From contig CBDBZU010000004.1 of assembly GCA_965213625.1 (NCBI GenBank), positions 320,001 to 384,000 on the forward strand: a DNA stretch of 64,000 nucleotides. Direction: 5' to 3'. Positions 1 through 64,000 of this stretch are shown piece after piece. The notes below the pieces were generated by a model. The model saw only the letters and a program-made list of their open reading frames with translations. It did not search any database and had not been told where the DNA came from. Every line of letters starts with the position of its first letter. Positions within the stretch are counted from its first letter, which is position 1. The translations under genes and the position numbers were made by a program. Source of the stretch: a bacterium. GTDB lineage: Bacteria; UBA8248.

Positions 1-1
1 C

Positions 2-262
2 TTGAATATGGACCTGACGTCTGTCGAATCACTTGATGTGTCGTTCACTGGCTTGCGCCGGACCGATGACGCTCGCGGGACCCACAATATCCCGAATCTG
101 GACTACACGCTTGTGCGAATCGGAACAACCTTGGTCGACGCACGTGGTACCGTAGCCGCCAACTTCTACGCCGTTGACTCGGATCCTGGCGGCGCTGTCG
201 CTGGCAAGCTTCATGATGACACGCAGAACCTGATGGGGGCCTTTGGGGCGCTTCGCGATTAA
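2..262 (+). CDS. 3' end of a TbpB/solute-binding-like beta-barrel surface lipoprotein (truncated by window edge)
   Basis: C-terminus GTVAANFY...VAGKL...LMGAFGA resembles the barrel end of the next gene (VGVFGA). Confidence 0.5.
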   Translation: MNMDLTSVESLDVSFTGLRRTDDARGTHNIPNLDYTLVRIGTTLVDARGTVAANFYAVDSDPGGAVAGKLHDDTQNLMGAFGALRD

Positions 263-452
263 TTGGTGGTTAAATTGGGGATGGATACAACTCATTTATT
301 GACTTGAGCGCACAGAGCGGAGGATTGGTCACCCTATCAGGAAGAGAAAAAGATGGAATAGAAGCAGGGCTTGTCGAACTGATCAGTAGTGGCGTCTCCG
401 ATGAGTCGCCCAACATAAATTTCCGCTCACCTGAATTGAGGAGGAATCGCCA

Positions 453-1781
453 ATGTCCGATTTGAAACACATTCTTGCTTTTACAGTTGCCGCATCCTTT
501 GCACTACTCCTGGCCGGATGTGGCGGTGGCGACAACAACAAGGCACAGCCTCCTGCCCAAATGCCGCCGACTACCGGTACCGTAACCGAATTCGCCGGTT
601 TGAATCCCACAAACGCCGACTACGCGGCGACTGCCGCTAGCAGAGCCGCTGATGCCAGACCCCGCTCGGGCAGTATCACACAGTCATCGAACGTCAATAA
701 CGGCATCACGGTGGATCGCGTATCGGTGACGGCTCAGCATGGAGCTGGCCGGAACAACTACTCGATTCACAACGGGTCATCGTGGTCCATCAGCACAAGC
801 GACGGCAATCCCGTAACGATTTCCGCTAACGCACCATTCGATGGCCAGGAACTGTACAAGCGCATCAATGGGGGCATACTCTACGTCGATGTCTATTCCG
901 ATATCGAGGCGCCCAAAACTACTACCATCACCACGACGATGCCCGGTCAGCCCCAGGATGTCGGGTCCGGAGACCGAATAGTAGGTCTTTCCTGCTTGGG
1001 ACCGAGTTGTGCGGCGGACTCTCAAGAAGGGACACTGAATGGCGTAAGCGGTACGTTCAGCTGCCCTTCCGGTTGCAGCATTCAATTCGGAGGATTGTCA
1101 CTCTCTAGTGGCAGCAACATTTCCTTTCAGGGAGCCACATTCAATGGCCTGGTAGTCGGAGAGGACGAATTTAGGGTCACTTCCGCGACAGGCATAACGT
1201 TTACGCCAGCGCAATCGACACAGCCGTCTGAGCAGACGACTCCCGACACAGACTATCTGGCGGGTGGTGTCTGGCTGTTCGTACCCGACGACGCGACGAG
1301 CGCCGACGATGTAGTGATCGGAGCCTTCGGGGATGGCAACGACCCGTTCGACCAGAACAACCTGATGGCGGTGCAAGGCTCGGCGGACTATGTCGGTTTG
1401 GCGACAGGCGTCTACGCGGACAAATTAGAAAATGAAGTCGGATATTGGGGCGGCAACGTGACCCTGACGGCTGACTTCGGGGGGCGAAGCGACCTGGGAT
1501 CGATTAGCGGTACGATCACTGGCATCGAAGCAGACGGCGAAAGCCAATCAGGCTCCGTGAGCCTGGGTCGGGCCAATATCGGGTCTTCGAACAGCGGTTT
1601 CTTTGAGGGGCAGTTGAGCGGCGCCGTCAACGGGAGCGGTTTGACCGGCCGATGGGGCGGACAGTTCTTCGGAAACAGCGAGACGGACGGCAAGCCCGGG
1701 TCCATCGGCGGGACGCTGGGCGCACGATCTCAAGACCACAGCCTGAGCTTCGTGGGAGTCTTCGGCGCCTACAAGCAGTGA
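453..1781 (+). CDS. Surface lipoprotein with C-terminal transferrin-binding-protein-like beta-barrel
   Basis: RBS gaggagg, lipobox LAGC then GGG linker; VTLTADFG, GRWGGQFFG, GTLGA and FVGVFGA barrel strands. Confidence 0.7.
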   Translation: MSDLKHILAFTVAASFALLLAGCGGGDNNKAQPPAQMPPTTGTVTEFAGLNPTNADYAATAASRAADARPRSGSITQSSNVNNGITVDRVSVTAQHGAGRNNYSIHNGSSWSISTSDGNPVTISANAPFDGQELYKRINGGILYVDVYSDIEAPKTTTITTTMPGQPQDVGSGDRIVGLSCLGPSCAADSQEGTLNGVSGTFSCPSGCSIQFGGLSLSSGSNISFQGATFNGLVVGEDEFRVTSATGITFTPAQSTQPSEQTTPDTDYLAGGVWLFVPDDATSADDVVIGAFGDGNDPFDQNNLMAVQGSADYVGLATGVYADKLENEVGYWGGNVTLTADFGGRSDLGSISGTITGIEADGESQSGSVSLGRANIGSSNSGFFEGQLSGAVNGSGLTGRWGGQFFGNSETDGKPGSIGGTLGARSQDHSLSFVGVFGAYKQ

Positions 1782-1804
1782 TGGACTAGCACGTTCGCCT
1801 TCTA

Positions 1805-2388
1805 GCGCACCCAGCAACGCTCGCCACTGATTTCTGCGTTTGTGGAACGACTCACGACGCTGCACCGTGAGCGCAAGCGAATGGCGAGATTGCTGATCAA
1901 GGACGTCACCCTGGCCAAGGGCGAAGAGTTGCTCTTGGGAGTGCGTCTGCGCTCCGGCGCCGGAGCGGCCCGCGCATGAAGTTTACAAAACCCCCGGCGA
2001 AGTCTTTGCCGAGATCGACAGATTGCTCGAAGACCACACTGACCCCGAGATCGCGACAATCCTCAATGAGCGAGATTACCGGAGCGGATACGGCCACGCC
2101 TTCCACAAGGGGATAGTCTGGAAGATCCGCACCAACCATGCCCTGAGGTCGCGCTATGAGCGCCTGCGGTTACGCGGGCTGTTGCCCATCGAAGAGATCG
2201 CTGAACTGCTCACCGTCTCGACATGGGCAATCAAGAAATGGCGCGCAAGCGCGAGTTTTTTACACGGACACGCCTATAACGATAAACCCTGCCGCCTGTA
2301 CGATCTTCCGGAGTATCCGCCGATCAAACGAGAGGGGGCAGTATCTCGCGACAGCTTCTGCGAACGTCGGTGGTGTAACCATGTGTAA
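1805..2388 (+). pseudogene. C-terminal relic of a large serine recombinase-family gene
   Basis: Broken frames give ERKRMARLLIKDVTL and DHTDPEIATILNERDYRSG...RSRYERLRLRGLL...EIAELL...GHAYNDK; no catalytic N-terminus. Confidence 0.55.
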
Positions 2389-2825
2389 CATTCGGTAATA
2401 AGGTGATGGAGGTTGGCCAAGCGTGGGTACAAACAGAGCACACTACACAAAATCAACAAACGCATCTAGTATCGGTGATGACCCAAATGATTGAAGAAAA
2501 TCATTACTGCTAAAACAATCGTGAAACCATCAAGAGCACAGAATATAAAACCGAAATATCATCTTGTTTAATACTCGCCAACTTCTTCCTCGTTAAGTCA
2601 ATAGGACTTGCCCGATATCGTATCATCCAGGATTGTGTGTGTTGTGAGAAATCGCATTCCGAGAGAGGCAAACATCGCTACCTATATGGCTCAGGAGCCA
2701 AAGGGACTGAACACCGGTCGATCGAACTTTTTAGCAAACTACGAAACACGATCGTAAATTTCTCCTTAGAAACTTCAAATCTTTACACCATTACTAATTG
2801 TGGGATGATGTCCACGCCGGATAGA

Positions 2826-3127
2826 TCAATTCGGCTGGTTTGTCGCTAATCTGCCCGGTAATTCCGGCATGACTTGGGAATTATTCCTGCTGATTTTCTT
2901 TCCTCCGCGAGCTTCCATGTCACGCATAATGGCCTGCGCAGTGAACATTGCCGAACGCAAGAGGTGGGTATCCGCCTCCGTGCGGGGCCATTCGCGGTGC
3001 TCTAGGGCTTCCATCACGAACTCTACCACTGTCGGTTGGGCGACATTTCGCGCTTTTCGGCCTCATTTTCAATTCGTTTCCACTGCTCGGACGTGAAGCG
3101 GATGTTCTTCTGTGTTGTCTGCGCCAT
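2826..3127 (-). pseudogene. Small ribbon-helix-helix-like protein, frameshifted
   Basis: ATG at 3127 gives MAQTTQKNIRFTSEQWKRIENEAEKREMSPNR; a frameshift near 3030 continues as VVEFVMEALEHREWPRTEAD. Confidence 0.5.
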
Positions 3128-3262
3128 TTGTTTTGCCGCTCCTATCGTGAATGTTTTCATCGATTCAGGTCGCAAAATGAACGCAAAATTCCAGTTTTAC
3201 TTTTAGGCCGAACACACTCGTCGCGAACCAGGAAGGTCTCGAATTGGTGCTGGAACTCGACA

Positions 3263-3417
3263 ATACCAAATCGGTATCCATCATAGCGCAGCGCGTGTCT
3301 GGATGCTACCAATTTGGTATCCAGTAGGAAATCCCCGTATTACGCCGAGTTACAATGAGCATACGCCACCTTTAAATGCAGGGATTTCAAGGGGTTCGTG
3401 TGCTACCAGATTGGTAT
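3263..3417. promoter_or_regulatory. Three imperfect palindromic boxes TACCA-N3/4-GGTAT
   Basis: ATACCAAATCGGTAT 3263-3277, TGCTACCAATTTGGTAT 3304-3320, TGCTACCAGATTGGTAT 3401-3417. Confidence 0.6.
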
Positions 3418-3853
3418 TGCTTTTCCGGTGTGAAGGAGGGGGTATTTAGCGTCGTTTGCGCAAGGAACTGCATGCCGGGCGCGCGCCTGTCCTGCACCTG
3501 CACCGAGGTGCGTTCCGGTGTGCTGAAAGAAGCGCCGAAGGGCGGCAAGCGTAGGGATCTTCGGGGATGCGAGTCGGGGGAATTTTGCCGGCGAGATTGG
3601 CGAGCGGGAGCGGTCGCGGCGATTGAGCGGGAAGAAGCGAGAGGCAAGAGAGTGTGAGAGCGCTGGAACTTGTACTTCCCATCACAAGCGAGAGGCGTAC
3701 GGAGACGCGGGTCTTGCGCATCGAATCATAAGCGGCGGGCGAGCAGGACGCATTAGCTTGTGTTTTTTTCACAAGCAGACGGACGACACGGGAGGTGAAG
3801 GGCCGCGCCGCCATGTTGACGGGAATGGCGACGCGACCCGTTGAGCGTTCGCA

Positions 3854-4807
3854 TCAGGCGACGATTTTCTGGACGGGGATGCCGAGGGTTTTAGCTTTGT
3901 CGACGAGGTTGTCGGTGATGCCCGAGCCGGGGAACGCGATCACGCCCTTTGGCAGGAGAGCGAGCAGCTCGTCGTTGCGCCTGAAGGGAGCGGCCCGTCC
4001 ATGCGCTTCCCAGTCCGGCTTGCATACCACCTGATGAACGCCGTTTCGCTCGGCCCATCCCGCCGCTATCTTCTCCGCACCCGGGCCGCCACCGTGGACG
4101 AGGACGACGTCGGCGTACTTGGCCTTGACCTTGTCGAGGTGGCCGATGATTTTGCCCGCATCGTTCGCCTCCTTCCCGCCCGCGACGGCGACGAGGGTTC
4201 CCTGGGGCAAGTGGGCGGTGTTCGCGCGGTCTTTTCTGGCGCGCTGGAAGTCGCGCGCCTCAATGACGGCGGAGGTGAGCTTGCCGGTCTGTGAGACGTG
4301 GGAACCTCGCCTCGGCCGCCATACCTCGCCGGTCTCGATGCGGTAGGCCTCTGCGGCCGTGTCCCTGAGTCCCTCGAACGCATCGCGCCTGTCATTCAAG
4401 TTCTGTGCGCGGTCGGTCTTGAGTTCGAGTTCGCGCGATCTGATCTCGGAGCCGTCCTGCTCGCGCTGGAGTTCGCGGATGCCGGGGATGAGTCTGTCGG
4501 CGGCGCGGTCGAGCCGCTGTGTCTGGGCGTCGAGGGCGTTGACGAAGCCCCAGAGGAGGCTCGCCCGCTCGTCGGCGAGTTGGGTGCCGTCGGGTGCTGC
4601 TTCCGCGAGCGCGCCGAAGGCCCTGATGACGGCGGCGGTTGCCTCGCCCTCGTCCCACACGGGGCGGTTGTCGAACTCGTCCGGCCCAGGCGTTGCGCCG
4701 AACAGGGCGGCCTGTTCGCAGACCATGGCGGTGAAGGATTCGTTCTGCGCTTCGTGTTCCGTGTGCTCGTGCATGATCATCTCCTTGTGGTCGTGTGTAG
4801 CGGTCAT
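3854..4807 (-). CDS. DUF2493 (YspA-like SLOG) domain protein
   Basis: C-terminal VAVAGG...VLVHGGGPGAEKIAAGWA...GRAAPFRRNDELL...VIAFPGSGIT; helical N-terminus as in mobile-element DUF2493 proteins. Confidence 0.8.
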   Translation of the reverse strand: MTATHDHKEMIMHEHTEHEAQNESFTAMVCEQAALFGATPGPDEFDNRPVWDEGEATAAVIRAFGALAEAAPDGTQLADERASLLWGFVNALDAQTQRLDRAADRLIPGIRELQREQDGSEIRSRELELKTDRAQNLNDRRDAFEGLRDTAAEAYRIETGEVWRPRRGSHVSQTGKLTSAVIEARDFQRARKDRANTAHLPQGTLVAVAGGKEANDAGKIIGHLDKVKAKYADVVLVHGGGPGAEKIAAGWAERNGVHQVVCKPDWEAHGRAAPFRRNDELLALLPKGVIAFPGSGITDNLVDKAKTLGIPVQKIVA

Positions 4808-4828
4808 CGTTCACTCCTTCGGTTGTCC

Positions 4829-5200
4829 TCAAGCGAGGGGATGGTTGAATTCAGGAAGAGCGTAGCCACGCTCGTTGCGCCCCACTTCCCTGGGCATCTC
4901 GTCGAGATATTTGGCTGCCCACTCGGCGGCGCGCGCGAGTACGTCGCCGTGGCACGGGAGGGGATGGCAGTGGCAACCGAGTTCGCAGCCTTGGAGGTCG
5001 GCGAGTTCGTGGAGGTCCAGTTCCTGGCGCTGGATTTTTTCCCACAGCCATTGGCGGTATTTTTCGATGACGGCGTCGCGGTCGCCGTCGGGGCCGACAC
5101 GGAAGGGATTTCCCCACTTCGTCATGCGGTCGATCCTCACCAGCAAGCCGCTGCCGGGTTCATCGACATATGTGTTCAGGTTCACCACGGTGGTATCCAT
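4829..5200 (-). CDS. DUF4326 domain protein
   Basis: IDRMTKWGNPF...DRDAVIEKYRQWL...LGCHCHPLPCHGDVL; RBS aaggag. Confidence 0.85.
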   Translation of the reverse strand: MDTTVVNLNTYVDEPGSGLLVRIDRMTKWGNPFRVGPDGDRDAVIEKYRQWLWEKIQRQELDLHELADLQGCELGCHCHPLPCHGDVLARAAEWAAKYLDEMPREVGRNERGYALPEFNHPLA

Positions 5201-5235
5201 GCCTTTCTCCTTTCGAGAGAGTTAACGGATGCGCT

Positions 5236-5438
5236 TCTTGGCGCCTCATTTTCAGCACGTAAGGGCATCGGGTGGTGTTGCCGATGCCCGTAGGCGGGCG
5301 AATCAAGGGCCTGTCATTTTCCGGGGGGTTCCCGAAAAACACGTTTCATCGTTTTTTGGGGGGGTACCGGCAAATGATGGCCGCTTGCGGCCACCCTTTA
5401 TTCGCCCGGCGTTCGTGCTAAAATGAGGACGCTAAGAG
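5236..5438 (-). promoter_or_regulatory. Long fold-back, candidate Frpo-type ssDNA promoter for DUF4326-DUF2493
   Basis: Arm 5236-5310 pairs with arm 5394-5438; the right arm reads TTTATT-N16-TAAAAT with a TG extended -10. Confidence 0.6.
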
Positions 5439-5760
5439 AGAGACACCAGTACCGCCACCGGGACACAAGAGCTTCTGGGTGTTTCACGATGAAGGCGAAG
5501 CTCATCGGGAAACAATCTCTCATGCTGCGGAAAGGGTCATTTCGGGCCGTTTTTTCCGGCCCGAAATTCCCGCAGCGGGGGGTGGACCGAGCCACTGTCT
5601 TGAGCATGGAATGATTACAGGCGCATGCCGATCTTCCGTGAACATGGTTCATCGTTCACGGAACCGGAGATTCTTCAGGAGTTCCCTGTAGACGAGAGAA
5701 GCAGGCAGGGCGGGAAAGGCGCGGGCGCTTCGGCGGTGGACTTCCTCTGGATAACGAGCG

Positions 5761-5790
5761 AAAAAAAAGGCCGACGCCGAAGCGCCGGCC
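5761..5790 (-). terminator. Rho-independent terminator after ssb
   Basis: Minus strand ggccggcgc-ttcg-gcgtcggcc followed by T8. Confidence 0.8.
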
Positions 5791-5800
5791 CTTGAAGCAC

Positions 5801-6235
5801 TCAAAATGGGATGTCTTCCCCGACTACGCCTGCGGGCACCGCCGCCGCCTCGGCGTGTGCGCCGTTGCCATTCCCGTTCCCGTTCACCTTGTCCAGGAAC
5901 TGCACCCGCCCGCCGGGTGCTACGAGGATCTCGGTCGAGAACCGGTCCGAGTCCTCCTCGTCCTTCTTCCATCGGCGGGTCTGGAGTTTGCCCGCGACGT
6001 AGACCAGGCGGCCCTTTTTCGCGTGCCGCTCGAACATGTCCACCAGGCCGGGCTGGAAGGTCACGACCCGGTGCCACTCCACCTTCTCCACCCGATCACC
6101 CGTCTGTTTGTCCACGTAGCCCTCGTCGGTGGCGATGGATAGATTCGCGACGCGCCCCCCGCTCGCGAGATGATTGATGGTGACGTCGGCGCCGAGACGC
6201 CCGATCAGTTCCGCACGGTTCAGTCCGAATGCCAT
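5801..6235 (-). CDS. ssb: Single-stranded DNA-binding protein
   Basis: LNRAELIGRLGAD, EWHRVV, VYVAGKLQTRRW, acidic tail EDIPF; RBS aaggag. Confidence 0.95.
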   Translation of the reverse strand: MAFGLNRAELIGRLGADVTINHLASGGRVANLSIATDEGYVDKQTGDRVEKVEWHRVVTFQPGLVDMFERHAKKGRLVYVAGKLQTRRWKKDEEDSDRFSTEILVAPGGRVQFLDKVNGNGNGNGAHAEAAAVPAGVVGEDIPF

Positions 6236-6312
6236 GGTGATTCTCCTTCGTGGTGTGAGTGTGAAAAAGTGACGGGAGGGAGAGAGCCTTTCTCTCACCC
6301 CCCCGGTTCGCC

Positions 6313-6447
6313 CTAGACGCTACAGAACTCCTCCGTCTCGCCTTGCGCCTCGTCGCGCAGCTTGCGGATCGTGTACGCGTCGAGTCCGAGTTCTGCGAGC
6401 AGTTCGTCTGTGCTGGGAACGTCGACGTCGTAGTCGTTCTCGTACAT
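6313..6447 (-). CDS. 44-aa acidic protein (below ORF-track cutoff)
   Basis: RBS gaggagg, then MYENDYDVDVPSTDELLAELGLDAYTIRKLRDEAQGETEEFCSV-stop, upstream of ssb. Confidence 0.6.
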   Translation of the reverse strand: MYENDYDVDVPSTDELLAELGLDAYTIRKLRDEAQGETEEFCSV

Positions 6448-6633
6448 GGCCGTGCCTCCTCTCGGGTTGTCGCCGGCGGCGGGAGCTGGAGACCGTCTCC
6501 CTCTCCCTACCGGGCATTTGCCCGGCTCTCCGCTTCGCTCTGCCTCTCCAACGGAGGGCCACGACCGGTGAGGGATGCTCGCAGACCACGAGCCGGAACT
6601 TGCGTCCGGTCCGGAATTCGTGTCAGATGGGGC

Positions 6634-6993
6634 ATGGACAACCGCAGACGCATCAGGCGGTGCGGCTTATGGGCGCTGGCGCTCCTGTGGCTGCCGCTCG
6701 GGGTGTTCGTGACCGCCGCCGTGCTCTTCTTGACGGCGCCCGAGGCTTGGACGCCGATGCTGCCGTCCTCGGCGCTGTCCCTGGCGCCGTGCGGTCTGTC
6801 CCTCGCCCTGGCTTGCCGACAGCTTTGGATGCTGGGTTACCGCCTGTCCGCCTGGGCGATGGGGGCGGGGCTCGGCGCGGTGACGGCGCTGCTGGTGGCG
6901 GGACTGTCCGGCCCGCTCGCGATAGCCGCCTGGGCGGTCGTGCTCAGCCTCCCGGCCTGGATGATGTGGTGGTGGCTCGCCGGGCGGAACTGA
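6634..6993 (+). CDS. Hypothetical membrane protein (about 4 TM)
   Basis: Hydrophobic Leu/Ala/Trp-rich segments. Confidence 0.55.
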   Translation: MDNRRRIRRCGLWALALLWLPLGVFVTAAVLFLTAPEAWTPMLPSSALSLAPCGLSLALACRQLWMLGYRLSAWAMGAGLGAVTALLVAGLSGPLAIAAWAVVLSLPAWMMWWWLAGRN

Positions 6994-7062
6994 AGCCGGC
7001 CAGCGCCGGGCCGGCTGCGGAGCAGAGCGAGCGGCGATCCCTCCCTCCCCGCTCGGTTCCGG

Positions 7063-7365
7063 TCCGCCGTCGGGCGGGCGCTCGAGTCCCTGCTCGATAC
7101 CGTGACCCGTTCCCTGAAGGAAGGGGAGCGCGTTTCCCTCGCCGGATTCGGCACGTTTTCCGTATCGAGGCGGGCCGCGCGCAATGGCCATAACCCCCGG
7201 ACCGGCGAGAGGGTCGCGATCAAGGCGCGCAATGCGCCGAGGATCTCGGCGGCCAATGGCCTCAGGGACGCGGTAAAAAAAACGCAGGGGATCGCAAGAG
7301 AAGGCCCCGGCCATACGCATGGGGGCCGGCGGCACGTGCCCGGCGACCCGCCGGAGGGCTTCTAG
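7063..7365 (+). pseudogene. HU/IHF-family DNA-binding protein lacking its N-terminus
   Basis: GRALESLLDTVTRSLKEGERVSLAGFGTFSV..RAARNGHNPRTGE; first helix and start codon absent. Confidence 0.75.
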
Positions 7366-8171
7366 TACCCCGTCATGCTCGACATGAGAGGCTTGTCTGA
7401 CAGGACCTCGACTTCTTCCCGGGAGAGCCTTTCGAAGGCGAGGCACATGGCGACTTCTTCCCAGGAGTCCCAAGGACCGTGCTCGGCGCCCGTGGCGAGT
7501 TCAACCACGGTGTAGCGCGTCGGATGGATGGGCATTCCCTTGTGCTCGCCCGAGGAGAAATACGATCGGCGGGCGCAACACTCGCATCTCGCGGCTCCGT
7601 TCGCCGGTTCGGCGCAGTCCACGCAAAGCGACCGGGCCCGCCTGTCGGCGTACCGCACCCGGCTCGCGGCGTTCTTTCGCGGACGGCGCCTTGAATCCCT
7701 TGCGGCGCACGAAGCGCAAGTAGAAGCGTTGTCGATGACTTCCGCCCCGCACCGTCCGCATCGCCCCCCGGCGCGCCTTTCGGCGTAGAGCTTCCTCTCG
7801 GCCGCCCGGCGATCTTCGCGGCAGGGCGCGCAGACCGCGCTCCCTTCGACGGGCGCCTGCCGTCCGCACATCGCACAGAGGCCCGCCTCGCGTCGTTCGC
7901 GCCTTCGCCTCCTGTTCCTCTCCCGCGCCATGCGCCGGCGGCTCTCGGGATCCCGCCCGCCATATCGAGTACCCTCTGATTTGGCTCTGGCGTATCGGGC
8001 TTGTTCGGACTTGCGTCCTCTCTCGAGGCAGTTCGCGCAGAGGCTTCGCCCGGGCGCGGGAGGATGTTTGCCGCACCTGGGGCACATGCCCCGCGCGCGG
8101 CGCTCGGCCGCCCGCCTCCTGTGGCGTTCGCGTTCTCTCTCGCGTCGAATAACCGGATCCTTGTAGGGCAT
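7362..8171 (-). CDS. Arg-rich protein with repeated CxxC..CxxC zinc-finger-like units
   Basis: MPYKDP start; four units (GMCPRCG..LCANC, GLCAMCG..VCAPC, GRCGRCG..TCASC, LCVDC..RCECC); RBS gaggg. Confidence 0.7.
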   Translation of the reverse strand: MPYKDPVIRRERERERHRRRAAERRARGMCPRCGKHPPAPGRSLCANCLERGRKSEQARYARAKSEGTRYGGRDPESRRRMARERNRRRRRERREAGLCAMCGRQAPVEGSAVCAPCREDRRAAERKLYAERRAGGRCGRCGAEVIDNASTCASCAARDSRRRPRKNAASRVRYADRRARSLCVDCAEPANGAARCECCARRSYFSSGEHKGMPIHPTRYTVVELATGAEHGPWDSWEEVAMCLAFERLSREEVEVLSDKPLMSSMTGY

Positions 8172-9286
8172 GCCGTCTCCCTCTCTGGGTGGATGGAATC
8201 CGTGCGGCCGGCGCCGGGCCGGGAACACTCACCGGCACAGCATCTTTCCCCAGACGAGGTTTTCGCCCCACAGTTGAAGCCCGCTATCGGGAACCTTGAG
8301 CCCCGTGCAGACGATGAGTTCGTCCCGCGCGGGCCGCATCTCCCGGACCGCCCGGCGCGAGGCGGTCGCGCGCTTGCTCCTGCGCCCGCCCTCCTCCCCG
8401 GCGGGCAGGGGCATGAGCTCGCCCCCTCCCGAGGATTTGTAGCGCCTGACCTCGTATCGATCATCCGCCAGGCCAAGGCCTGAGAGATGGGTGAGGAAGG
8501 TGTTCGCCGGTGGATTGGGTGTCTTGATCGCGTGAGCCTCCTTGCTGTGGGTGGTCGGGAAGGCGAAGAACGCTCTCCGGGCGCCCTTCCGCCACCCCCT
8601 GACGGCCCGGCTCCGCCTCTCGCCGGAGCGAGGCCCGGGGGAGATGCGCGATGAACGGCCGTCCGCGACCTACGGCGTTTCGTTTCGGGCGCGCGGCGAA
8701 AAAAAAGATCATACCCCCGCGCAACCTGTCGCATGCGAGGGCGCGTATGGCGAGAAAACGCAGGAAACTGGATATATAAAATCCTTGCAAACGGTTTTTT
8801 TTTGCTTATTTTGTCATAGATGCGGGCGACGCGAGCCCCCAACCGCATGACGCCGGAGGATCGGAGCGAAAGGTTCGAACGCAAAGGAAGAGACGCATAT
8901 GAAAGAAAGCGGCGGGAGTTGTCCGGCTTCACAGGAACACTGCCGCCCCAAAAGGCGAGGTACCGAAATTCCGCCATCTCGATTCCCAGGCGCATGGCCG
9001 GGCATCTTCGCGAATGGGGCCGTTGAAAAAGGACTGGGTCCGTGATTCGGCTCGTGGACACTTTACGCCCGGGAGGGGAGGTCCAGAGATACCGGGACGC
9101 AAGCAACCGGATTTGTTCTCGGCCGGTTCGCTTGAGGAGTTGATTTTCGAGGATCATGTATTGCCCGCGTGAACCTCATTCTCGATTCGGGTTGTCTGAG
9201 TGAGGCGCTGGTTCACCGGATTCGGTCCTGAGGAAAGGTTGTTGGAGCATTCACTGAAACCAATTTATCATTCGGAAATAACCTCC

Positions 9287-9315
9287 TTGCTTTTTGTATA
9301 TCGGGTCTCTATACT
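9287..9315 (+). promoter_or_regulatory. sigma70-like promoter of the TRAP operon
   Basis: TTGCTT-N17-TATACT. Confidence 0.6.
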
Positions 9316-9357
9316 CGCTTAATCACATATTTGAACTTTCCAGAACATTGAGGAGAC

Positions 9358-9567
9358 GTGAATTTGCTCCGTAATGGGCGTGTGTATCTTCTAGCCTCTC
9401 TTCTCTGTTTTTTCATCTTCAGCGCCAGCGTGGCGATTGGCGCGGCGGGGTTCGGCGCAGTGCTCGACGACGTGCCGGAGATGCTGACGCTGCTGGTCGC
9501 CGTGCTCCTGTTCGTTGCTGCCATTTTGATACTGGAAGCAGCGGATAATCGCAGCAACGACACCTGA
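9358..9567 (+). CDS. Small 2-TM membrane protein preceding the TRAP operon
   Basis: RBS gaggag, GTG start, two hydrophobic helices. Confidence 0.6.
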   Translation: MNLLRNGRVYLLASLLCFFIFSASVAIGAAGFGAVLDDVPEMLTLLVAVLLFVAAILILEAADNRSNDT

Positions 9568-9609
9568 TAGTCGTCTCAAGGCAACATCATTCAAAAAAGG
9601 GGAAGCAAC

Positions 9610-10764
9610 ATGACGGATCAGAAGACGAAGACCGAGATCGCATCGGTCGAACGCCGCAATTTCCTCAAGCTGGCGGGGGCAAGCGGCATCACGGCGGCGC
9701 TGGTGGCGGCCGGAACCGGGGCGCTCACTTCGAGCAAGGCCATGGCGCAGTCGTCCAGGGAGGAAGCCCAGCGCCGTCGCACCGCGAAGTACACCATGAC
9801 GATGGCGACAGCCTACGTTCTGACGGCGGACCGCAGCTATCCCATCATGCAGCTCGACTTCAAGGAGAACATCCAAAACGCGACCAACGGCAAGGTCTAC
9901 GTCAAGCTGGCGCCGGGAGGCCAGCTGGGTGCCGGCGGGGCGTTGGCCCAGAAGGTGCAGAGCGGCACGATCCAGGCGGCCCAGCATTCACTTTCGAATT
10001 TCGCTCCCTTCGCGCCGGTCGTCGACCTCATCAACCTGCCCTACCTGTGCGGAGCCAACCAGCGCTTCGTGAACCTGGTGAGCTCGGACCACTGGAAAAA
10101 GACTATCCACCAGAAGGTCGAGGCGCGGGGATTCAAGCCGCTCTACTATATCGTCATCGACCCGCGGGTCGTGGCGGTCCGTAAGGGCGGAGCGGGCGCG
10201 GTCATCAAGCCCGCCGACCTGAAAGGCGTGAAGTTCCGGGTTCCCGGCTCGAAAATGCTGCAGCAATACTACCGCCTGGTCGGCGCCAACCCGACGCCGG
10301 TCGCCTGGGGCGAGACTCCCTCGGCGATCAAACAAGGCGTGGCGGACGCGCTCGATCCGGCGGTCGGCGCGCTTTTCGTCTTCGGTTTCAAGGACATCCT
10401 GAGCCATGTCACCTTCACCCAGGCGGTTCCCGACAGCCAGGTCTTTTCGTGCAATCTCAAGTGGTTCAACTCGCTTCCGGGCGACGTGAAAGACGGAATC
10501 GAGTTCGCCTCTGAGATTACGTCGCAGCAGAACCTCGCCAAGGTGCCGGCGGCGCGCAACTACGCGATGGCGGAGCTGAGAAAGTCCGGCGTCAAATTCC
10601 ATTCGCTCAGCGAAGAGCAACTGAAGGTCTGGAAAGAGGCGGGCGGCTACCAGCGCTCCGAGTGGGACGGGTTCAAGACGAAGCTGGCCGGCTCCATGGA
10701 CTCGTTCAATAAACTGGTCGAAGCCGCCGACACGCAGAGCCGCCACTACGTTCACGACGCCTAA
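9610..10764 (+). CDS. hpsK: TRAP substrate-binding protein DctP, HpsK-like (DHPS uptake)
   Basis: Tat signal RRNFLK; DctP motifs KFRVPGS and PTPVAWGE; context with hpsP-like gene and hpsN/O relic. Confidence 0.7.
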   Translation: MTDQKTKTEIASVERRNFLKLAGASGITAALVAAGTGALTSSKAMAQSSREEAQRRRTAKYTMTMATAYVLTADRSYPIMQLDFKENIQNATNGKVYVKLAPGGQLGAGGALAQKVQSGTIQAAQHSLSNFAPFAPVVDLINLPYLCGANQRFVNLVSSDHWKKTIHQKVEARGFKPLYYIVIDPRVVAVRKGGAGAVIKPADLKGVKFRVPGSKMLQQYYRLVGANPTPVAWGETPSAIKQGVADALDPAVGALFVFGFKDILSHVTFTQAVPDSQVFSCNLKWFNSLPGDVKDGIEFASEITSQQNLAKVPAARNYAMAELRKSGVKFHSLSEEQLKVWKEAGGYQRSEWDGFKTKLAGSMDSFNKLVEAADTQSRHYVHDA

Positions 10765-10768
10765 ACAG

Positions 10769-10801
10769 AAGAGCCCGGCGGCGCGCGCCGCCGGGCTCTT
10801 T
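10769..10801 (+). terminator. Stem-loop between dctP and dctQ
   Basis: aagagcccggcggc-gcgc-gccgccgggctcttt. Confidence 0.7.
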
Positions 10802-10833
10802 CGCTCCATTGAACTCCGGAAGGAGGGGCGACC

Positions 10834-11340
10834 TTGCTCGACTCGCTGAACAGGAACATCGAGCGTCTGGCGCTGCTGTTTTTCTACACAATGCTGGTCG
10901 CCACCATGGCGGTAGAGGTGGTGCGCCGCGAGGTCTTCGCATATTCGTCCATCTGGGGCGAGGAGATCGTCCGCTACGCGTTCATTTACCTCGTCTGGAT
11001 TGGAGCAGCTTCGGCGGTGCGGGAGCGGGCGCATATCCGCATCGACGTCATCTTCAACTACGTCGGGCCGCGCACCAAGTCCGTGCTCTACATCTTCGGC
11101 GACCTGGTGATGCTGGCCATCGCCGTCATCTCCGTTTGGTGGTCGTTCGAGACCGTTACGGTGTCCTGGAAATTCGGCTCGGTCAGCCATGGCCTTCGAA
11201 TGTCGATGGTCTGGTTCCTCGCCGCCGTGCCAATCGGTTTTTCGCTGCTGGTTTTTCGTCTCATCCAGTCGCTCATTCGCGATATCGCAGACTTGCGCGC
11301 AGGCTCCTCCCTCTACGAGGGCGGCAAGCTGTTCGACTAA
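10834..11340 (+). CDS. hpsL: TRAP small permease DctQ
   Basis: WGEEIVRYAFIYLVWIGA..HIRID; 4 TM. Confidence 0.7.
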   Translation: MLDSLNRNIERLALLFFYTMLVATMAVEVVRREVFAYSSIWGEEIVRYAFIYLVWIGAASAVRERAHIRIDVIFNYVGPRTKSVLYIFGDLVMLAIAVISVWWSFETVTVSWKFGSVSHGLRMSMVWFLAAVPIGFSLLVFRLIQSLIRDIADLRAGSSLYEGGKLFD

Positions 11341-11361
11341 GGGGGTCCGGGGGAGACGCCG

Positions 11362-12693
11362 ATGCTCTGGAACCAGATGCAGCAAGCACATCAGGCGATT
11401 GGTTGGGATTTCTACGGCCCGGTCATCTTCTTTGTGGTCCTGGTTGCGCTGGGCGTCCCCATCTGGGCCGCGATCGGCGGCGGCGCGGTGGCGATGCTCC
11501 TCGTTTCGGGCGTTCTCCCCCTGTCGCTGCTCGGCGAGAGCCTCTTCGACGGAATCGACCATTTCGCCTTGACCGCCGTGCCCCTGTTCATCCTGACGGG
11601 CGACGTGCTGGTGCGCACCGGCCTCAGCCGCAAGTTCCTCGACGTGGCGGAAGCCCTGACCTGCTGGGCGAGAGGCGGCTTCGGCTCCGCCACGGTGCTG
11701 GTGTGCGGCATGTTCTCGGCCATTTCGGGTTCTGATGCGGCGGGCGCCGCCGCGGTGGGCCGCATGACGATCGCGCGACTGGTCGAATCGGGCTACCCGC
11801 GTCCCTACGCCTGCGCGCTCGTGGCGGCGGGCGCGTGCACGGGCATCCTCATTCCGCCTTCTATCGCCTATATCATCATCGGGCTCGTGCTCGGCATATC
11901 CGCCTCCACGCTCTTCCAGGCGGCGCTGATCCCCGGCATTCTGATTCTCGCGTCCATTCTCATCACGAACATCATCGTCAACCGGCGCTACGCCTATGAG
12001 GGCGGCGGACAGATCTCGGTGGCCGAATGGGCCGCCAATCTCAAGAAGGCGCTCAAGAACGGCTGGTACGCCTTCATCGTCCCCGGCGTGATTTTCTGGG
12101 GAATATTTTCGGGCCAGTTGACGCCGACCGAGGCGGGCGCGACCGCCGTGGTCATCACAATCATCATGGGCTTCATCCTAGGCACGCTGAAGTTCTCGGA
12201 CTTCCCGGCGATGCTGGTGAGTTCGGCGAAGGTCAACGGCGTCATCCTGCCTATCATCGCCTTCTCCCTGCCGCTCGCCCAGACCATGGCGGCGCTCGGC
12301 GTGCCCCAGGGGTTCGTCCATACGGTCACGTCGGTGACGGACAATCCCTATGTGCTGGTCCTGCTGATGATCGCCATCCTCATTGCGGCCGGTTGCGTGA
12401 TGGAGACCACGCCCAACATCGTCATCCTGGCGCCTATCCTGAAGCCCCTGGCCGATGAAATCGGAATGAACGAGATACAGTTCTGCGTGATGATGATCAC
12501 CGCGCTCGGCGTGGGCTTCATCACGCCTCCGCTCGGCCTCAACCTGTTCGTCGTCTCCGGCCTGACGGGCGACTCAATCCTCGATATCGCCGCGCGCGCG
12601 GTGCCCTTCGTCTTCTTCATGCTGCTGGTGGTGTTGCTGATCGCCTACGTCCCGTGGGTCTCCACCGTGCTACTGTCCGCAGCATACAAATGA
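11362..12693 (+). CDS. hpsM: TRAP large permease DctM
   Basis: AVPLFILTG, ISGS..A, GILIPPS, TPTEAG, ITPPLGLNLFV. Confidence 0.75.
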   Translation: MLWNQMQQAHQAIGWDFYGPVIFFVVLVALGVPIWAAIGGGAVAMLLVSGVLPLSLLGESLFDGIDHFALTAVPLFILTGDVLVRTGLSRKFLDVAEALTCWARGGFGSATVLVCGMFSAISGSDAAGAAAVGRMTIARLVESGYPRPYACALVAAGACTGILIPPSIAYIIIGLVLGISASTLFQAALIPGILILASILITNIIVNRRYAYEGGGQISVAEWAANLKKALKNGWYAFIVPGVIFWGIFSGQLTPTEAGATAVVITIIMGFILGTLKFSDFPAMLVSSAKVNGVILPIIAFSLPLAQTMAALGVPQGFVHTVTSVTDNPYVLVLLMIAILIAAGCVMETTPNIVILAPILKPLADEIGMNEIQFCVMMITALGVGFITPPLGLNLFVVSGLTGDSILDIAARAVPFVFFMLLVVLLIAYVPWVSTVLLSAAYK

Positions 12694-12699
12694 GCGCAC

Positions 12700-13004
12700 G
12701 ATGCTCCTGAACTGTCCTGGGCATTCGGGTGATCGTTCGGCCGAGGACGCTTGAGAGTGGGAGCAATCGTGTCGGAAATCCTCGGCGAGACCGGAGCGGG
12801 CGGCGATCCGTTAGCGTTCAACTCGGCGCTGTCTGATTCTACGGAGACAGTGACGCGCGCGACGAACCACGAGTCCAGACCTGTAACGATCCGAACAGAA
12901 CACTCGAATATCTGCTCGGTCCTGCGCTTTTTCTCAGTTTGGCTGCGGCCGGCCATGTCACCGGTCATGTCCACTGCTTCGATAGAAGGCGCCCCGTGAG
13001 ATGA
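12700..13004 (+). pseudogene. Fused relic of an hpsN-like N-terminus and an hpsO-like SDR C-terminus
   Basis: VGAIVSEILGETGAGGD (histidinol-dehydrogenase-like N-terminus); then QTC..TLEYLLGPALFLSLAAAGHVTGHVHCFD (SDR C-terminus), whose TGA overlaps the next ATG. Confidence 0.55.
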
Positions 13005-13987
13005 AAGCGCTCGTCTATACCGGTCCCGAAACTCTTGAATACCGCGATGAGCCGGATCCCGATATTGGCGAAAACGCGTTGATCCGAGTCGCTCATGTAG
13101 GCGTCTGCGGTTCGGACATGCATGCATGGGCCGGCCATGACGAACGCCGCCCGGCGCCCCTGATCCTCGGCCACGAAGTGTCCGGATCCGTGGTGGAGGG
13201 ACCAGGCGCCGGCAGTCGCGTCGCGGTCAATCCACTTGTGACCTGCGGCGCTTGCGTAGTCTGCCGCTCGGGACGGGAGAATCTTTGCGCGACACGACAG
13301 ATCATCTCCATGCCGCCGCGCGAGGGGGCTTTCGCCGAACTGCTCGCGATGCCGGTTGAAAACCTCATCTCGATCCCGGACGGAGTTCCGACCGAGAAAG
13401 CCGTTCTCACCGAGCCTTTGTCATGTGGATGGCATGCGGTGCGCCTGGCGCAGAGGTTTTTGGACAGGCCGATCAGCGAAGCGCGCTGCCTCGTCATTGG
13501 GGGCGGCGCGATCGGCCTCGGCGCCGCACTCGTGCTGAACGACCGGTCTGCGGCCGAAATCCACATCGGAGAAATCAACCCCTCGCGTCGTGACATCCTC
13601 TCTCGCGCCGGGGAGTTTCGGGTCTACGACCCATCGTCGGGAAAGGACCCGGAAGCCGTCGATCTGGTCATCGACGCGGTTGGGTTCGAGGCGACTCGCG
13701 CATTGGCGTCCGCCGCTGTACGGCCTGGAGGCGCGATCCTCCATATCGGCTTGGGCTCTGCGGCGGGCGGCCTCGACATCCGCCGCATGACGCTTCAGGA
13801 AATCGCCTTCATCGGCGCCTATACCTACAGCACCGCGGATTTTCGCGAAACCGCGGAGGCGATCTTCTCAGGCCGCCTCGGAGCGCTCGACTGGACCGAT
13901 ATCCGTCCGCTGTCGGAGGGCGCCCGCGCCTTCTCCGATATCAGTTCAGGCCGCGCAGCCGCGCCCAAAATAGTTCTTGCGCCTTAA
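13001..13987 (+). CDS. hpsP: Zn-dependent alcohol dehydrogenase, HpsP-like
   Basis: GVCGSD, GHE, CxxCxxC...C structural Zn site, GGGAIG; follows hpsKLM. Confidence 0.7.
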   Translation: MKALVYTGPETLEYRDEPDPDIGENALIRVAHVGVCGSDMHAWAGHDERRPAPLILGHEVSGSVVEGPGAGSRVAVNPLVTCGACVVCRSGRENLCATRQIISMPPREGAFAELLAMPVENLISIPDGVPTEKAVLTEPLSCGWHAVRLAQRFLDRPISEARCLVIGGGAIGLGAALVLNDRSAAEIHIGEINPSRRDILSRAGEFRVYDPSSGKDPEAVDLVIDAVGFEATRALASAAVRPGGAILHIGLGSAAGGLDIRRMTLQEIAFIGAYTYSTADFRETAEAIFSGRLGALDWTDIRPLSEGARAFSDISSGRAAAPKIVLAP

Positions 13988-14432
13988 GAACGCCGGTGTT
14001 TTACGACTGTACGATGCTCAATGTAATGCGTTCGCAAGTGCCCCTTTGCTCGAAGATCACCCTGCGTTACGGTGCGGCAATCGAGGCTCCTGGTGTGGCG
14101 GGAACAAGCTTGGTGCGGGCGGGGTGCTTTGTTGTTGATGTTCCCCTTATGGAGAGCGCCTTGGATAAGCATGGCCACCTCATGGGTGCGTATCGCTGCT
14201 GACATGGTTTGAGGAGGCTGGGTAGTGCGCGCTCAGGATCGGTTGCCTGTCGAAGGCGTTAACGGACACGGAGGTGTTGGTGCTTCATGAGAAACCTGCG
14301 CTCTTAGGAGCGCATCGACGCGATTCGTGATGGGGCGAGGAGCGGCGATGTATGTAACGGCACGATAAGTGGTGCTGTGAGAACTATCTGAGCGAGGCGA
14401 AGAGTTGGAACGGGCTGGGGAGCAACGTAAAG

Positions 14433-15669
14433 TTATTTCCTGCCTAACCGTGGTGACGCTGACCCCGGAGACGGCGGGCGGCGCTCCCGCCAGCCTTCCA
14501 GCATGTTCTCCGCGATGCTCCCGGTGACCCGCTCGGCCGCCTCCTGCGCCGAGTCGCGCGCGAGGTGCGCGTAGCGCGCCGTCGTTTCCATCTTGCTGTG
14601 GCCCAGGAGCTTCCCTATCACGGGGAGCGCCTCGCCGAGCGCGAGGGCCCGCGAGGCCCAGGAGTGGCGCAGGTCGTGCAGCCTCACGTCCCCGAGGCCC
14701 GCGCGCTCCCTGATGAGATGCCAGGCCTCGTCGATGTTCACAAGGTGCGTCCCGGGCTTCCTGCCCGGAATGACCCAGGGGCCGTCGTGGGTGCCAAGGA
14801 GACTTCTGAGGAGTTCGACCGCCTCAGGCGGCAGCGGGATCACCCGCGCGCCCGTCTTGGAATCGGGCAGCCTGAGCTCGCCCGCTTCGAGCGCTACGTC
14901 CTCCCGGCGCAGCTTGAGTATCTCGCTCCTGCGGCACCCGGTAAGGGCCAGGAGCCGGATCGCCGCCACCGCGACGCGGACGCGTCGCCCCGGGCCTCCG
15001 CCTCCTCGAGTGCGCGTCCCAGGCGGGTGAACTCAGAATCCGTCAGGAACCGCTCGCGCCTGCGCTCGGGGTATTTCACGAGAGCCTTGCAGGGGTTCGA
15101 GGTTCCCTCGGGAACCATTCCCCAGCCCGCGGCCAGGCGGTACATCGAGGAGAGGATGCGGAGCGCCATGTTCGCCACCGCGGGCGTCTCGTACAGGCTC
15201 TCGTGGAACTCCGCCACCTGCGCGCGCGAGAGCGCAGCGATCGGCGCCCTGCCCAGGGCGGGCAGGACGTGGCGGTGATCACCGAGCGGTAGAGCGCGGC
15301 GGTGGCCGGCTTGCACCGCACCGCGACGTATTCGGCGAGGTAGCGCGCGCACACCTCATTCACCGTGGGGCCGCCCACAGGCTTCATCGGCTTTGGAACC
15401 GCCTCCTCGCCCGCCTTGATCCTCGCGATGATGTGGGCGGCGCGTTTCCTCGCCTCATCGGCGTTGATCACCCCGTGGCGGCCCACCGCCACCCTCTTGG
15501 GACCCTCAGGCCCCCGCGCCTGGGCGATGTAGACTTTTGAGCCTGTGGGATAAACCCGCACACCGAAGCCGGTGAGTTCCCGGTCCCAGAAGACCGTGTC
15601 CTTCTCCACCGCGAGTTTCGCGACCGCGCGGTTGGAAAGCGTCCCGTATTTCGTCTTCGCCATCTTCAC
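14433..15669 (-). pseudogene. Tyrosine integrase 2 (Arm domain), two single-base frameshifts
   Basis: Three frames join into one integrase: FWDRELTGFGVRV, TGCRRSEI, HDLRHSWAS, LLGHS..TTARY; shifts near 15280 and 14972. Confidence 0.85.
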
Positions 15670-16844
15670 CCGGCCCTCCCGTTGGTGATGTGAATCCCGA
15701 TGCTCCCGCCCACCCTTACCGCCGCCTCCCTCTCGGCCTCTCGCATCAGGTGCGCGTAGCGCGCGCTCGTCGCCACGCTCGTGTGGCCGAGCAGTTTGCC
15801 TATCGTGTATAAACTCTCGCCCAGCGCCAGCGCCCTCGACGCGTAGGAATGCCTGAGGTCGTGGATGCGCACGTCATGGAGTCCCGCCCGCTCCCTTACG
15901 GGCCGCCAGTAGTGGTGCAGGCCCGTGAGATGCTTCCCGGCCCTCTGGCCCGCTATCACCCAGGGATTGTCCTCAGAGCGGGGGATGGCGTCCAGTATCC
16001 TGAGGGCGGGCCTCGTCAGGGGGACCATGCGGGGACCCGCCTTGGCGTCCCTCAAGCGCAGATCCCCCGCCGTGCGGTCCACGTCGTCCCAGCGCAACGA
16101 GAGGATCTCGCCCCTGCGGCACCCGGTCAGGACGAGCAGCCGGATGGCCGCGATAGCGGGCGGCCATATCCCGTCCTCGTCCTCGGCTTGCCTGAGCGCA
16201 CGGCCCAGGCGCCGGTATTCCTCAGGCGTCAAAAACCGCTCGCGCACCCGCGTCCTGTAGCGGCGCACGGCTAGGCAGGGGTTCCGCCCGGGGGGGACCA
16301 GTTCCCACGCCTCGGCAAGGGTGTACATCCGCGAGAGCAGATGGACGGCCGCATTGGCCCGGGCGGGCGTGTCCCTGAGCCTGTGATGGAGCGCCGTGAC
16401 TTGCGCCCCGCCCACTTCTTCCAGTCCCATCCCGCCCAGGGCGGGCAGGATGTATTTGCCCAGCACCGTGCGGTACGCCGAGGCGGTGGCCGGCTTGAGA
16501 TGCCGCTCCACGTGGGTGCGCATGAAGCGCTCGGCGAGTCCCGCCACGGTGGACTCCGCTTCTGGCAGTTGAGTTACCAGCTCCTCGCCCCGCTTGATTC
16601 GGTCGATAATGAGGGCGGCCTGTTTCCTGGCCTCGTCGACGGTCAACTCCCCGTGGCGGCCGAGCGTCACGCGTTTGGGACCCGATGGTCCTCTGGACTG
16701 CACCACCCAGGTCTTCCGGCCCGTGGTGTGGACGCGCACACCCAGGCCCGCCAGTTCCCGGTCCCAGAAGACCGCGTCCTTCCCGTCGGCCTCGAGCGCG
16801 TCGACGGTGCGCTTGGTGAGCTTCAGTTCGCTTCGCTTCGGCAT
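15666..16844 (-). CDS. Tyrosine integrase 1 with Arm DNA-binding domain
   Basis: FWDRELAGLGVRV, TGCRRGEI, HDLRHSYAS, LLGHT..SARY. Confidence 0.92.
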   Translation of the reverse strand: MPKRSELKLTKRTVDALEADGKDAVFWDRELAGLGVRVHTTGRKTWVVQSRGPSGPKRVTLGRHGELTVDEARKQAALIIDRIKRGEELVTQLPEAESTVAGLAERFMRTHVERHLKPATASAYRTVLGKYILPALGGMGLEEVGGAQVTALHHRLRDTPARANAAVHLLSRMYTLAEAWELVPPGRNPCLAVRRYRTRVRERFLTPEEYRRLGRALRQAEDEDGIWPPAIAAIRLLVLTGCRRGEILSLRWDDVDRTAGDLRLRDAKAGPRMVPLTRPALRILDAIPRSEDNPWVIAGQRAGKHLTGLHHYWRPVRERAGLHDVRIHDLRHSYASRALALGESLYTIGKLLGHTSVATSARYAHLMREAEREAAVRVGGSIGIHITNGRAG

Positions 16845-16849
16845 CCTTC

Positions 16850-17090
16850 CTCCAATATATGTAATCATAACGCATACGTACGGCATGATACAGGAGGGTA
16901 TCAGAGCATACGTGTGACGAAAGCGCAAGGGGGGGTCGGGGTGAGGAATAACAGAAATATAGTATTATAAACAATCAGTTATCGTAGACAAACAGAGTCA
17001 ATCGTACTATTGCGCGGCCACGGGGTTCATGACAATAATTAATCGAAATTTTCAGAAATTCCGACTCATCCCGACTCAGCGCCTCACGCG
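16850..17090. mobile_element. Probable right end (att region) of the integrative element
   Basis: AT-rich; GCATACGT twice, IHF-like aaacaatcagtta, CCGACTCA twice; host-type genes resume beyond it. Confidence 0.45.
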
Positions 17091-17188
17091 TCGATCGCAA
17101 CCGAAGAGGGAGTGTGTTTCTCCCGTTCCGTCTTCACCGATTCAGACTGCCGAGGGAGGGATTGACGATGAAGCATGAGAGTCCGCGG

Positions 17189-19321
17189 CTAGCGTCGTCG
17201 TTTCGTCCGGCTCGTTTTCTTTCGCGTCATCACCAGCCGGCCCAGTGAATCCACCTCGGCGCGGAACGAGGGTGGGATGAGCACCGTGGAATCGGGTTGT
17301 TCGATGACCGCGGGGCCTTGAACCTGGTTTCCGCCTTTCAGCAGCTCCCGTTCATAGATGGGGCAGTCGATAGAGTTTCCGGTCTCCTGGAAATGCACCT
17401 TCCGCTCGCCCTTGAGCGCCGCTCTGGGGCTTCGGGAGCCTGAGGCGATTTTTTTCGGGCGAATCCGGTCCGTGAGGCCGATGGCCGAGACACGAAGGGT
17501 GACGGCCTGAACGCTTTCCGCCTCATCGCAATAGCTGTACTGGCGCAAGTGCGCATCGTGAAACGCCCTTTGCGCCTTCCCGAGCCACGAGGTGTTCACC
17601 TTTCCGCCGGGAAGCGGCACATTGATCTCATAGTTCTGAAGCGGGTAGCGCAGATCGGCCGAGCGCACGAGGGTGCGCTTCGTGCGGGGCGCCTTCTCGG
17701 CCTTGAGCCATTCGTCCGCCGCAGCTTCCAGGTCGGCCATGATAGAGGCGATTCGCTCCGCGTTCTCACCATCGAGGCTCAAGCGCGTCGTGGCCGTGAA
17801 GTCTGCTCTCATGTCCGCCCAAAGCAGGCCGAGTGCGGAGAAAACGCCCGGCGCCTCGGGGATGATGATGCGCGGAACCCCGAGTTCGTTCGCCAGATCG
17901 GCCGCGTGCAGGGGTCCCGCGCCGCCGAAACCGATGAGCGCGAAATCGCGTGGGTCATATCCCCTGGCGACCGAGACCACGCGCAGGGTGCGAACCATGT
18001 GCGCGTTCACGACTTCGATGATCCCGGCGGCGGCCTCCATGGTGGATAGACCGAGTGGCCCGGCTATCTTCTCCTCGATGGCATTTTCCGCATATTCCAG
18101 GTTGAGGCGAGATGCTCCCCCGACGAAATAATCCGGGTTCAGGCGGCCCAGGACAAGGTTCGCGTCCGTGACGGTGGGCTCCTCGCCCCCGCGCCCGTAG
18201 CAGACCGGGCCGGGTTCCGATCCCGCGCTGTGGGGGCCGACTTTCAGAACGCCCACGCCGTCCACCGAGGCGATGGAACCGCCGCCCGCGCCGCATTCGG
18301 TCAGGTCGATGACGGGCGTCTTTACCGGATACCCCGTGAAGCGGACCGCCAGGGACTGGTGCATGCCCATCCCGATCTCGTATTCCGTGGTGGTCTTGTA
18401 CGCGCCGCCTTCGATGAGGCTCGCCTTGGCCGTGGTGCCTCCCATGTCGAAAGAGATAACGTCGGGTTCTTCGAGTTCTCTCGCGAGAACGGCCGCGGCG
18501 ATGACGCCCGCCGCGGGACCCGATTCGATGAGCGTGTGGGGGCGTTCGCGCGCCGAAGCGGGCGACATCAGCCCGCCGGCGGAGTTCATAATGAGGAGCT
18601 TTTCGGGACGGTGGCCGAGCCTGGATACTTCATCGTGCAGCTTTTCCGTGTAATTCGCAAAAATGGGCTTCAGGTAGCCGACGAGCGCGGTCGTACTGGT
18701 GCGTTCGAACTCGCGGAATTCGGGCGTGATGTCAGAAGATGCGACGATGTGGCGGCCCGGTAGCGCGCGAACGAGGTGTTCTTTCACTCGCTGCTCGTGA
18801 GCGGGGTTCACATGGGAAAAGAGCAGCGCGATCACCACCGATTCGGCGCCCGAAGCGTCGAGCACATCCGCGAGCCGGTCGAGTTCCGCTTTCGTGAGTT
18901 TGGCGACGACTTCGCCGTTCCACGCAAGCCGCTCGTTCACCTCGAAACATAGCCGCCGGGGGATGAGGGGCTTGGCCTTCACTTCCTGTAAGTTGTACAG
19001 GCTCGGCCTGCGCTGGCGGGCGATCTCGAGGATGTCCCGGAACCCCTTAGTTGCCACCAGGGCGGTGCGCGCGCCTTTTGATTCCAGGACGGTGTTGGTG
19101 GCCACGGTGGTGGCGTGGAGGATGCGCCCCACCTCTTCGGGCGATATCCCCTGGGTCGCTCTCACGAGACCGCTGACGAAACAACCCTCCAGATTCACCG
19201 GCGTGGTATCCACCTTGTAGGAGGCGATGAGTCCCTCTTGCTCTCCCATGAGGACGACGTCGGTGAACGTGCCGCCGATGTCGACCCCGACGCGGTATTT
19301 TTCTTTCTTTCCAGAAGCCAT
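17189..19321 (-). CDS. Hydantoinase/oxoprolinase A subunit
   Basis: GVDIGGTFTD, HATTVATN, ESGPAAG, DMGGTT, GAGGGS, FGGAGPLH. Confidence 0.93.
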   Translation of the reverse strand: MASGKKEKYRVGVDIGGTFTDVVLMGEQEGLIASYKVDTTPVNLEGCFVSGLVRATQGISPEEVGRILHATTVATNTVLESKGARTALVATKGFRDILEIARQRRPSLYNLQEVKAKPLIPRRLCFEVNERLAWNGEVVAKLTKAELDRLADVLDASGAESVVIALLFSHVNPAHEQRVKEHLVRALPGRHIVASSDITPEFREFERTSTTALVGYLKPIFANYTEKLHDEVSRLGHRPEKLLIMNSAGGLMSPASARERPHTLIESGPAAGVIAAAVLARELEEPDVISFDMGGTTAKASLIEGGAYKTTTEYEIGMGMHQSLAVRFTGYPVKTPVIDLTECGAGGGSIASVDGVGVLKVGPHSAGSEPGPVCYGRGGEEPTVTDANLVLGRLNPDYFVGGASRLNLEYAENAIEEKIAGPLGLSTMEAAAGIIEVVNAHMVRTLRVVSVARGYDPRDFALIGFGGAGPLHAADLANELGVPRIIIPEAPGVFSALGLLWADMRADFTATTRLSLDGENAERIASIMADLEAAADEWLKAEKAPRTKRTLVRSADLRYPLQNYEINVPLPGGKVNTSWLGKAQRAFHDAHLRQYSYCDEAESVQAVTLRVSAIGLTDRIRPKKIASGSRSPRAALKGERKVHFQETGNSIDCPIYERELLKGGNQVQGPAVIEQPDSTVLIPPSFRAEVDSLGRLVMTRKKTSRTKRRR

Positions 19322-19323
19322 GG

Positions 19324-21108
19324 CTAGAGCGTCCCCTTGCGTTTCAGCGCTTCATTCACCAGGGCCGCCGGGTAGGACGCTTTGGCGTATTCGAGCGAGA
19401 TTTTCCCGTCCGCGAGGTCGGTCGCCAAATCATCTGCGGAATGCTTGGCGGGGTCGCCGTATCCACCGGCCCCGGCCGACTGGCACCTGAGTACCTCGCC
19501 CTTTCTGAATTCATGGGGGCCTCCCTTGCTCGGCAGCTTCTCCTCACCGGGCTCCCCGGGATTTTTCAGATGGACTCCCCTCGCCCCCTCTTTACCGCCG
19601 TAAAGCGGCCAGGGAGAAAAGTCGTGCCTGTCGGCATGGGCGATGAAGCCCGTGTCGCTCAGCATCAGGAAATCCTTGCGCGTGGCGAGCCCGCCCCGGC
19701 GGCGTCCCGCGCCGCCGCTGTCGGGCACGAGTTCGAAGCGCTCCACCCGGATGGGGTATTCACTCTCCAGAATCTCGACGGGCAGGTTCGGTATGTTGTT
19801 CGTGTGTATCTGTACGGCGTCCATGCCGTTGCTGGTGTCGCGACCGCCCATGCCGCCGCCGATGCCGTCGATGCAGATGAACGGCCTCCCCCGTATGGCG
19901 TCGAAACCGTGGATGTTGATGGAGGTGGTGCCGTGCCCGCAGGCGCACACGCGCTCCAGCGCCACCTTCGACATGACGCCAATGAGCAAGTCGGCCAGCC
20001 GCTGGCAGGTGGTGCCGCGACCGCCAACGGGCGCGGGCGGATTCGGGTTCACGATGCTCTCCTCGGGCGCGACCAGCCTCACCACGCGCTCGAAAGCAGC
20101 GTTCGACCACAGTTCGGGGTCGATGGTCGCTTTGAGCGCGTAGGCGACGGTAGCGAACAGCGCTTCGTATACGACGTTCACGCCGCCCGTCCGCTGCCGG
20201 CTCGACCCCGTGAAATCGAAAACCATGTGAGGCTCCGGGCGATGCGAGATGATGAGCGTCACCTTGAGCGGGACCGGGCCGGGCACGTGGGCGTCGTCGT
20301 CGAGCTGGTCCTCGAAGTCCCATTTCCCCTCGGGCAGTTCCTTTATCTTCGAGCGAATCGTGCGCTCGTTGTAGTCGAGCACGCCTTCCACGAGTTCGAG
20401 AAAGCGCTCGGCGCCGTATTTCTCGCTCAGTTCCTGAAGACGCCGGACGCCGAGCTGGTTGCATGCAGCCTGCGCGCGCAGGTCGGCCGGCCTGTCTTCT
20501 GAAAAGCGCATGTTCAAGAGGATGAATGAGAAGAGGTCTTCCTGCAGTTCGCCCTCTTTGAAAATCTTCATGGGCGGTATCCGCAGGCCTTCCTGGTATA
20601 TCTCGTTGCAGCCCTCGGTCATCGCGGCCCCCGGCTTGATGCCGCCCACGTCCGGCCAGTGGCCCATGTTGGCGACGAAGCCGATGAGCCTTTTGCCGTC
20701 GAACACCGGAGAGGCCACCGTGACGTCGGCGAGGTGGGTTCCGCCGCCGTGGTAGGCGTCGTTCGCGAGAAAGGCGTCGCCGGGCTTCAGATCCTCGAGC
20801 GGGTAGCGCTTCAGGATGTTGCGGATGATGCTCAGCATCGCGCCCAGGTGCATGGGGATGTGCTCGGCCTGGGCGATGAGGCGGCCTTCCGCGTCGAATA
20901 TGGCCGTCGAGGCGTCCTGGCGTTCTTTAATGTTCGTAGAATAGGCCGTGCGGATGAGCGCAGCGCCCATCTCCTCGGCGACCGAGAGCAGGGCGTTCGA
21001 GAAGACCTCGAGCGCGACCGGATCGGTTATCGCCGAAGCGCGCCGCTTCGTGGTTTTTCGGCGCGAGGCCGCTTTTTTCGAACCCGCTTTCGTACGTACG
21101 TCCGGCAT
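19324..21108 (-). CDS. Hydantoinase B/oxoprolinase subunit
   Basis: RTAYSTNIKE, IPMHLG, NDAYHGGGTHLAD, GHWPDVGG, SGGAGRRRGG. Confidence 0.93.
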   Translation of the reverse strand: MPDVRTKAGSKKAASRRKTTKRRASAITDPVALEVFSNALLSVAEEMGAALIRTAYSTNIKERQDASTAIFDAEGRLIAQAEHIPMHLGAMLSIIRNILKRYPLEDLKPGDAFLANDAYHGGGTHLADVTVASPVFDGKRLIGFVANMGHWPDVGGIKPGAAMTEGCNEIYQEGLRIPPMKIFKEGELQEDLFSFILLNMRFSEDRPADLRAQAACNQLGVRRLQELSEKYGAERFLELVEGVLDYNERTIRSKIKELPEGKWDFEDQLDDDAHVPGPVPLKVTLIISHRPEPHMVFDFTGSSRQRTGGVNVVYEALFATVAYALKATIDPELWSNAAFERVVRLVAPEESIVNPNPPAPVGGRGTTCQRLADLLIGVMSKVALERVCACGHGTTSINIHGFDAIRGRPFICIDGIGGGMGGRDTSNGMDAVQIHTNNIPNLPVEILESEYPIRVERFELVPDSGGAGRRRGGLATRKDFLMLSDTGFIAHADRHDFSPWPLYGGKEGARGVHLKNPGEPGEEKLPSKGGPHEFRKGEVLRCQSAGAGGYGDPAKHSADDLATDLADGKISLEYAKASYPAALVNEALKRKGTL

Positions 21109-21287
21109 GAAAATATCTCTCCTTCGCTTTGGTGTACGGAAAGGGCGGAAAACACGCCCCCTCATTCCGCGATACGGGGAATTTGAGTGCAAGTTTTACA
21201 TGAGTTTCCCGCTTTTTGGTAAAGGTGTTGGCGGATCGACTCAACCCCGCATGCGTGGGGCAATCGCGAGGAGGAATTGTCCTTTAC

Positions 21288-21598
21288 ACCCCTCCCCCCC
21301 CGACAAGGGGCTGTTGAAAACCCCGTTTCGGAAACAGCCGGCATGGAGATTCACGTGGCGTGGGCGAGCGCGATGGTTTGTAGGGACAACCCTCCGTGGT
21401 TGTCCTGCCTTCCGTGGTTATCTTTTACCAGGACAGGCACGGAGGCCTGTCCCTACGGTGAACAATTCGATAATTGGAATTCCCTCCTCACTTGAGGGTT
21501 TTTCAACAACCCTGACAAGGGGGGACAGGGGGGTTGCCTTTCCCGTCGAGAGGGGCGACCCCTCCACCCCCTGAAAAAGGGACTGTTTCAACAGCCCT
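21288..21598. mobile_element. Nested MITE/REP structure
   Basis: Inverted ends GGGGCTGTTGAAAA (21307) and TTTTCAACAACCCT (to 21513) flanked by a GACAA duplication; internal GTAGGGAC REP doublet 21380-21456; extra end TTTCAACAGCCCT 21586-21598. Confidence 0.7.
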
Positions 21599-21727
21599 TC
21601 TATACTTCGATTCCTTGGTGCGGTTCTCCCGGCGTTGGTGGTACTGTGGCTATTCATTGCGAGAAGCCGGGCCACTAAAATGCCGCTCGAAGTTCCCGGA
21701 TACGGCTGAGCCATTGCTCCATGGAGG

Positions 21728-23779
21728 ATGCATCGGTTGTTTACGTTAGGCGTCGACATCGGTGGAACGTTCACCGACCTCGTGGCGGTCGATCACGGGC
21801 GCGGGGAGGTGCGGACGGGCAAGATCCCCTCGGTTTCGGATGAACCCGCAGGGGCCATTATGGCGTGCCTCCGTGACCTCGGGCTCGAAGATGAGGAACT
21901 GGACCGGATAATTCATGGAACCACCGTCGCCACCAATGCGCTCCTGGAGCGGCGCGGCGCCGTTACGGCGCTGGTGACAACGCGCGGGTTCCGGGATGTG
22001 GTCGAAATCGGTAGGTGCCGTCGGCTGGTCGAGGGCGGCATGTTCAACATCGGGTTCCGCCGCCTGCCGCCTCTGGTCCCTCGAAACCTTCGAGAGGAAG
22101 TTGACGAGCGCGTCCGGGCGAACGGGAGCGTCGAAGCCTCGCCCCGGCCGGAAGAGTTCCAGAGAGTCGTGGAGAATTTGAGACGGGAGGGGGTCGAAGC
22201 GGTGGCGGTATGCTTCCTCCATTCCTACGAGAATCCGGGTCACGAGGAAGCGGTCGGGCAGTGGTTGCGAGACCAGTTGGGACCTGAGGTCTACGTCTCT
22301 CTCTCAAGCTCCGTGAACCCCCAGTACCGCGAGTTCGAGCGGTTCTCCACGACTGTAGTGAACGCCTATGTCGGTCCGGCGGTGGGGCGATATCTCTCGA
22401 AACTCAGAAACGGCGAAATCGGGAAGCTGAATACCCGGAGAATTTACGTCATGGGCTCGACCGGCGGCGTGATGGATATCGACACGGCGGAGGCCTTCCC
22501 TGTACGTACCATCTTATCGGGCCCTGCCGGCGGGGTCACCGCGGGGCGTTTCATCTCTGAAGAACTCGATCTCCCGAACCTCATCACCTGCGATATGGGC
22601 GGGACGAGCGCGGACGTCGCACTCCTCCTCGGGGACCGGATTCTTTACGCCGGAGATGCCGTTATCTCGGGGGTGCCCATCCGCGCCGCCCAGCTCGAAA
22701 TTAAAACCGTCGGTGCGGGAGCAGGGAGCATCGTGTGGGTCGATGTCGACGGGGCGCTTTGCGTGGGCCCCAGGAGCGCGGGCTCCTCTCCGGGTCCCGC
22801 CTGTTACGGGTTCGGGGGCGTGGAGCCCACCGTCACCGACGCGAACGTCATCCTGAACCGGATCGGGGACGGCGCCCTTCTCGGCGGAAAAATACGGGTG
22901 GACGCCTCGTTGGCGCGAGAGGCGATGGCCCCGTTGCAGAGAAGGCTTGAATTTCGCTCGCCCGAGGAGCTGGCCGAAGGGTCATTGAAAATCCTCGTGG
23001 CCCGGACGGTCCGACTTATCCGCGAGATTTCGCTCGAACGGGGATTCGACCCGCGCGAATTCGCTTTCGTGGCCTTCGGCGGGGCGGGGCCCATGCACGC
23101 CACGGCCATCGCGGATGAACTCGACATCGAAACGGTTGTGGTACCGAGTCACCCGGGTAATTTTTCCGCCATGGGGCTCGTGATGGCGAAGATGCGCCGG
23201 GATGCGACCGCCACCTATCTCGCCCGCTCCTCCACCTTCGATTTGGCGGACTTGCGCGAACGGCTCACAGGTATGGCCGAGGGGGTCGAGGACCGCCTCC
23301 GGGCAGACGGCGTCAGGAAAGATAGCATCTCCTTGTCGTGTTTCCTGGAGATGCGCTGTCTCGGGCAGGCTCATGAGATTCCCGTTCCCTTAGGGTCGTC
23401 TCCAAGCCAAGTGGATTTGCCGGCTATAGAAGACGCCTTCCAGAAGATTTACGCCGAACGCTACGGCCGCAACCCGGATCCCGCGACCGAATGGGAGGTG
23501 ATCTCGATCAGGATTATCGGTGAGGGAGAGGTCCAGGCGTATCCGGCGAACACCTGGCGGGCAAAGCCCGGTGGCGGCGAGGGTCCCGGGGAGGTCCGGA
23601 AAGTCTGGTTCGAGGGGGAGTGGCGCGAAACTTGCGTATATGATCGAAACGAGGTCGGGACCGGGAAGAGCGTGGAAGGTCCCGCCATTATGGAAGAGAG
23701 CGGAGCCACGACGGTGATTCCACCGGGGTGGCGCGCCACTGTCCACGCGAGCGGGCATCTGTTGCTTCGGCGCCGGTAG
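21728..23779 (+). CDS. Hydantoinase/oxoprolinase A subunit
   Basis: GVDIGGTFTD, HGTTVATN, SGPAGG, DMGGTS, FGGAGPMH. Confidence 0.93.
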   Translation: MHRLFTLGVDIGGTFTDLVAVDHGRGEVRTGKIPSVSDEPAGAIMACLRDLGLEDEELDRIIHGTTVATNALLERRGAVTALVTTRGFRDVVEIGRCRRLVEGGMFNIGFRRLPPLVPRNLREEVDERVRANGSVEASPRPEEFQRVVENLRREGVEAVAVCFLHSYENPGHEEAVGQWLRDQLGPEVYVSLSSSVNPQYREFERFSTTVVNAYVGPAVGRYLSKLRNGEIGKLNTRRIYVMGSTGGVMDIDTAEAFPVRTILSGPAGGVTAGRFISEELDLPNLITCDMGGTSADVALLLGDRILYAGDAVISGVPIRAAQLEIKTVGAGAGSIVWVDVDGALCVGPRSAGSSPGPACYGFGGVEPTVTDANVILNRIGDGALLGGKIRVDASLAREAMAPLQRRLEFRSPEELAEGSLKILVARTVRLIREISLERGFDPREFAFVAFGGAGPMHATAIADELDIETVVVPSHPGNFSAMGLVMAKMRRDATATYLARSSTFDLADLRERLTGMAEGVEDRLRADGVRKDSISLSCFLEMRCLGQAHEIPVPLGSSPSQVDLPAIEDAFQKIYAERYGRNPDPATEWEVISIRIIGEGEVQAYPANTWRAKPGGGEGPGEVRKVWFEGEWRETCVYDRNEVGTGKSVEGPAIMEESGATTVIPPGWRATVHASGHLLLRRR

Positions 23780-23799
23780 GACGGGCAAAGACGAGATTC

Positions 23800-24050
23800 A
23801 TTCCCCCCTTGAGGGGTCGGGCATCCCGAGGGGAATGCCCGATGGAAAAGCTCTCCTGACCTCATCCTGAGTAGCGGTGAAGCCGCGTATCGAAGGATGC
23901 CCTCTCGCCCGGCGCGAGGCGTTCGACTCCCCTCGCCCTTCGATACGCCGCCTTCGGCGGCTACTCAGGGTGAGGAAAGAGGCGTTGGCGGTTTGCGTGA
24001 TTTGAACGCGACTGGGGAGGGGCCGTAGGGACAGGCCTCCGTGCCTGTCC
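23800..24050. repeat. Cluster of three REP-like families
   Basis: CCCCCCTTGAGGGG 23803; CCTCATCCTGAGTAGC...GCTACTCAGGGTGAGG 23860-23975; GTAGGGACAGGC..GCCTGTCC 24025-24050. Confidence 0.75.
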
Positions 24051-24156
24051 GAGGTCGCTCTCGATGGAGGGTCAACAGCCCCTCATGAAACGATATCGAG
24101 GCTCGCCGAAAACTTATCCCGGGCTTGCGGCCTGCGATGAATAAAGAGGTGGAGAG

Positions 24157-25445
24157 ATGACTTCAGATAAGGGAGCGGACTTCCTCAAAAGGGCCCGCGA
24201 CAGCCTCCCGGGCGGCTGGCTCGGGGACCTGACGCTTCCCGATGAGATGATGCTCATCGCCTCTCGCGGAGAGGGGAGCCGCCTTTATGACGTGGATGGG
24301 CGTGGTTTCCTCGATTTCACGATGGGCGGGGGCTCCCTGATTCTGGGCCACGCCCATCCGTCCATCCTCGAGGCGGTTCGAAGGCAGATGGAACTCGGCT
24401 CGACTTACTATACGCTGAGCGATCGCTCCATCGAATTGGCCGAGGAAATGGTCAAGGCGATTCCCTGCGCGGAACTGGTGCGTTTCGCCTCAACGGGCGG
24501 GGAGGCCACGTTCTACGCGCTGCGGCTGGCGCGCGCCTTCACCGGCAAGGAGAAAATCCTGAAATTCGAAGGGAGCTACATCGGCCACAGCGACTACGGT
24601 ATGGTGAGCGTTTCCCCGCCGCGCCCGAACATATATCCGTCCCACCACCCGGATTCGGCCGGCGTTCCATCCGCGGTTCAGGAACTGGTGATCACGGCTC
24701 CCTTCAATAATGCCGATATCGCCTGCGGGCTGGTGGAAGAGTACGCCGGGGAACTTGCCGCCGTAATCGTCGAGCCCGTTCAGCGGTCGATTCCCCCGGC
24801 CCCGGGATTTTTGGAGCAACTCCGCCAGGTGACGACCGAGCGCGGGGTGTTGCTCGTATATGACGAGGTGGTGACCGGGTTCCGGCTGGCCTACGGAGGG
24901 GCGCAGGAGTATTTCGGCGTCGTTCCCGATCTGGCGGCTTACGGAAAAGCGGTCGCGTGCGGGTTTCCCTTGTCGGCGGTGGCGGGAGAGCGGATGTGAT
25001 GGAACTGGCGGACCCCGCCCGCAAGGGGGAGCCGGAGTACGTCTACGTGAGCGGCACGCTCTCGGGTAATCCGATGTGCGCCGCCGCGGCGCTCGCCACC
25101 TTGAAAGAATTGTCCCGGCCCGGCGTCTACGACGGCTTACGCGACATGGGGGAGCGATACCGGAGGGAACTGGCGGCGATATTCGACGAACACGGGGTTC
25201 CGGCCCAGGTGCAAGGCATCGGGCCCTTTTTCCAGGTCTTTTTCACGCCGAATCCGGTCACGGACTATCGGGGCCAGACGCAGGCCGACCGGAAGCGGTT
25301 CGAATCGTTCGTACGAAAAATGTTCGCGCAAGGTATTTTCATGAGCCGCAGGGCCAAGAACTATCTTTCCACGGTCCACGACGAATCGGACTTAAAAGAA
25401 TTCCTCGAAGCGGCGCGAACCGTATGCGCCGGAGGCATCGACTGA
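24157..25445 (+). pseudogene. Class III PLP aminotransferase (GSA-aminomutase-like), one frameshift near 24990
   Basis: LYDVDG, LGHAHP, STGGEA, DEVVTGFR, AYGKAVACG; continues in another frame as ADVM..SGTLSGNP; possibly a sequencing indel. Confidence 0.8.
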
Positions 25446-25447
25446 CC

Positions 25448-27508
25448 ATGGACGAGAGCCGGAAGTTTCAGGAGAGCGGCTCGGCGGACGCCGTCACGAT
25501 CTCGGTCATTCAGGAACTCCTCATCTCCGTGGTCCGCGAGATGCGGGTTACTTTTTCGAGAAGCGCGTTCTCGTCGATCATCAACGAAGGACACGATTTT
25601 TCCTGCGCGCTTCTTTCGCCGGAGGGAGACCTGGTCGCCCAGTCCGAAGATCATCCAGGCCACATCTTCCCGATCTCCTACGCCGCCGGAGCGGTTTTCG
25701 AGCGCTACGCAGGCGATATTCATCCGGGCGACGTTTTTCTCCTGAACGACCCCTATATCTGCGGAACCCATATGAATGACATGGCGATGTTCTGCCCCCG
25801 GTTTCATGAGGGGCGCGCGCTTGCCTTCCCGGCGCTTCGCGCTCATTGGGGGGATGTCGGCGGCTCCGTGGCCGGCAGTCTTTCGGGCGACGCCTCCCAC
25901 ATCTTCATGGAGGGCATGATCGTCCCGCCCATCCGGCTCTATTCACGGGGTGAACTGAACCAGGAATGCCTGGAAATCGTTCTCCGCAACATGCGGGGCA
26001 GGGAGGACAGGCATGGCGACCTGATGGCCATGCTCGGCACCTGCCAGTTGGCGCAGCGTCGCCTGGACGAGATCGAGGAGCGATACGGACGCGAATCCTT
26101 CCAGGCGGTGAACGACAGCCTCCTCGCCCGGGCGGAGAAACGGATGCGGGCGGCCATCAGCGCGCTTCCAGGCGGAACGTTTCACTTCGAGAACTACATC
26201 GACAACAGCGGCACGGGCGCCGAGCCGCTCCGGATATCGCTTCGCCTCCAGATTCAGGAAGATCAAATCCACTGTGATTTCGGCGGGACATCCGGGCAGG
26301 TGAAAGGGCCGACGAACGCGGGGCCGGCCACGGTGGCCACCTCCTGCTTCATGGTGCTGAAATCGCTCCTCGATCCCGCTTTAAGCGTGAACGCGGGCTG
26401 TTTCCGCCCCCTCACGATGGAAGCGCCTAAAGGGTCCATTCTCAATGCCGGGTTTCCTGCTCCTTTCGGCGGCGCTTCCGATGTGCGGCGCACGATAGAA
26501 TCGTGCGTTCTGGGCGCTGCGGTCCAGGCGATGCCCGACCTTTCGGTGGGCGACACCAAAGGGGCGGCCAACCATTGCTACATCGCCGGAAGCCAACCGG
26601 ACTCGGGCGAGACCTTCCTTTACTATGAATATCCGGCGGGGGGCACGGGCGCTCTCGCGGGAAGCGATGGAGACCACGCCATCAGAACCTACACCGAAGG
26701 AGATTTTAACGCCGTCCAGCCGATAGAAAGCCTGGAAGCGACGCTTCCCCTCCTCGTGGAGGAGAGCGGCCTCAGGACTCGCTCCTGCGGTCACGGGGAG
26801 TGGCGCGGCGGTCTGGGCATGGAGCGGAGGGTCCGCCTGGAGGCCGGTGGCGCGGGTCTCACCGTTTTGACGGACCGCGTGATCATTCCTCCTTACGGGG
26901 TGGACGGCGGGACCTCGGGCGGAGGAAACCGGTTCACGGTGCACCGGGAAGGTTCGGAGCTGGAGCCTTCCGGCGTGCCGGGAAAGGCCACGGCCTTTCC
27001 GCTCAGAGGAGGTGACGCCGTCGTACTGCGCTCCGCCGGTGGAGGCGGCTGGGGAGATCCGCTCGTCCGCGCGCCCGAGTCGGTGCTGGCTGACCTCCGG
27101 CAGGGATACATCAGTGAGGAAGATGCGCGGGAAGTCTATGGCGTGGTCATAAAGGGCGGGGTGACCGATGCGGCCGCGACATCCTCTGCGCGAGACCGGC
27201 TCAGAAAAGCCAGGGTTTATCTCAACGTCCGCGAGAGCGGGGAAGACGCCTACAGCGGCGCTCGGCGAATTTGCATGATGTCTCCTGAAACTGCGGGGGA
27301 ATACGGATTTTCAGAGGGGATGCTCGTCGAGTACGTTCCGGTGCGGGGAGCGCCGCTCAGAGCCTGGGTGAAGATTACGCCGGGGCTGGAAACGGGGGAG
27401 ACTTCCCTCGGACCCGTCGCGGCGAGCATTCTGAAACTACGGGATAAAGAGCGAATTTGGCTCCGCCCGATTGCGACGCCCTATTCGCATCCCCCGTTGG
27501 CCTCTTGA
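25448..27508 (+). CDS. Hydantoinase B/oxoprolinase subunit with C-terminal extension
   Basis: RSAFSSII.E.HDFSC, NDPYICGTHMND, HWGDVGG, AGGGGWGDP. Confidence 0.9.
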   Translation: MDESRKFQESGSADAVTISVIQELLISVVREMRVTFSRSAFSSIINEGHDFSCALLSPEGDLVAQSEDHPGHIFPISYAAGAVFERYAGDIHPGDVFLLNDPYICGTHMNDMAMFCPRFHEGRALAFPALRAHWGDVGGSVAGSLSGDASHIFMEGMIVPPIRLYSRGELNQECLEIVLRNMRGREDRHGDLMAMLGTCQLAQRRLDEIEERYGRESFQAVNDSLLARAEKRMRAAISALPGGTFHFENYIDNSGTGAEPLRISLRLQIQEDQIHCDFGGTSGQVKGPTNAGPATVATSCFMVLKSLLDPALSVNAGCFRPLTMEAPKGSILNAGFPAPFGGASDVRRTIESCVLGAAVQAMPDLSVGDTKGAANHCYIAGSQPDSGETFLYYEYPAGGTGALAGSDGDHAIRTYTEGDFNAVQPIESLEATLPLLVEESGLRTRSCGHGEWRGGLGMERRVRLEAGGAGLTVLTDRVIIPPYGVDGGTSGGGNRFTVHREGSELEPSGVPGKATAFPLRGGDAVVLRSAGGGGWGDPLVRAPESVLADLRQGYISEEDAREVYGVVIKGGVTDAAATSSARDRLRKARVYLNVRESGEDAYSGARRICMMSPETAGEYGFSEGMLVEYVPVRGAPLRAWVKITPGLETGETSLGPVAASILKLRDKERIWLRPIATPYSHPPLAS

Positions 27509-27992
27509 GCGCGGAGCTCCAACCATCTCATCATCGCTATCTCCCGCGGCGGGATGCACGCCTTTCTGCGCAGTGCGATGCGCCTGCTCACAGAAGATCT
27601 TCGTTACACTGCCGAATCTATCTTCAATCCGATCCGGGTGGTTGTCGAAACGCCCGAGGTAAGCCCGGCGCATTCGAGGGGCCGGGCGGAATATCTGTCC
27701 GGGTATAACTATTCGCCGGATGATGCAAGGCCATCGCTTCCCGGCATCTGCCCGCTAGGCTTCTCGCCTCGGAACCGGGCATCGAGGTTGGCCGGCACGG
27801 GCGAGCGCGTCGCAATGAATGCCTCCTTGCAAACCGGCGCGCAAAAAATTCTTGACACGAGACGCCGGATTTCATACACAAATTTCATGGGGCGCGGTGG
27901 AATGAGCACTCCACTGTCGCGCAGTGTGTTACTGATCACGTACATGCCATATCCACCCACGGCCGCGTCAGTGGCGAAAGGGGTATACGGTC

Positions 27993-29129
27993 ATGGTCCA
28001 ATGGCTCGGCATCGGCCATCTTTTCGAGCTTTCACGCTCAGAAGCGATCGCGGGGTTTTTCACGCCATTGCTCGTCTTCGCCGCCTTTTTCGTGGTGCAG
28101 CTCGTGCTGCCGGGAAGATGGGTTCCCGGCTACGTGATTGACCCCAAGACGGGCGAACCCCGCAAATACCGCCTGAACGGTCTTCTGGTATTCATAGTCG
28201 CCGAGATCGTGTGGGCTTTCGAACTCACCGGGATGCCGCGTGATTGGTTCTACCGCTCCACGATCTACGCCGTGGCCGGCGGAACGGTATTCACCGCCGT
28301 ATTCGCCCTCATCGCGGTGTACAGCCGGCCTGTGGGGGAGGAAAAGAATCCGCTCCTGGCGCTGTGGGACGGGCGGGCGCAGGAGTTTTCGTTTTTCGGC
28401 GACCGCTTCGACGTAAAGATGTATCTCTACGTCGTCGGCGGAACGATGCTCTCACTGAACGCCCTCTCCGGAATGGCTTACCACCTGGAGCGCTTCGGCG
28501 CGGACGCCAACCCCGGCGTTATCCTGTATGCGGGGTTCTTCACGTTCTACGTTCTGGACTACTTCATCTTCGAGCGCGTCCAGCTCTACACTTACGATCT
28601 GATCCACGAGCGCCTCGGCTTCAAGCTGCTCTGGGGCGGCCTCGTGGTCTACGGGTGGATGTTCATCCTCCCGCTCTGGGGGATGGCCGCTCACCCGAAC
28701 CCCGGGTTCTCGCCGGGATGGACTTACTTTTGGATCTTTGGAACGACTGCGCTGTTCCTGCTCGGGTGGGGTATCGGGCGCGGCGCCAACCTGCAGAAGT
28801 ACACTTTCAAAAGGTGGCCCGAGCGCAAGTTCCTTGGCATCGAGCCCGTCTACATCGAGGCCGGCGACCGCAAGATTCTCTGCAGCGGCCTGTGGGGCGT
28901 CGCCCGGCACTTCAACTACATGGGCGAGGGGTTCCTCGCCCTCTCCATCGCCCTGGTGTTCGGTCATTTCACGAATCCCTGGGCCTGGACCTACTTCGTC
29001 TTCATCGTCTCGTTCTTCACCTGCCGCCAGCGTTATGACGAAGCCTACTGCGCCGAGAAATACGGCCCCGAGAAGTGGGCGGAGTACCAGGCGCGGGTGA
29101 AGTACCGGATTTTCCCCGGCGTTTATTGA
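27993..29129 (+). CDS. ERG4/ERG24-family sterol reductase homologue
   Basis: YRLNG, DLIHERLGF.L.WG, ANLQKYTFK, SGLWGVARHFNYMGE, CAEKYG..WAEY..RVKYRIFPGVY; multi-TM. Confidence 0.88.
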   Translation: MVQWLGIGHLFELSRSEAIAGFFTPLLVFAAFFVVQLVLPGRWVPGYVIDPKTGEPRKYRLNGLLVFIVAEIVWAFELTGMPRDWFYRSTIYAVAGGTVFTAVFALIAVYSRPVGEEKNPLLALWDGRAQEFSFFGDRFDVKMYLYVVGGTMLSLNALSGMAYHLERFGADANPGVILYAGFFTFYVLDYFIFERVQLYTYDLIHERLGFKLLWGGLVVYGWMFILPLWGMAAHPNPGFSPGWTYFWIFGTTALFLLGWGIGRGANLQKYTFKRWPERKFLGIEPVYIEAGDRKILCSGLWGVARHFNYMGEGFLALSIALVFGHFTNPWAWTYFVFIVSFFTCRQRYDEAYCAEKYGPEKWAEYQARVKYRIFPGVY

Positions 29130-29512
29130 TAGCGCTTCGCGCGCATGTCGGCGATTCTTTACTCCTGAGCGCGCCGCCAGAAACTGCGAATTCTTCTTCA
29201 TGAGGCGCAGGCGCGCGCAAAACCACCGCCAATCAACAGCGAAAAATACCAGCCAAGGAATGAGCGGGCTTTTCAGCCGGCTCAAATTCGACATGGTTAT
29301 CCCTGGCTCTCACTCTCATCGGACGGGAGCCACGGCCTAAAACTCCCCTCCCACCCCCCCATTCAAGCGGGTTGCGCCGCACCTACACTCTCAATTGCGG
29401 ACAGGGGTCGCTCATGCTATCCTCACCGCAAAAATCAGGACATTTTATTCTGCTTTCCGGGGAACGGACTTGCCCTGGAACCAATCCTCCAATTCGTAAA
29501 AGGAGCACTGCA

Positions 29513-30535
29513 ATGTGGCGTAAATGGAAACGGATTCTCCCGGTTATCGCAGCGCTTGCGCTTTCGCTCACGCTCACCAGCGCCGCCCCCGCCGCTGATA
29601 AGGTCATCCTCACCCAGCCGGTGGACAGCCTGAGCTTCTTCCCCATCTACGTGGGGCGGATAAAAGGGTTTTTCAAGGAAGAGGGCCTCACCCTGGACGT
29701 GAAGGCCACGGCGGGCGGCGGACCGCACCTGACGGCCGTCCTGGCGGGCAAGGCCGAGTTCACCGCCAGCCCGGGCACCTACCAGTTGAACGCGCTGAAC
29801 TCCGGCAAGCGGGCCATCGGCTTCGTGGACCTCTTAAGGCGCAACATCATCGGTATGGTCATCCACAAGGACGCCGCCAAGAAAGCGGGCATCAAGGACG
29901 GCATGCCGCTCATGGAGAAGGTCAAGCGCGCGAAGGGCCTCAAGGTCGGCGTGACGCGGCCGGGCGCCCTCACCGACGTGCTCGCCCGCAACCTGCTGGG
30001 CCGCGCCATGATGAAGGTACCCGCGGACGTGCGCATCCTCGCCGTGGGCGGCGGCGGCACCATGCTGCCGGCATTCAAGAACCGCAAGATCGACATCTTC
30101 ACCATCTCCACGCCGCATCCCGAACGCATGCTCTCCCAGGGGCTCGGCATCTGGTTCGTGAACTGGGCGGCCGGCGAGGACAAGGCCATCAAGGAGTTCA
30201 TGATGACGGCCGTCATGGCCACGCCCAAGCTCATGAAGGAGCGCCCCCGCCTCGTCAAGCGGATGGCGCGCGCGGTCATGAAGTCCCAGAAATACATCCA
30301 GAAGACGTCCATCGAGCAGCTCACCAAGGACATGACGCCCTTCTTCGGCAAGCGCGTCACGCCCGAGGCCCTGCGCATCTCGGTCGCCACGGTGAAGGGC
30401 GCGGTCAACCCGACCGGCAAGATGACGGATGAAGCCGTCCAGACCACGTTCAACATCATGAAGAGCGGCGGCAAGCTCAAGAACCTCAAGAGCGTCAAGC
30501 GCAGCGACGTGTGGACGGACGAGTTTTTGAAGTAA
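29513..30535 (+). CDS. NitT/TauT-type ABC substrate-binding protein
   Basis: Signal peptide; KGFFKEEGL, GVTRPGA. Confidence 0.85.
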   Translation: MWRKWKRILPVIAALALSLTLTSAAPAADKVILTQPVDSLSFFPIYVGRIKGFFKEEGLTLDVKATAGGGPHLTAVLAGKAEFTASPGTYQLNALNSGKRAIGFVDLLRRNIIGMVIHKDAAKKAGIKDGMPLMEKVKRAKGLKVGVTRPGALTDVLARNLLGRAMMKVPADVRILAVGGGGTMLPAFKNRKIDIFTISTPHPERMLSQGLGIWFVNWAAGEDKAIKEFMMTAVMATPKLMKERPRLVKRMARAVMKSQKYIQKTSIEQLTKDMTPFFGKRVTPEALRISVATVKGAVNPTGKMTDEAVQTTFNIMKSGGKLKNLKSVKRSDVWTDEFLK

Positions 30536-30634
30536 GCGGGTTTATTTGGCATTTAGAACAGCCCCCTACCGGTTAGGGGGTTGATGAAAAAGCTTCAGGA
30601 AGTGATGTTGGGTTGTACGCTCGCTTTTGACGTT

Positions 30635-30783
30635 CACTCCCCCCTTGAGGGGGAGTCGATGAAGCCGAGCGAATTTTGCGAAGGCTGAATCGGTGGGGGG
30701 ACATGCCACAGAAAAGCTCCCCCCACCAGCGCGGCTTCGGGCTAAAGCCCTCGACTTGCTGACTCCCCCTCAAGGGGGGAGTG
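30635..30783. repeat. REP/MITE-like element with perfect 23-bp terminal inverted repeats
   Basis: CACTCCCCCCTTGAGGGGGAGTC ... GACTCCCCCTCAAGGGGGGAGTG. Confidence 0.8.
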
Positions 30784-30818
30784 GTTGTTGGGGGACTCTG
30801 CAATGGGAGCATGATTTC

Positions 30819-31598
30819 GTGACGGCGTCTTTGTCCATCCGGCAGGTCGGCAAGCGGTTCCTCTCGCGGGGGACCATCGTCCATGCGATGTCCGACGTGA
30901 ACCTCGAAGTTGGCGAGGGGGAGTTCGTGACCATCGTCGGGCCGAGCGGGTGCGGCAAGAGCACCCTGCTGAACATCCTGGCCGGGCTCTTCCCCCCCAG
31001 TGGCGGGGAGGTGCATTTCCGGGGCGAGCGCACCCGCGGGCTGAACCCCGAGATCGGCTACGTGACCCAGCAGGACAACCTGCTGCCCTGGCGGACCTTG
31101 CGCAAGAACGTGCTGCTCCCCCTGGAGTTCCGCGGGGTGTCCGTCTCGAACGGCGTCGCCGAACGCGTGCAGAACCTCATCGACAAGGTGGGCCTCTCGG
31201 GCTTCGAGAACCACTACCCGCATGAGCTCTCAGGCGGCATGCGCCAACGCGTGAACATCATCCGCACCCTGATATGCGACCCCCGCGTCATCCTGATGGA
31301 CGAACCCTTCGGCCCCCTGGACGCCCAGACGCGCCTGACGCTCCAGAACCAGTTGCTCGAGCTCTGGCGCGAAGAACGAAAGACCATCGTCTTCATCACG
31401 CACGACCTGGCCGAAGCCATCACGCTGGCCGACCGCGTGGTCGTGATGACGGGCCGCCCCGGAACCATCAAGAGCGTCACTCCGGTGACTATCCCCCGGC
31501 CGCGCGACGTCTACCACATCCATGACTCGCAGGCCTACCGCGAAATCTACGACAAGCTCTGGGAAGAACTCAGAGACGAAGTGGCAAAGGTGATGTAA
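30819..31598 (+). CDS. ABC ATP-binding protein (NitT/TauT)
   Basis: [26 protein letters not shown]. Confidence 0.93.
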
Positions 31599-32509
31599 TG
31601 GCTAAAACCGACGAAGTGAAATCCGCGCCCCCCGAGGATCTGGACCTCCTCCTGCCTCCCGAAGTAACGGGTCTGCGCCTGCTGTGGTGGCGGGTGCGCA
31701 ACGCCGAGGAACTCCGGTGGGTGCGCGTGGCGGCCCTGCGCGTCATCTTCGGCGTCATCATGATCGTACTGTGGGAATCCGCATCGGGCACCCTGATCGA
31801 CCACCGCACCATCTCCAGCCCGAGTCTGCTCGTAACGTCTTTCTTCGAGATATCGGACCCGGCCAACCCGGACGGCTCCTTGTGGGTTCATTTCTCCTAC
31901 ACGGTGGAGAATACCTTCTGGGGCTATCTCCTCGGCGCCCTGGCCGGGATCATGTTCGGCTTCCTGCTGGCGGAAATCGAGGTCGTGGCCCTGGTCATCG
32001 AGCCGTTCATCATGGCTTTCAATGGGGTTCCGCGCATCGCGTACGCGCCCCTGTTCATCGCGTGGTTCGGAATCGAGCGGCAGCCGAAGATCATCCTGGT
32101 CATGACCATCGTGTTCTTCCTGACTTTCGTGAGCACCTTTGCGGGCATCCGCGGCGTGAGCCGGGACTTGATCAACGTGTCGCGCGTATTGGGCGGGAGC
32201 AAGCTCGCCATTCTGCGCAAGATCGTGATTCCCTCCGCCTCGCCGTGGATATTCAACGGCCTCAAGATCAGCATCCCCTTCGGCATGGTCGGGGCCATCG
32301 TCGGTGAATACATCATCGCCGACAAGGGTCTCGGCTACCTGCTCCAGCGCTACAACAACGAGTATTACACCACGGGCCTGATCCTCATCATCTTCCTGCT
32401 CATGATCCTGGTCATCATGGTGAACCAGATACTGAACTGGGCCGAAGGGCGCGCCCTGCGCTGGCGTCCCACGAGCCGGATGGGGCAGGAAACCGTCATT
32501 CCGGGTTAA
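31598..32509 (+). CDS. ABC permease (NitT/TauT)
   Basis: VPRIAYAPLFIAWFG, GAIVGEY..ADKGLG. Confidence 0.9.
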   Translation: MAKTDEVKSAPPEDLDLLLPPEVTGLRLLWWRVRNAEELRWVRVAALRVIFGVIMIVLWESASGTLIDHRTISSPSLLVTSFFEISDPANPDGSLWVHFSYTVENTFWGYLLGALAGIMFGFLLAEIEVVALVIEPFIMAFNGVPRIAYAPLFIAWFGIERQPKIILVMTIVFFLTFVSTFAGIRGVSRDLINVSRVLGGSKLAILRKIVIPSASPWIFNGLKISIPFGMVGAIVGEYIIADKGLGYLLQRYNNEYYTTGLILIIFLLMILVIMVNQILNWAEGRALRWRPTSRMGQETVIPG

Positions 32510-32565
32510 GCGACGCCCCGGTCCGTATGAAACGCAGGCCGGTCCATTCACGGAGGTAAGAACCG

Positions 32566-32985
32566 ATGCCACCCGTAGTCGTCCTCGAACAAGTCCGCGC
32601 CCCCGTCGATAAAGTCTTCGAGTTCGTCGGGAACGTGGAGACGCATCCGCAGATAGCGCCATTCTCCAAGGAGGTGCGGATCACCTCTCCCGGCGGACAC
32701 CAGGGGGCGGGCACCCGGTTTCACCAGACCTTTCACGACAGGCCCGATTGCGACTCGGTCATCACCGTCTGGGAGCCCCACTCGAAAATCGTCTGGGAGA
32801 ACTATGTCGGCGGGAGCAGCAAGCCCGCCCAGGTCATCACCTACCGCTTCGAGCAGGACGGCGACGTCACCCACGTCATGCACACCGTGGACAACGACAC
32901 CTATGAAGATCAGACCCTCCACCGGGGCGGGACGGAAGAGAACATCGTGGAACTGGCGAACCTGAAAAAACTGGCGGAAGGCTGA
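32566..32985 (+). CDS. SRPBCC/polyketide cyclase-like protein
   Basis: APVDKVFEFV.N, GAGTRF, ITVWEP, LANLKKLAE. Confidence 0.8.
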   Translation: MPPVVVLEQVRAPVDKVFEFVGNVETHPQIAPFSKEVRITSPGGHQGAGTRFHQTFHDRPDCDSVITVWEPHSKIVWENYVGGSSKPAQVITYRFEQDGDVTHVMHTVDNDTYEDQTLHRGGTEENIVELANLKKLAEG

Positions 32986-33206
32986 AGACGGGAAGACGAG
33001 GCTGTCAGGCGGTGCGGTCTTGCTCAATGGGCGGGCGCGCTCTTGCCTGCAACCGAATTTATAAATTGCCTCTTTTTTCTTCCACCCAGGGCAACTATTT
33101 CTCATTCACTGAAAAACATCGATTTCCCGTGAATAATTCTCATAAATGCCCCTCATTCACTCTAAATTAACAAATTATTGTGAAATTACATCCATGTTGG
33201 CGGCCC

Positions 33207-33255
33207 GTAGCCGGACAGGCCCCTATGCCTGTCCGGGGTTCGCGAACCGCCCTAC
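33207..33255. repeat. GTAG-family REP overlapping the fic stop codon
   Basis: GTAGCCGGACAGGC..GCCTGTCCGG..CCGCCCTAC. Confidence 0.65.
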
Positions 33256-34172
33256 AATCCCGGCACGTCAAACGCTCCTTCATCAGCCGCGTCAGACCCT
33301 CCCTCCCCAATCTTCCACACACCCTTTTCGCGGAAGGCCGGTATTGTCTGGCGGCGGGCGGCGTTGGTGGTGGCGGGGGCCGAGAGGCCCCTCTTCCTGA
33401 TGTAATCGGAGAGCCGCACCACCGACTCGCCGCGCAGGTAGGTCACCCGCTTGTGGAGCGATTCCAAAAGCGCCAACGAGAGGATGTTCTCCATTGTTCT
33501 GGTAGTCCGGCGATCGCGATAGTCGTTGAACGCCTGATAGTACCTCTCCTTGTCCGAGTTGCGAATGATGAGACGCGGAAGGCCGAGTTGTAAAAGCTGG
33601 AAGTTGATGAGCACCCGCCCGATGCGGCCGTTACCGTCGCAGAAGGGATGAATCGTCTCGAAATCCAGGTGGAACCGGGCGATCTTGTCCAGGCAGTAGG
33701 AATCCAGATCGCTCGAATATGTGATGAGAACGTTCTCCAGCATGCGCTCCACGTGCTCGGGCGCCGGCGCGATATGCGTACCCACGCGCACGTACTCCCC
33801 CTGCCTCCGAAACCGGCCCGCAATACCGTCGTCGATTCCGCCGATGAGCATTTGGTGCAAGAGCAGTATCAACTCCTCGTTTAGTTCGCCCTCTTCCGCC
33901 CGCGCGCGCTTGTATTCGGTGACGCGGGCCAGGTTCTTCGCCTCGAAGACCTCCCGCACGGACACATCTCGCGAGAGGGTTTGCTCCAGCAAGATTCTTT
34001 CGGTCTCATCGAGAGTGAGGGTGGAGTTTTCTATCGCGTTCGAGTTGTAGACGCTCTCGGGCGCTTCCACCTCGTCGATCATCGCCAGGAGCGACTCCTT
34101 GCCCCGGCGCAAGGAGTCGTACTCCCGCTTGAGAGTGCCTATACGATCTCTGGTCGGTCCCGGAGTAGCCAT
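33252..34172 (-). CDS. Fic-domain protein with N-terminal inhibitory helix and small C-terminal domain
   Basis: HPFCDGNGRIGR catalytic motif; SNAIEN inhibitory motif. Confidence 0.92.
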   Translation of the reverse strand: MATPGPTRDRIGTLKREYDSLRRGKESLLAMIDEVEAPESVYNSNAIENSTLTLDETERILLEQTLSRDVSVREVFEAKNLARVTEYKRARAEEGELNEELILLLHQMLIGGIDDGIAGRFRRQGEYVRVGTHIAPAPEHVERMLENVLITYSSDLDSYCLDKIARFHLDFETIHPFCDGNGRIGRVLINFQLLQLGLPRLIIRNSDKERYYQAFNDYRDRRTTRTMENILSLALLESLHKRVTYLRGESVVRLSDYIRKRGLSAPATTNAARRQTIPAFREKGVWKIGEGGSDAADEGAFDVPGL

Positions 34173-34187
34173 GCCGTTAATATATCT

Positions 34188-34271
34188 TATTCACGTTATA
34201 ATAACAATAATACGTGAATACATTCCTTATTATGCCATTTATTCACGATAATTTATCCAAATAACGTGAAT
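34188..34271. promoter_or_regulatory. Two inverted pairs of ATTCACG boxes upstream of fic
   Basis: TATTCACGTTAT/ACGTGAATA and TATTCACGATAAT/ATAACGTGAAT. Confidence 0.6.
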
Positions 34272-34572
34272 TTATTTTCTTGTTGATACCCAGTCCCGAT
34301 CGAGACCGGTGGGCTGAAGTTCTCTAAATCACTCCCACCTTGATGATGCGCATCCACCCCAAGTAGGGAGAACCGACATGAATTCCCCCCTTCGAGCAGA
34401 GCATGATGTAAGATGATTCCACATCCAGCATTCAAGAAAGGCGTCAAATAATCTTGATTCGTTCGGATTGATGGATACGCTGGAAGGGGCTCTCGCCGTA
34501 GCCTCACTGGTTCGATACCACGCTCTTGAGGGATTCCGCCGATCTGGCTGCACGCACAGGAGGGCATGGAAC

Positions 34573-35652
34573 ATGTTGAAAAAAGAAATCGGAGTCGCCG
34601 TAATCGGGTCGGGCCGCATCGGGACGCTTCGCGCCAACATGGCCTCGCGTCACCCGTCCGTCCGGTTTCTCGCCATTTCGGACAAGGAGCCCGAGCGTGC
34701 GGATTTGCTGGCCGAAAGCGTCGCGGCGCATCTCTCCTCGGGAGACAACTACGAGATCATCTCACACCCCGAAGTGGACACCGTCATCGTCTCGACACCC
34801 GAGCACGATCATGCCGAAGCCATCCTTCAGGCCCTGGAGTTGGGAAAGCCCGTATTTGTCGAAAAACCACTGACCCTGACCCTGGAGGATGCGGACAAGG
34901 TCGTGGAGGCGGTGGAAAGAACAGGTGTCGAACTCCGTATCGGCTACTCCCGGCGTCATGACCGCCGCTGGATGCTGGCCCGTGAGCAGGTGGCCCGGGG
35001 ACGACTCGGTCAGATACTGGGAATCAATTCCCGCATATACTCCTCGAGAGCCCAGATTGCCGAGCCCCTCAAGCGCTCACCGAACGCAACGCCGGTCCTC
35101 GACGTTCTCACCTACTATGTGGACATGGCCTGCTGGTTTCTGGAGGGTATCCGCCCGGTGGAAGTGTTCGCCAGGGGGAACGCGAAAATCTTCAAATCAT
35201 GGGGTTACTCCGCTCACGACGTCACCTGGTCCATCATTACCTTCGAGGACGGCACGGTCGTAAACCTCGGTGTATGCTGCGCCCTTCCCGCAAAATACCC
35301 AACCTATGGACAAAGCGCCCGCTTCGAGGTTCTAGGGGAGGACGGAGCCATCCTTCTGGATGTCGACAACAAAGACAGTTTGTTGTTCACCGACAAAGGC
35401 GTGCCCCACGCCTACGTTCCCGATCATCATGTAAATTTGCTCTTCATGCAGAGCAACTCGTCCGGCGACTGGGCCATGGGTGACTACTGGGGGCCTATCG
35501 CGAACGAGACACGCTCATGGCTCGACCACCTCGCAACCGGCTCCCCTTGCGTTCACACGACTGCTATCGAGGGCCGGCGGACACTGGCGCTTACATTGGC
35601 CATTGAAGAATCGGCAAGAACCGGCGAGATAATTTCCTTGTCTCCCCACTAA
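34573..35652 (+). CDS. Gfo/Idh/MocA oxidoreductase
   Basis: GSGRIG, VFVEKP, GYSRR. Confidence 0.9.
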   Translation: MLKKEIGVAVIGSGRIGTLRANMASRHPSVRFLAISDKEPERADLLAESVAAHLSSGDNYEIISHPEVDTVIVSTPEHDHAEAILQALELGKPVFVEKPLTLTLEDADKVVEAVERTGVELRIGYSRRHDRRWMLAREQVARGRLGQILGINSRIYSSRAQIAEPLKRSPNATPVLDVLTYYVDMACWFLEGIRPVEVFARGNAKIFKSWGYSAHDVTWSIITFEDGTVVNLGVCCALPAKYPTYGQSARFEVLGEDGAILLDVDNKDSLLFTDKGVPHAYVPDHHVNLLFMQSNSSGDWAMGDYWGPIANETRSWLDHLATGSPCVHTTAIEGRRTLALTLAIEESARTGEIISLSPH

Positions 35653-35943
35653 CCCGATAACCGGGATTTGCGCTATATCCATTACGGAAATTTCAGGGGG
35701 AACTGGAGTGCGCCATCTCTTGCGGAAGGGTTCTCTCGAAGCCCCAAAAACGGCGTCAAGGAACGAGGGATTTCGACTGATGCAATAGGGGTTCCTGCCG
35801 ACCAGAGAGGGACTGCGCGCACGCCAATCCCTCCTTCATCAGTCGGTATTGGCCTTTCTTCTTGACACTCATCTTGCCCCTCGCTAGGTTGCTTGGGGTG
35901 TTCATCCACCCCGCATACATCACCACTGGTTCAGGGAGACGCC

Positions 35944-37626
35944 ATGGCCATCGCATCGGATGTTGAAATCGCCCAAGCCGCGAAACTGAAACCTATAGCC
36001 GAGATTGCCGAAGAACTCGGTCTCGCGACTGAGGAGATAGAACCCTACGGCGCCCACAAGGCCAAGATCGGCCTGGACGCGCTCGAACGCCGCAAGAACG
36101 ACCCCGACGGCAAGCTCATCCTCGTCAGCGCCATGACGCCCACACCGCTGGGCGAGGGCAAGACGCTCACCACGGTGGGCTTAGGCCAGGCGCTGGCGAA
36201 GCTCGACAAAAAAAGCGTCATCTGCGTGCGCGAGCCCTCGCTCGGCCCGGTGTTCGGCATCAAGGGAGGCGCGGCCGGCGGCGGTATGTCCCAGGTGCTG
36301 CCGATGGAGGACATCAACTTACACTTCACGGGCGACATCCACGCGGTCACCTCCGCCCACAACCTGCTCTCGGCTCTGCTGGACGCGCACGTCTTCCACG
36401 GAAATGACCTGGGATTCGACGTGAACCGCGTCACCTGGAAGCGCGTGCTGGACATGAACGACCGCGCGCTGCGCCACGTCCTCGTGGGTCTCGGCGGCAG
36501 GACGCACGGCGTCCCGAGGGAAGAGGGCTTCATGATCACGGCGGCGTCTGAAATCATGGCCGTGCTGTGCCTCGCGAGCAACCCGGGGGACATGAAAGAG
36601 CGCATCGCGCGGATCGTGGTGGGCTACACCAGAAAGGGCGCGCCCATCACCGCGGGCGATCTGAACGCCGCCGGCGCGATGGCCCTGCTCTTAAAAGACG
36701 CCATCAAGCCCAATCTCGTGCAGACGCTCGAGGGATCTCCCGCCTTCGTCCACGGGGGGCCTTTCGGGAACATCGCCCACGGGACGAACTCGCTCATCGC
36801 GGACAAGCTGGCGCTCAAACTCGGCGACGTGATGGTGGTGGAGGCGGGTTTCGGTTCGGACCTGGGCGCAGAGAAATTCTTTAACATTACCGCACGCACG
36901 GGTGGATTGAGCGTGGACGCGGTAGTGCTCGTGGCCACCATCCGCGCGCTGAAGCTCCACGGCGGCGTTCCCTTCGATAAGGACGCCTTGGCGGAGGAGA
37001 ACGTGGATGCCCTCACGGAAGGCTTCGCCAACTTGAGAACCCACATCGAGAACATGAAGAGTTTCGGCGCGCCCGTGGTGGTGGCCGTGAACCGTTTCGC
37101 TTCGGATACAGATGCGGAAGTCGCGCGCGTGAAGGAACTTTGCACCGAGGCGGGAGCGCCGTGCTGCCCGCATGAGCTTCACGGAAAAGGCGGCGAGGGC
37201 GGCCTCGAACTCGCCGAGACGGCGTTTGACCTGGCCACTGCGAACGATGCGCCCTACACGCCGCTTTATCCTCTCGATATGCCGCTCAAGGAGAAGATAG
37301 AGACCATCGCGACGCGCATCTACCGCGCGGACGGGGTGCGCTTCGAACCGGCAGCGGCGCGCAGCCTGCGCTCCCTGACAAGGCTCGGCTACGGCGGGCT
37401 TCCGGTCTGCATCGCGAAGACGCAGGCCTCCCTGTCTGACGACCCCAAGAAACCGGGCGCGCCTACGGGCTTTATCCTGAACGTGCGCGAGGTCAACGTG
37501 TCGGCAGGGGCCGGGTTCGTCGTCGCCATCGCCGGAAACATCATGCAGATGCCCGGCCTCGCCAAGACCCCCGCCTCGGCGGGCATGGACGTCACGGCTG
37601 AGGGCAAAATTACGGGGCTTTTTTAA
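35944..37626 (+). CDS. fhs: Formate--tetrahydrofolate ligase
   Basis: TPLGEGKT, GIKGGAAGGG, INLHFTGD, HGGPFGNIAHG, EAGFGSDLGAEKF. Confidence 0.97.
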   Translation: MAIASDVEIAQAAKLKPIAEIAEELGLATEEIEPYGAHKAKIGLDALERRKNDPDGKLILVSAMTPTPLGEGKTLTTVGLGQALAKLDKKSVICVREPSLGPVFGIKGGAAGGGMSQVLPMEDINLHFTGDIHAVTSAHNLLSALLDAHVFHGNDLGFDVNRVTWKRVLDMNDRALRHVLVGLGGRTHGVPREEGFMITAASEIMAVLCLASNPGDMKERIARIVVGYTRKGAPITAGDLNAAGAMALLLKDAIKPNLVQTLEGSPAFVHGGPFGNIAHGTNSLIADKLALKLGDVMVVEAGFGSDLGAEKFFNITARTGGLSVDAVVLVATIRALKLHGGVPFDKDALAEENVDALTEGFANLRTHIENMKSFGAPVVVAVNRFASDTDAEVARVKELCTEAGAPCCPHELHGKGGEGGLELAETAFDLATANDAPYTPLYPLDMPLKEKIETIATRIYRADGVRFEPAAARSLRSLTRLGYGGLPVCIAKTQASLSDDPKKPGAPTGFILNVREVNVSAGAGFVVAIAGNIMQMPGLAKTPASAGMDVTAEGKITGLF

Positions 37627-37659
37627 AGAGAACGACGCCCGGCTTCAATTTAGTCCAAA

Positions 37660-37860
37660 CTATGTCTGACTTTCACCCACGCGATTCCACAATCGATCTA
37701 TGTGATCTTTCAATTCTTCCGTTTGGTCAGAAAGATTGTCCATCCTCTCCGTAATTCTTCTGACGTATACAAAGCCGGCAATAGCGATCAGGGAAGGCAA
37801 AGCCACGCCGATGACCGCCATGAGTATGGAAATAATCTGCAATTGAAGTTCAATATTCAC
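37660..37860 (-). CDS. 66-aa single-TM plus coiled-coil protein
   Basis: GTG start overlaps upstream TGA (GTGA), RBS ggggagg. Confidence 0.6.
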   Translation of the reverse strand: MNIELQLQIISILMAVIGVALPSLIAIAGFVYVRRITERMDNLSDQTEELKDHIDRLWNRVGESQT

Positions 37861-38093
37861 CTGGCCGACCTCCCCATCAAGCTCATTCTTGTGGGGTTGC
37901 CCCATCGCGCCTGTTCGCTCTCCCATACGAGAGCTTCGTCCATCGTGGTCGCGCTGCCCACCTGCTTGATGTAGCCGGCTTCCCCGAACTCCTGTTTGAG
38001 TTCGCGCTCGCGCTTTTCGAGATCTTTGGTGATACCGGAATACAAGGTCTTCTTGCCCATCTTGAAGTGATACTTGTAGGTCTTTCTCGCCAT
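37857..38093 (-). CDS. 78-aa GIY-YIG-like protein
   Basis: YKYHFK..KTLYSGITKDLEKRERE...EAL.WE; RBS ggagg. Confidence 0.6.
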   Translation of the reverse strand: MARKTYKYHFKMGKKTLYSGITKDLEKRERELKQEFGEAGYIKQVGSATTMDEALVWESEQARWGNPTRMSLMGRSAR

Positions 38094-38167
38094 CTCCCAG
38101 CCTCCATGATTATCTCGTGGAGTAGTACCTCATCGTATCGGTAAACCACGGAGGCGGCAACGGCCTG

Positions 38168-38578
38168 TTATTCCCCGCTCAGCTCATCCAGCTTGCTCTC
38201 GAGCCTGTCGATGACCTCTTCGGCGTCGTCCGCCGCTTTGTAGTCCTGCGCCAGGTCGCCGTCACCGCAGGGGCTTTTCACGACGAAGAACACGGACTTC
38301 TCCCCGATGGTGCGTCCGCCGTGGCGCGTGTTCCGGGGGATGTGGACGAGGTCGCCCGGCTCGACGATGCGCTCCTCATCGCCCACGATCACGTAGCGCC
38401 TGCCTTCCAGGACGAGGTAGAACTGCTCCTCGTTGGGGTGGTAGTGCGGCGTCGCGCCCTCGCCCTCGAGATAAGTAACGATGCCCACCTTCATCAACTC
38501 GCCCGGCACCGTCTTGGCGGTCGCAGGCGATATCGCGGCGCGAACCTCTTCCATCTCGGAAATCTTGTAAAACGGCAT
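38168..38578 (-). CDS. Cupin domain protein
   Basis: PHYHPNEEQFY, PGDLVHIPRNTRH. Confidence 0.88.
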   Translation of the reverse strand: MPFYKISEMEEVRAAISPATAKTVPGELMKVGIVTYLEGEGATPHYHPNEEQFYLVLEGRRYVIVGDEERIVEPGDLVHIPRNTRHGGRTIGEKSVFFVVKSPCGDGDLAQDYKAADDAEEVIDRLESKLDELSGE

Positions 38579-38591
38579 TCTCCTGCCTCCC

Positions 38592-38996
38592 TTAAGAAAA
38601 TTCGCTGAGTTTATCCTCTAGGCGGCGGACGATGGCTTCGGCGTCTTCCGCGTCGTTATGATCCTGATCGAGCGTACCGTCGCCCGAGGGACTCTTGGCG
38701 GTGAACATGCGCACCTCGTCGATGATGACGCCGCCGTGCGTCGCCCCCCGGGGGATGTGGACGAGATCACCGGGACCGATGAGCATCTCCTCGTCTCCCA
38801 CGATCATCCATTGCCTGCCCTCCAGAATGAAGAGGAACTGCTCCTCGTTCGGGTGGTAGTGGGGTCTCGACATCTTCCCCTTGGGATAGGTGACGAAGCC
38901 CACTTTCATCAACTCCCCCGCCAGTCCCTTGAAGCGGCCCATGGGCTGGGCGGCCACGTGCGATTCGGCCATCTCGGATGATCTGTAAAACGGCAT
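38592..38996 (-). CDS. Cupin domain protein (tandem paralogue)
   Basis: PHYHPNEEQFL, PGDLVHIPRGATH. Confidence 0.88.
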   Translation of the reverse strand: MPFYRSSEMAESHVAAQPMGRFKGLAGELMKVGFVTYPKGKMSRPHYHPNEEQFLFILEGRQWMIVGDEEMLIGPGDLVHIPRGATHGGVIIDEVRMFTAKSPSGDGTLDQDHNDAEDAEAIVRRLEDKLSEFS

Positions 38997-39254
38997 TTGA
39001 TACTCCTCCTTATGTTTTTCCCCCGACACGGCGTAGAGAATGCGCGGGGCGACCCTTCCAGTCAGGAACAGCCGGAATGTTCTGGAACCCTTGTCACAGG
39101 CAACGCCGGATTTCGCCCATTCTATAGAATCCGCCCGCATTTCGCACGGGAGAGCCTCGGCGCGCCTACTGGCGATTCGGCGGCCTGAAGAATATGGTAA
39201 TATCCCTTTCGGAAGCCGCCGTTCGACTCAAAAGTTTCCGGAGGAAGTCCCGCC

Positions 39255-39824
39255 ATGCTCCGCCATATCGCCTATGGGCTCAAACGCTTCATCGCACTCG
39301 CAATCGCTCTCTTTCTCGCTGGCTGCGCAGTACAGACGTTCCCGACCTTAGGTGTTTTGAGGGAGGGGCTGGCCTCCATGGTGGGTGCGCCCGTCGACGC
39401 GCTCGTCCAAAAGATTGGCTACCCGGAGAGTGACGTCACAGTCGGCGGCCGGAAAGTCTACACATGGGAGCACAGAAAAACCTTCACCTATCTGGTGCCG
39501 GAGAACATCTGCCGCGATGAGATCGTGTTCTATCCCAAGGGCCGCAAGGAAGTGGTGCGGGTGTGCGAGACGCATCAGGTGGAAAGAACCGTACTGCACC
39601 ACTGCACGCTCAAGGTGGAAGCCGACGAAGGGGAAAAAATCACCGGTTTCACCTACGACGGGAACGCGGACGGATGCGAGCGCTACGCCGCGGTTTTCCG
39701 GAATCTCCCCTATGAGGAGTGCATCCAGAAGCTCTCCGGCCTCAAGTTCGCGGTGAACATAGGCACGGAGCCGCAGGAGAAGCTGACCGCCGCGGTAGCC
39801 CGTTGCAAGAGATTGCACCGCTAG
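39255..39824 (+). CDS. Hypothetical lipoprotein
   Basis: Lipobox LAGC; LVQKIGYP..YTW; six further Cys. Confidence 0.65.
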   Translation: MLRHIAYGLKRFIALAIALFLAGCAVQTFPTLGVLREGLASMVGAPVDALVQKIGYPESDVTVGGRKVYTWEHRKTFTYLVPENICRDEIVFYPKGRKEVVRVCETHQVERTVLHHCTLKVEADEGEKITGFTYDGNADGCERYAAVFRNLPYEECIQKLSGLKFAVNIGTEPQEKLTAAVARCKRLHR

Positions 39825-39855
39825 ACCCCAAATCGTTACGAAAGCTTCAAGGCTT

Positions 39856-41250
39856 TCACGCCGTCTGTTTCGCAGTCCGCTCCCGCTCGCCCGCCCCGCT
39901 CAGTAGCCGCATCAGGGAATCGATCTCGGGCTGTGCCTCGAAAGATTCCAGAAGTGAGAGCACTTCCTCATATTCATCGGCTTCGAGGATGGTTTTCGCG
40001 CAGTCGCGGAACTTCGAGCGTATCTTCTCATCTTCCAGCGGCAACAGCGCGCAGCCGCGCGAGACGTCCGTTCTCTTTTTGAGAACGCGCCCGTCGTTCA
40101 GGCAAACGCGCACCTCGCTCGGCCTTCGCATGCCGGGCCGCCAGCCCATGTCGTCCGCCGTAACGTCGATTTTCTTCATCCACCCCTGGAGCAGGGGTTC
40201 GCGCACCGCCTCGTCCGTGAAGGTCTCGAGGCGCAAATCCCTGTCCAGCAGCATGCGCGCGAGGCAGTATTCGATGGAGAACTTGCCTTCCAGCCCCGTT
40301 TGGGGCGTGTGGTAGCGGAGAACCTGCATCGAGATTTCGAGCAGGGAGACCTCGATTCGCGCAACATCCGCCGCCGTCACGCCCGCCTCCTCCACCAGGT
40401 CATAGAGCGCGTCCACCGCCGGGTGCGTCGAGAGGCAGCACGGGTAGGGCTTCATGTTCATGCCGGGATCGGCGAGCGAATAGGGTCTTCCCAGGCTTTG
40501 GGCGATCTCATCGGGATCCGGCGCGCCGCCGCCTGCGTATACTTGCAGGAATCCGCGCGGGGCCTCGAGTATCGCCGTGTTCGCCGTGAGGCCCGCCGCT
40601 GCGAGTTCCGCTGCGCGAAGGCCCGCTTCGGGCGCGAGACCTGCGTGCAAGGGCTTCGTCATCGTACCGAAGTTCGCATGAACGCCGGACGCATGAGAGG
40701 CCGCGATGCCGAGCGCGTGGCGCGTCGTCTCCACGTCGAACCCGCGCAGGTGGGCCGAGGCCGCCGCCGCGCCCAGCGTGCCGAGCGTGCAGGTGGAATG
40801 CCAGCCCGCGCCGTAGTGCTCGGGATTCATCCCCAGCCCCAGCTTGGTCGATATCTCGTAGCCGATGACGAAGGCTTCCAGCACCTCGCGGCCCGACGCG
40901 CCCTGCTTCTCCCCCTGCGCCAGGACGGCGGGCAGGACGACCACGCTCGGGTGGCCGCTCAGCAAGTAGCTCGAATCGTCGAAGTCGAGCGCGTGGCCTA
41001 TCGCCCCGTTGACGAGGGCGGCCAGCGGCGCCGCGGCGCGCTCGCCCGCGCCGATGATGCTCGCCTCGGGCGCACCGCCCATATTCCGCGCGAAGTCGGC
41101 CACGATTCGCCCCACGGGCTCGTTCACGCCCGCCAGCGTCACGCCTACGGTGTCGACCACCGCCTTCTTCGCGCGCTCAATCGCAAGCGCCGGAAAATCC
41201 GCCCACTTCGTCTCGACGATGAATTCCGCCATCCGTTCGGTAACGCTCAT
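39856..41250 (-). CDS. MmgE/PrpD family protein
   Basis: HALDFDD, GHPS, GWHST, FGTMTKPLHAG, KPYPCC, KFS. Confidence 0.92.
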   Translation of the reverse strand: MSVTERMAEFIVETKWADFPALAIERAKKAVVDTVGVTLAGVNEPVGRIVADFARNMGGAPEASIIGAGERAAAPLAALVNGAIGHALDFDDSSYLLSGHPSVVVLPAVLAQGEKQGASGREVLEAFVIGYEISTKLGLGMNPEHYGAGWHSTCTLGTLGAAAASAHLRGFDVETTRHALGIAASHASGVHANFGTMTKPLHAGLAPEAGLRAAELAAAGLTANTAILEAPRGFLQVYAGGGAPDPDEIAQSLGRPYSLADPGMNMKPYPCCLSTHPAVDALYDLVEEAGVTAADVARIEVSLLEISMQVLRYHTPQTGLEGKFSIEYCLARMLLDRDLRLETFTDEAVREPLLQGWMKKIDVTADDMGWRPGMRRPSEVRVCLNDGRVLKKRTDVSRGCALLPLEDEKIRSKFRDCAKTILEADEYEEVLSLLESFEAQPEIDSLMRLLSGAGERERTAKQTA

Positions 41251-41464
41251 GCCGCGCCTCCTCCCTCGGGCGCCCCGGGGCGCCGCTTTACTCTCAAGAT
41301 AATTCCCGCTCCGCAGTATAACCCCTCGCGGTGGTTTTCCCACGCCATAGAGTGGGAGTCATTCAGATGTTGAAGAGCCTGTCCCGGCCGCAATCAAATT
41401 TTTTAGATTTTTTTAGAAATGAGTGATTTGCTGCTCACTAACAGACAAAATTAGATTTCAAAAA

Positions 41465-43129
41465 TCAGATACTATTGAAACCTTTTTCAATCTTTTCAAA
41501 TACCTTTCCAAATACACGGAGTGTTTCTTTCGATAACTTGATATCCGATTCACCACCATTCATCGTCTCAAAAAACTTTTTCGCAAGTAAAACCTTGTCT
41601 AACTGTTGATTCTTTAGGAATTTTGAATTTAAGGTTTTAGAATCTTCATTTTTCGATTCTTCATCTTTAAGCACAAAATTGTTAAAATCATCTTGTGTGA
41701 ACAAATCCTCAGTAGAATAATTGTTTTCTTCTGAAATAAAAATAATCCGATTATCTTCGATCAATAATTTCTCGCGAAGTTCCTTGGCTGTTTTATTCCC
41801 TTGCGAATCATTATCTAAAACTGCCCAAAAACCTAAATCCCAGCCAATTAATAAAGAGACAAGCTGAGAGATTCTTGACGCTCCCACACATGGGATGAAA
41901 TTTACCTCATTCGTGTTCGTACTCTTTCGCAATGCTTGGAGAAAGTAATAATCAGAGATGCCTTCCAATAAAACATTTTTCTTTCCTACAATCGAGAATC
42001 CGCTCGATAGATCAAGACCAATCTTTGTAATAATCGGGTTAAGAGTTTCTGCTTCTGCGCCTTTGTGAATTTTATTCTCGATCCGTGTTCCAGTTTGGTC
42101 GTCTTTAGAAATCAACCGCACTCTGTCCAAGCGGTGTGTATCGATTAAGTACGGTGAATGCGTACTTATGATAACTTGTGATTTCTCAGAAATATTTTCG
42201 AACACTTTCAATACATCTTCCTGCGCCTTAGCGTGGAGGTATAGTCCGGGCTCATCGATCAAAATTACATTTCTTCCCTGGCCTTGCTCTGCATTGAGTC
42301 TCAGATAAAAAGAGAGAAACCATTGAAATCCTTGACTTCGTTGTTCCGGCTTAAATAACAAGCTACTACCAGATTCCTTAACACCAAATCGCAGATTTGC
42401 TCCGTCCGGTTCAGCTACAAGGTCAAGTTCATCTTGTTCCCAATGGTCCTTGAAATCACCACTGATGCTTGCGGAATGCGCACTTAATATATTTCTACGC
42501 TGCTGAGAGTCATTTGAGTTGATGACTTTGTCTAAATCAAGACCGGATACTTTTGCAAAATCTTGTACTGACCTATTATCCTTTGCCTGTGAAAGCGGGA
42601 GTTCGAACGGTAGAATATCTTCAAAATCACTAAAGAAAATAAATTTAGGTAAGTACCGAACAAACATGTATAAAAATTTATCGGTATGGTCTTCCTCATC
42701 TAAATCAACATCTTCATCTTCATTATCTTCTAGCTTTGTTCCCTCTATCGCCTGTTTCACTAGTTGTTTTGTTTCTTCATTCAACTCATATTCACCATCA
42801 GAAAATTTGGTAATAAAAAAATTATTCTTGGATAGGTTTTCTAATATGTCTGCAAAAATTGTAATATTTGCTTCTTCGGCAATTGACCCGAGAATCGAAT
42901 CTGAGACTTGAAAACACAATTCAATTTTAGGGTCGCCACCACCATCAAGTGGTTTTGCCGAATCAGGAATTGGCTCAGAGTTAAAATCAAAATACTTTAA
43001 AGCTTCTAGAATCGCACTTTTTCCTGACTCATTTTTTCCTGCAATGGTGGTTACATCAGAGGCTAGCCAACACCATCCAGAATCTTTGATTGATTTATAA
43101 TATTGGATACGGAATTTGATTAGTTTCAT
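41465..43129 (-). CDS. OLD-like ABC ATPase-TOPRIM nuclease, AT-rich
   Basis: GKNESGKS, RSQG, LIDEPGLYLH, STHSP, LLEGISD, LDND. Confidence 0.85.
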   Translation of the reverse strand: MKLIKFRIQYYKSIKDSGWCWLASDVTTIAGKNESGKSAILEALKYFDFNSEPIPDSAKPLDGGGDPKIELCFQVSDSILGSIAEEANITIFADILENLSKNNFFITKFSDGEYELNEETKQLVKQAIEGTKLEDNEDEDVDLDEEDHTDKFLYMFVRYLPKFIFFSDFEDILPFELPLSQAKDNRSVQDFAKVSGLDLDKVINSNDSQQRRNILSAHSASISGDFKDHWEQDELDLVAEPDGANLRFGVKESGSSLLFKPEQRSQGFQWFLSFYLRLNAEQGQGRNVILIDEPGLYLHAKAQEDVLKVFENISEKSQVIISTHSPYLIDTHRLDRVRLISKDDQTGTRIENKIHKGAEAETLNPIITKIGLDLSSGFSIVGKKNVLLEGISDYYFLQALRKSTNTNEVNFIPCVGASRISQLVSLLIGWDLGFWAVLDNDSQGNKTAKELREKLLIEDNRIIFISEENNYSTEDLFTQDDFNNFVLKDEESKNEDSKTLNSKFLKNQQLDKVLLAKKFFETMNGGESDIKLSKETLRVFGKVFEKIEKGFNSI

Positions 43130-43627
43130 CTCTAAATTAGAACCTCATCATTTGGACTCTTCATCGAGCATCCCTGCTTTGCTACCCATATAGTCAAACA
43201 CCACTCAAAATTTCACCCCAACCCTTCTCCATCAATGCATAGAACTCATAGAGCACAATCTGGATATTCTCAGTATTAGCGACGACCTTTTTAGCACATC
43301 CTTGATAATGAGACTCCTTGTGGAACGACTTTTTCTCGGCGTAGTGATCATGCTGACTGTGGTGAGCGAGAACCTTCCAGGAACTCGCTCGGGAATATTC
43401 TCAACCTCAAGTAGAAGCTTACGCCGAAACCGACTCAGGATACGATCTTTCGCTGCAGCTAGTCGTAGATATAAGTCGTCCCCAGCGTCATGTTGTCGCG
43501 CTTGCAGAAAGTCCTCCCTCGGTTCCGGCGCGTGCAGCGATAATGCTAGGATGGGTTTCATCACAAAACCCGGAAGGCCCCGGAAAGAAAACCCCGGTCG
43601 GCCTCGTTATCTGCAAAGGAGCGCGTC

Positions 43628-44803
43628 ATGCCGGAAGCACCTGCCAATACACGATGGTTCACTTACTTTCCCGAGGATTACCGTTGGTCATCGGGCGTCG
43701 TGAACTGCCTCTCTGTGGCCCCCTGGGGCGGGGCGGACATCGGCGAGGTCGATCAGGTAGGGAGACGGCTCAGGAAAGACGTCGGAAACGACGCGCTCTG
43801 GTTCCGCGAGTGGGTCCGCATGGCGAACAAGGTGCGCGATTTGGGCCTGAAGGAGGAGGAGAACAACCACCGCCTGAGCGCCGCCTACCACCACAAGCGC
43901 GCGGCGATGTACTTTCAAATTGCCGAGCGCTTCCGCACGCCCAAGGACAAGCGGGCGAAAGACGCCTACAAGCTCGCGCTGGACAGTTTCCTGCGCTTCA
44001 CGAAGCTCACCGACGCGCCGAAGATCGAACGCGTGGAAGTACCGTACGAGAACGGCGTGAACCTGCCGGGGTATTTCGTGCACGCGCAGAACACGAAAAA
44101 GGCCAAGCCGCCCGTTATTGTCTACTTCGACGGTCTCGACATCACGAAGGAGATTCAATACTTGAGGGGCGTCGAGGAATTCGTGCGGCGCGGCATGAGT
44201 TGTCTCGTCATGGACGGGCCGGGCACCGGCGAAGCCATCCGCTTCAGGGAACAATACCTGCGGCCTGACTATGAAGTCGCAGGCTCGGCCGCGCTCGATT
44301 ATCTCGAAACGCGCGGGGACGTGAACGCAAAAAAAGCCGCCGTAATCGGCATCAGCCTGGGTGGGTACTACGCGCCGCGCATCGCCAGCATGGAGAGGCG
44401 CTATAAGGCGTGCGTCGCCTGGGGGGCGTGCTGGGATTATCATGCAACGTGGAAAAAGCGCGTCGCCGCCTCGATGCAGACGGAACTCTCGGTACCCGGC
44501 CACCACATCCTGTGGATTTTCAACACGACGAATTTTGAGGATACCTTCAAGAAGCTCGAGGGTTTCCGCTTAGACGGCGTCGTGCAGAAGATGCGGTGCC
44601 CCTTCCTGCTTACCCACGGAATCGACGACAAGCAGGTGCCCACGATAGACGCGCGCAAACTCTTTAACGCCGTGGGTTCGAAGGACAAGACGCTCAAGAT
44701 ATTCACCGTCAGGGAGGGGGGCTCCCAGCACTGCCAGAGGGATAACCTCTCGCTCGGCGTCACCTACATCGCGGACTGGCTGATGGAGAAGCTCAAGCCG
44801 TGA
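43628..44803 (+). CDS. Alpha/beta hydrolase (2,6-dihydroxypseudooxynicotine hydrolase-like)
   Basis: DGLDITKE, DGPGTGE, GISLGGYY, QHCQ. Confidence 0.85.
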   Translation: MPEAPANTRWFTYFPEDYRWSSGVVNCLSVAPWGGADIGEVDQVGRRLRKDVGNDALWFREWVRMANKVRDLGLKEEENNHRLSAAYHHKRAAMYFQIAERFRTPKDKRAKDAYKLALDSFLRFTKLTDAPKIERVEVPYENGVNLPGYFVHAQNTKKAKPPVIVYFDGLDITKEIQYLRGVEEFVRRGMSCLVMDGPGTGEAIRFREQYLRPDYEVAGSAALDYLETRGDVNAKKAAVIGISLGGYYAPRIASMERRYKACVAWGACWDYHATWKKRVAASMQTELSVPGHHILWIFNTTNFEDTFKKLEGFRLDGVVQKMRCPFLLTHGIDDKQVPTIDARKLFNAVGSKDKTLKIFTVREGGSQHCQRDNLSLGVTYIADWLMEKLKP

Positions 44804-44911
44804 GGATTGAACTCGACCAGAGAGGGATTCCGGGAATCACTCCTTTGTGGGACGCCAACTCTTATGCCGGCGCATGCCTCTAAGGTGGTTGAGATCACAT
44901 CTGCGCAGCCA

Positions 44912-44937
44912 CAGGGGCGAGTCGCAAATCGCCCCTG
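44912..44937. repeat. Degenerate GTAG-family REP
   Basis: caggggcga-gtcgcaaa-tcgcccctg. Confidence 0.5.
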
Positions 44938-45143
44938 CGGCATTACCCATAACAGTTCCTATACCTCGTGTATTGAGTCGCAACCGCCCGTAATGTGAAC
45001 GAGTACCTTGAATTAGTTTTGGATTATAGGGATAATACCGTGAATCGGGTGTGAATAATCCCACTTTGAAATGACTTCAGTACGAATTCTGCACCTTCCG
45101 GTAACCTTTTCGGCCAATTCCCCCGCCGGAAGGAGGCAGACCC

Positions 45144-47492
45144 ATGACAGACGGCAACGACCGCGAGGTCGGCGAGGAAGCCCCGAAAGCACGCCATTCC
45201 GGCTTGGCCGCAGCGATGCTGCGCATCGGCGCGAGTCTCGATCTGGAAACAGTCTTCAAAGAGGTAGCCGAAAGCGCCCGCAAGCTGACCGGCGCGCGCT
45301 ACGCCTTAATCGTAACCATCGACGAAACGGGCGTCCCCCTGGATATCGTCACTTCGGGCTTCACCGAAGAACAAGGCCGCAACATGGTGGAATGGCCCGA
45401 TGGACCGAAGCTCTTCGAGTTTTTCCGTGATCTGCAGGGGCCGTTTCGCATCCCCGATATGTCGGCTTACACCCGATCACTCGGCTTCTCGACCGAATTC
45501 ATGCCGTCGACGACGTCGAAGACTTTCCAGGGAACGCCGATGCACCACCGGGGAATTCACGTCGGCAACTTTTATCTCCTCGATAAGGAAGGTGGGGAGG
45601 AGTTTACGGATGCCGATGAGGAGGTATTGCTGCTGTTCGCCGCTCAAGCGGCCGCCGCCATTGCGCATGCCCGCGCCTACAGCGACGAACGGCGCGCGCG
45701 CGCCGACCTCGAGGCGCTCATCGAGACTTCGCCGGTCGGGGTTGCGGTGTTCGACGCGGCGAGCGGAAAACCGGTCTCGTTCAACCGCGAGGTGAGACGG
45801 ATATTCGATAGCCTTCTCATGCCGGGCCAGCCGCTGGAACAATTGCCGGAAATCATAACCTGCAGGTTCACCGACGGGCGCGAGATCGCGCTCTCGGAGT
45901 TGCCAATGTCTGCGGTGTTGTCCAGCGCGGAGATCGTGCGCGCCGAGGAGATAGAAATCTCCCTCCCCGACGGGCGCAAAATGACCACACTCATCAACGT
46001 GACCCCGATTCACGACGAAAACGACACGCCCCTTTCCGTGGTGGTCACCATGCAGGACCTCGCACCGCTCAAGGAATTGGAGCGCATGCGCGCCGAGTTC
46101 CTCGGCATGGTGAGCCACGAACTGCGTGCGCCGCTGACCGCGATTAAGGGCTCGGCCGCCACGGCCCTCCGCCGCCCGTGATACTTCGCCCCGGCGGAGA
46201 TCGAGCAGTTTTTCCGCATCATCGAGGAGCAGGCCGACCGCATGGACAGCCTCATCAGAGACCTCCTGGACGCCGGCCGCATCGAGGCGGGTATGCTCTC
46301 CGTCACGCCCGCTCCTTCGGAGGTGACATATCTGCTCGACCGGGCACGGGCTACATTCCTTTCCGGGGGTAGCCAGCACCGGGTTGTCATCGACCTGCCG
46401 CCGGACCTCCCTCGGGTCATGGCGGACCAGGAGCGTATCTTGCAGGTGCTGAACAATCTCTTGTCTAACGCCGCCCGACACTCGCCCGAGTATTCGACGA
46501 TACGGGTAGAGGCGGCGCGCGAGAGCGTGTATGTCGCCATCACGGTCTCGGATGAGGGCCACGGCATTTCCCCGGACCAACTGGCGAAACTGTTCCGTAG
46601 ATACGTCCGTGACGGAGAGCGCGGGGTCGGGGGCGGGCTCGGCCTCAGCATCTGCAAGGGCTTGGTAGAGGCGCATGGGGGACGCATCCGGGCCGAATGT
46701 GAGGGCCCTGGCCGGGGAGCGCGCTTTACTTTTACCCTCCCGGAGGCTATTGAGGCCAATCCCGCGCCTACCGGCGAAGTGCGGAGTCTGACTGCGGCGC
46801 GCCACCACGACCGCGAACGAATTCGCATCCTCGTGATCGACGACGACCCGGAGACGCTGCGCTTTGTCAGAGACGCGCTTGGTGAGGCAGGCTATGCCCC
46901 GCTGGCGGCGGGCGGCCATGAAGAGCTCAACTACGTCCTCGAAACGGAGAAACCCGCTTTGGTACTGCTCGACCTGATGATGCCGGGAACCGACGGCATC
47001 GAACTGATGGGACAAGTGCCTGGGCTCTCGAACGTCCCTGTCATCTTCATCTCCGGCTATGGCCGCGACGAGACGATCGCGCGGGCGCTCGAGGCCGGCG
47101 CCGAGGACTACATCGTAAAACCCTTCTCTCCGACGGAGCTGGTGGCGCGGGTCAGGGCGGCGCTCCGCCGCCGGACCGAGCCGGAACCCTTCGTACTGGG
47201 CGACCTCGCTATCGACTATGAACGCCGCCGGGCAAGCATCGGCGGGCGTCCTGTTTCGCTCACGGCGACGGAATACGATCTATTACGCGCCCTCTCGCTT
47301 GGCGCCGGGCGGGTGTTGACCTACGAGGCCCTGCTGCGACAAGTCTGGAGCGGGCGCAGCAGCGATGCGCGTATCGTGCGGGCCTACGTCAAGAGACTGC
47401 GCCGCAAGCTCGGCGACGACGCCAAGAGGCCCGCCTACATCCTGACCGAGCTCCGAGTCGGCTACCGCATGCTCCGTCCGGACGATCTGTAA
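45144..47492 (+). pseudogene. GAF-PAS-HisKA-HATPase-REC-wHTH hybrid kinase/regulator with in-frame TGA at 46179-46181
   Basis: SHELRAPL, NLLSNA, GLGL, LLDLMMP, KPF, LRRKL; both ORF halves are in the same frame. Confidence 0.85.
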
Positions 47493-47510
47493 AGGCCCGG
47501 GCGCCTTGGC

Positions 47511-47579
47511 GTCACCGTCTCGATGAAAACGGAACTATCCGTATCTGGCCATAACTTCATGTGTATTTTCGACACGACC
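47511..47579 (+). pseudogene. Diverged fragment of the alpha/beta hydrolase gene
   Basis: VTVSMKTELSVSGHNFMCIFDTT versus VAASMQTELSVPGHHILWIFNTT at 44462-44530. Confidence 0.7.
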
Positions 47580-47604
47580 AGGCGGTGAGGGTTTGTAGCT
47601 GGTG

Positions 47605-47632
47605 GTAGGGACAGGTCGCGACCTGTCCCTAC
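47605..47632. repeat. Perfect 28-bp GTAG-family REP palindrome
   Basis: GTAGGGACAGGTCGCGACCTGTCCCTAC. Confidence 0.85.
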
Positions 47633-48258
47633 AGGTAATTCCCCATTAGCCACTCCTCGGATTCCTCCCGAACGGCGCGCTCCTCCGCGCTGTGCTGGAG
47701 CACGATGTCCTTGGCGGGTGGGTGGCCGATTTTCGCGTTTCGCCAGCAATGGTAGCGGATGGCTGGGGGGTATCCTGAGAGGTCGATGGAGGCGTAGAAC
47801 GAGGCGGGTACTTCATCCGGCTTATACGGGTCCATCCTGTCTTTCTCGTAGATGTTGGTGCGCTTCCAGATGCGCCATGCGCCGTCTCGTTTTTCGAGCA
47901 GGGCGAGCACGCGGCTCCAGGTGGTGAAGTCAAGCTCCACGCCATCGATGAGCCTTCTCTGGTAGAGGATCAGGTCATGCTCGGCGGCGGCGCGATCGCC
48001 TGCCAGGCGAACCCAGGGGTTCGTGACGGTGTGCTTCTGGCTCTCGCCGGGGTGGCGCGCGATTTTCATCTTCTTTGCGTCTTCTACGAATTCATCCCGT
48101 GTACCGCTGAACCAGGAGGTGGTGAGCGAGGCGTCTGCGTGATAGCAATCGCGCCACTCCTCCCAGAGACCTGCATCGCGCGCATAGTTCACGACTGAGA
48201 GAACGTCTTTTATCTCGTTCTTGTCGACGCTCTCCTGAATTCTCCCCTCCACTTCCAT
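47629..48258 (-). CDS. SnoaL/NTF2-like protein
   Basis: RDAGLWEEW..CYH.DA, KRDGAWRI..R..IYEKD. Confidence 0.8.
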   Translation of the reverse strand: MEVEGRIQESVDKNEIKDVLSVVNYARDAGLWEEWRDCYHADASLTTSWFSGTRDEFVEDAKKMKIARHPGESQKHTVTNPWVRLAGDRAAAEHDLILYQRRLIDGVELDFTTWSRVLALLEKRDGAWRIWKRTNIYEKDRMDPYKPDEVPASFYASIDLSGYPPAIRYHCWRNAKIGHPPAKDIVLQHSAEERAVREESEEWLMGNYL

Positions 48259-48267
48259 AAGGTTTCC

Positions 48268-48684
48268 TCAAATGAACTCGTGCACTTCGGCGAACATGCC
48301 CTTTACGATCCCCCCGCTCAGATGTCCGACCAGGACTTCGCCCGCCTGGTAGGGGCCGCCGCTGAGCGCCAGATGGAGGTGGATGTAGGGTTTGGGTTCT
48401 TCCCAGGTCTCATCCCCCCGGACGGCGGGAGGCTTATCGGGCCAGGAGATGTTCCCCACGGCGATGAGTTCGCGCCAGTCGTGGAAATAGCGCAGCGCCG
48501 AGGGGCCGATGATTTCGCGGAAACCCGTGCGGATGTCCGATTCCTTGAGCGCGCCGAATACGATGAGCGAGGCGCTCCGTATGTTCTTCTCCATCACGAA
48601 GCGCTCGAATTCCCCATAAAAATCATCGTCCTCATCGAATTCCAGATGAAAGACGCGCCCCAGTTTTTTCTCTTCCGCTCGCAT
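48268..48684 (-). CDS. PPC/DUF296 domain protein
   Basis: FGAL, ELIAVGNI, PYIHLHLAL, VGHL. Confidence 0.8.
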   Translation of the reverse strand: MRAEEKKLGRVFHLEFDEDDDFYGEFERFVMEKNIRSASLIVFGALKESDIRTGFREIIGPSALRYFHDWRELIAVGNISWPDKPPAVRGDETWEEPKPYIHLHLALSGGPYQAGEVLVGHLSGGIVKGMFAEVHEFI

Positions 48685-48686
48685 TG

Positions 48687-49550
48687 CTATCCCTCCTTCA
48701 CCTCCGCGTAGAGGTTCTCGAGCCCCCGGCGGAATGTCCGCCTCCTGTGCGCAACCCACGATTCGCCCCGCCCCGTATCGGACCAGAAGAATTTCTCGAA
48801 ACCGGCATCCGAGGCGGCGGCTTCCCGCTCGGTTCCTTTCTCCACCAGCTTTTCCATCATTCCCCACATTTCTTCGAAATCGTTCCGGAAGCGCCGCACC
48901 TCTTCGGTTCCGCATATCTCCCCGTGGCCGGGGACGACGTGCGCGGCGGGCAGGCTCTCCATCCACGCGAGCGCCTCTATCCATTCCCGAAAGCGGGCCT
49001 CGCGCATCCCGGGACCCGGCTCGTTGATCATCACGTCGCCCGTGAAGATGACGCCTTCTTCCGGCACGTACACCGAACTGCAGGCGGGCGTATGGCCGCC
49101 CAGGCGGTAAATCTCGAACGTCAGGGGGTGGAGATGGAGCGTCATCCCCTCATCGAAACAGACTTGCGGCAGGGGCAGGACGGCTTCCGCGATTTCCTTC
49201 GCCTCATCATGCGCCCCGATTTCATCTAACGTGTTGATGAAGGTTTCGCGACCGGCGAGTGGGTTATCCTTCGCGGCGAGCGCATCGAACACGCGCTGGG
49301 GCGCGAGGGAGATTACCCCCTCATCCTCGATGAACGCGGAGCCGATGGTGTGATCGCCGTGATAATCCGTCGAAATGCGGTAGCGGATGCCATTGGGACT
49401 GAGCGCCCTCAGTTCTTCCTGCCAGCGGCGTGAATCCGAGGGCCGTACCGGGCAGTCGATGAGCACGACACCGGCCTCGGTGACGCCTGCGCCCACGTTT
49501 GCCCAGAGATATTCCGTCTCCGCCACCAGGTGTTCGCTCAGGCGCCGCAT
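48687..49550 (-). CDS. MBL-fold metallo-hydrolase (cyclase-like)
   Basis: TDYHGDH, GGHT, FTGD, VPGHG. Confidence 0.85.
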   Translation of the reverse strand: MRRLSEHLVAETEYLWANVGAGVTEAGVVLIDCPVRPSDSRRWQEELRALSPNGIRYRISTDYHGDHTIGSAFIEDEGVISLAPQRVFDALAAKDNPLAGRETFINTLDEIGAHDEAKEIAEAVLPLPQVCFDEGMTLHLHPLTFEIYRLGGHTPACSSVYVPEEGVIFTGDVMINEPGPGMREARFREWIEALAWMESLPAAHVVPGHGEICGTEEVRRFRNDFEEMWGMMEKLVEKGTEREAAASDAGFEKFFWSDTGRGESWVAHRRRTFRRGLENLYAEVKEG

Positions 49551-49639
49551 ATCCTGTTCCGTCTCTTTGTAAACGCCCGAGCGGGGGCGCGAAACGCGCC
49601 CCCGCCCTCATGGTTGCTTCCCCGTGAACGCCCGGAGCT

Positions 49640-50629
49640 TCAGTTTCTGATTTTCACCCCTGCGTTCTTGTAGATGTCCTTGTTGCTCTCGTATTCCGCT
49701 CTCACTTCTTTCAGGAGCTTCTCGCCGACGACGGGCTCGGCCTTGACGCCCATCTTCCTGAGCAGACGTTTGAAGGTCTTGTCCTTCGCCATCTTGAGCA
49801 GGGCCTTCGTCAGGATGTCGATGCGATCCTTAGGCGTCCCCGCCGGCACCATGATGATGCGCTTCGAAGACAGCAGGAGGTCGACCCCCTGCTCTCTGAA
49901 GGTCGGCACGTCCGGGAAAAGCGGGAAGCGCTTGGCGGCGGCGACACCCAGAATCCGGATTTTGCCGGACTTGTAGTTCGAGAGAACGCCGCCCGTCGCC
50001 GGGTTGGCGCCTGCGGTTTGCACGTGTCCGCCCAGCATGGCCTTCATGGCCGGACCGCCACCGCGGAAGGGAACGTGGGGCAACTTCGTCTTCGTGTCGT
50101 ATGCAATCTTGAGCATCATGGTGTGGCTCAGGCCATACGTCCCCGTGGAGCCGTGCTTGATCTTGCCTTTGCTCTTTTTCGCCGCGGCGATGTATTCCTT
50201 GAAGTTCTTCCACGGCTGGCTCCCCAGCGAGACGAGCAAGTAGGGGAGTTCGTTGATCTGGAACACGGGGATGAAATCCTTGAACGGGTCAAAACCCATG
50301 TCCTTCACGTGGGGCGACATGTAGAGATGGCTGTTCGCGCCCATCAAGAGGGTGTAGCCGTCCGGCTTGGCGCGCTTGAGCGCTCCCATTCCTATCTTTC
50401 CGCCGCCGCCCGGCATGAGCTGCACGTAGGCAGGCTGACCGATGTACTGGTGAAGCACGCTCGCCACGGCGCGCGAGTGCAGGTCGTGCGATCCCCCCGC
50501 GCCCAGGGGCACGATGATCTTGATGGGTTTCGAGGGGTACTTCTCCGCCGCGGCGGGCAGGGCGGTGAAGGTGAGGAGCCCGAGCGACAAAACTACCACC
50601 AAGGCGATCTTCCATGATTTGCGCATCAT
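49640..50629 (-). CDS. tctC: Tripartite tricarboxylate transporter binding protein
   Basis: YPSKPIKIIVP..AGG, PDGYTL, VPFRGG, PDVPT. Confidence 0.88.
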   Translation of the reverse strand: MMRKSWKIALVVVLSLGLLTFTALPAAAEKYPSKPIKIIVPLGAGGSHDLHSRAVASVLHQYIGQPAYVQLMPGGGGKIGMGALKRAKPDGYTLLMGANSHLYMSPHVKDMGFDPFKDFIPVFQINELPYLLVSLGSQPWKNFKEYIAAAKKSKGKIKHGSTGTYGLSHTMMLKIAYDTKTKLPHVPFRGGGPAMKAMLGGHVQTAGANPATGGVLSNYKSGKIRILGVAAAKRFPLFPDVPTFREQGVDLLLSSKRIIMVPAGTPKDRIDILTKALLKMAKDKTFKRLLRKMGVKAEPVVGEKLLKEVRAEYESNKDIYKNAGVKIRN

Positions 50630-52164
50630 TTTGGTTCCTCCTTTGAAATGTTCGAATCAGCTACCGGTTGCGGTCTTAAGGTCTCGGCCCATGGTCGCTT
50701 CCAAATGCTCGTCACCAGCATGAGTATGGTCAAGCCGATGAAAAACGCCGCGATGGGGCGGGTGATGAAAACGGAATAATCGCCGTCGGAAATGATGAGC
50801 GCCTGCTGTAAGGCCTCCTCCGCCCGGGGCGCCAGGATGAACGCGATGACGAGCGGGGCCATCGGAAATTTGAGTTTTCTAAACCCGTATCCGAACAGGC
50901 CCGCGACGAGCGCCAGCACGAGGTCACCCAGATTGCTGTGATAGACGTACGCGCCGACCAGACAGGAAACGATGATGCCCGGCACCAGTAACGACTGGCG
51001 GATGGTGACGATCTTGGCGAACATGCCCGTCAATAGCCAGCCCTGGACCAGCATGATGGGGTTCCCTATCAGCAGCAGTGTGAAGATGGCGTACATCATG
51101 GGGGCGTGTTCCTGGAACAGGCTCGGTCCCGGCCGCAGCCCCTGGGCGATGAACGCGCCCATGAGTATCGCGGCGCTCGGATCTCCCGGGATGCCGAACG
51201 TGAGGGTGGGTATCAGGTCCGCGCCCGCCACCGCGCTGTTGGCGGCTTCTGAGGCCGCGACGCCCTCATAGCTGCCGTGGCCGTATTCTTCTGGTTTCTT
51301 GGAAGCCCGTTTCGCCGCCGCGTAGCTCACGAAGGTGGCGATGGCCGCTCCCGTGCCCGGAATCGCGCCGACGAAGGTGCCGATCATCGACGAGCGCAGG
51401 ATGGTGCGCGCCGAATGCCATACCTCGACGATCTTGAGTGTCCTGCCGCCTTTTAAGTGCAGGGTATCGGGCGGGCTCGAGAGGACGGAAGCCTTTTTTT
51501 CCGCTTGTATGAAAACCTCGCTCACGGCGAATAACCCGATGAGCAGGGGAACCACTCCAATCCCTTCGGCCAGTCCATGAAGACCGAACGTAAAGCGCTC
51601 TCCGCCCGAGATGATGTCCGTGCCCACCATTCCGAGTTGGAGTCCGATGATGGCCGACAGAACGCCCTTCACCAGGGAGGCGCCCGTCACGCTCGATATG
51701 ATGGCCAGCCCCATGAGCAGGAGCCCGAAGAACTCGGTCGGCCCGAACAGGAGCGCCACCGCCGCCAGCGGAAGCGCCGCCAGTATGAGAACGAGATCGC
51801 TGAAGGTATCGCCTATGGTGGAGGAGTAGAGCGCCATCTGGATCGCGCTCCTCGCCTCGCCTTTTTGCGCGAGCGGAAACCCGTCCATACAGGTTGCCGC
51901 CGCAGGCGCGGTTCCCGGCGTGTTCACCAGAATCGCGGGGATGGAGCCGCCGAAGAGCGTCCCCTTGTGAATCCCCAGCAAGAAAGGAATGCCCAGCACG
52001 GGCGGCATGAAAAAGGAGAAGGGCACCAGGATCGCGGTCGCCATCACGCTGGTGAGCCCCGGTATCGCGCCCACCGTGATGCCCACGAAGACCCCCAGCG
52101 CTATCATGGCAATACCCTGCCACGTGAGCGCCATCGTAACTCCCTCGATTATCTGCTCGAACAT
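50626..52164 (-). CDS. tctA: TTT large permease
   Basis: GAIPGL, GGSIPAILVNTPG, EAANSA, GIPG, G.RPGP. Confidence 0.92.
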   Translation of the reverse strand: MFEQIIEGVTMALTWQGIAMIALGVFVGITVGAIPGLTSVMATAILVPFSFFMPPVLGIPFLLGIHKGTLFGGSIPAILVNTPGTAPAAATCMDGFPLAQKGEARSAIQMALYSSTIGDTFSDLVLILAALPLAAVALLFGPTEFFGLLLMGLAIISSVTGASLVKGVLSAIIGLQLGMVGTDIISGGERFTFGLHGLAEGIGVVPLLIGLFAVSEVFIQAEKKASVLSSPPDTLHLKGGRTLKIVEVWHSARTILRSSMIGTFVGAIPGTGAAIATFVSYAAAKRASKKPEEYGHGSYEGVAASEAANSAVAGADLIPTLTFGIPGDPSAAILMGAFIAQGLRPGPSLFQEHAPMMYAIFTLLLIGNPIMLVQGWLLTGMFAKIVTIRQSLLVPGIIVSCLVGAYVYHSNLGDLVLALVAGLFGYGFRKLKFPMAPLVIAFILAPRAEEALQQALIISDGDYSVFITRPIAAFFIGLTILMLVTSIWKRPWAETLRPQPVADSNISKEEPK

Positions 52165-52171
52165 ACGCGCC

Positions 52172-52648
52172 CTAACTGAAGAGGCTGCCCTCGGGCAGCG
52201 CCAGCTTGAAGGCGAACCAGAAGAAATAGTTCACCACGAGAGGAAACAGAATCGACATCGCCGCGACGTAGCGCCAATCGCGCGTGCCCATGGACACAAC
52301 AAGGATTGCGAGAAAAACGGGCGTACTCACCAGAAAGCCGAAATACGCCATAGCCTCGACGTAGACGTAGCAAAGAACGAATACGGCGCTGACTTGCAAG
52401 AGCGCCCTTTTGCCCGATATCACCTGCCCGCCCGATTCACTCCGCCTGAGAGCCCCGAACAGGAACATCGCGCTCACCAGCCCGAAGGTGACGACAGCGG
52501 AGGTGGGGAAGAAAGTAGGCAGGAAGACGGCGTTCGAGACTTCTTCGGGGGGAATGGAGTATTGAATCTGCGTGGGAATTATATAGAAAAAGCCGATGAC
52601 GCTATAGAGTATGAAAATGACGGCTGTGTAAATATCGGCTTTCCGCAC
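52172..52648 (-). CDS. tctB: TTT small permease
   Basis: PTFFP, GFLVST, F.LALPEG; 4-5 TM. Confidence 0.8.
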   Translation of the reverse strand: MRKADIYTAVIFILYSVIGFFYIIPTQIQYSIPPEEVSNAVFLPTFFPTSAVVTFGLVSAMFLFGALRRSESGGQVISGKRALLQVSAVFVLCYVYVEAMAYFGFLVSTPVFLAILVVSMGTRDWRYVAAMSILFPLVVNYFFWFAFKLALPEGSLFS

Positions 52649-52942
52649 GTCCGGCCCTCATCACGGATATGGAATACACGCCGTCCTCGCCCATACCGCC
52701 GAGGATGAGACCTGATTCCTGGACGCTCCTACCACCTTGCATCTTTTCTTTGTATAGGAAAAAGATTAGCAAGAATCGACGCGCGTGTCATCCTGAGACG
52801 AGGCTCGAAAGCGTGTTCTTCGCTACAAGCAGCCCTCTTGAAACGGAATGCCCAAGACGGCGTGAAAGATTACGTCCATTATGGGAAGATGAACCATTCA
52901 TCAGAAAAACCCCGGAACACGTATCCGATGAGGAGTCATTCC

Positions 52943-53596
52943 ATGTCCAGAGTTCCGTTGCTCGGCAGGGAGGGTGCGGAAGGCGAGATCGTACGCACCT
53001 TCGACATCCTGAACAACTTTCAGCGCAGGCAGGTCAATTCCACCCGGGCAACGGCGCACTCCCCGTTTTTGGCGCGCATCTTTTATCCGCTCGTCCAGAC
53101 CCTGATGCGCGAGGGGCTGGGCACCGTTCTATCTTCGAAGATCAAAGAGATCGCCGTCATCAAGACCAGCCAGATGAACGGTTGCGACTACTGACTCGCT
53201 CACAACACCGCTCTCGGCCGTGTGCTGGGAATCACGGACAATCACGTCGCCGCCATCGGCTCGGACGACTATATGGATTCACCGCTCCTGGAACCTAAGG
53301 AGAAGGCGACCGTCCTTTGGGCCGAACACGTCACGCGCAACACCGCCAAGTTCCGGGACGACGTGGCCGAAGATGTGCAGAAACATTTCACGGACGCCGA
53401 GTTCGTGGAGCTCACCTTCGTCATCAGCTATTTCAATATGCGAAACCGCTACCATGATTCTCTCATGCTGCCGAACGACGAGGCGGAAATAGTCGAGGAC
53501 GTGGGCCGCCTCCGGCCCGACCCGGCGAAACTCAAAGCTTATCTGCAAGAAGTTTTGGACAACTGGCCGGACGCCTTCCCCGAACCCAACGAGTAG
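52943..53596 (+). CDS. AhpD/carboxymuconolactone decarboxylase-like selenoprotein (CxxU), 217 aa
   Basis: RBS aggag; KEIAVIKTSQMNGCDY-TGA-LAHN continues in frame to FTDAEFVELT..NMRNR; TGA sits at the second Cys of the family CxxC. Confidence 0.85.
53199..53229 (+). promoter_or_regulatory. Candidate bacterial SECIS hairpin
   Basis: Hand-folded: CUCA/UGGG lower stem, ACAC/GUGU upper stem, G-containing loop, just 3' of the UGA. Confidence 0.45.
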
Positions 53597-53634
53597 GAAC
53601 ATCCATGAACCACGCCAAAGAGGAGAAGCGATAA

Positions 53635-54360
53635 ATGGACCAAGGAATCTGGGCTGTATGGTACGACCTTCCCGAAGAGGACGCGGATGAATACATTTCC
53701 TGGCTTCATGAGGTTCATATACCCGAAGCGCTCGGGCGTCCGGGCTACCTGTGGGCGGCGCACGTGAAGAACATCGTCACGCCAGAACGTGAGGAGCGAA
53801 TCCGGGGAGTCGTCCACCACACGGACGACGCGAGCGTACCCACCGGGGTTCAGTACCTGATGCTCTATGGCGCACTGACCCCCACCGTTTTCCTTGATCC
53901 GAGCCCCGAGCAGATGGCGGAGAAGATGGCGGCGGATGACCGGAAAATGCTCGGGCGGCGGTTGAACGCGCGCTCTTGCGTCTTCATGGAGCACAACAGA
54001 ATCAACGGCCCCGAGTTCAAGACCCGCGCGCCGGGCATCACGCCGGGTCCGGGAATCCAGTTCGGGACCTTCAACATCAACGCCGTGGAGAACGAGGACG
54101 AACTCGGCTGCTGGTACGCCCAGGTGCGGATGCCGCGCCTGACGAGCATGGAAGGCTGCGTCGGCGCGCGGAATCTCGTATCGGTCTCCGGCTGGGCGAA
54201 GCACGGGATTCTGTATGAGTGGGTATCTCTGGAATCGCTTCAGAAGAATTTCACGACGGAAAAGATACCCCGCTCACGCCAGGCGGTGAACACCCTCGTC
54301 CACGCGCCCAGCTCCCCCAGTCTCGGCGAGCGCATCTGGCCGTCGGCAGAGGATGCTTGA
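53635..54360 (+). CDS. Hypothetical protein with duplicated EthD-like dimeric alpha/beta barrel
   Basis: EYISWLHEVHIPEAL.RPG and ELGCWYAQVRMPRL..MEG repeats. Confidence 0.6.
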   Translation: MDQGIWAVWYDLPEEDADEYISWLHEVHIPEALGRPGYLWAAHVKNIVTPEREERIRGVVHHTDDASVPTGVQYLMLYGALTPTVFLDPSPEQMAEKMAADDRKMLGRRLNARSCVFMEHNRINGPEFKTRAPGITPGPGIQFGTFNINAVENEDELGCWYAQVRMPRLTSMEGCVGARNLVSVSGWAKHGILYEWVSLESLQKNFTTEKIPRSRQAVNTLVHAPSSPSLGERIWPSAEDA

Positions 54361-54411
54361 ACCAAACCATCGGGATGACGAGAGTCAACAGGCCTCACAG
54401 GACACGGGTTT

Positions 54412-54498
54412 TAGTTGATCGAAAACGTGCAAATCGACCCTAATGTCCTATAAGTCATTGATTTTATAGTGTGATTATAGTTGATGGGTAGTTGATGG
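54412..54498. mobile_element. Orphan att-like region
   Basis: TAGTTGAT three times and a minus-strand IHF consensus AATCAATGACTTA at 54451-54463. Confidence 0.45.
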
Positions 54499-54533
54499 AT
54501 AAAGCGTAGGCGCATAGACAGGGAGCAACCCCC

Positions 54534-55466
54534 TTAAGGCGCCACGACGGTGTTTTGCAGCCTGCCGAGTCCTTCCACCTCGATTTCCACGACGTCGCCG
54601 GGCTTCAGGAACTCGGGGTTCTCCCGCGCGTAGGCCACCCCGCTCGGCGTGCCCGTCATGAGCAGATCGCCCACTTCCAGCGTCGTTCCCAGCGAGAGCA
54701 CGTGCACCAGCGTGGGGATGTCGTGGATCATGTTCGACGTGCTGGACTCCTGGCGAAGTTCCCCGTTCACCCAGGTGCGGAGCATGACGTTCATGGGGTC
54801 GCCGAAGTATTCCTTCGGCACGATGTAGGGACCCATCGGACAGTGGGTGTCCATGGATTTTCCCTTCGCACCCTTGTGCATGCGCTGGCGGTCGCGCGCG
54901 GGCGTATCGTTTCCGTTCGTGTAGCCGAAAATATGGTCGTAGACGTCTTGTTTCTCGATGTTGATTCCACCGCGCCCGATGACCACGGTGAGTTCTCCCT
55001 CATAATCCAGCGCTTCGGTGGCGCGGTGGTGGATGATTCCGCCCCGGTGGGGAAGCAGCGTCGTGTGGGGTTTCGAGAACAGGACGGGATGATCCACATA
55101 AACGGAATCGCGCGCCAGGGTTTTCGCGCCTACGCCCTCTTGTCCGTGCTCGTGGTAGTTCACCCCCTGGCAGTTCACGTTCTTGGGCGGGTAGGGGATG
55201 GGCGGGAGATACTTCACCTCGGCATCTGCCAGAAAACACCCCGCACCCTCTTCCGTCTCCTTGAGCTTCGGGGCCTCGGCGAGCATTTCCTCCATTATGG
55301 GGCGAAGTCTCGCCCACTGGACGATGAGGCCTATCATCGTCGAGGGAAACGGCTCGCCTGGACGGAAACGTGCCGACAGAAGAGGCAGATCTGCCACCGT
55401 ATCTTCTCCTGCCAGCGCGCCGATGCTCCCGCCTCCCCAGACGGTGCAATATGACAGCAACTTCAT
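54534..55466 (-). CDS. Fumarylacetoacetate hydrolase family protein
   Basis: GVNY.EH, LDYEGEL, GYTNGND, KSMDT, TGTPSGV. Confidence 0.92.
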   Translation of the reverse strand: MKLLSYCTVWGGGSIGALAGEDTVADLPLLSARFRPGEPFPSTMIGLIVQWARLRPIMEEMLAEAPKLKETEEGAGCFLADAEVKYLPPIPYPPKNVNCQGVNYHEHGQEGVGAKTLARDSVYVDHPVLFSKPHTTLLPHRGGIIHHRATEALDYEGELTVVIGRGGINIEKQDVYDHIFGYTNGNDTPARDRQRMHKGAKGKSMDTHCPMGPYIVPKEYFGDPMNVMLRTWVNGELRQESSTSNMIHDIPTLVHVLSLGTTLEVGDLLMTGTPSGVAYARENPEFLKPGDVVEIEVEGLGRLQNTVVAP

Positions 55467-55497
55467 TTACTATCTCCCAAGAATCCTAAATGAATCG

Positions 55498-55648
55498 TTA
55501 TTCATCCAATACGGCGACCGCCCGCATCGGCCCTCCCGAGCCGTACCTGATTTTCAGGGGAAAGTCGATGAAGCGGATTAGACCCTTGCCGATCAACTCC
55601 TCCAGATTGCACAAGCTCTCTATGCGGGTGATGCCCAACCCGGCCCGA
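55498..55648 (-). pseudogene. C-terminal relic of a cyclase/kynurenine formamidase-family gene
   Basis: GITRIESLCNLEEL..FPLKIRYGSGGPMRAVA. Confidence 0.7.
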
Positions 55649-55649
55649 G

Positions 55650-57035
55650 TCAATACGTGAGTTTCGAGAATCCCTCGAACATGTGCGCGAGGAATTTCTC
55701 GGACTGGAGAACCCCCGATACCTGCGTGTATTCGTTCGCCGCGTGCTTTCGCATGGCGTTGCACGGAAGCCCGCCGATCCAGGGCACGCCCAGCTCCTCC
55801 GTCCACAAGGCCACGGGCATGCCCGCCGGATGCACGGGCCAGACTTCCGGGTCCGCGCCCATGTCCGCATGGGCATTCAGGAAGCACTGGATCAGCGGAT
55901 GCTCCAGCGGCGTTCCGCCGCCGGCGTAGTGATTGTTTACGACGAACTCGACGTCGCCGTAACCGCCCTCGGCCAGGATGTTGCGGACGTTCTCGATGCG
56001 CTCATCAGGGTCTTCGCCCGGCTGAAAGCGCATGTTCACCACGGCCTGGGCTTCGGATGGAATGCTGACCTTGACGGATTTTCCCTCGCCGACGAATCCT
56101 GCGTGAAGACCCGTTAGCGTGAATTCCGCCTTGAACAGGTGTGAGCGGACGGCGGCGTGGAAGTCATCCTGCCGGAAGCGCTTGACGCCCAGGCTCTGCT
56201 TCATCCGTTCGGGGTCCATGCGATTGGCGAGCTTTCGGCACAGTTCTTCTTCGGCTTCGCTCGGCGTCCAGCCCTCGCCTTTTTGATAAATCTCCTCCAG
56301 CCTCGCCTGCAGGTAGGCGATCGCCTCCACGATGTGCTCCGCCGGATTGCCTATCCAGTTGCAGTTGAGCGCGTGAATCTCGTTGCCCACCGGCCCGCCC
56401 CACTCCCCAGGACGGCAGAACAGCCTGCCCATCAGGTTGCCCTTGAGGCCGAGCGGAACGATGGGCGTGCCGTCGGTCTGCCCCATCGGGCAGAGCCAGT
56501 AGGCCGCGTTCGCCTTCTGCATCTTCTCCTTGTAGCGCGGGAAGAAATCCTTGATGCCGCCGCTGCCGAGTTCGGACGCCTCGTGGACGAACATAAGATT
56601 GAGCGGGAGCTTCTCGCCTGCGGCGCGCGCCGCGTAGACCGTGTTCATCACGCAGGCGATGCCGGTCTTCATATCCTCCGCTCCCCGGCCCACGATGCAG
56701 GGCCCGAGACCGGCCAGTTCCTGAATCTGAGGGTCGAAAGGAGGATTTATCCAGTTGGGTTCTTCAGCCGGCGTCACGTCGTAGAGGCCGTGGCATAAGA
56801 GCGTTCGCTCGGCGCCTTCGTCTATCAGGCCGTAGACGACGGGGAACTCCGCCGTTTCCACCACTTCCGCCTCTCCGCCGACCTCATTGATCTCATCGGC
56901 CAGCATCCGCGCCATCTCGTCGTTCCCGAGATTGAGCGCGGAAACGCTCGGCTGGCGTATGTATTTCAGGAGACGCTCGATGTGGGCGGATTCGAAATCC
57001 GCCTCGATTTGCGCGATAACCCGTTCGACATCCAT
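55650..57035 (-). CDS. M20/M25/M40 family metallo-hydrolase
   Basis: PSVSA, YDVTP, GRGAEDMK, HAANE; some metal ligands diverged. Confidence 0.85.
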   Translation of the reverse strand: MDVERVIAQIEADFESAHIERLLKYIRQPSVSALNLGNDEMARMLADEINEVGGEAEVVETAEFPVVYGLIDEGAERTLLCHGLYDVTPAEEPNWINPPFDPQIQELAGLGPCIVGRGAEDMKTGIACVMNTVYAARAAGEKLPLNLMFVHEASELGSGGIKDFFPRYKEKMQKANAAYWLCPMGQTDGTPIVPLGLKGNLMGRLFCRPGEWGGPVGNEIHALNCNWIGNPAEHIVEAIAYLQARLEEIYQKGEGWTPSEAEEELCRKLANRMDPERMKQSLGVKRFRQDDFHAAVRSHLFKAEFTLTGLHAGFVGEGKSVKVSIPSEAQAVVNMRFQPGEDPDERIENVRNILAEGGYGDVEFVVNNHYAGGGTPLEHPLIQCFLNAHADMGADPEVWPVHPAGMPVALWTEELGVPWIGGLPCNAMRKHAANEYTQVSGVLQSEKFLAHMFEGFSKLTY

Positions 57036-57076
57036 CGGAAAACCTCCTCATCCCCCTGGAGGGGAAACTCGAGCTA

Positions 57077-57394
57077 TCAGGGAATCATGAGACCGAGTAG
57101 CGGGCCGTGCTGCTGCGCTCCATACACGTCCCGGTCGCCCGGCGCGCCCGAGGTCGGCCCTTTTCTCGGTATGGTGATCTTGATGGCGTTGGCCGCGTCG
57201 AAATGGACGATCTTCACGTCCTCGGGCGCCATCTTGTAGAGTTCTGAAACCACACCCGGCGTGAGCGCTTCGCTGTCGGCGACGCGCTTGTAGGTCGCTT
57301 CATCGGCGAACAGCAGATCCAGCGTGATGTGCAGGGGGCCTGCGTTCTTGCTTCGCAGCACCTCGGCGAGATCGTAGAGTCGCTCCACCCTCAA
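57077..57394 (-). CDS. DUF4387 family protein
   Basis: RSKNAGP, AIKITIPR, DRDVYGAQQH. Confidence 0.85.
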   Translation of the reverse strand: MRVERLYDLAEVLRSKNAGPLHITLDLLFADEATYKRVADSEALTPGVVSELYKMAPEDVKIVHFDAANAIKITIPRKGPTSGAPGDRDVYGAQQHGPLLGLMIP

Positions 57395-58755
57395 CCCACC
57401 TGTGCGAATTCGACTTCGAAGGGCGCTGCGGCGTCTTCGAGCTCCACGAGGTGATAGATGTGAAACTCATACACCGGCCCGCCTTCGAAATCAGACGGTG
57501 AAAACGGGAAGGCGAGGTTCCCGGCGGTGGCTTTTCGACCCTCGAAACCCGAGTGCAAGAACGTGCTCCGTGTGAGGGAGAGCACCGCGTTCGCCGTCGT
57601 TTGATCCTTCGCGATGGCTTCCATCACCACGCCGACCTCCCGGGGAGCGCCCGGCCCATCGGCCGAGGGTCGGCCCATCACGCCGTCGCGCCCGTAGAAG
57701 ATGAAGCGCAGCTCGTAATCTTCTGGCGACAGCGTGCCCCGGACCATGTCCGCCACGGTGTTCTTTACGTTCGCTTCCACCTCGTCGAGGCTCGCCAGCA
57801 GACGCGGGTCCGTCATCCCGGCGACGGCGATGGTGCGGTATCCCCTGAGCCGCACCCCTTCAATTTTGATGGTGGGGGTTTGGGCGGACACGAAACGGCT
57901 GCCGCTCACCCGCACGCGGCGCTCGCTCAGTTGTTCGAACTCGGAGTCTTTGAGGTCGATCATCCCTTCGGGTTCATAGAACAGATAGGGGTCGGGTTGT
58001 TCGTACATCATATGAGCCGCCACGGAATTGGGCGTCACCCGCATTCCCTCGTTCATCGGTTCGAGCACGAAGTGATCCTCGCGCAGCGTGCCCAGAATAC
58101 AGTCGTTCGCCCCGATGGGGAGCGCGCACTGCGCGCCGCACTCGATGATTTTCGCCATGTGGAAGGCAAGTCCGAGGTCGAAGCCGCGCATTGCGGCGTA
58201 AGAGGTATAAATGGCCGTGTCGCAGGAGCGTCCGGCGAGAACGACATCCGCACCGCCTTCCAGAGCCGTCATAAAAGGTTCCAGACCCATTTGGCCCACG
58301 ATGCGCACGCTCTCGTCCACCATCTCCTCGGTGAGCTCGGGGAGCTTGCCCAGGGTACGCGTTCTTTTCTCGTGGACGGCGCGCTTCACGAACTCCTTAT
58401 CCATCTCGGAGCGGATCACCGCGAGCTTGAAGCGGTGCCCGTCGCGTTTCGCCAGCTCGTGCATCGTGTCGAGCACGCTGTCCACGTGGGGATTTCCCCC
58501 CGCCGTCCCGGCGGAGCCGATGATGTAGGGAATTTTCTTCTTTCTGGCGGCGGCCAGCGAATACCCTAAGTCTCTGCGTATCTGTTCGCGCTTGGTGAGC
58601 TGATCGCCGCTGCCGAGATAATAGGGTCCAGCGTCGGTCGAGCCGTTGTCCGCCCCCATGATGTGCGGGTCGCGGGCGAGGCCGTTATCGAGAGAGGCTT
58701 TGGGGAACCCGTATCCGAGATTGCCGCATACGGACAATACCCTGAGTTCATCCAT
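57391..58755 (-). CDS. AtuA-like (DUF1446) protein
   Basis: LGYGFP, GSTDAGPYYLG, GRSCD, KIIECGA, HMMYE, AGNLAFPFSP. Confidence 0.85.
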   Translation of the reverse strand: MDELRVLSVCGNLGYGFPKASLDNGLARDPHIMGADNGSTDAGPYYLGSGDQLTKREQIRRDLGYSLAAARKKKIPYIIGSAGTAGGNPHVDSVLDTMHELAKRDGHRFKLAVIRSEMDKEFVKRAVHEKRTRTLGKLPELTEEMVDESVRIVGQMGLEPFMTALEGGADVVLAGRSCDTAIYTSYAAMRGFDLGLAFHMAKIIECGAQCALPIGANDCILGTLREDHFVLEPMNEGMRVTPNSVAAHMMYEQPDPYLFYEPEGMIDLKDSEFEQLSERRVRVSGSRFVSAQTPTIKIEGVRLRGYRTIAVAGMTDPRLLASLDEVEANVKNTVADMVRGTLSPEDYELRFIFYGRDGVMGRPSADGPGAPREVGVVMEAIAKDQTTANAVLSLTRSTFLHSGFEGRKATAGNLAFPFSPSDFEGGPVYEFHIYHLVELEDAAAPFEVEFAQVG

Positions 58756-58850
58756 GCGAGGCTCCTGAGGCATTTTGAATGGAAGATACTCGAAACCTAC
58801 ACGATCACCCCGCCAGGGCAAAATGCCGCGGAATGCGGGATCAGCACAGT

Positions 58851-59288
58851 TTACGGCTGGACGCGCAGACGCTCGGGCTCGATGATGGCCTCCACCGTTA
58901 TCTCGATCATTGCGTCGGGAGGACCGAGACGGGAGATCTCGATCAGCGTGCTGGCCGGACGAACGTCCTTGAAGTACTTGAAACGCTCATCCGAGTGTTT
59001 GTAGTACTCCATGATGTCGGTAACATACGTCGTGGAGCTTACGATGTCGTTGAACGTCGCGCCCGCGTGAGCCAACCCCTTGCCGATATTCTCGCAAGTC
59101 ACGCGTATTTGCGTGCGCATGTCTCCCACGCCTTGCACTTCGCCGCTCGGCTTTCGGGGCACCTGGCCGGAGAGATAGACGTGGGCGTGGTCAGCGCCAT
59201 GAATCGTCACTACGGGCACGTAGAGCAATACTCCGTTTTCCACGCGGGACCACATGTCGTCGGGCTGCATGAACTGTCTTTGGATCAT
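58851..59288 (-). CDS. RidA/YjgF family protein
   Basis: YLSGQ, PASTLIEI..L, MIEI. Confidence 0.85.
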   Translation of the reverse strand: MIQRQFMQPDDMWSRVENGVLLYVPVVTIHGADHAHVYLSGQVPRKPSGEVQGVGDMRTQIRVTCENIGKGLAHAGATFNDIVSSTTYVTDIMEYYKHSDERFKYFKDVRPASTLIEISRLGPPDAMIEITVEAIIEPERLRVQP

Positions 59289-59313
59289 CTTTTCGTTCCT
59301 CTCTGGTTTTCGT

Positions 59314-60129
<816 letters not shown>

Positions 60130-60149
60130 GACACTCTCCTATCGCCGCG

Positions 60150-61010
60150 TTATTCGCGCAGCGTTCCCCAACGCTGAACCGTGGTCAACTCGATGCTCCG
60201 CAAGAAAACACGCTCTACAATCACGCCCAGGATTCCGACGACCACCACGCCGCCGTACATCATATCCGCCGCCAGGAAATCCCGGGCCGCGAAAATCCGA
60301 AAACCAAGTCCCGCCTCGAGGGCGACTATCATTTCGCCGGTCACGACGATGCGCCATGCGCGGCTGAACGCGATGCGGTAGCCCGCGATCAGGTTCGGCA
60401 TCGCGCCCGGAACCATTACCTGGAAGAAAAGCGTCATGCCCTTGGCGCCCATGGCCCTACCCGCGCGGATGAGGGACGCATCCACCGTCTTCACCCCCGT
60501 CCATGCGTTCACCATGACGGTGATCATCCCCTCGAACCAGAGCACGGAGATGAGGGTGAAATCACTCAGCCCGAACCACAGGATAACGATGGGGAACAGC
60601 GCGAGACCCGGCACGGCCAGAAAAAAGTACATCGGCGGCGCGAGAACCCGCTCCACCGTCTTGTTCATTCCCATCACCAGCCCGACCAGCGTTCCCGAAA
60701 CGATGGCGAGAGCCGCCCCGATCAGGAGCCGGTAGAGTGAAACGTAGATGTCGAGCCAGAGGATGCCGGATTTCGCCTGCTTCACCATCGTGAACCAGAT
60801 GACTTCCAGAGGCGGAAAAAGGACGGGATGGAGCGTCCCCGAATGCGCGAGCAACTCCCAGAAGATGAGCAACCCGATGAGAGGCGCCGTCATCTGAAAT
60901 AAAGCTTTACCGGAGTTTCGGAAAACCACGTTCCAGTTCGGAGGCCCGAGTTTTCTCTCTGTCCCCGGCACTGCTCCGGGTTGAGTTTGCGTTTTATCGG
61001 CTGACGCCAC
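60150..61010 (-). CDS. ABC permease (NitT/TauT)
   Basis: FPP, VPGLALFP..ILWFG, GEM..GLG. Confidence 0.9.
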   Translation of the reverse strand: MASADKTQTQPGAVPGTERKLGPPNWNVVFRNSGKALFQMTAPLIGLLIFWELLAHSGTLHPVLFPPLEVIWFTMVKQAKSGILWLDIYVSLYRLLIGAALAIVSGTLVGLVMGMNKTVERVLAPPMYFFLAVPGLALFPIVILWFGLSDFTLISVLWFEGMITVMVNAWTGVKTVDASLIRAGRAMGAKGMTLFFQVMVPGAMPNLIAGYRIAFSRAWRIVVTGEMIVALEAGLGFRIFAARDFLAADMMYGGVVVVGILGVIVERVFLRSIELTTVQRWGTLRE

Positions 61011-61025
61011 TAAAAAATTCCTTTC

Positions 61026-62375
61026 TCAGCTTCCGAGAGCCGTAATTCGTCCGCTTCCGAGAGCTTCTATTTGTCCGGGTTCGGGCAGGTTCGCATAGGG
61101 GTCCGGCGCGATGGCGGAGGCGTCACGCTCCCGCATGCACAGGTCCAGCGCCGCGAGGGCGAACATTTTTGTCGTGTCCACCAGCGCATCGACGTGGATG
61201 TGCTCGCCGATATCGGCGTTCCAGCCGTAATCCGCATTAAACGTTCGGCCCGCCAACCCGTACGTGATGGTCTGGATGCCGTAGCGGTTCATGTGGGCGG
61301 CGTCGAGATAGGAAGTCTTTACGATGATGTTGGGCTTTTCTCCCAGAACGTCCTCGTGCGCCCGGATCATCGCTTTGGAAGGCAGCGAATCGACGGGAAT
61401 CCCGGAGGGCGGATGCGAGGAGAACACCTCGACCTTCGCGCCGATGTCGGGTTGCTCCTGGTTGACCTGTTCGATGACTCCCTTGAATTCCGCCTGCACG
61501 TCCTGAATCGTCTGCCCCGGAACCAGGCGAACGTCCACGTAGAGACGGCACTCGATGGGCGAGCGAGCGCAGCGGTAGGGCCATCCGCCCTCGATGGCGG
61601 CCATGTTCACGTGGGGGCGCTCTCCCAGGAACTCGTTGCGGCCCCGGTACTCGGGAATCCACTTCCTGATGGCCGCCTGCACCCGCTCCATGCGCTCGAT
61701 GGCGCTGGCCGTGTAGTCGCCGTAGCACGTATGGCCCATCGACCCGCGCGTGGTGACCTTGAACCAGATCGTGCCCCCGTGCCAGGGCGCTACCTGCATG
61801 CCGGTCGGCTCGCCGAGAATGCAGAAATCCGTCAGATAACCGTGTGAAATAAGATGCCGTGTGCCGACGCCGTAGCCGTCGTAGAGTACGTCCTGGTACT
61901 GGTCGATCCGGTTTTTCTCGATCTCGCCCGCGACGGACGCGAGAACGATGTCGCCCTTGAGCTTCACGCCCGCGTCCGTGAGGGCCTTCGCCGCGCCGAG
62001 GTAGGAGACGTCGGCGCTTTTCATGTTGGCCGCGCCGTTTCCGATAATCCAGTCCCCCTCGCGAATCGCCTTGTTCTTGTAGCCCGGCTGGGTGAGTTCG
62101 GGCTCCTCGCCGGAATAGGAGGTATCCAGATGGCCGTTGAACATCAGGGAATAGCCGCCGCCTGCGCCCGGCGAGATGCCGACCGCGTTGTAGCGGCCCT
62201 CTGCCACCTTTTGCAGATGCGCCTCGTAGCCGGCCTCCTCGTACTTCGCGTGCATGTAGCGGGCCGCCTCCTCCTCATAGCCGGTGGGGCTGGGTATATC
62301 CACGAGTTCCATGGTGGTTTTTATCAGAAATTCCTCATCTACCGCGTCGACGACTTTCTTTTGAAGCTCATCCAT
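61026..62375 (-). CDS. ArgE/DapE-like M20 deacylase
   Basis: IPSPTG.E, FNGHLDT, GNGAANMK, GEPT. Confidence 0.87.
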   Translation of the reverse strand: MDELQKKVVDAVDEEFLIKTTMELVDIPSPTGYEEEAARYMHAKYEEAGYEAHLQKVAEGRYNAVGISPGAGGGYSLMFNGHLDTSYSGEEPELTQPGYKNKAIREGDWIIGNGAANMKSADVSYLGAAKALTDAGVKLKGDIVLASVAGEIEKNRIDQYQDVLYDGYGVGTRHLISHGYLTDFCILGEPTGMQVAPWHGGTIWFKVTTRGSMGHTCYGDYTASAIERMERVQAAIRKWIPEYRGRNEFLGERPHVNMAAIEGGWPYRCARSPIECRLYVDVRLVPGQTIQDVQAEFKGVIEQVNQEQPDIGAKVEVFSSHPPSGIPVDSLPSKAMIRAHEDVLGEKPNIIVKTSYLDAAHMNRYGIQTITYGLAGRTFNADYGWNADIGEHIHVDALVDTTKMFALAALDLCMRERDASAIAPDPYANLPEPGQIEALGSGRITALGS

Positions 62376-62493
62376 GATTCGCGATTCTCCTCGACTCATT
62401 CGATACGCACACAAATCCCCTCACGCCCCACCGGGAGGATGAATCATCCTTCCGGTGGGGCAAGGGGGAAAGTGTTCCGGAATATCTCCCGCC

Positions 62494-63489
62494 TTACTTC
62501 ATCAACCCGAAGTAGGCGTTCTCCACCAACTGGGTGTCGATGTGAGCGGTCACGTCGATGCGCTTGGGCAGCTTGCCCTTCTTCACGCTGACGTCCACGC
62601 CGTCCTGCACTTCCTTGATGTCCCTGTGCGTGATCATCGCGCGGTCCCAACGCATGAACCTGTAGAGATTGCTCTTCACCTTCTTGAGGTCGAAGTCGAA
62701 GCCCTGGCTCTTCCAGAACTCCTGCACTATCTTCGTGGACTCATCGCGGTTGCGGTTCAGGAAACGCATCGCGCGAACGTGCGCGTTCATGAAGCGCTGC
62801 GCGCCGTCGGGGTTTTTCTTCTTGATGTAAGACCACGAACTCGTCAGGAATACCGGAGAAGTGTAGCCTAGCAGTTCGTCGTATTCCTTCGGTCCCATGA
62901 CCATCCGGCCCAGGCCCTTGTCGACGATAATCGAACCCCAGGGCTCCCATGTCAGACCCGCATCCAGCGCGCCGGTCTCGAAGGCGGCGGGAAGCGAACC
63001 GGTTTTCGTGTTGCGGATCTTGAAGTCCTTGTCCGACATGCCGAGGCGCGAGAGATACGTCATCCAGGTGGCCCAGGTGCCGGTGCCCATCTGCGCGCCC
63101 ACGGTCTTGCCCTTGAGGTCTTTTATCGACTTCGTGGTCTTGTCCTTCACGGGCACGAGCACCATGTTCTGGTTCCCGTAGCGGTTGAGCGCGATGCCCA
63201 CGACGTCCAGTCCGCGCGCCGCGATTTGACCCACGCGGGAGCCGCGCGTGCTAATGATGTCGGCGGTGCCGCCGATGAGCGCGTCAATCAGCGCGCGGGG
63301 GCTCGTGACCCGGCGCTTCACGTTGACCCCCTCGGCTTTGTAATAGCCTTTCTTTTCAGCGATGTAGGGGATAGCCGCGTGCGAGGTGTTGTCGTGAATC
63401 AAGTTGATGACGCCTTTCGCGGCCAGCGCACTCGTAGCCATACTCAATACGACGAACGTTGCGATTAAAACCAGGCCGAACCTTTTCAT
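62494..63489 (-). CDS. ABC substrate-binding protein (NitT/TauT/SsuA-like)
   Basis: Signal peptide, KGYYKAEG, DLKGKTVG, WEPW. Confidence 0.87.
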   Translation of the reverse strand: MKRFGLVLIATFVVLSMATSALAAKGVINLIHDNTSHAAIPYIAEKKGYYKAEGVNVKRRVTSPRALIDALIGGTADIISTRGSRVGQIAARGLDVVGIALNRYGNQNMVLVPVKDKTTKSIKDLKGKTVGAQMGTGTWATWMTYLSRLGMSDKDFKIRNTKTGSLPAAFETGALDAGLTWEPWGSIIVDKGLGRMVMGPKEYDELLGYTSPVFLTSSWSYIKKKNPDGAQRFMNAHVRAMRFLNRNRDESTKIVQEFWKSQGFDFDLKKVKSNLYRFMRWDRAMITHRDIKEVQDGVDVSVKKGKLPKRIDVTAHIDTQLVENAYFGLMK

Positions 63490-63575
63490 CTTATCTTCCT
63501 CCACGTTTGAGAGAACCAGTTGCCTCAACTACGTTAACCAAAGATAAAACGATCGGAACCGGCGAGGAGCGCCTT

Positions 63576-63938
63576 TCACTCTCTCGCCGGGTGAAAAATG
63601 GCCAGAAGCTTTACGTTTTTTTCCCCTCCCGTCATGCTGCGGTGCATCGTCTTGCGGGGCAGGAAAATACAGTCGCCGCCCCGAAACTCGATGCTCCTGT
63701 CCTCCAACTCGTATCGACCCTCGCCTTCGATAATGTAGATGAGTTCGTCTTCTTCGTGATCGTGCCAGTCATGCGTCTCGCCGGGACGGAACACCGTAAG
63801 CCAGGCATCGACGTCCCAGCCGTGGTCCTCCCGCGAAGTCATCCGCCAGGCTTGCGCACCACCGTCGAGCACCTTGTGCTTCCGGGTTTCTGGCCGTATC
63901 AGACAGGCTTTCCGTTCGCCCAATTCCCATCTCTCCAA
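63576..63938 (-). CDS. Cupin domain protein
   Basis: WHDHEEDELIYIIEG, GDCIFLP..TMH. Confidence 0.85.
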   Translation of the reverse strand: MERWELGERKACLIRPETRKHKVLDGGAQAWRMTSREDHGWDVDAWLTVFRPGETHDWHDHEEDELIYIIEGEGRYELEDRSIEFRGGDCIFLPRKTMHRSMTGGEKNVKLLAIFHPARE

Positions 63939-64000
63939 ACACTTGTCCCGAGCGCGAGATGAAACCGCCGTATATGAAATTTGAATGATATACAGAAATG

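Follow-up and report, generated by a model that had tools for sequence, protein, structure and literature searches.

The DNA analysed here (the window, 64,000 nt in its full length) carries an island in which a YspA/DUF2493 gene and a DUF4326 gene lie between a predicted oriT core and a long hairpin, with an element-borne ssb on the other side of the hairpin. The features are as follows.

2826-3127, minus strand: RHH-like (ribbon-helix-helix) gene on the lagging side of oriT, frameshifted here, the frame breaking near 3023-3029
3261-3420, strand not assigned: a TACCAAAT(C/T)GGTA-like inverted repeat, present three times in the interval from the RHH-like gene to nic
3500-3522, plus strand: oriT core, a 5-bp hairpin GCACC-GA-GGTGC, then GT-TCC-GGTGT, with the predicted nic at 3522/3523
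3854-4807, minus strand: YspA/DUF2493 gene of the SLOG family (PF10686, E 4e-22; GC3 0.83)
4829-5200, minus strand: DUF4326 gene, rhodanese-phosphatase-like (PF14216, E 5e-25; phrog_464, E 1.5e-33), the gene immediately downstream of the hairpin
5201-5242, minus strand: predicted 5′ leader, about 40 nt in length; a GGAG precedes the ATG by 7 nt, and the start is predicted near template position 5242
5236-5438, plus strand: branched hairpin of design A, a candidate promoter in single-stranded DNA (from fold and conservation)
5236-5309, plus strand: template arm of the hairpin, with the bulged C5253 and a side hairpin at 5263-5289
5316-5378, plus strand: A/T-rich apical stems of the hairpin
5379-5392, plus strand: side hairpin of the right arm
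5397-5402, 5416-5417 and 5419-5424, plus strand: −35 TTTATT, TG and −10 TAAAAT of the non-template arm (from the sequence)
5440-5720, plus strand: conserved non-coding stretch, with a covarying hairpin at 5525-5575
5766-5793, minus strand: intrinsic terminator of ssb (12-bp stem and T run), separating ssb from the DUF4326 operon
5801-6298, minus strand: element-borne ssb (PF00436, E 1e-23; TIGR00621, 96 bits), the next leading-region gene after the hairpin
6994-7365, plus strand: gene of an HU/IHF-like DNA-binding protein (PF00216, E 1.2e-21)
7362-8228, minus strand: gene with four CxxC...CxxC zinc-ribbon repeats (from the translation; zinc-ribbon matches weak)
14433-16928, minus strand: two tyrosine integrase genes in tandem, lying at the island's far end; int1 (15666-16928) is intact, int2 (14433-15669) is broken by stop codons

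The ORFs at 7373-9157 and 6667-7473 were rejected as wrong-frame artefacts of GC-rich DNA, judging by their translations and GC3; a protein search with ORF 7373-9157 returned only its self-match. A role in the processing of ADP-ribose derivatives has been proposed for DUF4326 (PMC9503650). The YspA gene would be the second in the predicted hairpin-driven operon and the first to enter a recipient, and the position of the −10 element places the predicted transcription start near 5242. The intact 107-aa homologue of the RHH-like protein (own-genome copy c201k, 833-1156) gave a sub-threshold match to the NikA-like family PF21983 (E 0.0065, 17 bits versus a cutoff of 27); the protein may be a relaxosome accessory protein, and the inverted repeats at 3261-3420 may serve as putative accessory-protein binding sites. 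Within the conserved stretch at 5440-5720, two pairs show changes in both partners, and changes in one partner alone mostly give T.G on the plus strand. This stretch may be a second single-strand element.

The plus strand of 5236-5438 folds into a long branched hairpin, and all the pairings listed in the first-pass annotation of this DNA were found in the sequence. CCTCATTTTCAGCACG (5244-5259) pairs with CGTGCTAAAATGAGG (5414-5428), leaving a single bulged C at 5253, and CGGGCGAATCAAGGG (5295-5309) is 93% complementary to CCCTTTATTCGCCCG (5394-5408), to which it pairs with a single mismatch, C.T. Further stem pairings join TCATTTTCCGG to CCGGCAAATGA and CCCGAAAAAC to GTTTTTTGGG, while a side hairpin in the left arm is formed by GGGCATCGG (5263-5271) and CCGATGCCC (5281-5289). 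The same annotation had named a stable single-stranded fold as a check on its proposal, and this was borne out in three designs of the hairpin. The plus strand (271 nt) folds at −75.3 kcal/mol versus −43.9 ± 3.9 kcal/mol in 200 dinucleotide shuffles, giving a z-score of −7.97 for design A; the values for designs B and A-long are −8.59 and −10.53, and in each case 0/200 shuffles were as stable. The minus strand of the hairpin region folds at −68.6 kcal/mol (z −6.89).

The 300 nt at 5241-5540 reach −83.4 kcal/mol and pass the threshold of < −75 kcal/mol per 300 nt given in the screening procedure of PMC12672017. A sliding-window energy threshold was nevertheless dropped as a detector, since ordinary GC-rich stretches here reach −80 kcal/mol per 300 nt; it does not discriminate in the present GC-rich genome, and the case is therefore carried by the z-score and the comparative evidence. 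No Rfam family matched the hairpin region, and a search upstream of ssb for a second comparable hairpin gave nothing exceptional (z −0.6 and −1.4). The evidence for the function of the hairpin is computational throughout and consists of folding, sequence comparison and gene order.

The 3′ arm, which pairs with the 5′ arm, carries promoter-like boxes, and in the copies described below they read TTTATT or TTGACC, a spacer of 15-16 nt and TGcTAAAAT. For the window copy, the arrangement TTTATT-N16-(TG)-TAAAAT that had been claimed for the right arm was confirmed, with TTTATT at 5397-5402, 16 nt of spacer, TG at 5416-5417 and TAAAAT at 5419-5424; the three-way junction of design A falls within the −35/−10 spacer, an arrangement that the polymerase would have to tolerate. 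The −35 of design A is weak (3/6 match, taking the promoter specificity of the uncultured host's polymerase as assumed), and the right arm of design B, TTGACC-N15-TGcTAAAAT, gives a 10/12 match plus the TG. Just downstream of the −10, most copies have C.A at one stem position, a mismatch on the plus strand and a wobble on the minus strand. Taken alone, the motif TGNTANAAT is no rarity (2 occurrences in the window versus 2.1 expected); the significance lies in the fold and the conservation, not in the motif.

The leftward −35/−10 spacing had been described as wrong in duplex DNA, and indeed the minus-strand hexamers TTGATT (5306-5301) and GAAAAT (5253-5248) stand 47 nt apart. The further claim that the spacing is right only in the folded state holds for designs A and A-long (34 of the 62 copies, with the 47-nt duplex spacing); it applies less well to design B (28 of 62), in which the side hairpin is lacking. 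The gene-facing duplex hexamers of design B, cTGACg and GAAAAT separated by 18-19 nt, are poor as a promoter, though not impossible. The right arm in duplex form is still a rightward extended −10 promoter, near-consensus in design B, and may fire rightward; the notion of silence in the duplex is thus limited to the gene-facing direction. A scan of 4700-6500 for duplex promoters matching at least 9/12 found none.

Altogether, 62 distinct copies of the hairpin were gathered from 14 genomes of one genus (17 of design A, 17 of A-long and 28 of B). Matches occurred in 13/22 other genomes of the genus, in 0/14 from other genera of the family and in 0/24 outside the family. The element family has multiplied, with 10-19 matches per genome; the own genome holds 11 hairpin copies, all of them between ssb and DUF4326 and none isolated, and the integrase pair recurs beside most copies of the module. 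The outer stem, in which TGcTAAAAT faces a template arm with one bulged C, is nearly invariant across the three designs: CGTGCTAAAATG is exact in 60/62 copies and CATTTTCAGCACG in 61/62. The inner, −35-bearing half is wholly different in A and B, which nonetheless share a common fold plan.

Compensatory changes in homologous elements, the comparative check put forward in the first-pass annotation, were also found. Over the 34 A and A-long copies and 74 pairs, 99.6% of cells are paired, and 7/74 pairs have changed on both sides, a number reached by 0/500 shuffles and compared with 0-3 in slid controls, although the copies are closely related and the shuffle statistics thus overstate independence. 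All 55 one-sided stem changes in these copies produce G.T on the plus strand (55/55), and the plus-strand fold beats the minus-strand fold in 34/35 copies folded, with a mean difference of 5.3 kcal/mol. Alignment of arm against arm was rejected as proof of strand bias, as the side hairpins misalign and the counts are rough only. Wobble-pair counts were rejected too, because a structure derived from one strand biases the counts towards that strand, as seen at 5440-5720 (93 versus 4 on the plus-derived structure, 14 versus 101 on the minus-derived one); we therefore relied on the variable pairs only.

The direction of transfer follows from the predicted nic (marked by a slash). An F-type nic motif lies at 3510-3522 on the plus strand, once in the window versus 0.15 expected. 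In 48/48 distinct loci, GCGT-N2-3-GGTGT/R follows a covarying 5-bp hairpin on the strand that forms the big hairpin, and the nic-side stem takes the covarying forms GCAGC with GCTGC (23), GCATC with GATGC (18) and GCACC with GGTGC (4) in 45 of the 48. The exact F 12-mer TGCGTGGGGTGT occurs in 10/48 distinct loci and was located on the T strand of the F oriT (14158-14169 of the F stretch examined); among the TraI substrate oligonucleotides described in PMC2504302, this 12-mer ends at the F nick site. A MOB_F-like nic core as in F (GCGTGGGGTGT/GG) is thus seen on the predicted transferred strand, and an inverted repeat is present just 5′ of nic, like IR2 of R388, which we saw in the R388 sequence itself; the overall similarity of the oriT core to the R388 site was not significant. 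Similarity between element copies breaks at the predicted nic. The assignment of nic is a prediction from sequence likeness to F.

The predicted nic lies 1.6-1.8 kb 5′ of the big hairpin (1595-1776 nt for 10/11 own-genome copies, about 1.7 kb for the window copy), and at this distance the hairpin is not the oriT core. A nic motif on the plus strand marks the plus strand as the predicted transferred one, leaving rightward, so that the YspA and DUF4326 genes would be the first to enter, with the hairpin directly upstream of both. The orientation proposed earlier, with these genes expressed early on entry, is thereby supported, the motif being on the same strand in 48/48 distinct loci.

TrwC-domain relaxases were detected in 5/5 genomes searched, and 27 relaxase-hairpin pairs in these five genomes (270-294 bits) lie within 41 kb, none of them in the window's island. 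In 27/27 neighbouring pairs the hairpin-forming strand also carries the relaxase gene, whereas relaxase and leading genes are co-oriented in F, R388 and three alphaproteobacterial plasmids; by this comparison the minus strand would be the transferred one. That assignment was overturned by the nic motif, which overrides the orientation of the relaxase gene because polarity is set by the nick. An R388-like nic candidate near 5597, TGTCT/TGAGC, was dropped as not conserved among copies. An R388-derived probe gave nothing above shuffled controls save one marginal match inside the RHH-like gene, and the upstream regions of relaxase genes showed no non-coding similarity between different element types. 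F-type TraC, TraN, TraF, TraH, TraD and TraI adjoin one hairpin copy. We take the family to be MOB_F integrative elements, some with an F-type T4SS and most of them probably mobilizable. The window's own copy, which is without a relaxase gene, has a frameshifted RHH-like gene and a broken second integrase, may no longer be mobile.

Frpo and newer non-homologous classes of single-stranded-DNA (ssDNA) promoters are described as driving leading-region genes (PMC9849209, PMC11541004, PMC12672017). The hairpin had been called Frpo-like, and this stands for its placement and proposed function and fails for its sequence, which has no similarity to Frpo or ssi. When design A plus flank (window 5225-5730) and design B were used as blastn queries with 11-base words, no match to Frpo, ssi or PLSDB (72,556 plasmids, including F) appeared at E 0.01. 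Like Frpo1 and Frpo2 of F and ssi1-3 of ColIb-P9/pESBL, the hairpin is a long T-strand stem-loop located in the leading region; it precedes genes that are directed towards oriT and templated by the T strand, with ssb alongside, a candidate MOB_F relaxase in the family and a near-identical nic core. The T-strand fold is the more stable one in F as well (−125.0 versus −114.1 kcal/mol for Frpo1, −119.2 versus −111.6 kcal/mol for Frpo2), and the distance to nic is 1.7 kb here versus about 2.1-2.6 kb for Frpo1. The differences are equally clear. The hairpin is about 200 nt long versus about 320 nt for Frpo/ssi; one arm bears a contiguous −35, spacer and extended −10, whereas our scan of F Frpo gave no linear match of at least 8/12. 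Frpo/ssi also lack its side hairpin, the lone bulged C of its template arm and its interchangeable inner halves, and its carriers are chromosomal integrative elements from an uncultured lineage. The genes predicted to be driven are DUF4326-SLOG instead of ssb/psiB/ygeA, and ssb is upstream of the hairpin here, whereas in the Frpo/ssi systems it is downstream.

The class 2 and class 3 ssDNA promoters of pESBL and F, which the relevant sections of PMC12672017 place upstream of ardA/klcA and M.EcoGIX, are likewise non-homologous leading-region hairpins found by structure, with −35/−10 boxes in the stem. Their lack of homology makes ssDNA promoters a polyphyletic kind. Their start sites are reported there as mapped by 5′ RACE in transconjugants, while the start site here is predicted from sequence.

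The ssoA-type sites of rolling-circle plasmids and sso1 of ICEBs1 offer another parallel, being strand-specific folded ssDNA sites read by the host RNA polymerase, as is proposed here; a priming role is possible for our hairpin too. Classical sso sites are located just upstream of the nick and so are exposed last, and ssoA-type sites carry conserved RS-B and CS-6 motifs. Unlike them, the hairpin lies 1.7 kb 3′ of nic, is exposed early and abuts a translatable operon.

A parallel in gene content comes from the alphaproteobacterial plasmids pCMU01, pNS6003 and MesoLj131b3, in which DUF2493/DUF4326 genes likewise adjoin the transfer genes and are directed towards the relaxase/oriT region. Of four alphaproteobacterial plasmids examined, three have a strongly structured spacer upstream of DUF2493 (z −5.0 to −6.9); another such spacer precedes DUF4326 in pCMU01 (z −4.6), and the template strand is the more stable in all four structured spacers. 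The fourth plasmid has a spacer interrupted by an IS110 element and unstructured. No obvious −35/−10 was found in these plasmid hairpins, which, as far as we can tell, have not been described before.

The fold, its conservation, its strand bias, the gene order and the nic motif, and hence the polarity of transfer, are the observations from which an explanation has to start. We consider it reasonably probable, though well short of certain, that the hairpin is an ssDNA promoter doing the job of Frpo without being related to it by sequence, and that it belongs to the leading region of MOB_F integrative elements. A TrwC/TraI-type relaxase would nick the plus strand after GGTGT (3522/3523), and this strand would enter the recipient 5′ end first, bringing in YspA (SLOG), DUF4326 and then, 1.7 kb from nic, the hairpin. 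Upon folding, the right arm would provide an unbroken non-template strand (TTTATT-N16-TGcTAAAAT here, TTGACC-N15-TGcTAAAAT in design B) and the left arm the template, with the bulged C at the −12/−11 junction and, in design A, the side hairpin extruded. The host sigma-70 polymerase would then start within the stem and run off its base into DUF4326-YspA, a pair that plausibly removes or sequesters nucleotide-derived defence signals, and this transcript could also serve as a primer for the complementary strand. Conversion to duplex DNA would place 47 bp between the gene-facing −35 and −10 and spoil the −10 with an extra base, thereby switching the promoter off. The strong terminator in which ssb ends, upstream of the DUF4326 operon, speaks for the promoter role. 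Recognition by the polymerase, the start site, the shut-off and the gene functions are the parts of this scheme that we infer.

Several other explanations share some of this evidence. The hairpin might be solely a single-strand initiation site of the ssi/sso kind, at which the folded plus strand recruits RNA polymerase or the primosome for a primer, with DUF4326-YspA expressed later from duplex DNA. The fold, the strand bias and the nic polarity fit this equally well; PMC7690428 reports that Frpo was first characterised as a primer-forming site and treats ssi and sso as functionally comparable, and ICEBs1 has an sso according to the description in PMC4595007. Such a site is compatible with the promoter reading, but as the sole function we regard it as unlikely: the hairpin base has a well-positioned ribosome-binding site and ATG at a distance of about 40 nt, no other promoter was found for the operon while ssb ends in a terminator, and a primer placed 1.7 kb in from the T-strand 5′ end would lead to the copying of just those 1.7 kb. 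We assign a similarly small chance to a function in duplex DNA, with the right arm as a rightward extended −10 promoter for an RNA over 5440-5720 and the palindrome as a cruciform or regulator binding site (HU-like or RHH-like). The 10/12 match with TG in TTGACC-N15-TGcTAAAAT of design B, the high conservation of the 280 nt to the right with their covarying hairpin, and the HU-like gene within the module all agree with it. The opposite arm would be dispensable for a duplex promoter, but compensatory changes keep the whole stem paired, side hairpin included, and the one-sided changes favour G.T on one strand, a preference meaningless in duplex DNA. Moreover, no plus-strand terminator or ORF follows, a 2-nt indel between copies breaks the sole candidate frame, and the rightward RNA would run antisense into ssb.

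It is very improbable that the conserved object is an RNA structure (a processing site, attenuator or thermosensor) in a long 5′ leader of DUF4326 within ssb read-through transcripts. The minus strand does fold well (−68.6 kcal/mol, z −6.9), and the position that is C.A on the plus strand would be G.U in the minus-sense RNA. Nevertheless, the 55/55 one-sided changes, which give G.T on the plus strand, would be C.A mismatches in RNA, the minus strand is less stable in 34/35 copies, a strong ssb terminator lies upstream, and the invariant −35/−10 arrangement would have no role in RNA. Just as hard to credit is the absence of any promoter role, the hairpin being a palindrome of a selfish or structural nature, or else a site for recombination or replication, with coincidental hexamers. 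The motif TGNTANAAT is indeed not rare alone, and designs A and B are alike at their ends and not in their middles, which recalls terminal inverted repeats; but 11/11 own-genome copies occupy the same site between ssb and DUF4326, with none found alone, and each of two unrelated inner halves has its −35-like hexamer at a distance of 15-16 nt from the shared −10.

An ssDNA promoter thus being the reading we favour, the comparison with published hairpins by sequence and text suggests a candidate without homology to the known ones, though some published hairpins may resemble it more closely than this comparison shows. The portions of the literature consulted report mapped start sites of ssDNA promoters only for IncF and IncI plasmids of enterobacteria, with other candidates mostly derived from similarity; a narrow literature search found no paper combining 'ssDNA promoter' and 'integrative and conjugative'. 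The present case rests on independent lines, namely the fold, covariation, strand bias and an identifiable F-type nic site, and it concerns chromosomal, integrative elements of an uncultured lineage. The 62 copies in three designs make up a natural experiment on which parts of the promoter are constrained, and DUF4326 and the SLOG protein are early-entry candidates for counter-defence.

A broader reading, which we put forward tentatively and would not yet bet on, is that folded-ssDNA promoters are general and modular in conjugative elements far beyond enterobacterial plasmids. A constant 'clamp' stem (the extended −10 with the bulged template base) would be combined with interchangeable −35/upstream cassettes (A, A-long, B) to gate DUF4326-SLOG as the very first genes expressed, a pair that would destroy or sequester nucleotide-derived immune signals. 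Since the same gene families occur with unrelated template-strand hairpins in alphaproteobacterial plasmids, structure and nic polarity could guide the search for early anti-defence operons in uncultured lineages. In other words, nic polarity together with a template-strand hairpin suggests a search recipe that is independent of homology.

The 200-nt imperfect palindrome at 5236-5438, proposed in the first-pass annotation to be a promoter of the Frpo type (the ssDNA promoters of the F plasmid), contains all the pairings listed there. When folded as ssDNA, the + strand of 5200-5470 (271 nt) reached −75.3 kcal/mol against a mean of −43.9 ± 3.9 for dinucleotide shuffles (z −7.97), none of 200 being as stable; the − strand fold was weaker (−68.6 kcal/mol). 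The 3′ (right) arm indeed reads as a −35 and an extended −10, and the 5′ (left) arm pairs with these elements except for one mismatch, one bulged base and a side hairpin. As claimed, this hairpin spreads the left-arm elements: in duplex DNA, a gap of 47 nt separates the counterpart hexamers of the gene-facing strand. The features of the module are as follows.

3854-4807, − strand, gene for YspA/DUF2493, a SLOG protein
4829-5200, − strand, DUF4326 gene
5253, left arm, bulged C adjoining the −10
5263-5289, left arm, side hairpin of 27 nt
within the −35 pairing, left arm, C.T mismatch
5397-5402, + strand, right arm, −35 TTTATT
5416-5424, + strand, right arm, extended −10 TG-c-TAAAAT, 16 nt after TTTATT
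5801-6298, − strand, ssb
6316-6447, − strand, acidic ORF of 43 aa
6994-7365, + strand, HU-like protein gene
7362-8228, − strand, zinc-ribbon repeat protein gene

The two longest ORFs of the module, 7373-9157 and 6667-7473, were rejected as genes: both are artefacts of the wrong reading frame, with much Arg, Pro, Gly and Ala. The zinc-ribbon and HU-like genes and the 43-aa acidic ORF are the real ones at these sites.

The own genome bears 11 copies of the hairpin, each at the same site of a homologous module. At BLAST sensitivity, 13 of 22 further genomes from the genus had it, and it was not found in 14 genomes of other genera in the family or in 24 more distant ones. The 68 copies collected (62 distinct) fall into three designs: A, to which the window's copy belongs (17), A-long, with an additional apical hairpin of 30 nt (17), and B (28), where the entire inner half is swapped for unrelated sequence, TTGACC-N15-TGcTAAAAT, and the side hairpin is missing. 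All three fold exceptionally well, and their outer stem hardly varies, CGTGCTAAAATG being exact in 60/62 copies and CATTTTCAGCACG, including the bulged C, in 61/62.

In the 34 A and A-long copies, 99.6% of the 74 pairs were paired, and seven pairs were changed on both sides, a number reached in 0/500 column shuffles, with partners slid by 1-3 columns giving 0-3; the covariation expected by the first-pass annotation is thus present, although the copies are closely related, and these and the strand statistics overstate independence. All 55 one-sided changes were G.T on the + strand, equivalent to C.A mismatches if the − strand or a − sense RNA were the folded form. Of 35 distinct copies folded, 34 were more stable as the + strand, with a mean advantage of 5.3 kcal/mol. 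Counter-evidence comes from one position just downstream of the −10, which is C.A in most copies. The + strand structure is under selection. The Frpo1 and Frpo2 regions of F show a similar fold bias, to the transferred (T) strand.

The element family encodes TrwC/TraI-type relaxases, and one copy adjoins F-type TraC, TraN, TraF, TraH, TraD and TraI. In all 27 neighbouring pairs tabulated, the relaxase gene is opposite in strand to DUF4326/YspA, whereas in F, R388 and three alphaproteobacterial plasmids relaxase and leading genes are co-oriented. Relaxase orientation had pointed to the − strand as the transferred one, but this was overturned by a nick site (nic) motif on the + strand, found by aligning the copies past the YspA gene. 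The copies cease to be similar at ~3511-3530, where all 48 distinct loci bear a 5-bp hairpin (three compensating stem variants, in 23, 18 and 4 loci) followed 3′ by GT, 2-3 bases, GGTGT and a purine (48/48). Ten of the 48 carry TGCGTGGGGTGT, an exact 12-mer that also occurs in the F oriT (L072:14158-14169) on the strand complementary to the F leading genes; in the TraI substrate oligonucleotides of PMC2504302, this 12-mer stops at the F nick. The motif lies on the same strand as the hairpin, 1595-1776 nt 5′ of 10/11 own-genome copies. Judged from this motif, the nick is predicted to fall at 3522|3523 of the + strand, which would thus be the T strand, with YspA, DUF4326 and the hairpin entering in this order and the leading genes all pointing to oriT. 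F has the same arrangement, with Frpo1 ~2.1-2.6 kb from nic. The orientation behind the earlier suggestion of early expression on entry is therefore borne out by an F-type motif on the hairpin strand in 48/48 distinct loci. On the lagging side lie inverted repeats and a small RHH-like gene, which has a sub-threshold NikA-like match and is frameshifted in the window copy. One own-genome copy (G000:C4:946800-946830) has GGTAT in place of GGTGT, the sole changed core among the 11, and may no longer be transferable.

We infer the following mechanism. When the T strand is folded, its right arm would supply an uninterrupted non-template strand and its left arm the template, with the bulged C at the upstream edge of the segment needing to melt and, in design A, the extra template-arm bases taken up by the side hairpin. 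RNA synthesis would begin near 5242, inside the stem, and run off at the stem base, with GGAG and then the DUF4326 ATG ~40 nt past the start; the same RNA could possibly also prime. Conversion to duplex would leave the gene-facing hexamers 47 bp apart and a G inserted into the −10. A strong terminator ends ssb, and no other promoter of at least 9/12 was found by scanning 4700-6500.

Once in duplex form, the right arm still resembles a rightward promoter, most of all in design B, and it faces a conserved non-coding stretch with a covarying hairpin of its own. This stretch (5440-5720, 280 nt), which separates the large palindrome from the ssb terminator, equals the surrounding coding DNA in conservation and contains a long hairpin (5525-5575) with two pairs changed on both sides; it may be either another single-strand element or the segment served by the rightward arm promoter. 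Two unrelated interiors, A-type and B, fold to a common plan and put their −35-like hexamer at 15-16 nt from one and the same −10, an agreement that would be difficult to account for if selection did not act on the folded promoter. We consider it reasonably probable that DUF4326-YspA are served by a folded-ssDNA promoter in the leading region, and the original interpretation is supported as far as computation reaches.

Nothing in 72,556 plasmids, F included, resembled the hairpin, and it matched no Rfam family, so that by sequence it is not one of the Frpo/ssi elements. It does fit ssDNA promoters as a functional kind, and, being non-homologous to known members, represents a new variant; according to PMC12672017, non-homologous classes of this kind are already known from hairpin mining followed by 5′ RACE in pESBL. 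The spacer upstream of DUF2493 was strongly structured in 3/4 alphaproteobacterial plasmids examined (z −5.0 to −6.9; the fourth has an IS110 element within it), as was that upstream of DUF4326 in pCMU01 (z −4.6), the template strand being more stable in each, while other spacers of the same plasmid stretches were mostly without structure. The gene-hairpin association may thus be general. No obvious promoter hexamers were seen in the structured spacers of L068, L125 and L126. Counting those near transfer genes including DUF736, z ranged from −4.6 to −8.3, with the template strand more stable in most. The structured spacers upstream of DUF2493, DUF4326 or DUF736 in these plasmids are:

L068: 9882-10215, 17210-17393
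L125: 6910-7274
L126: 6916-7161, 3539-4239, 1012-1613

Processing of ADP-ribose derivatives has been proposed for the DUF4326 protein (PMC9503650). We propose a counter-defence role for DUF4326-YspA, consistent with the enrichment of anti-defence genes on the leading-region T strand reported in PMC11541004.

The integrase-bearing module is amplified: the own genome (4.1 Mb) has 11 copies, and relatives of 4.3-4.6 Mb (G002, G013, G020, G011) have 11-19 matches; the nine genus members that lack matches comprise eight of 2.9-3.7 Mb and one of 8.0 Mb. Tandem arrangement is frequent (e.g. C4:3481000-3517000). At G000:C4:3449650-3476332 (L069, L070), genes for Cas_GSU0053, Cas3 and Cas4 come after an F-type T4SS with TraD and a TrwC-type relaxase. 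The whole group lies on the lagging side with respect to the nic of copy c3482k, so that this CRISPR-Cas set is carried within the conjugative element. In some copies (e.g. L122) the relaxase gene lies ~4 kb past the hairpin; similarity of the window's island to other copies stops near 8917, and the relaxase position is occupied by a TRAP transporter DctPQM (9610-12693) and a zinc alcohol dehydrogenase (13001-13987). Past the integrase, two hydantoinase/oxoprolinase A + B gene sets and one class-III aminotransferase (17189-27508) appear to be ordinary metabolic genes of the chromosome, external to the island.
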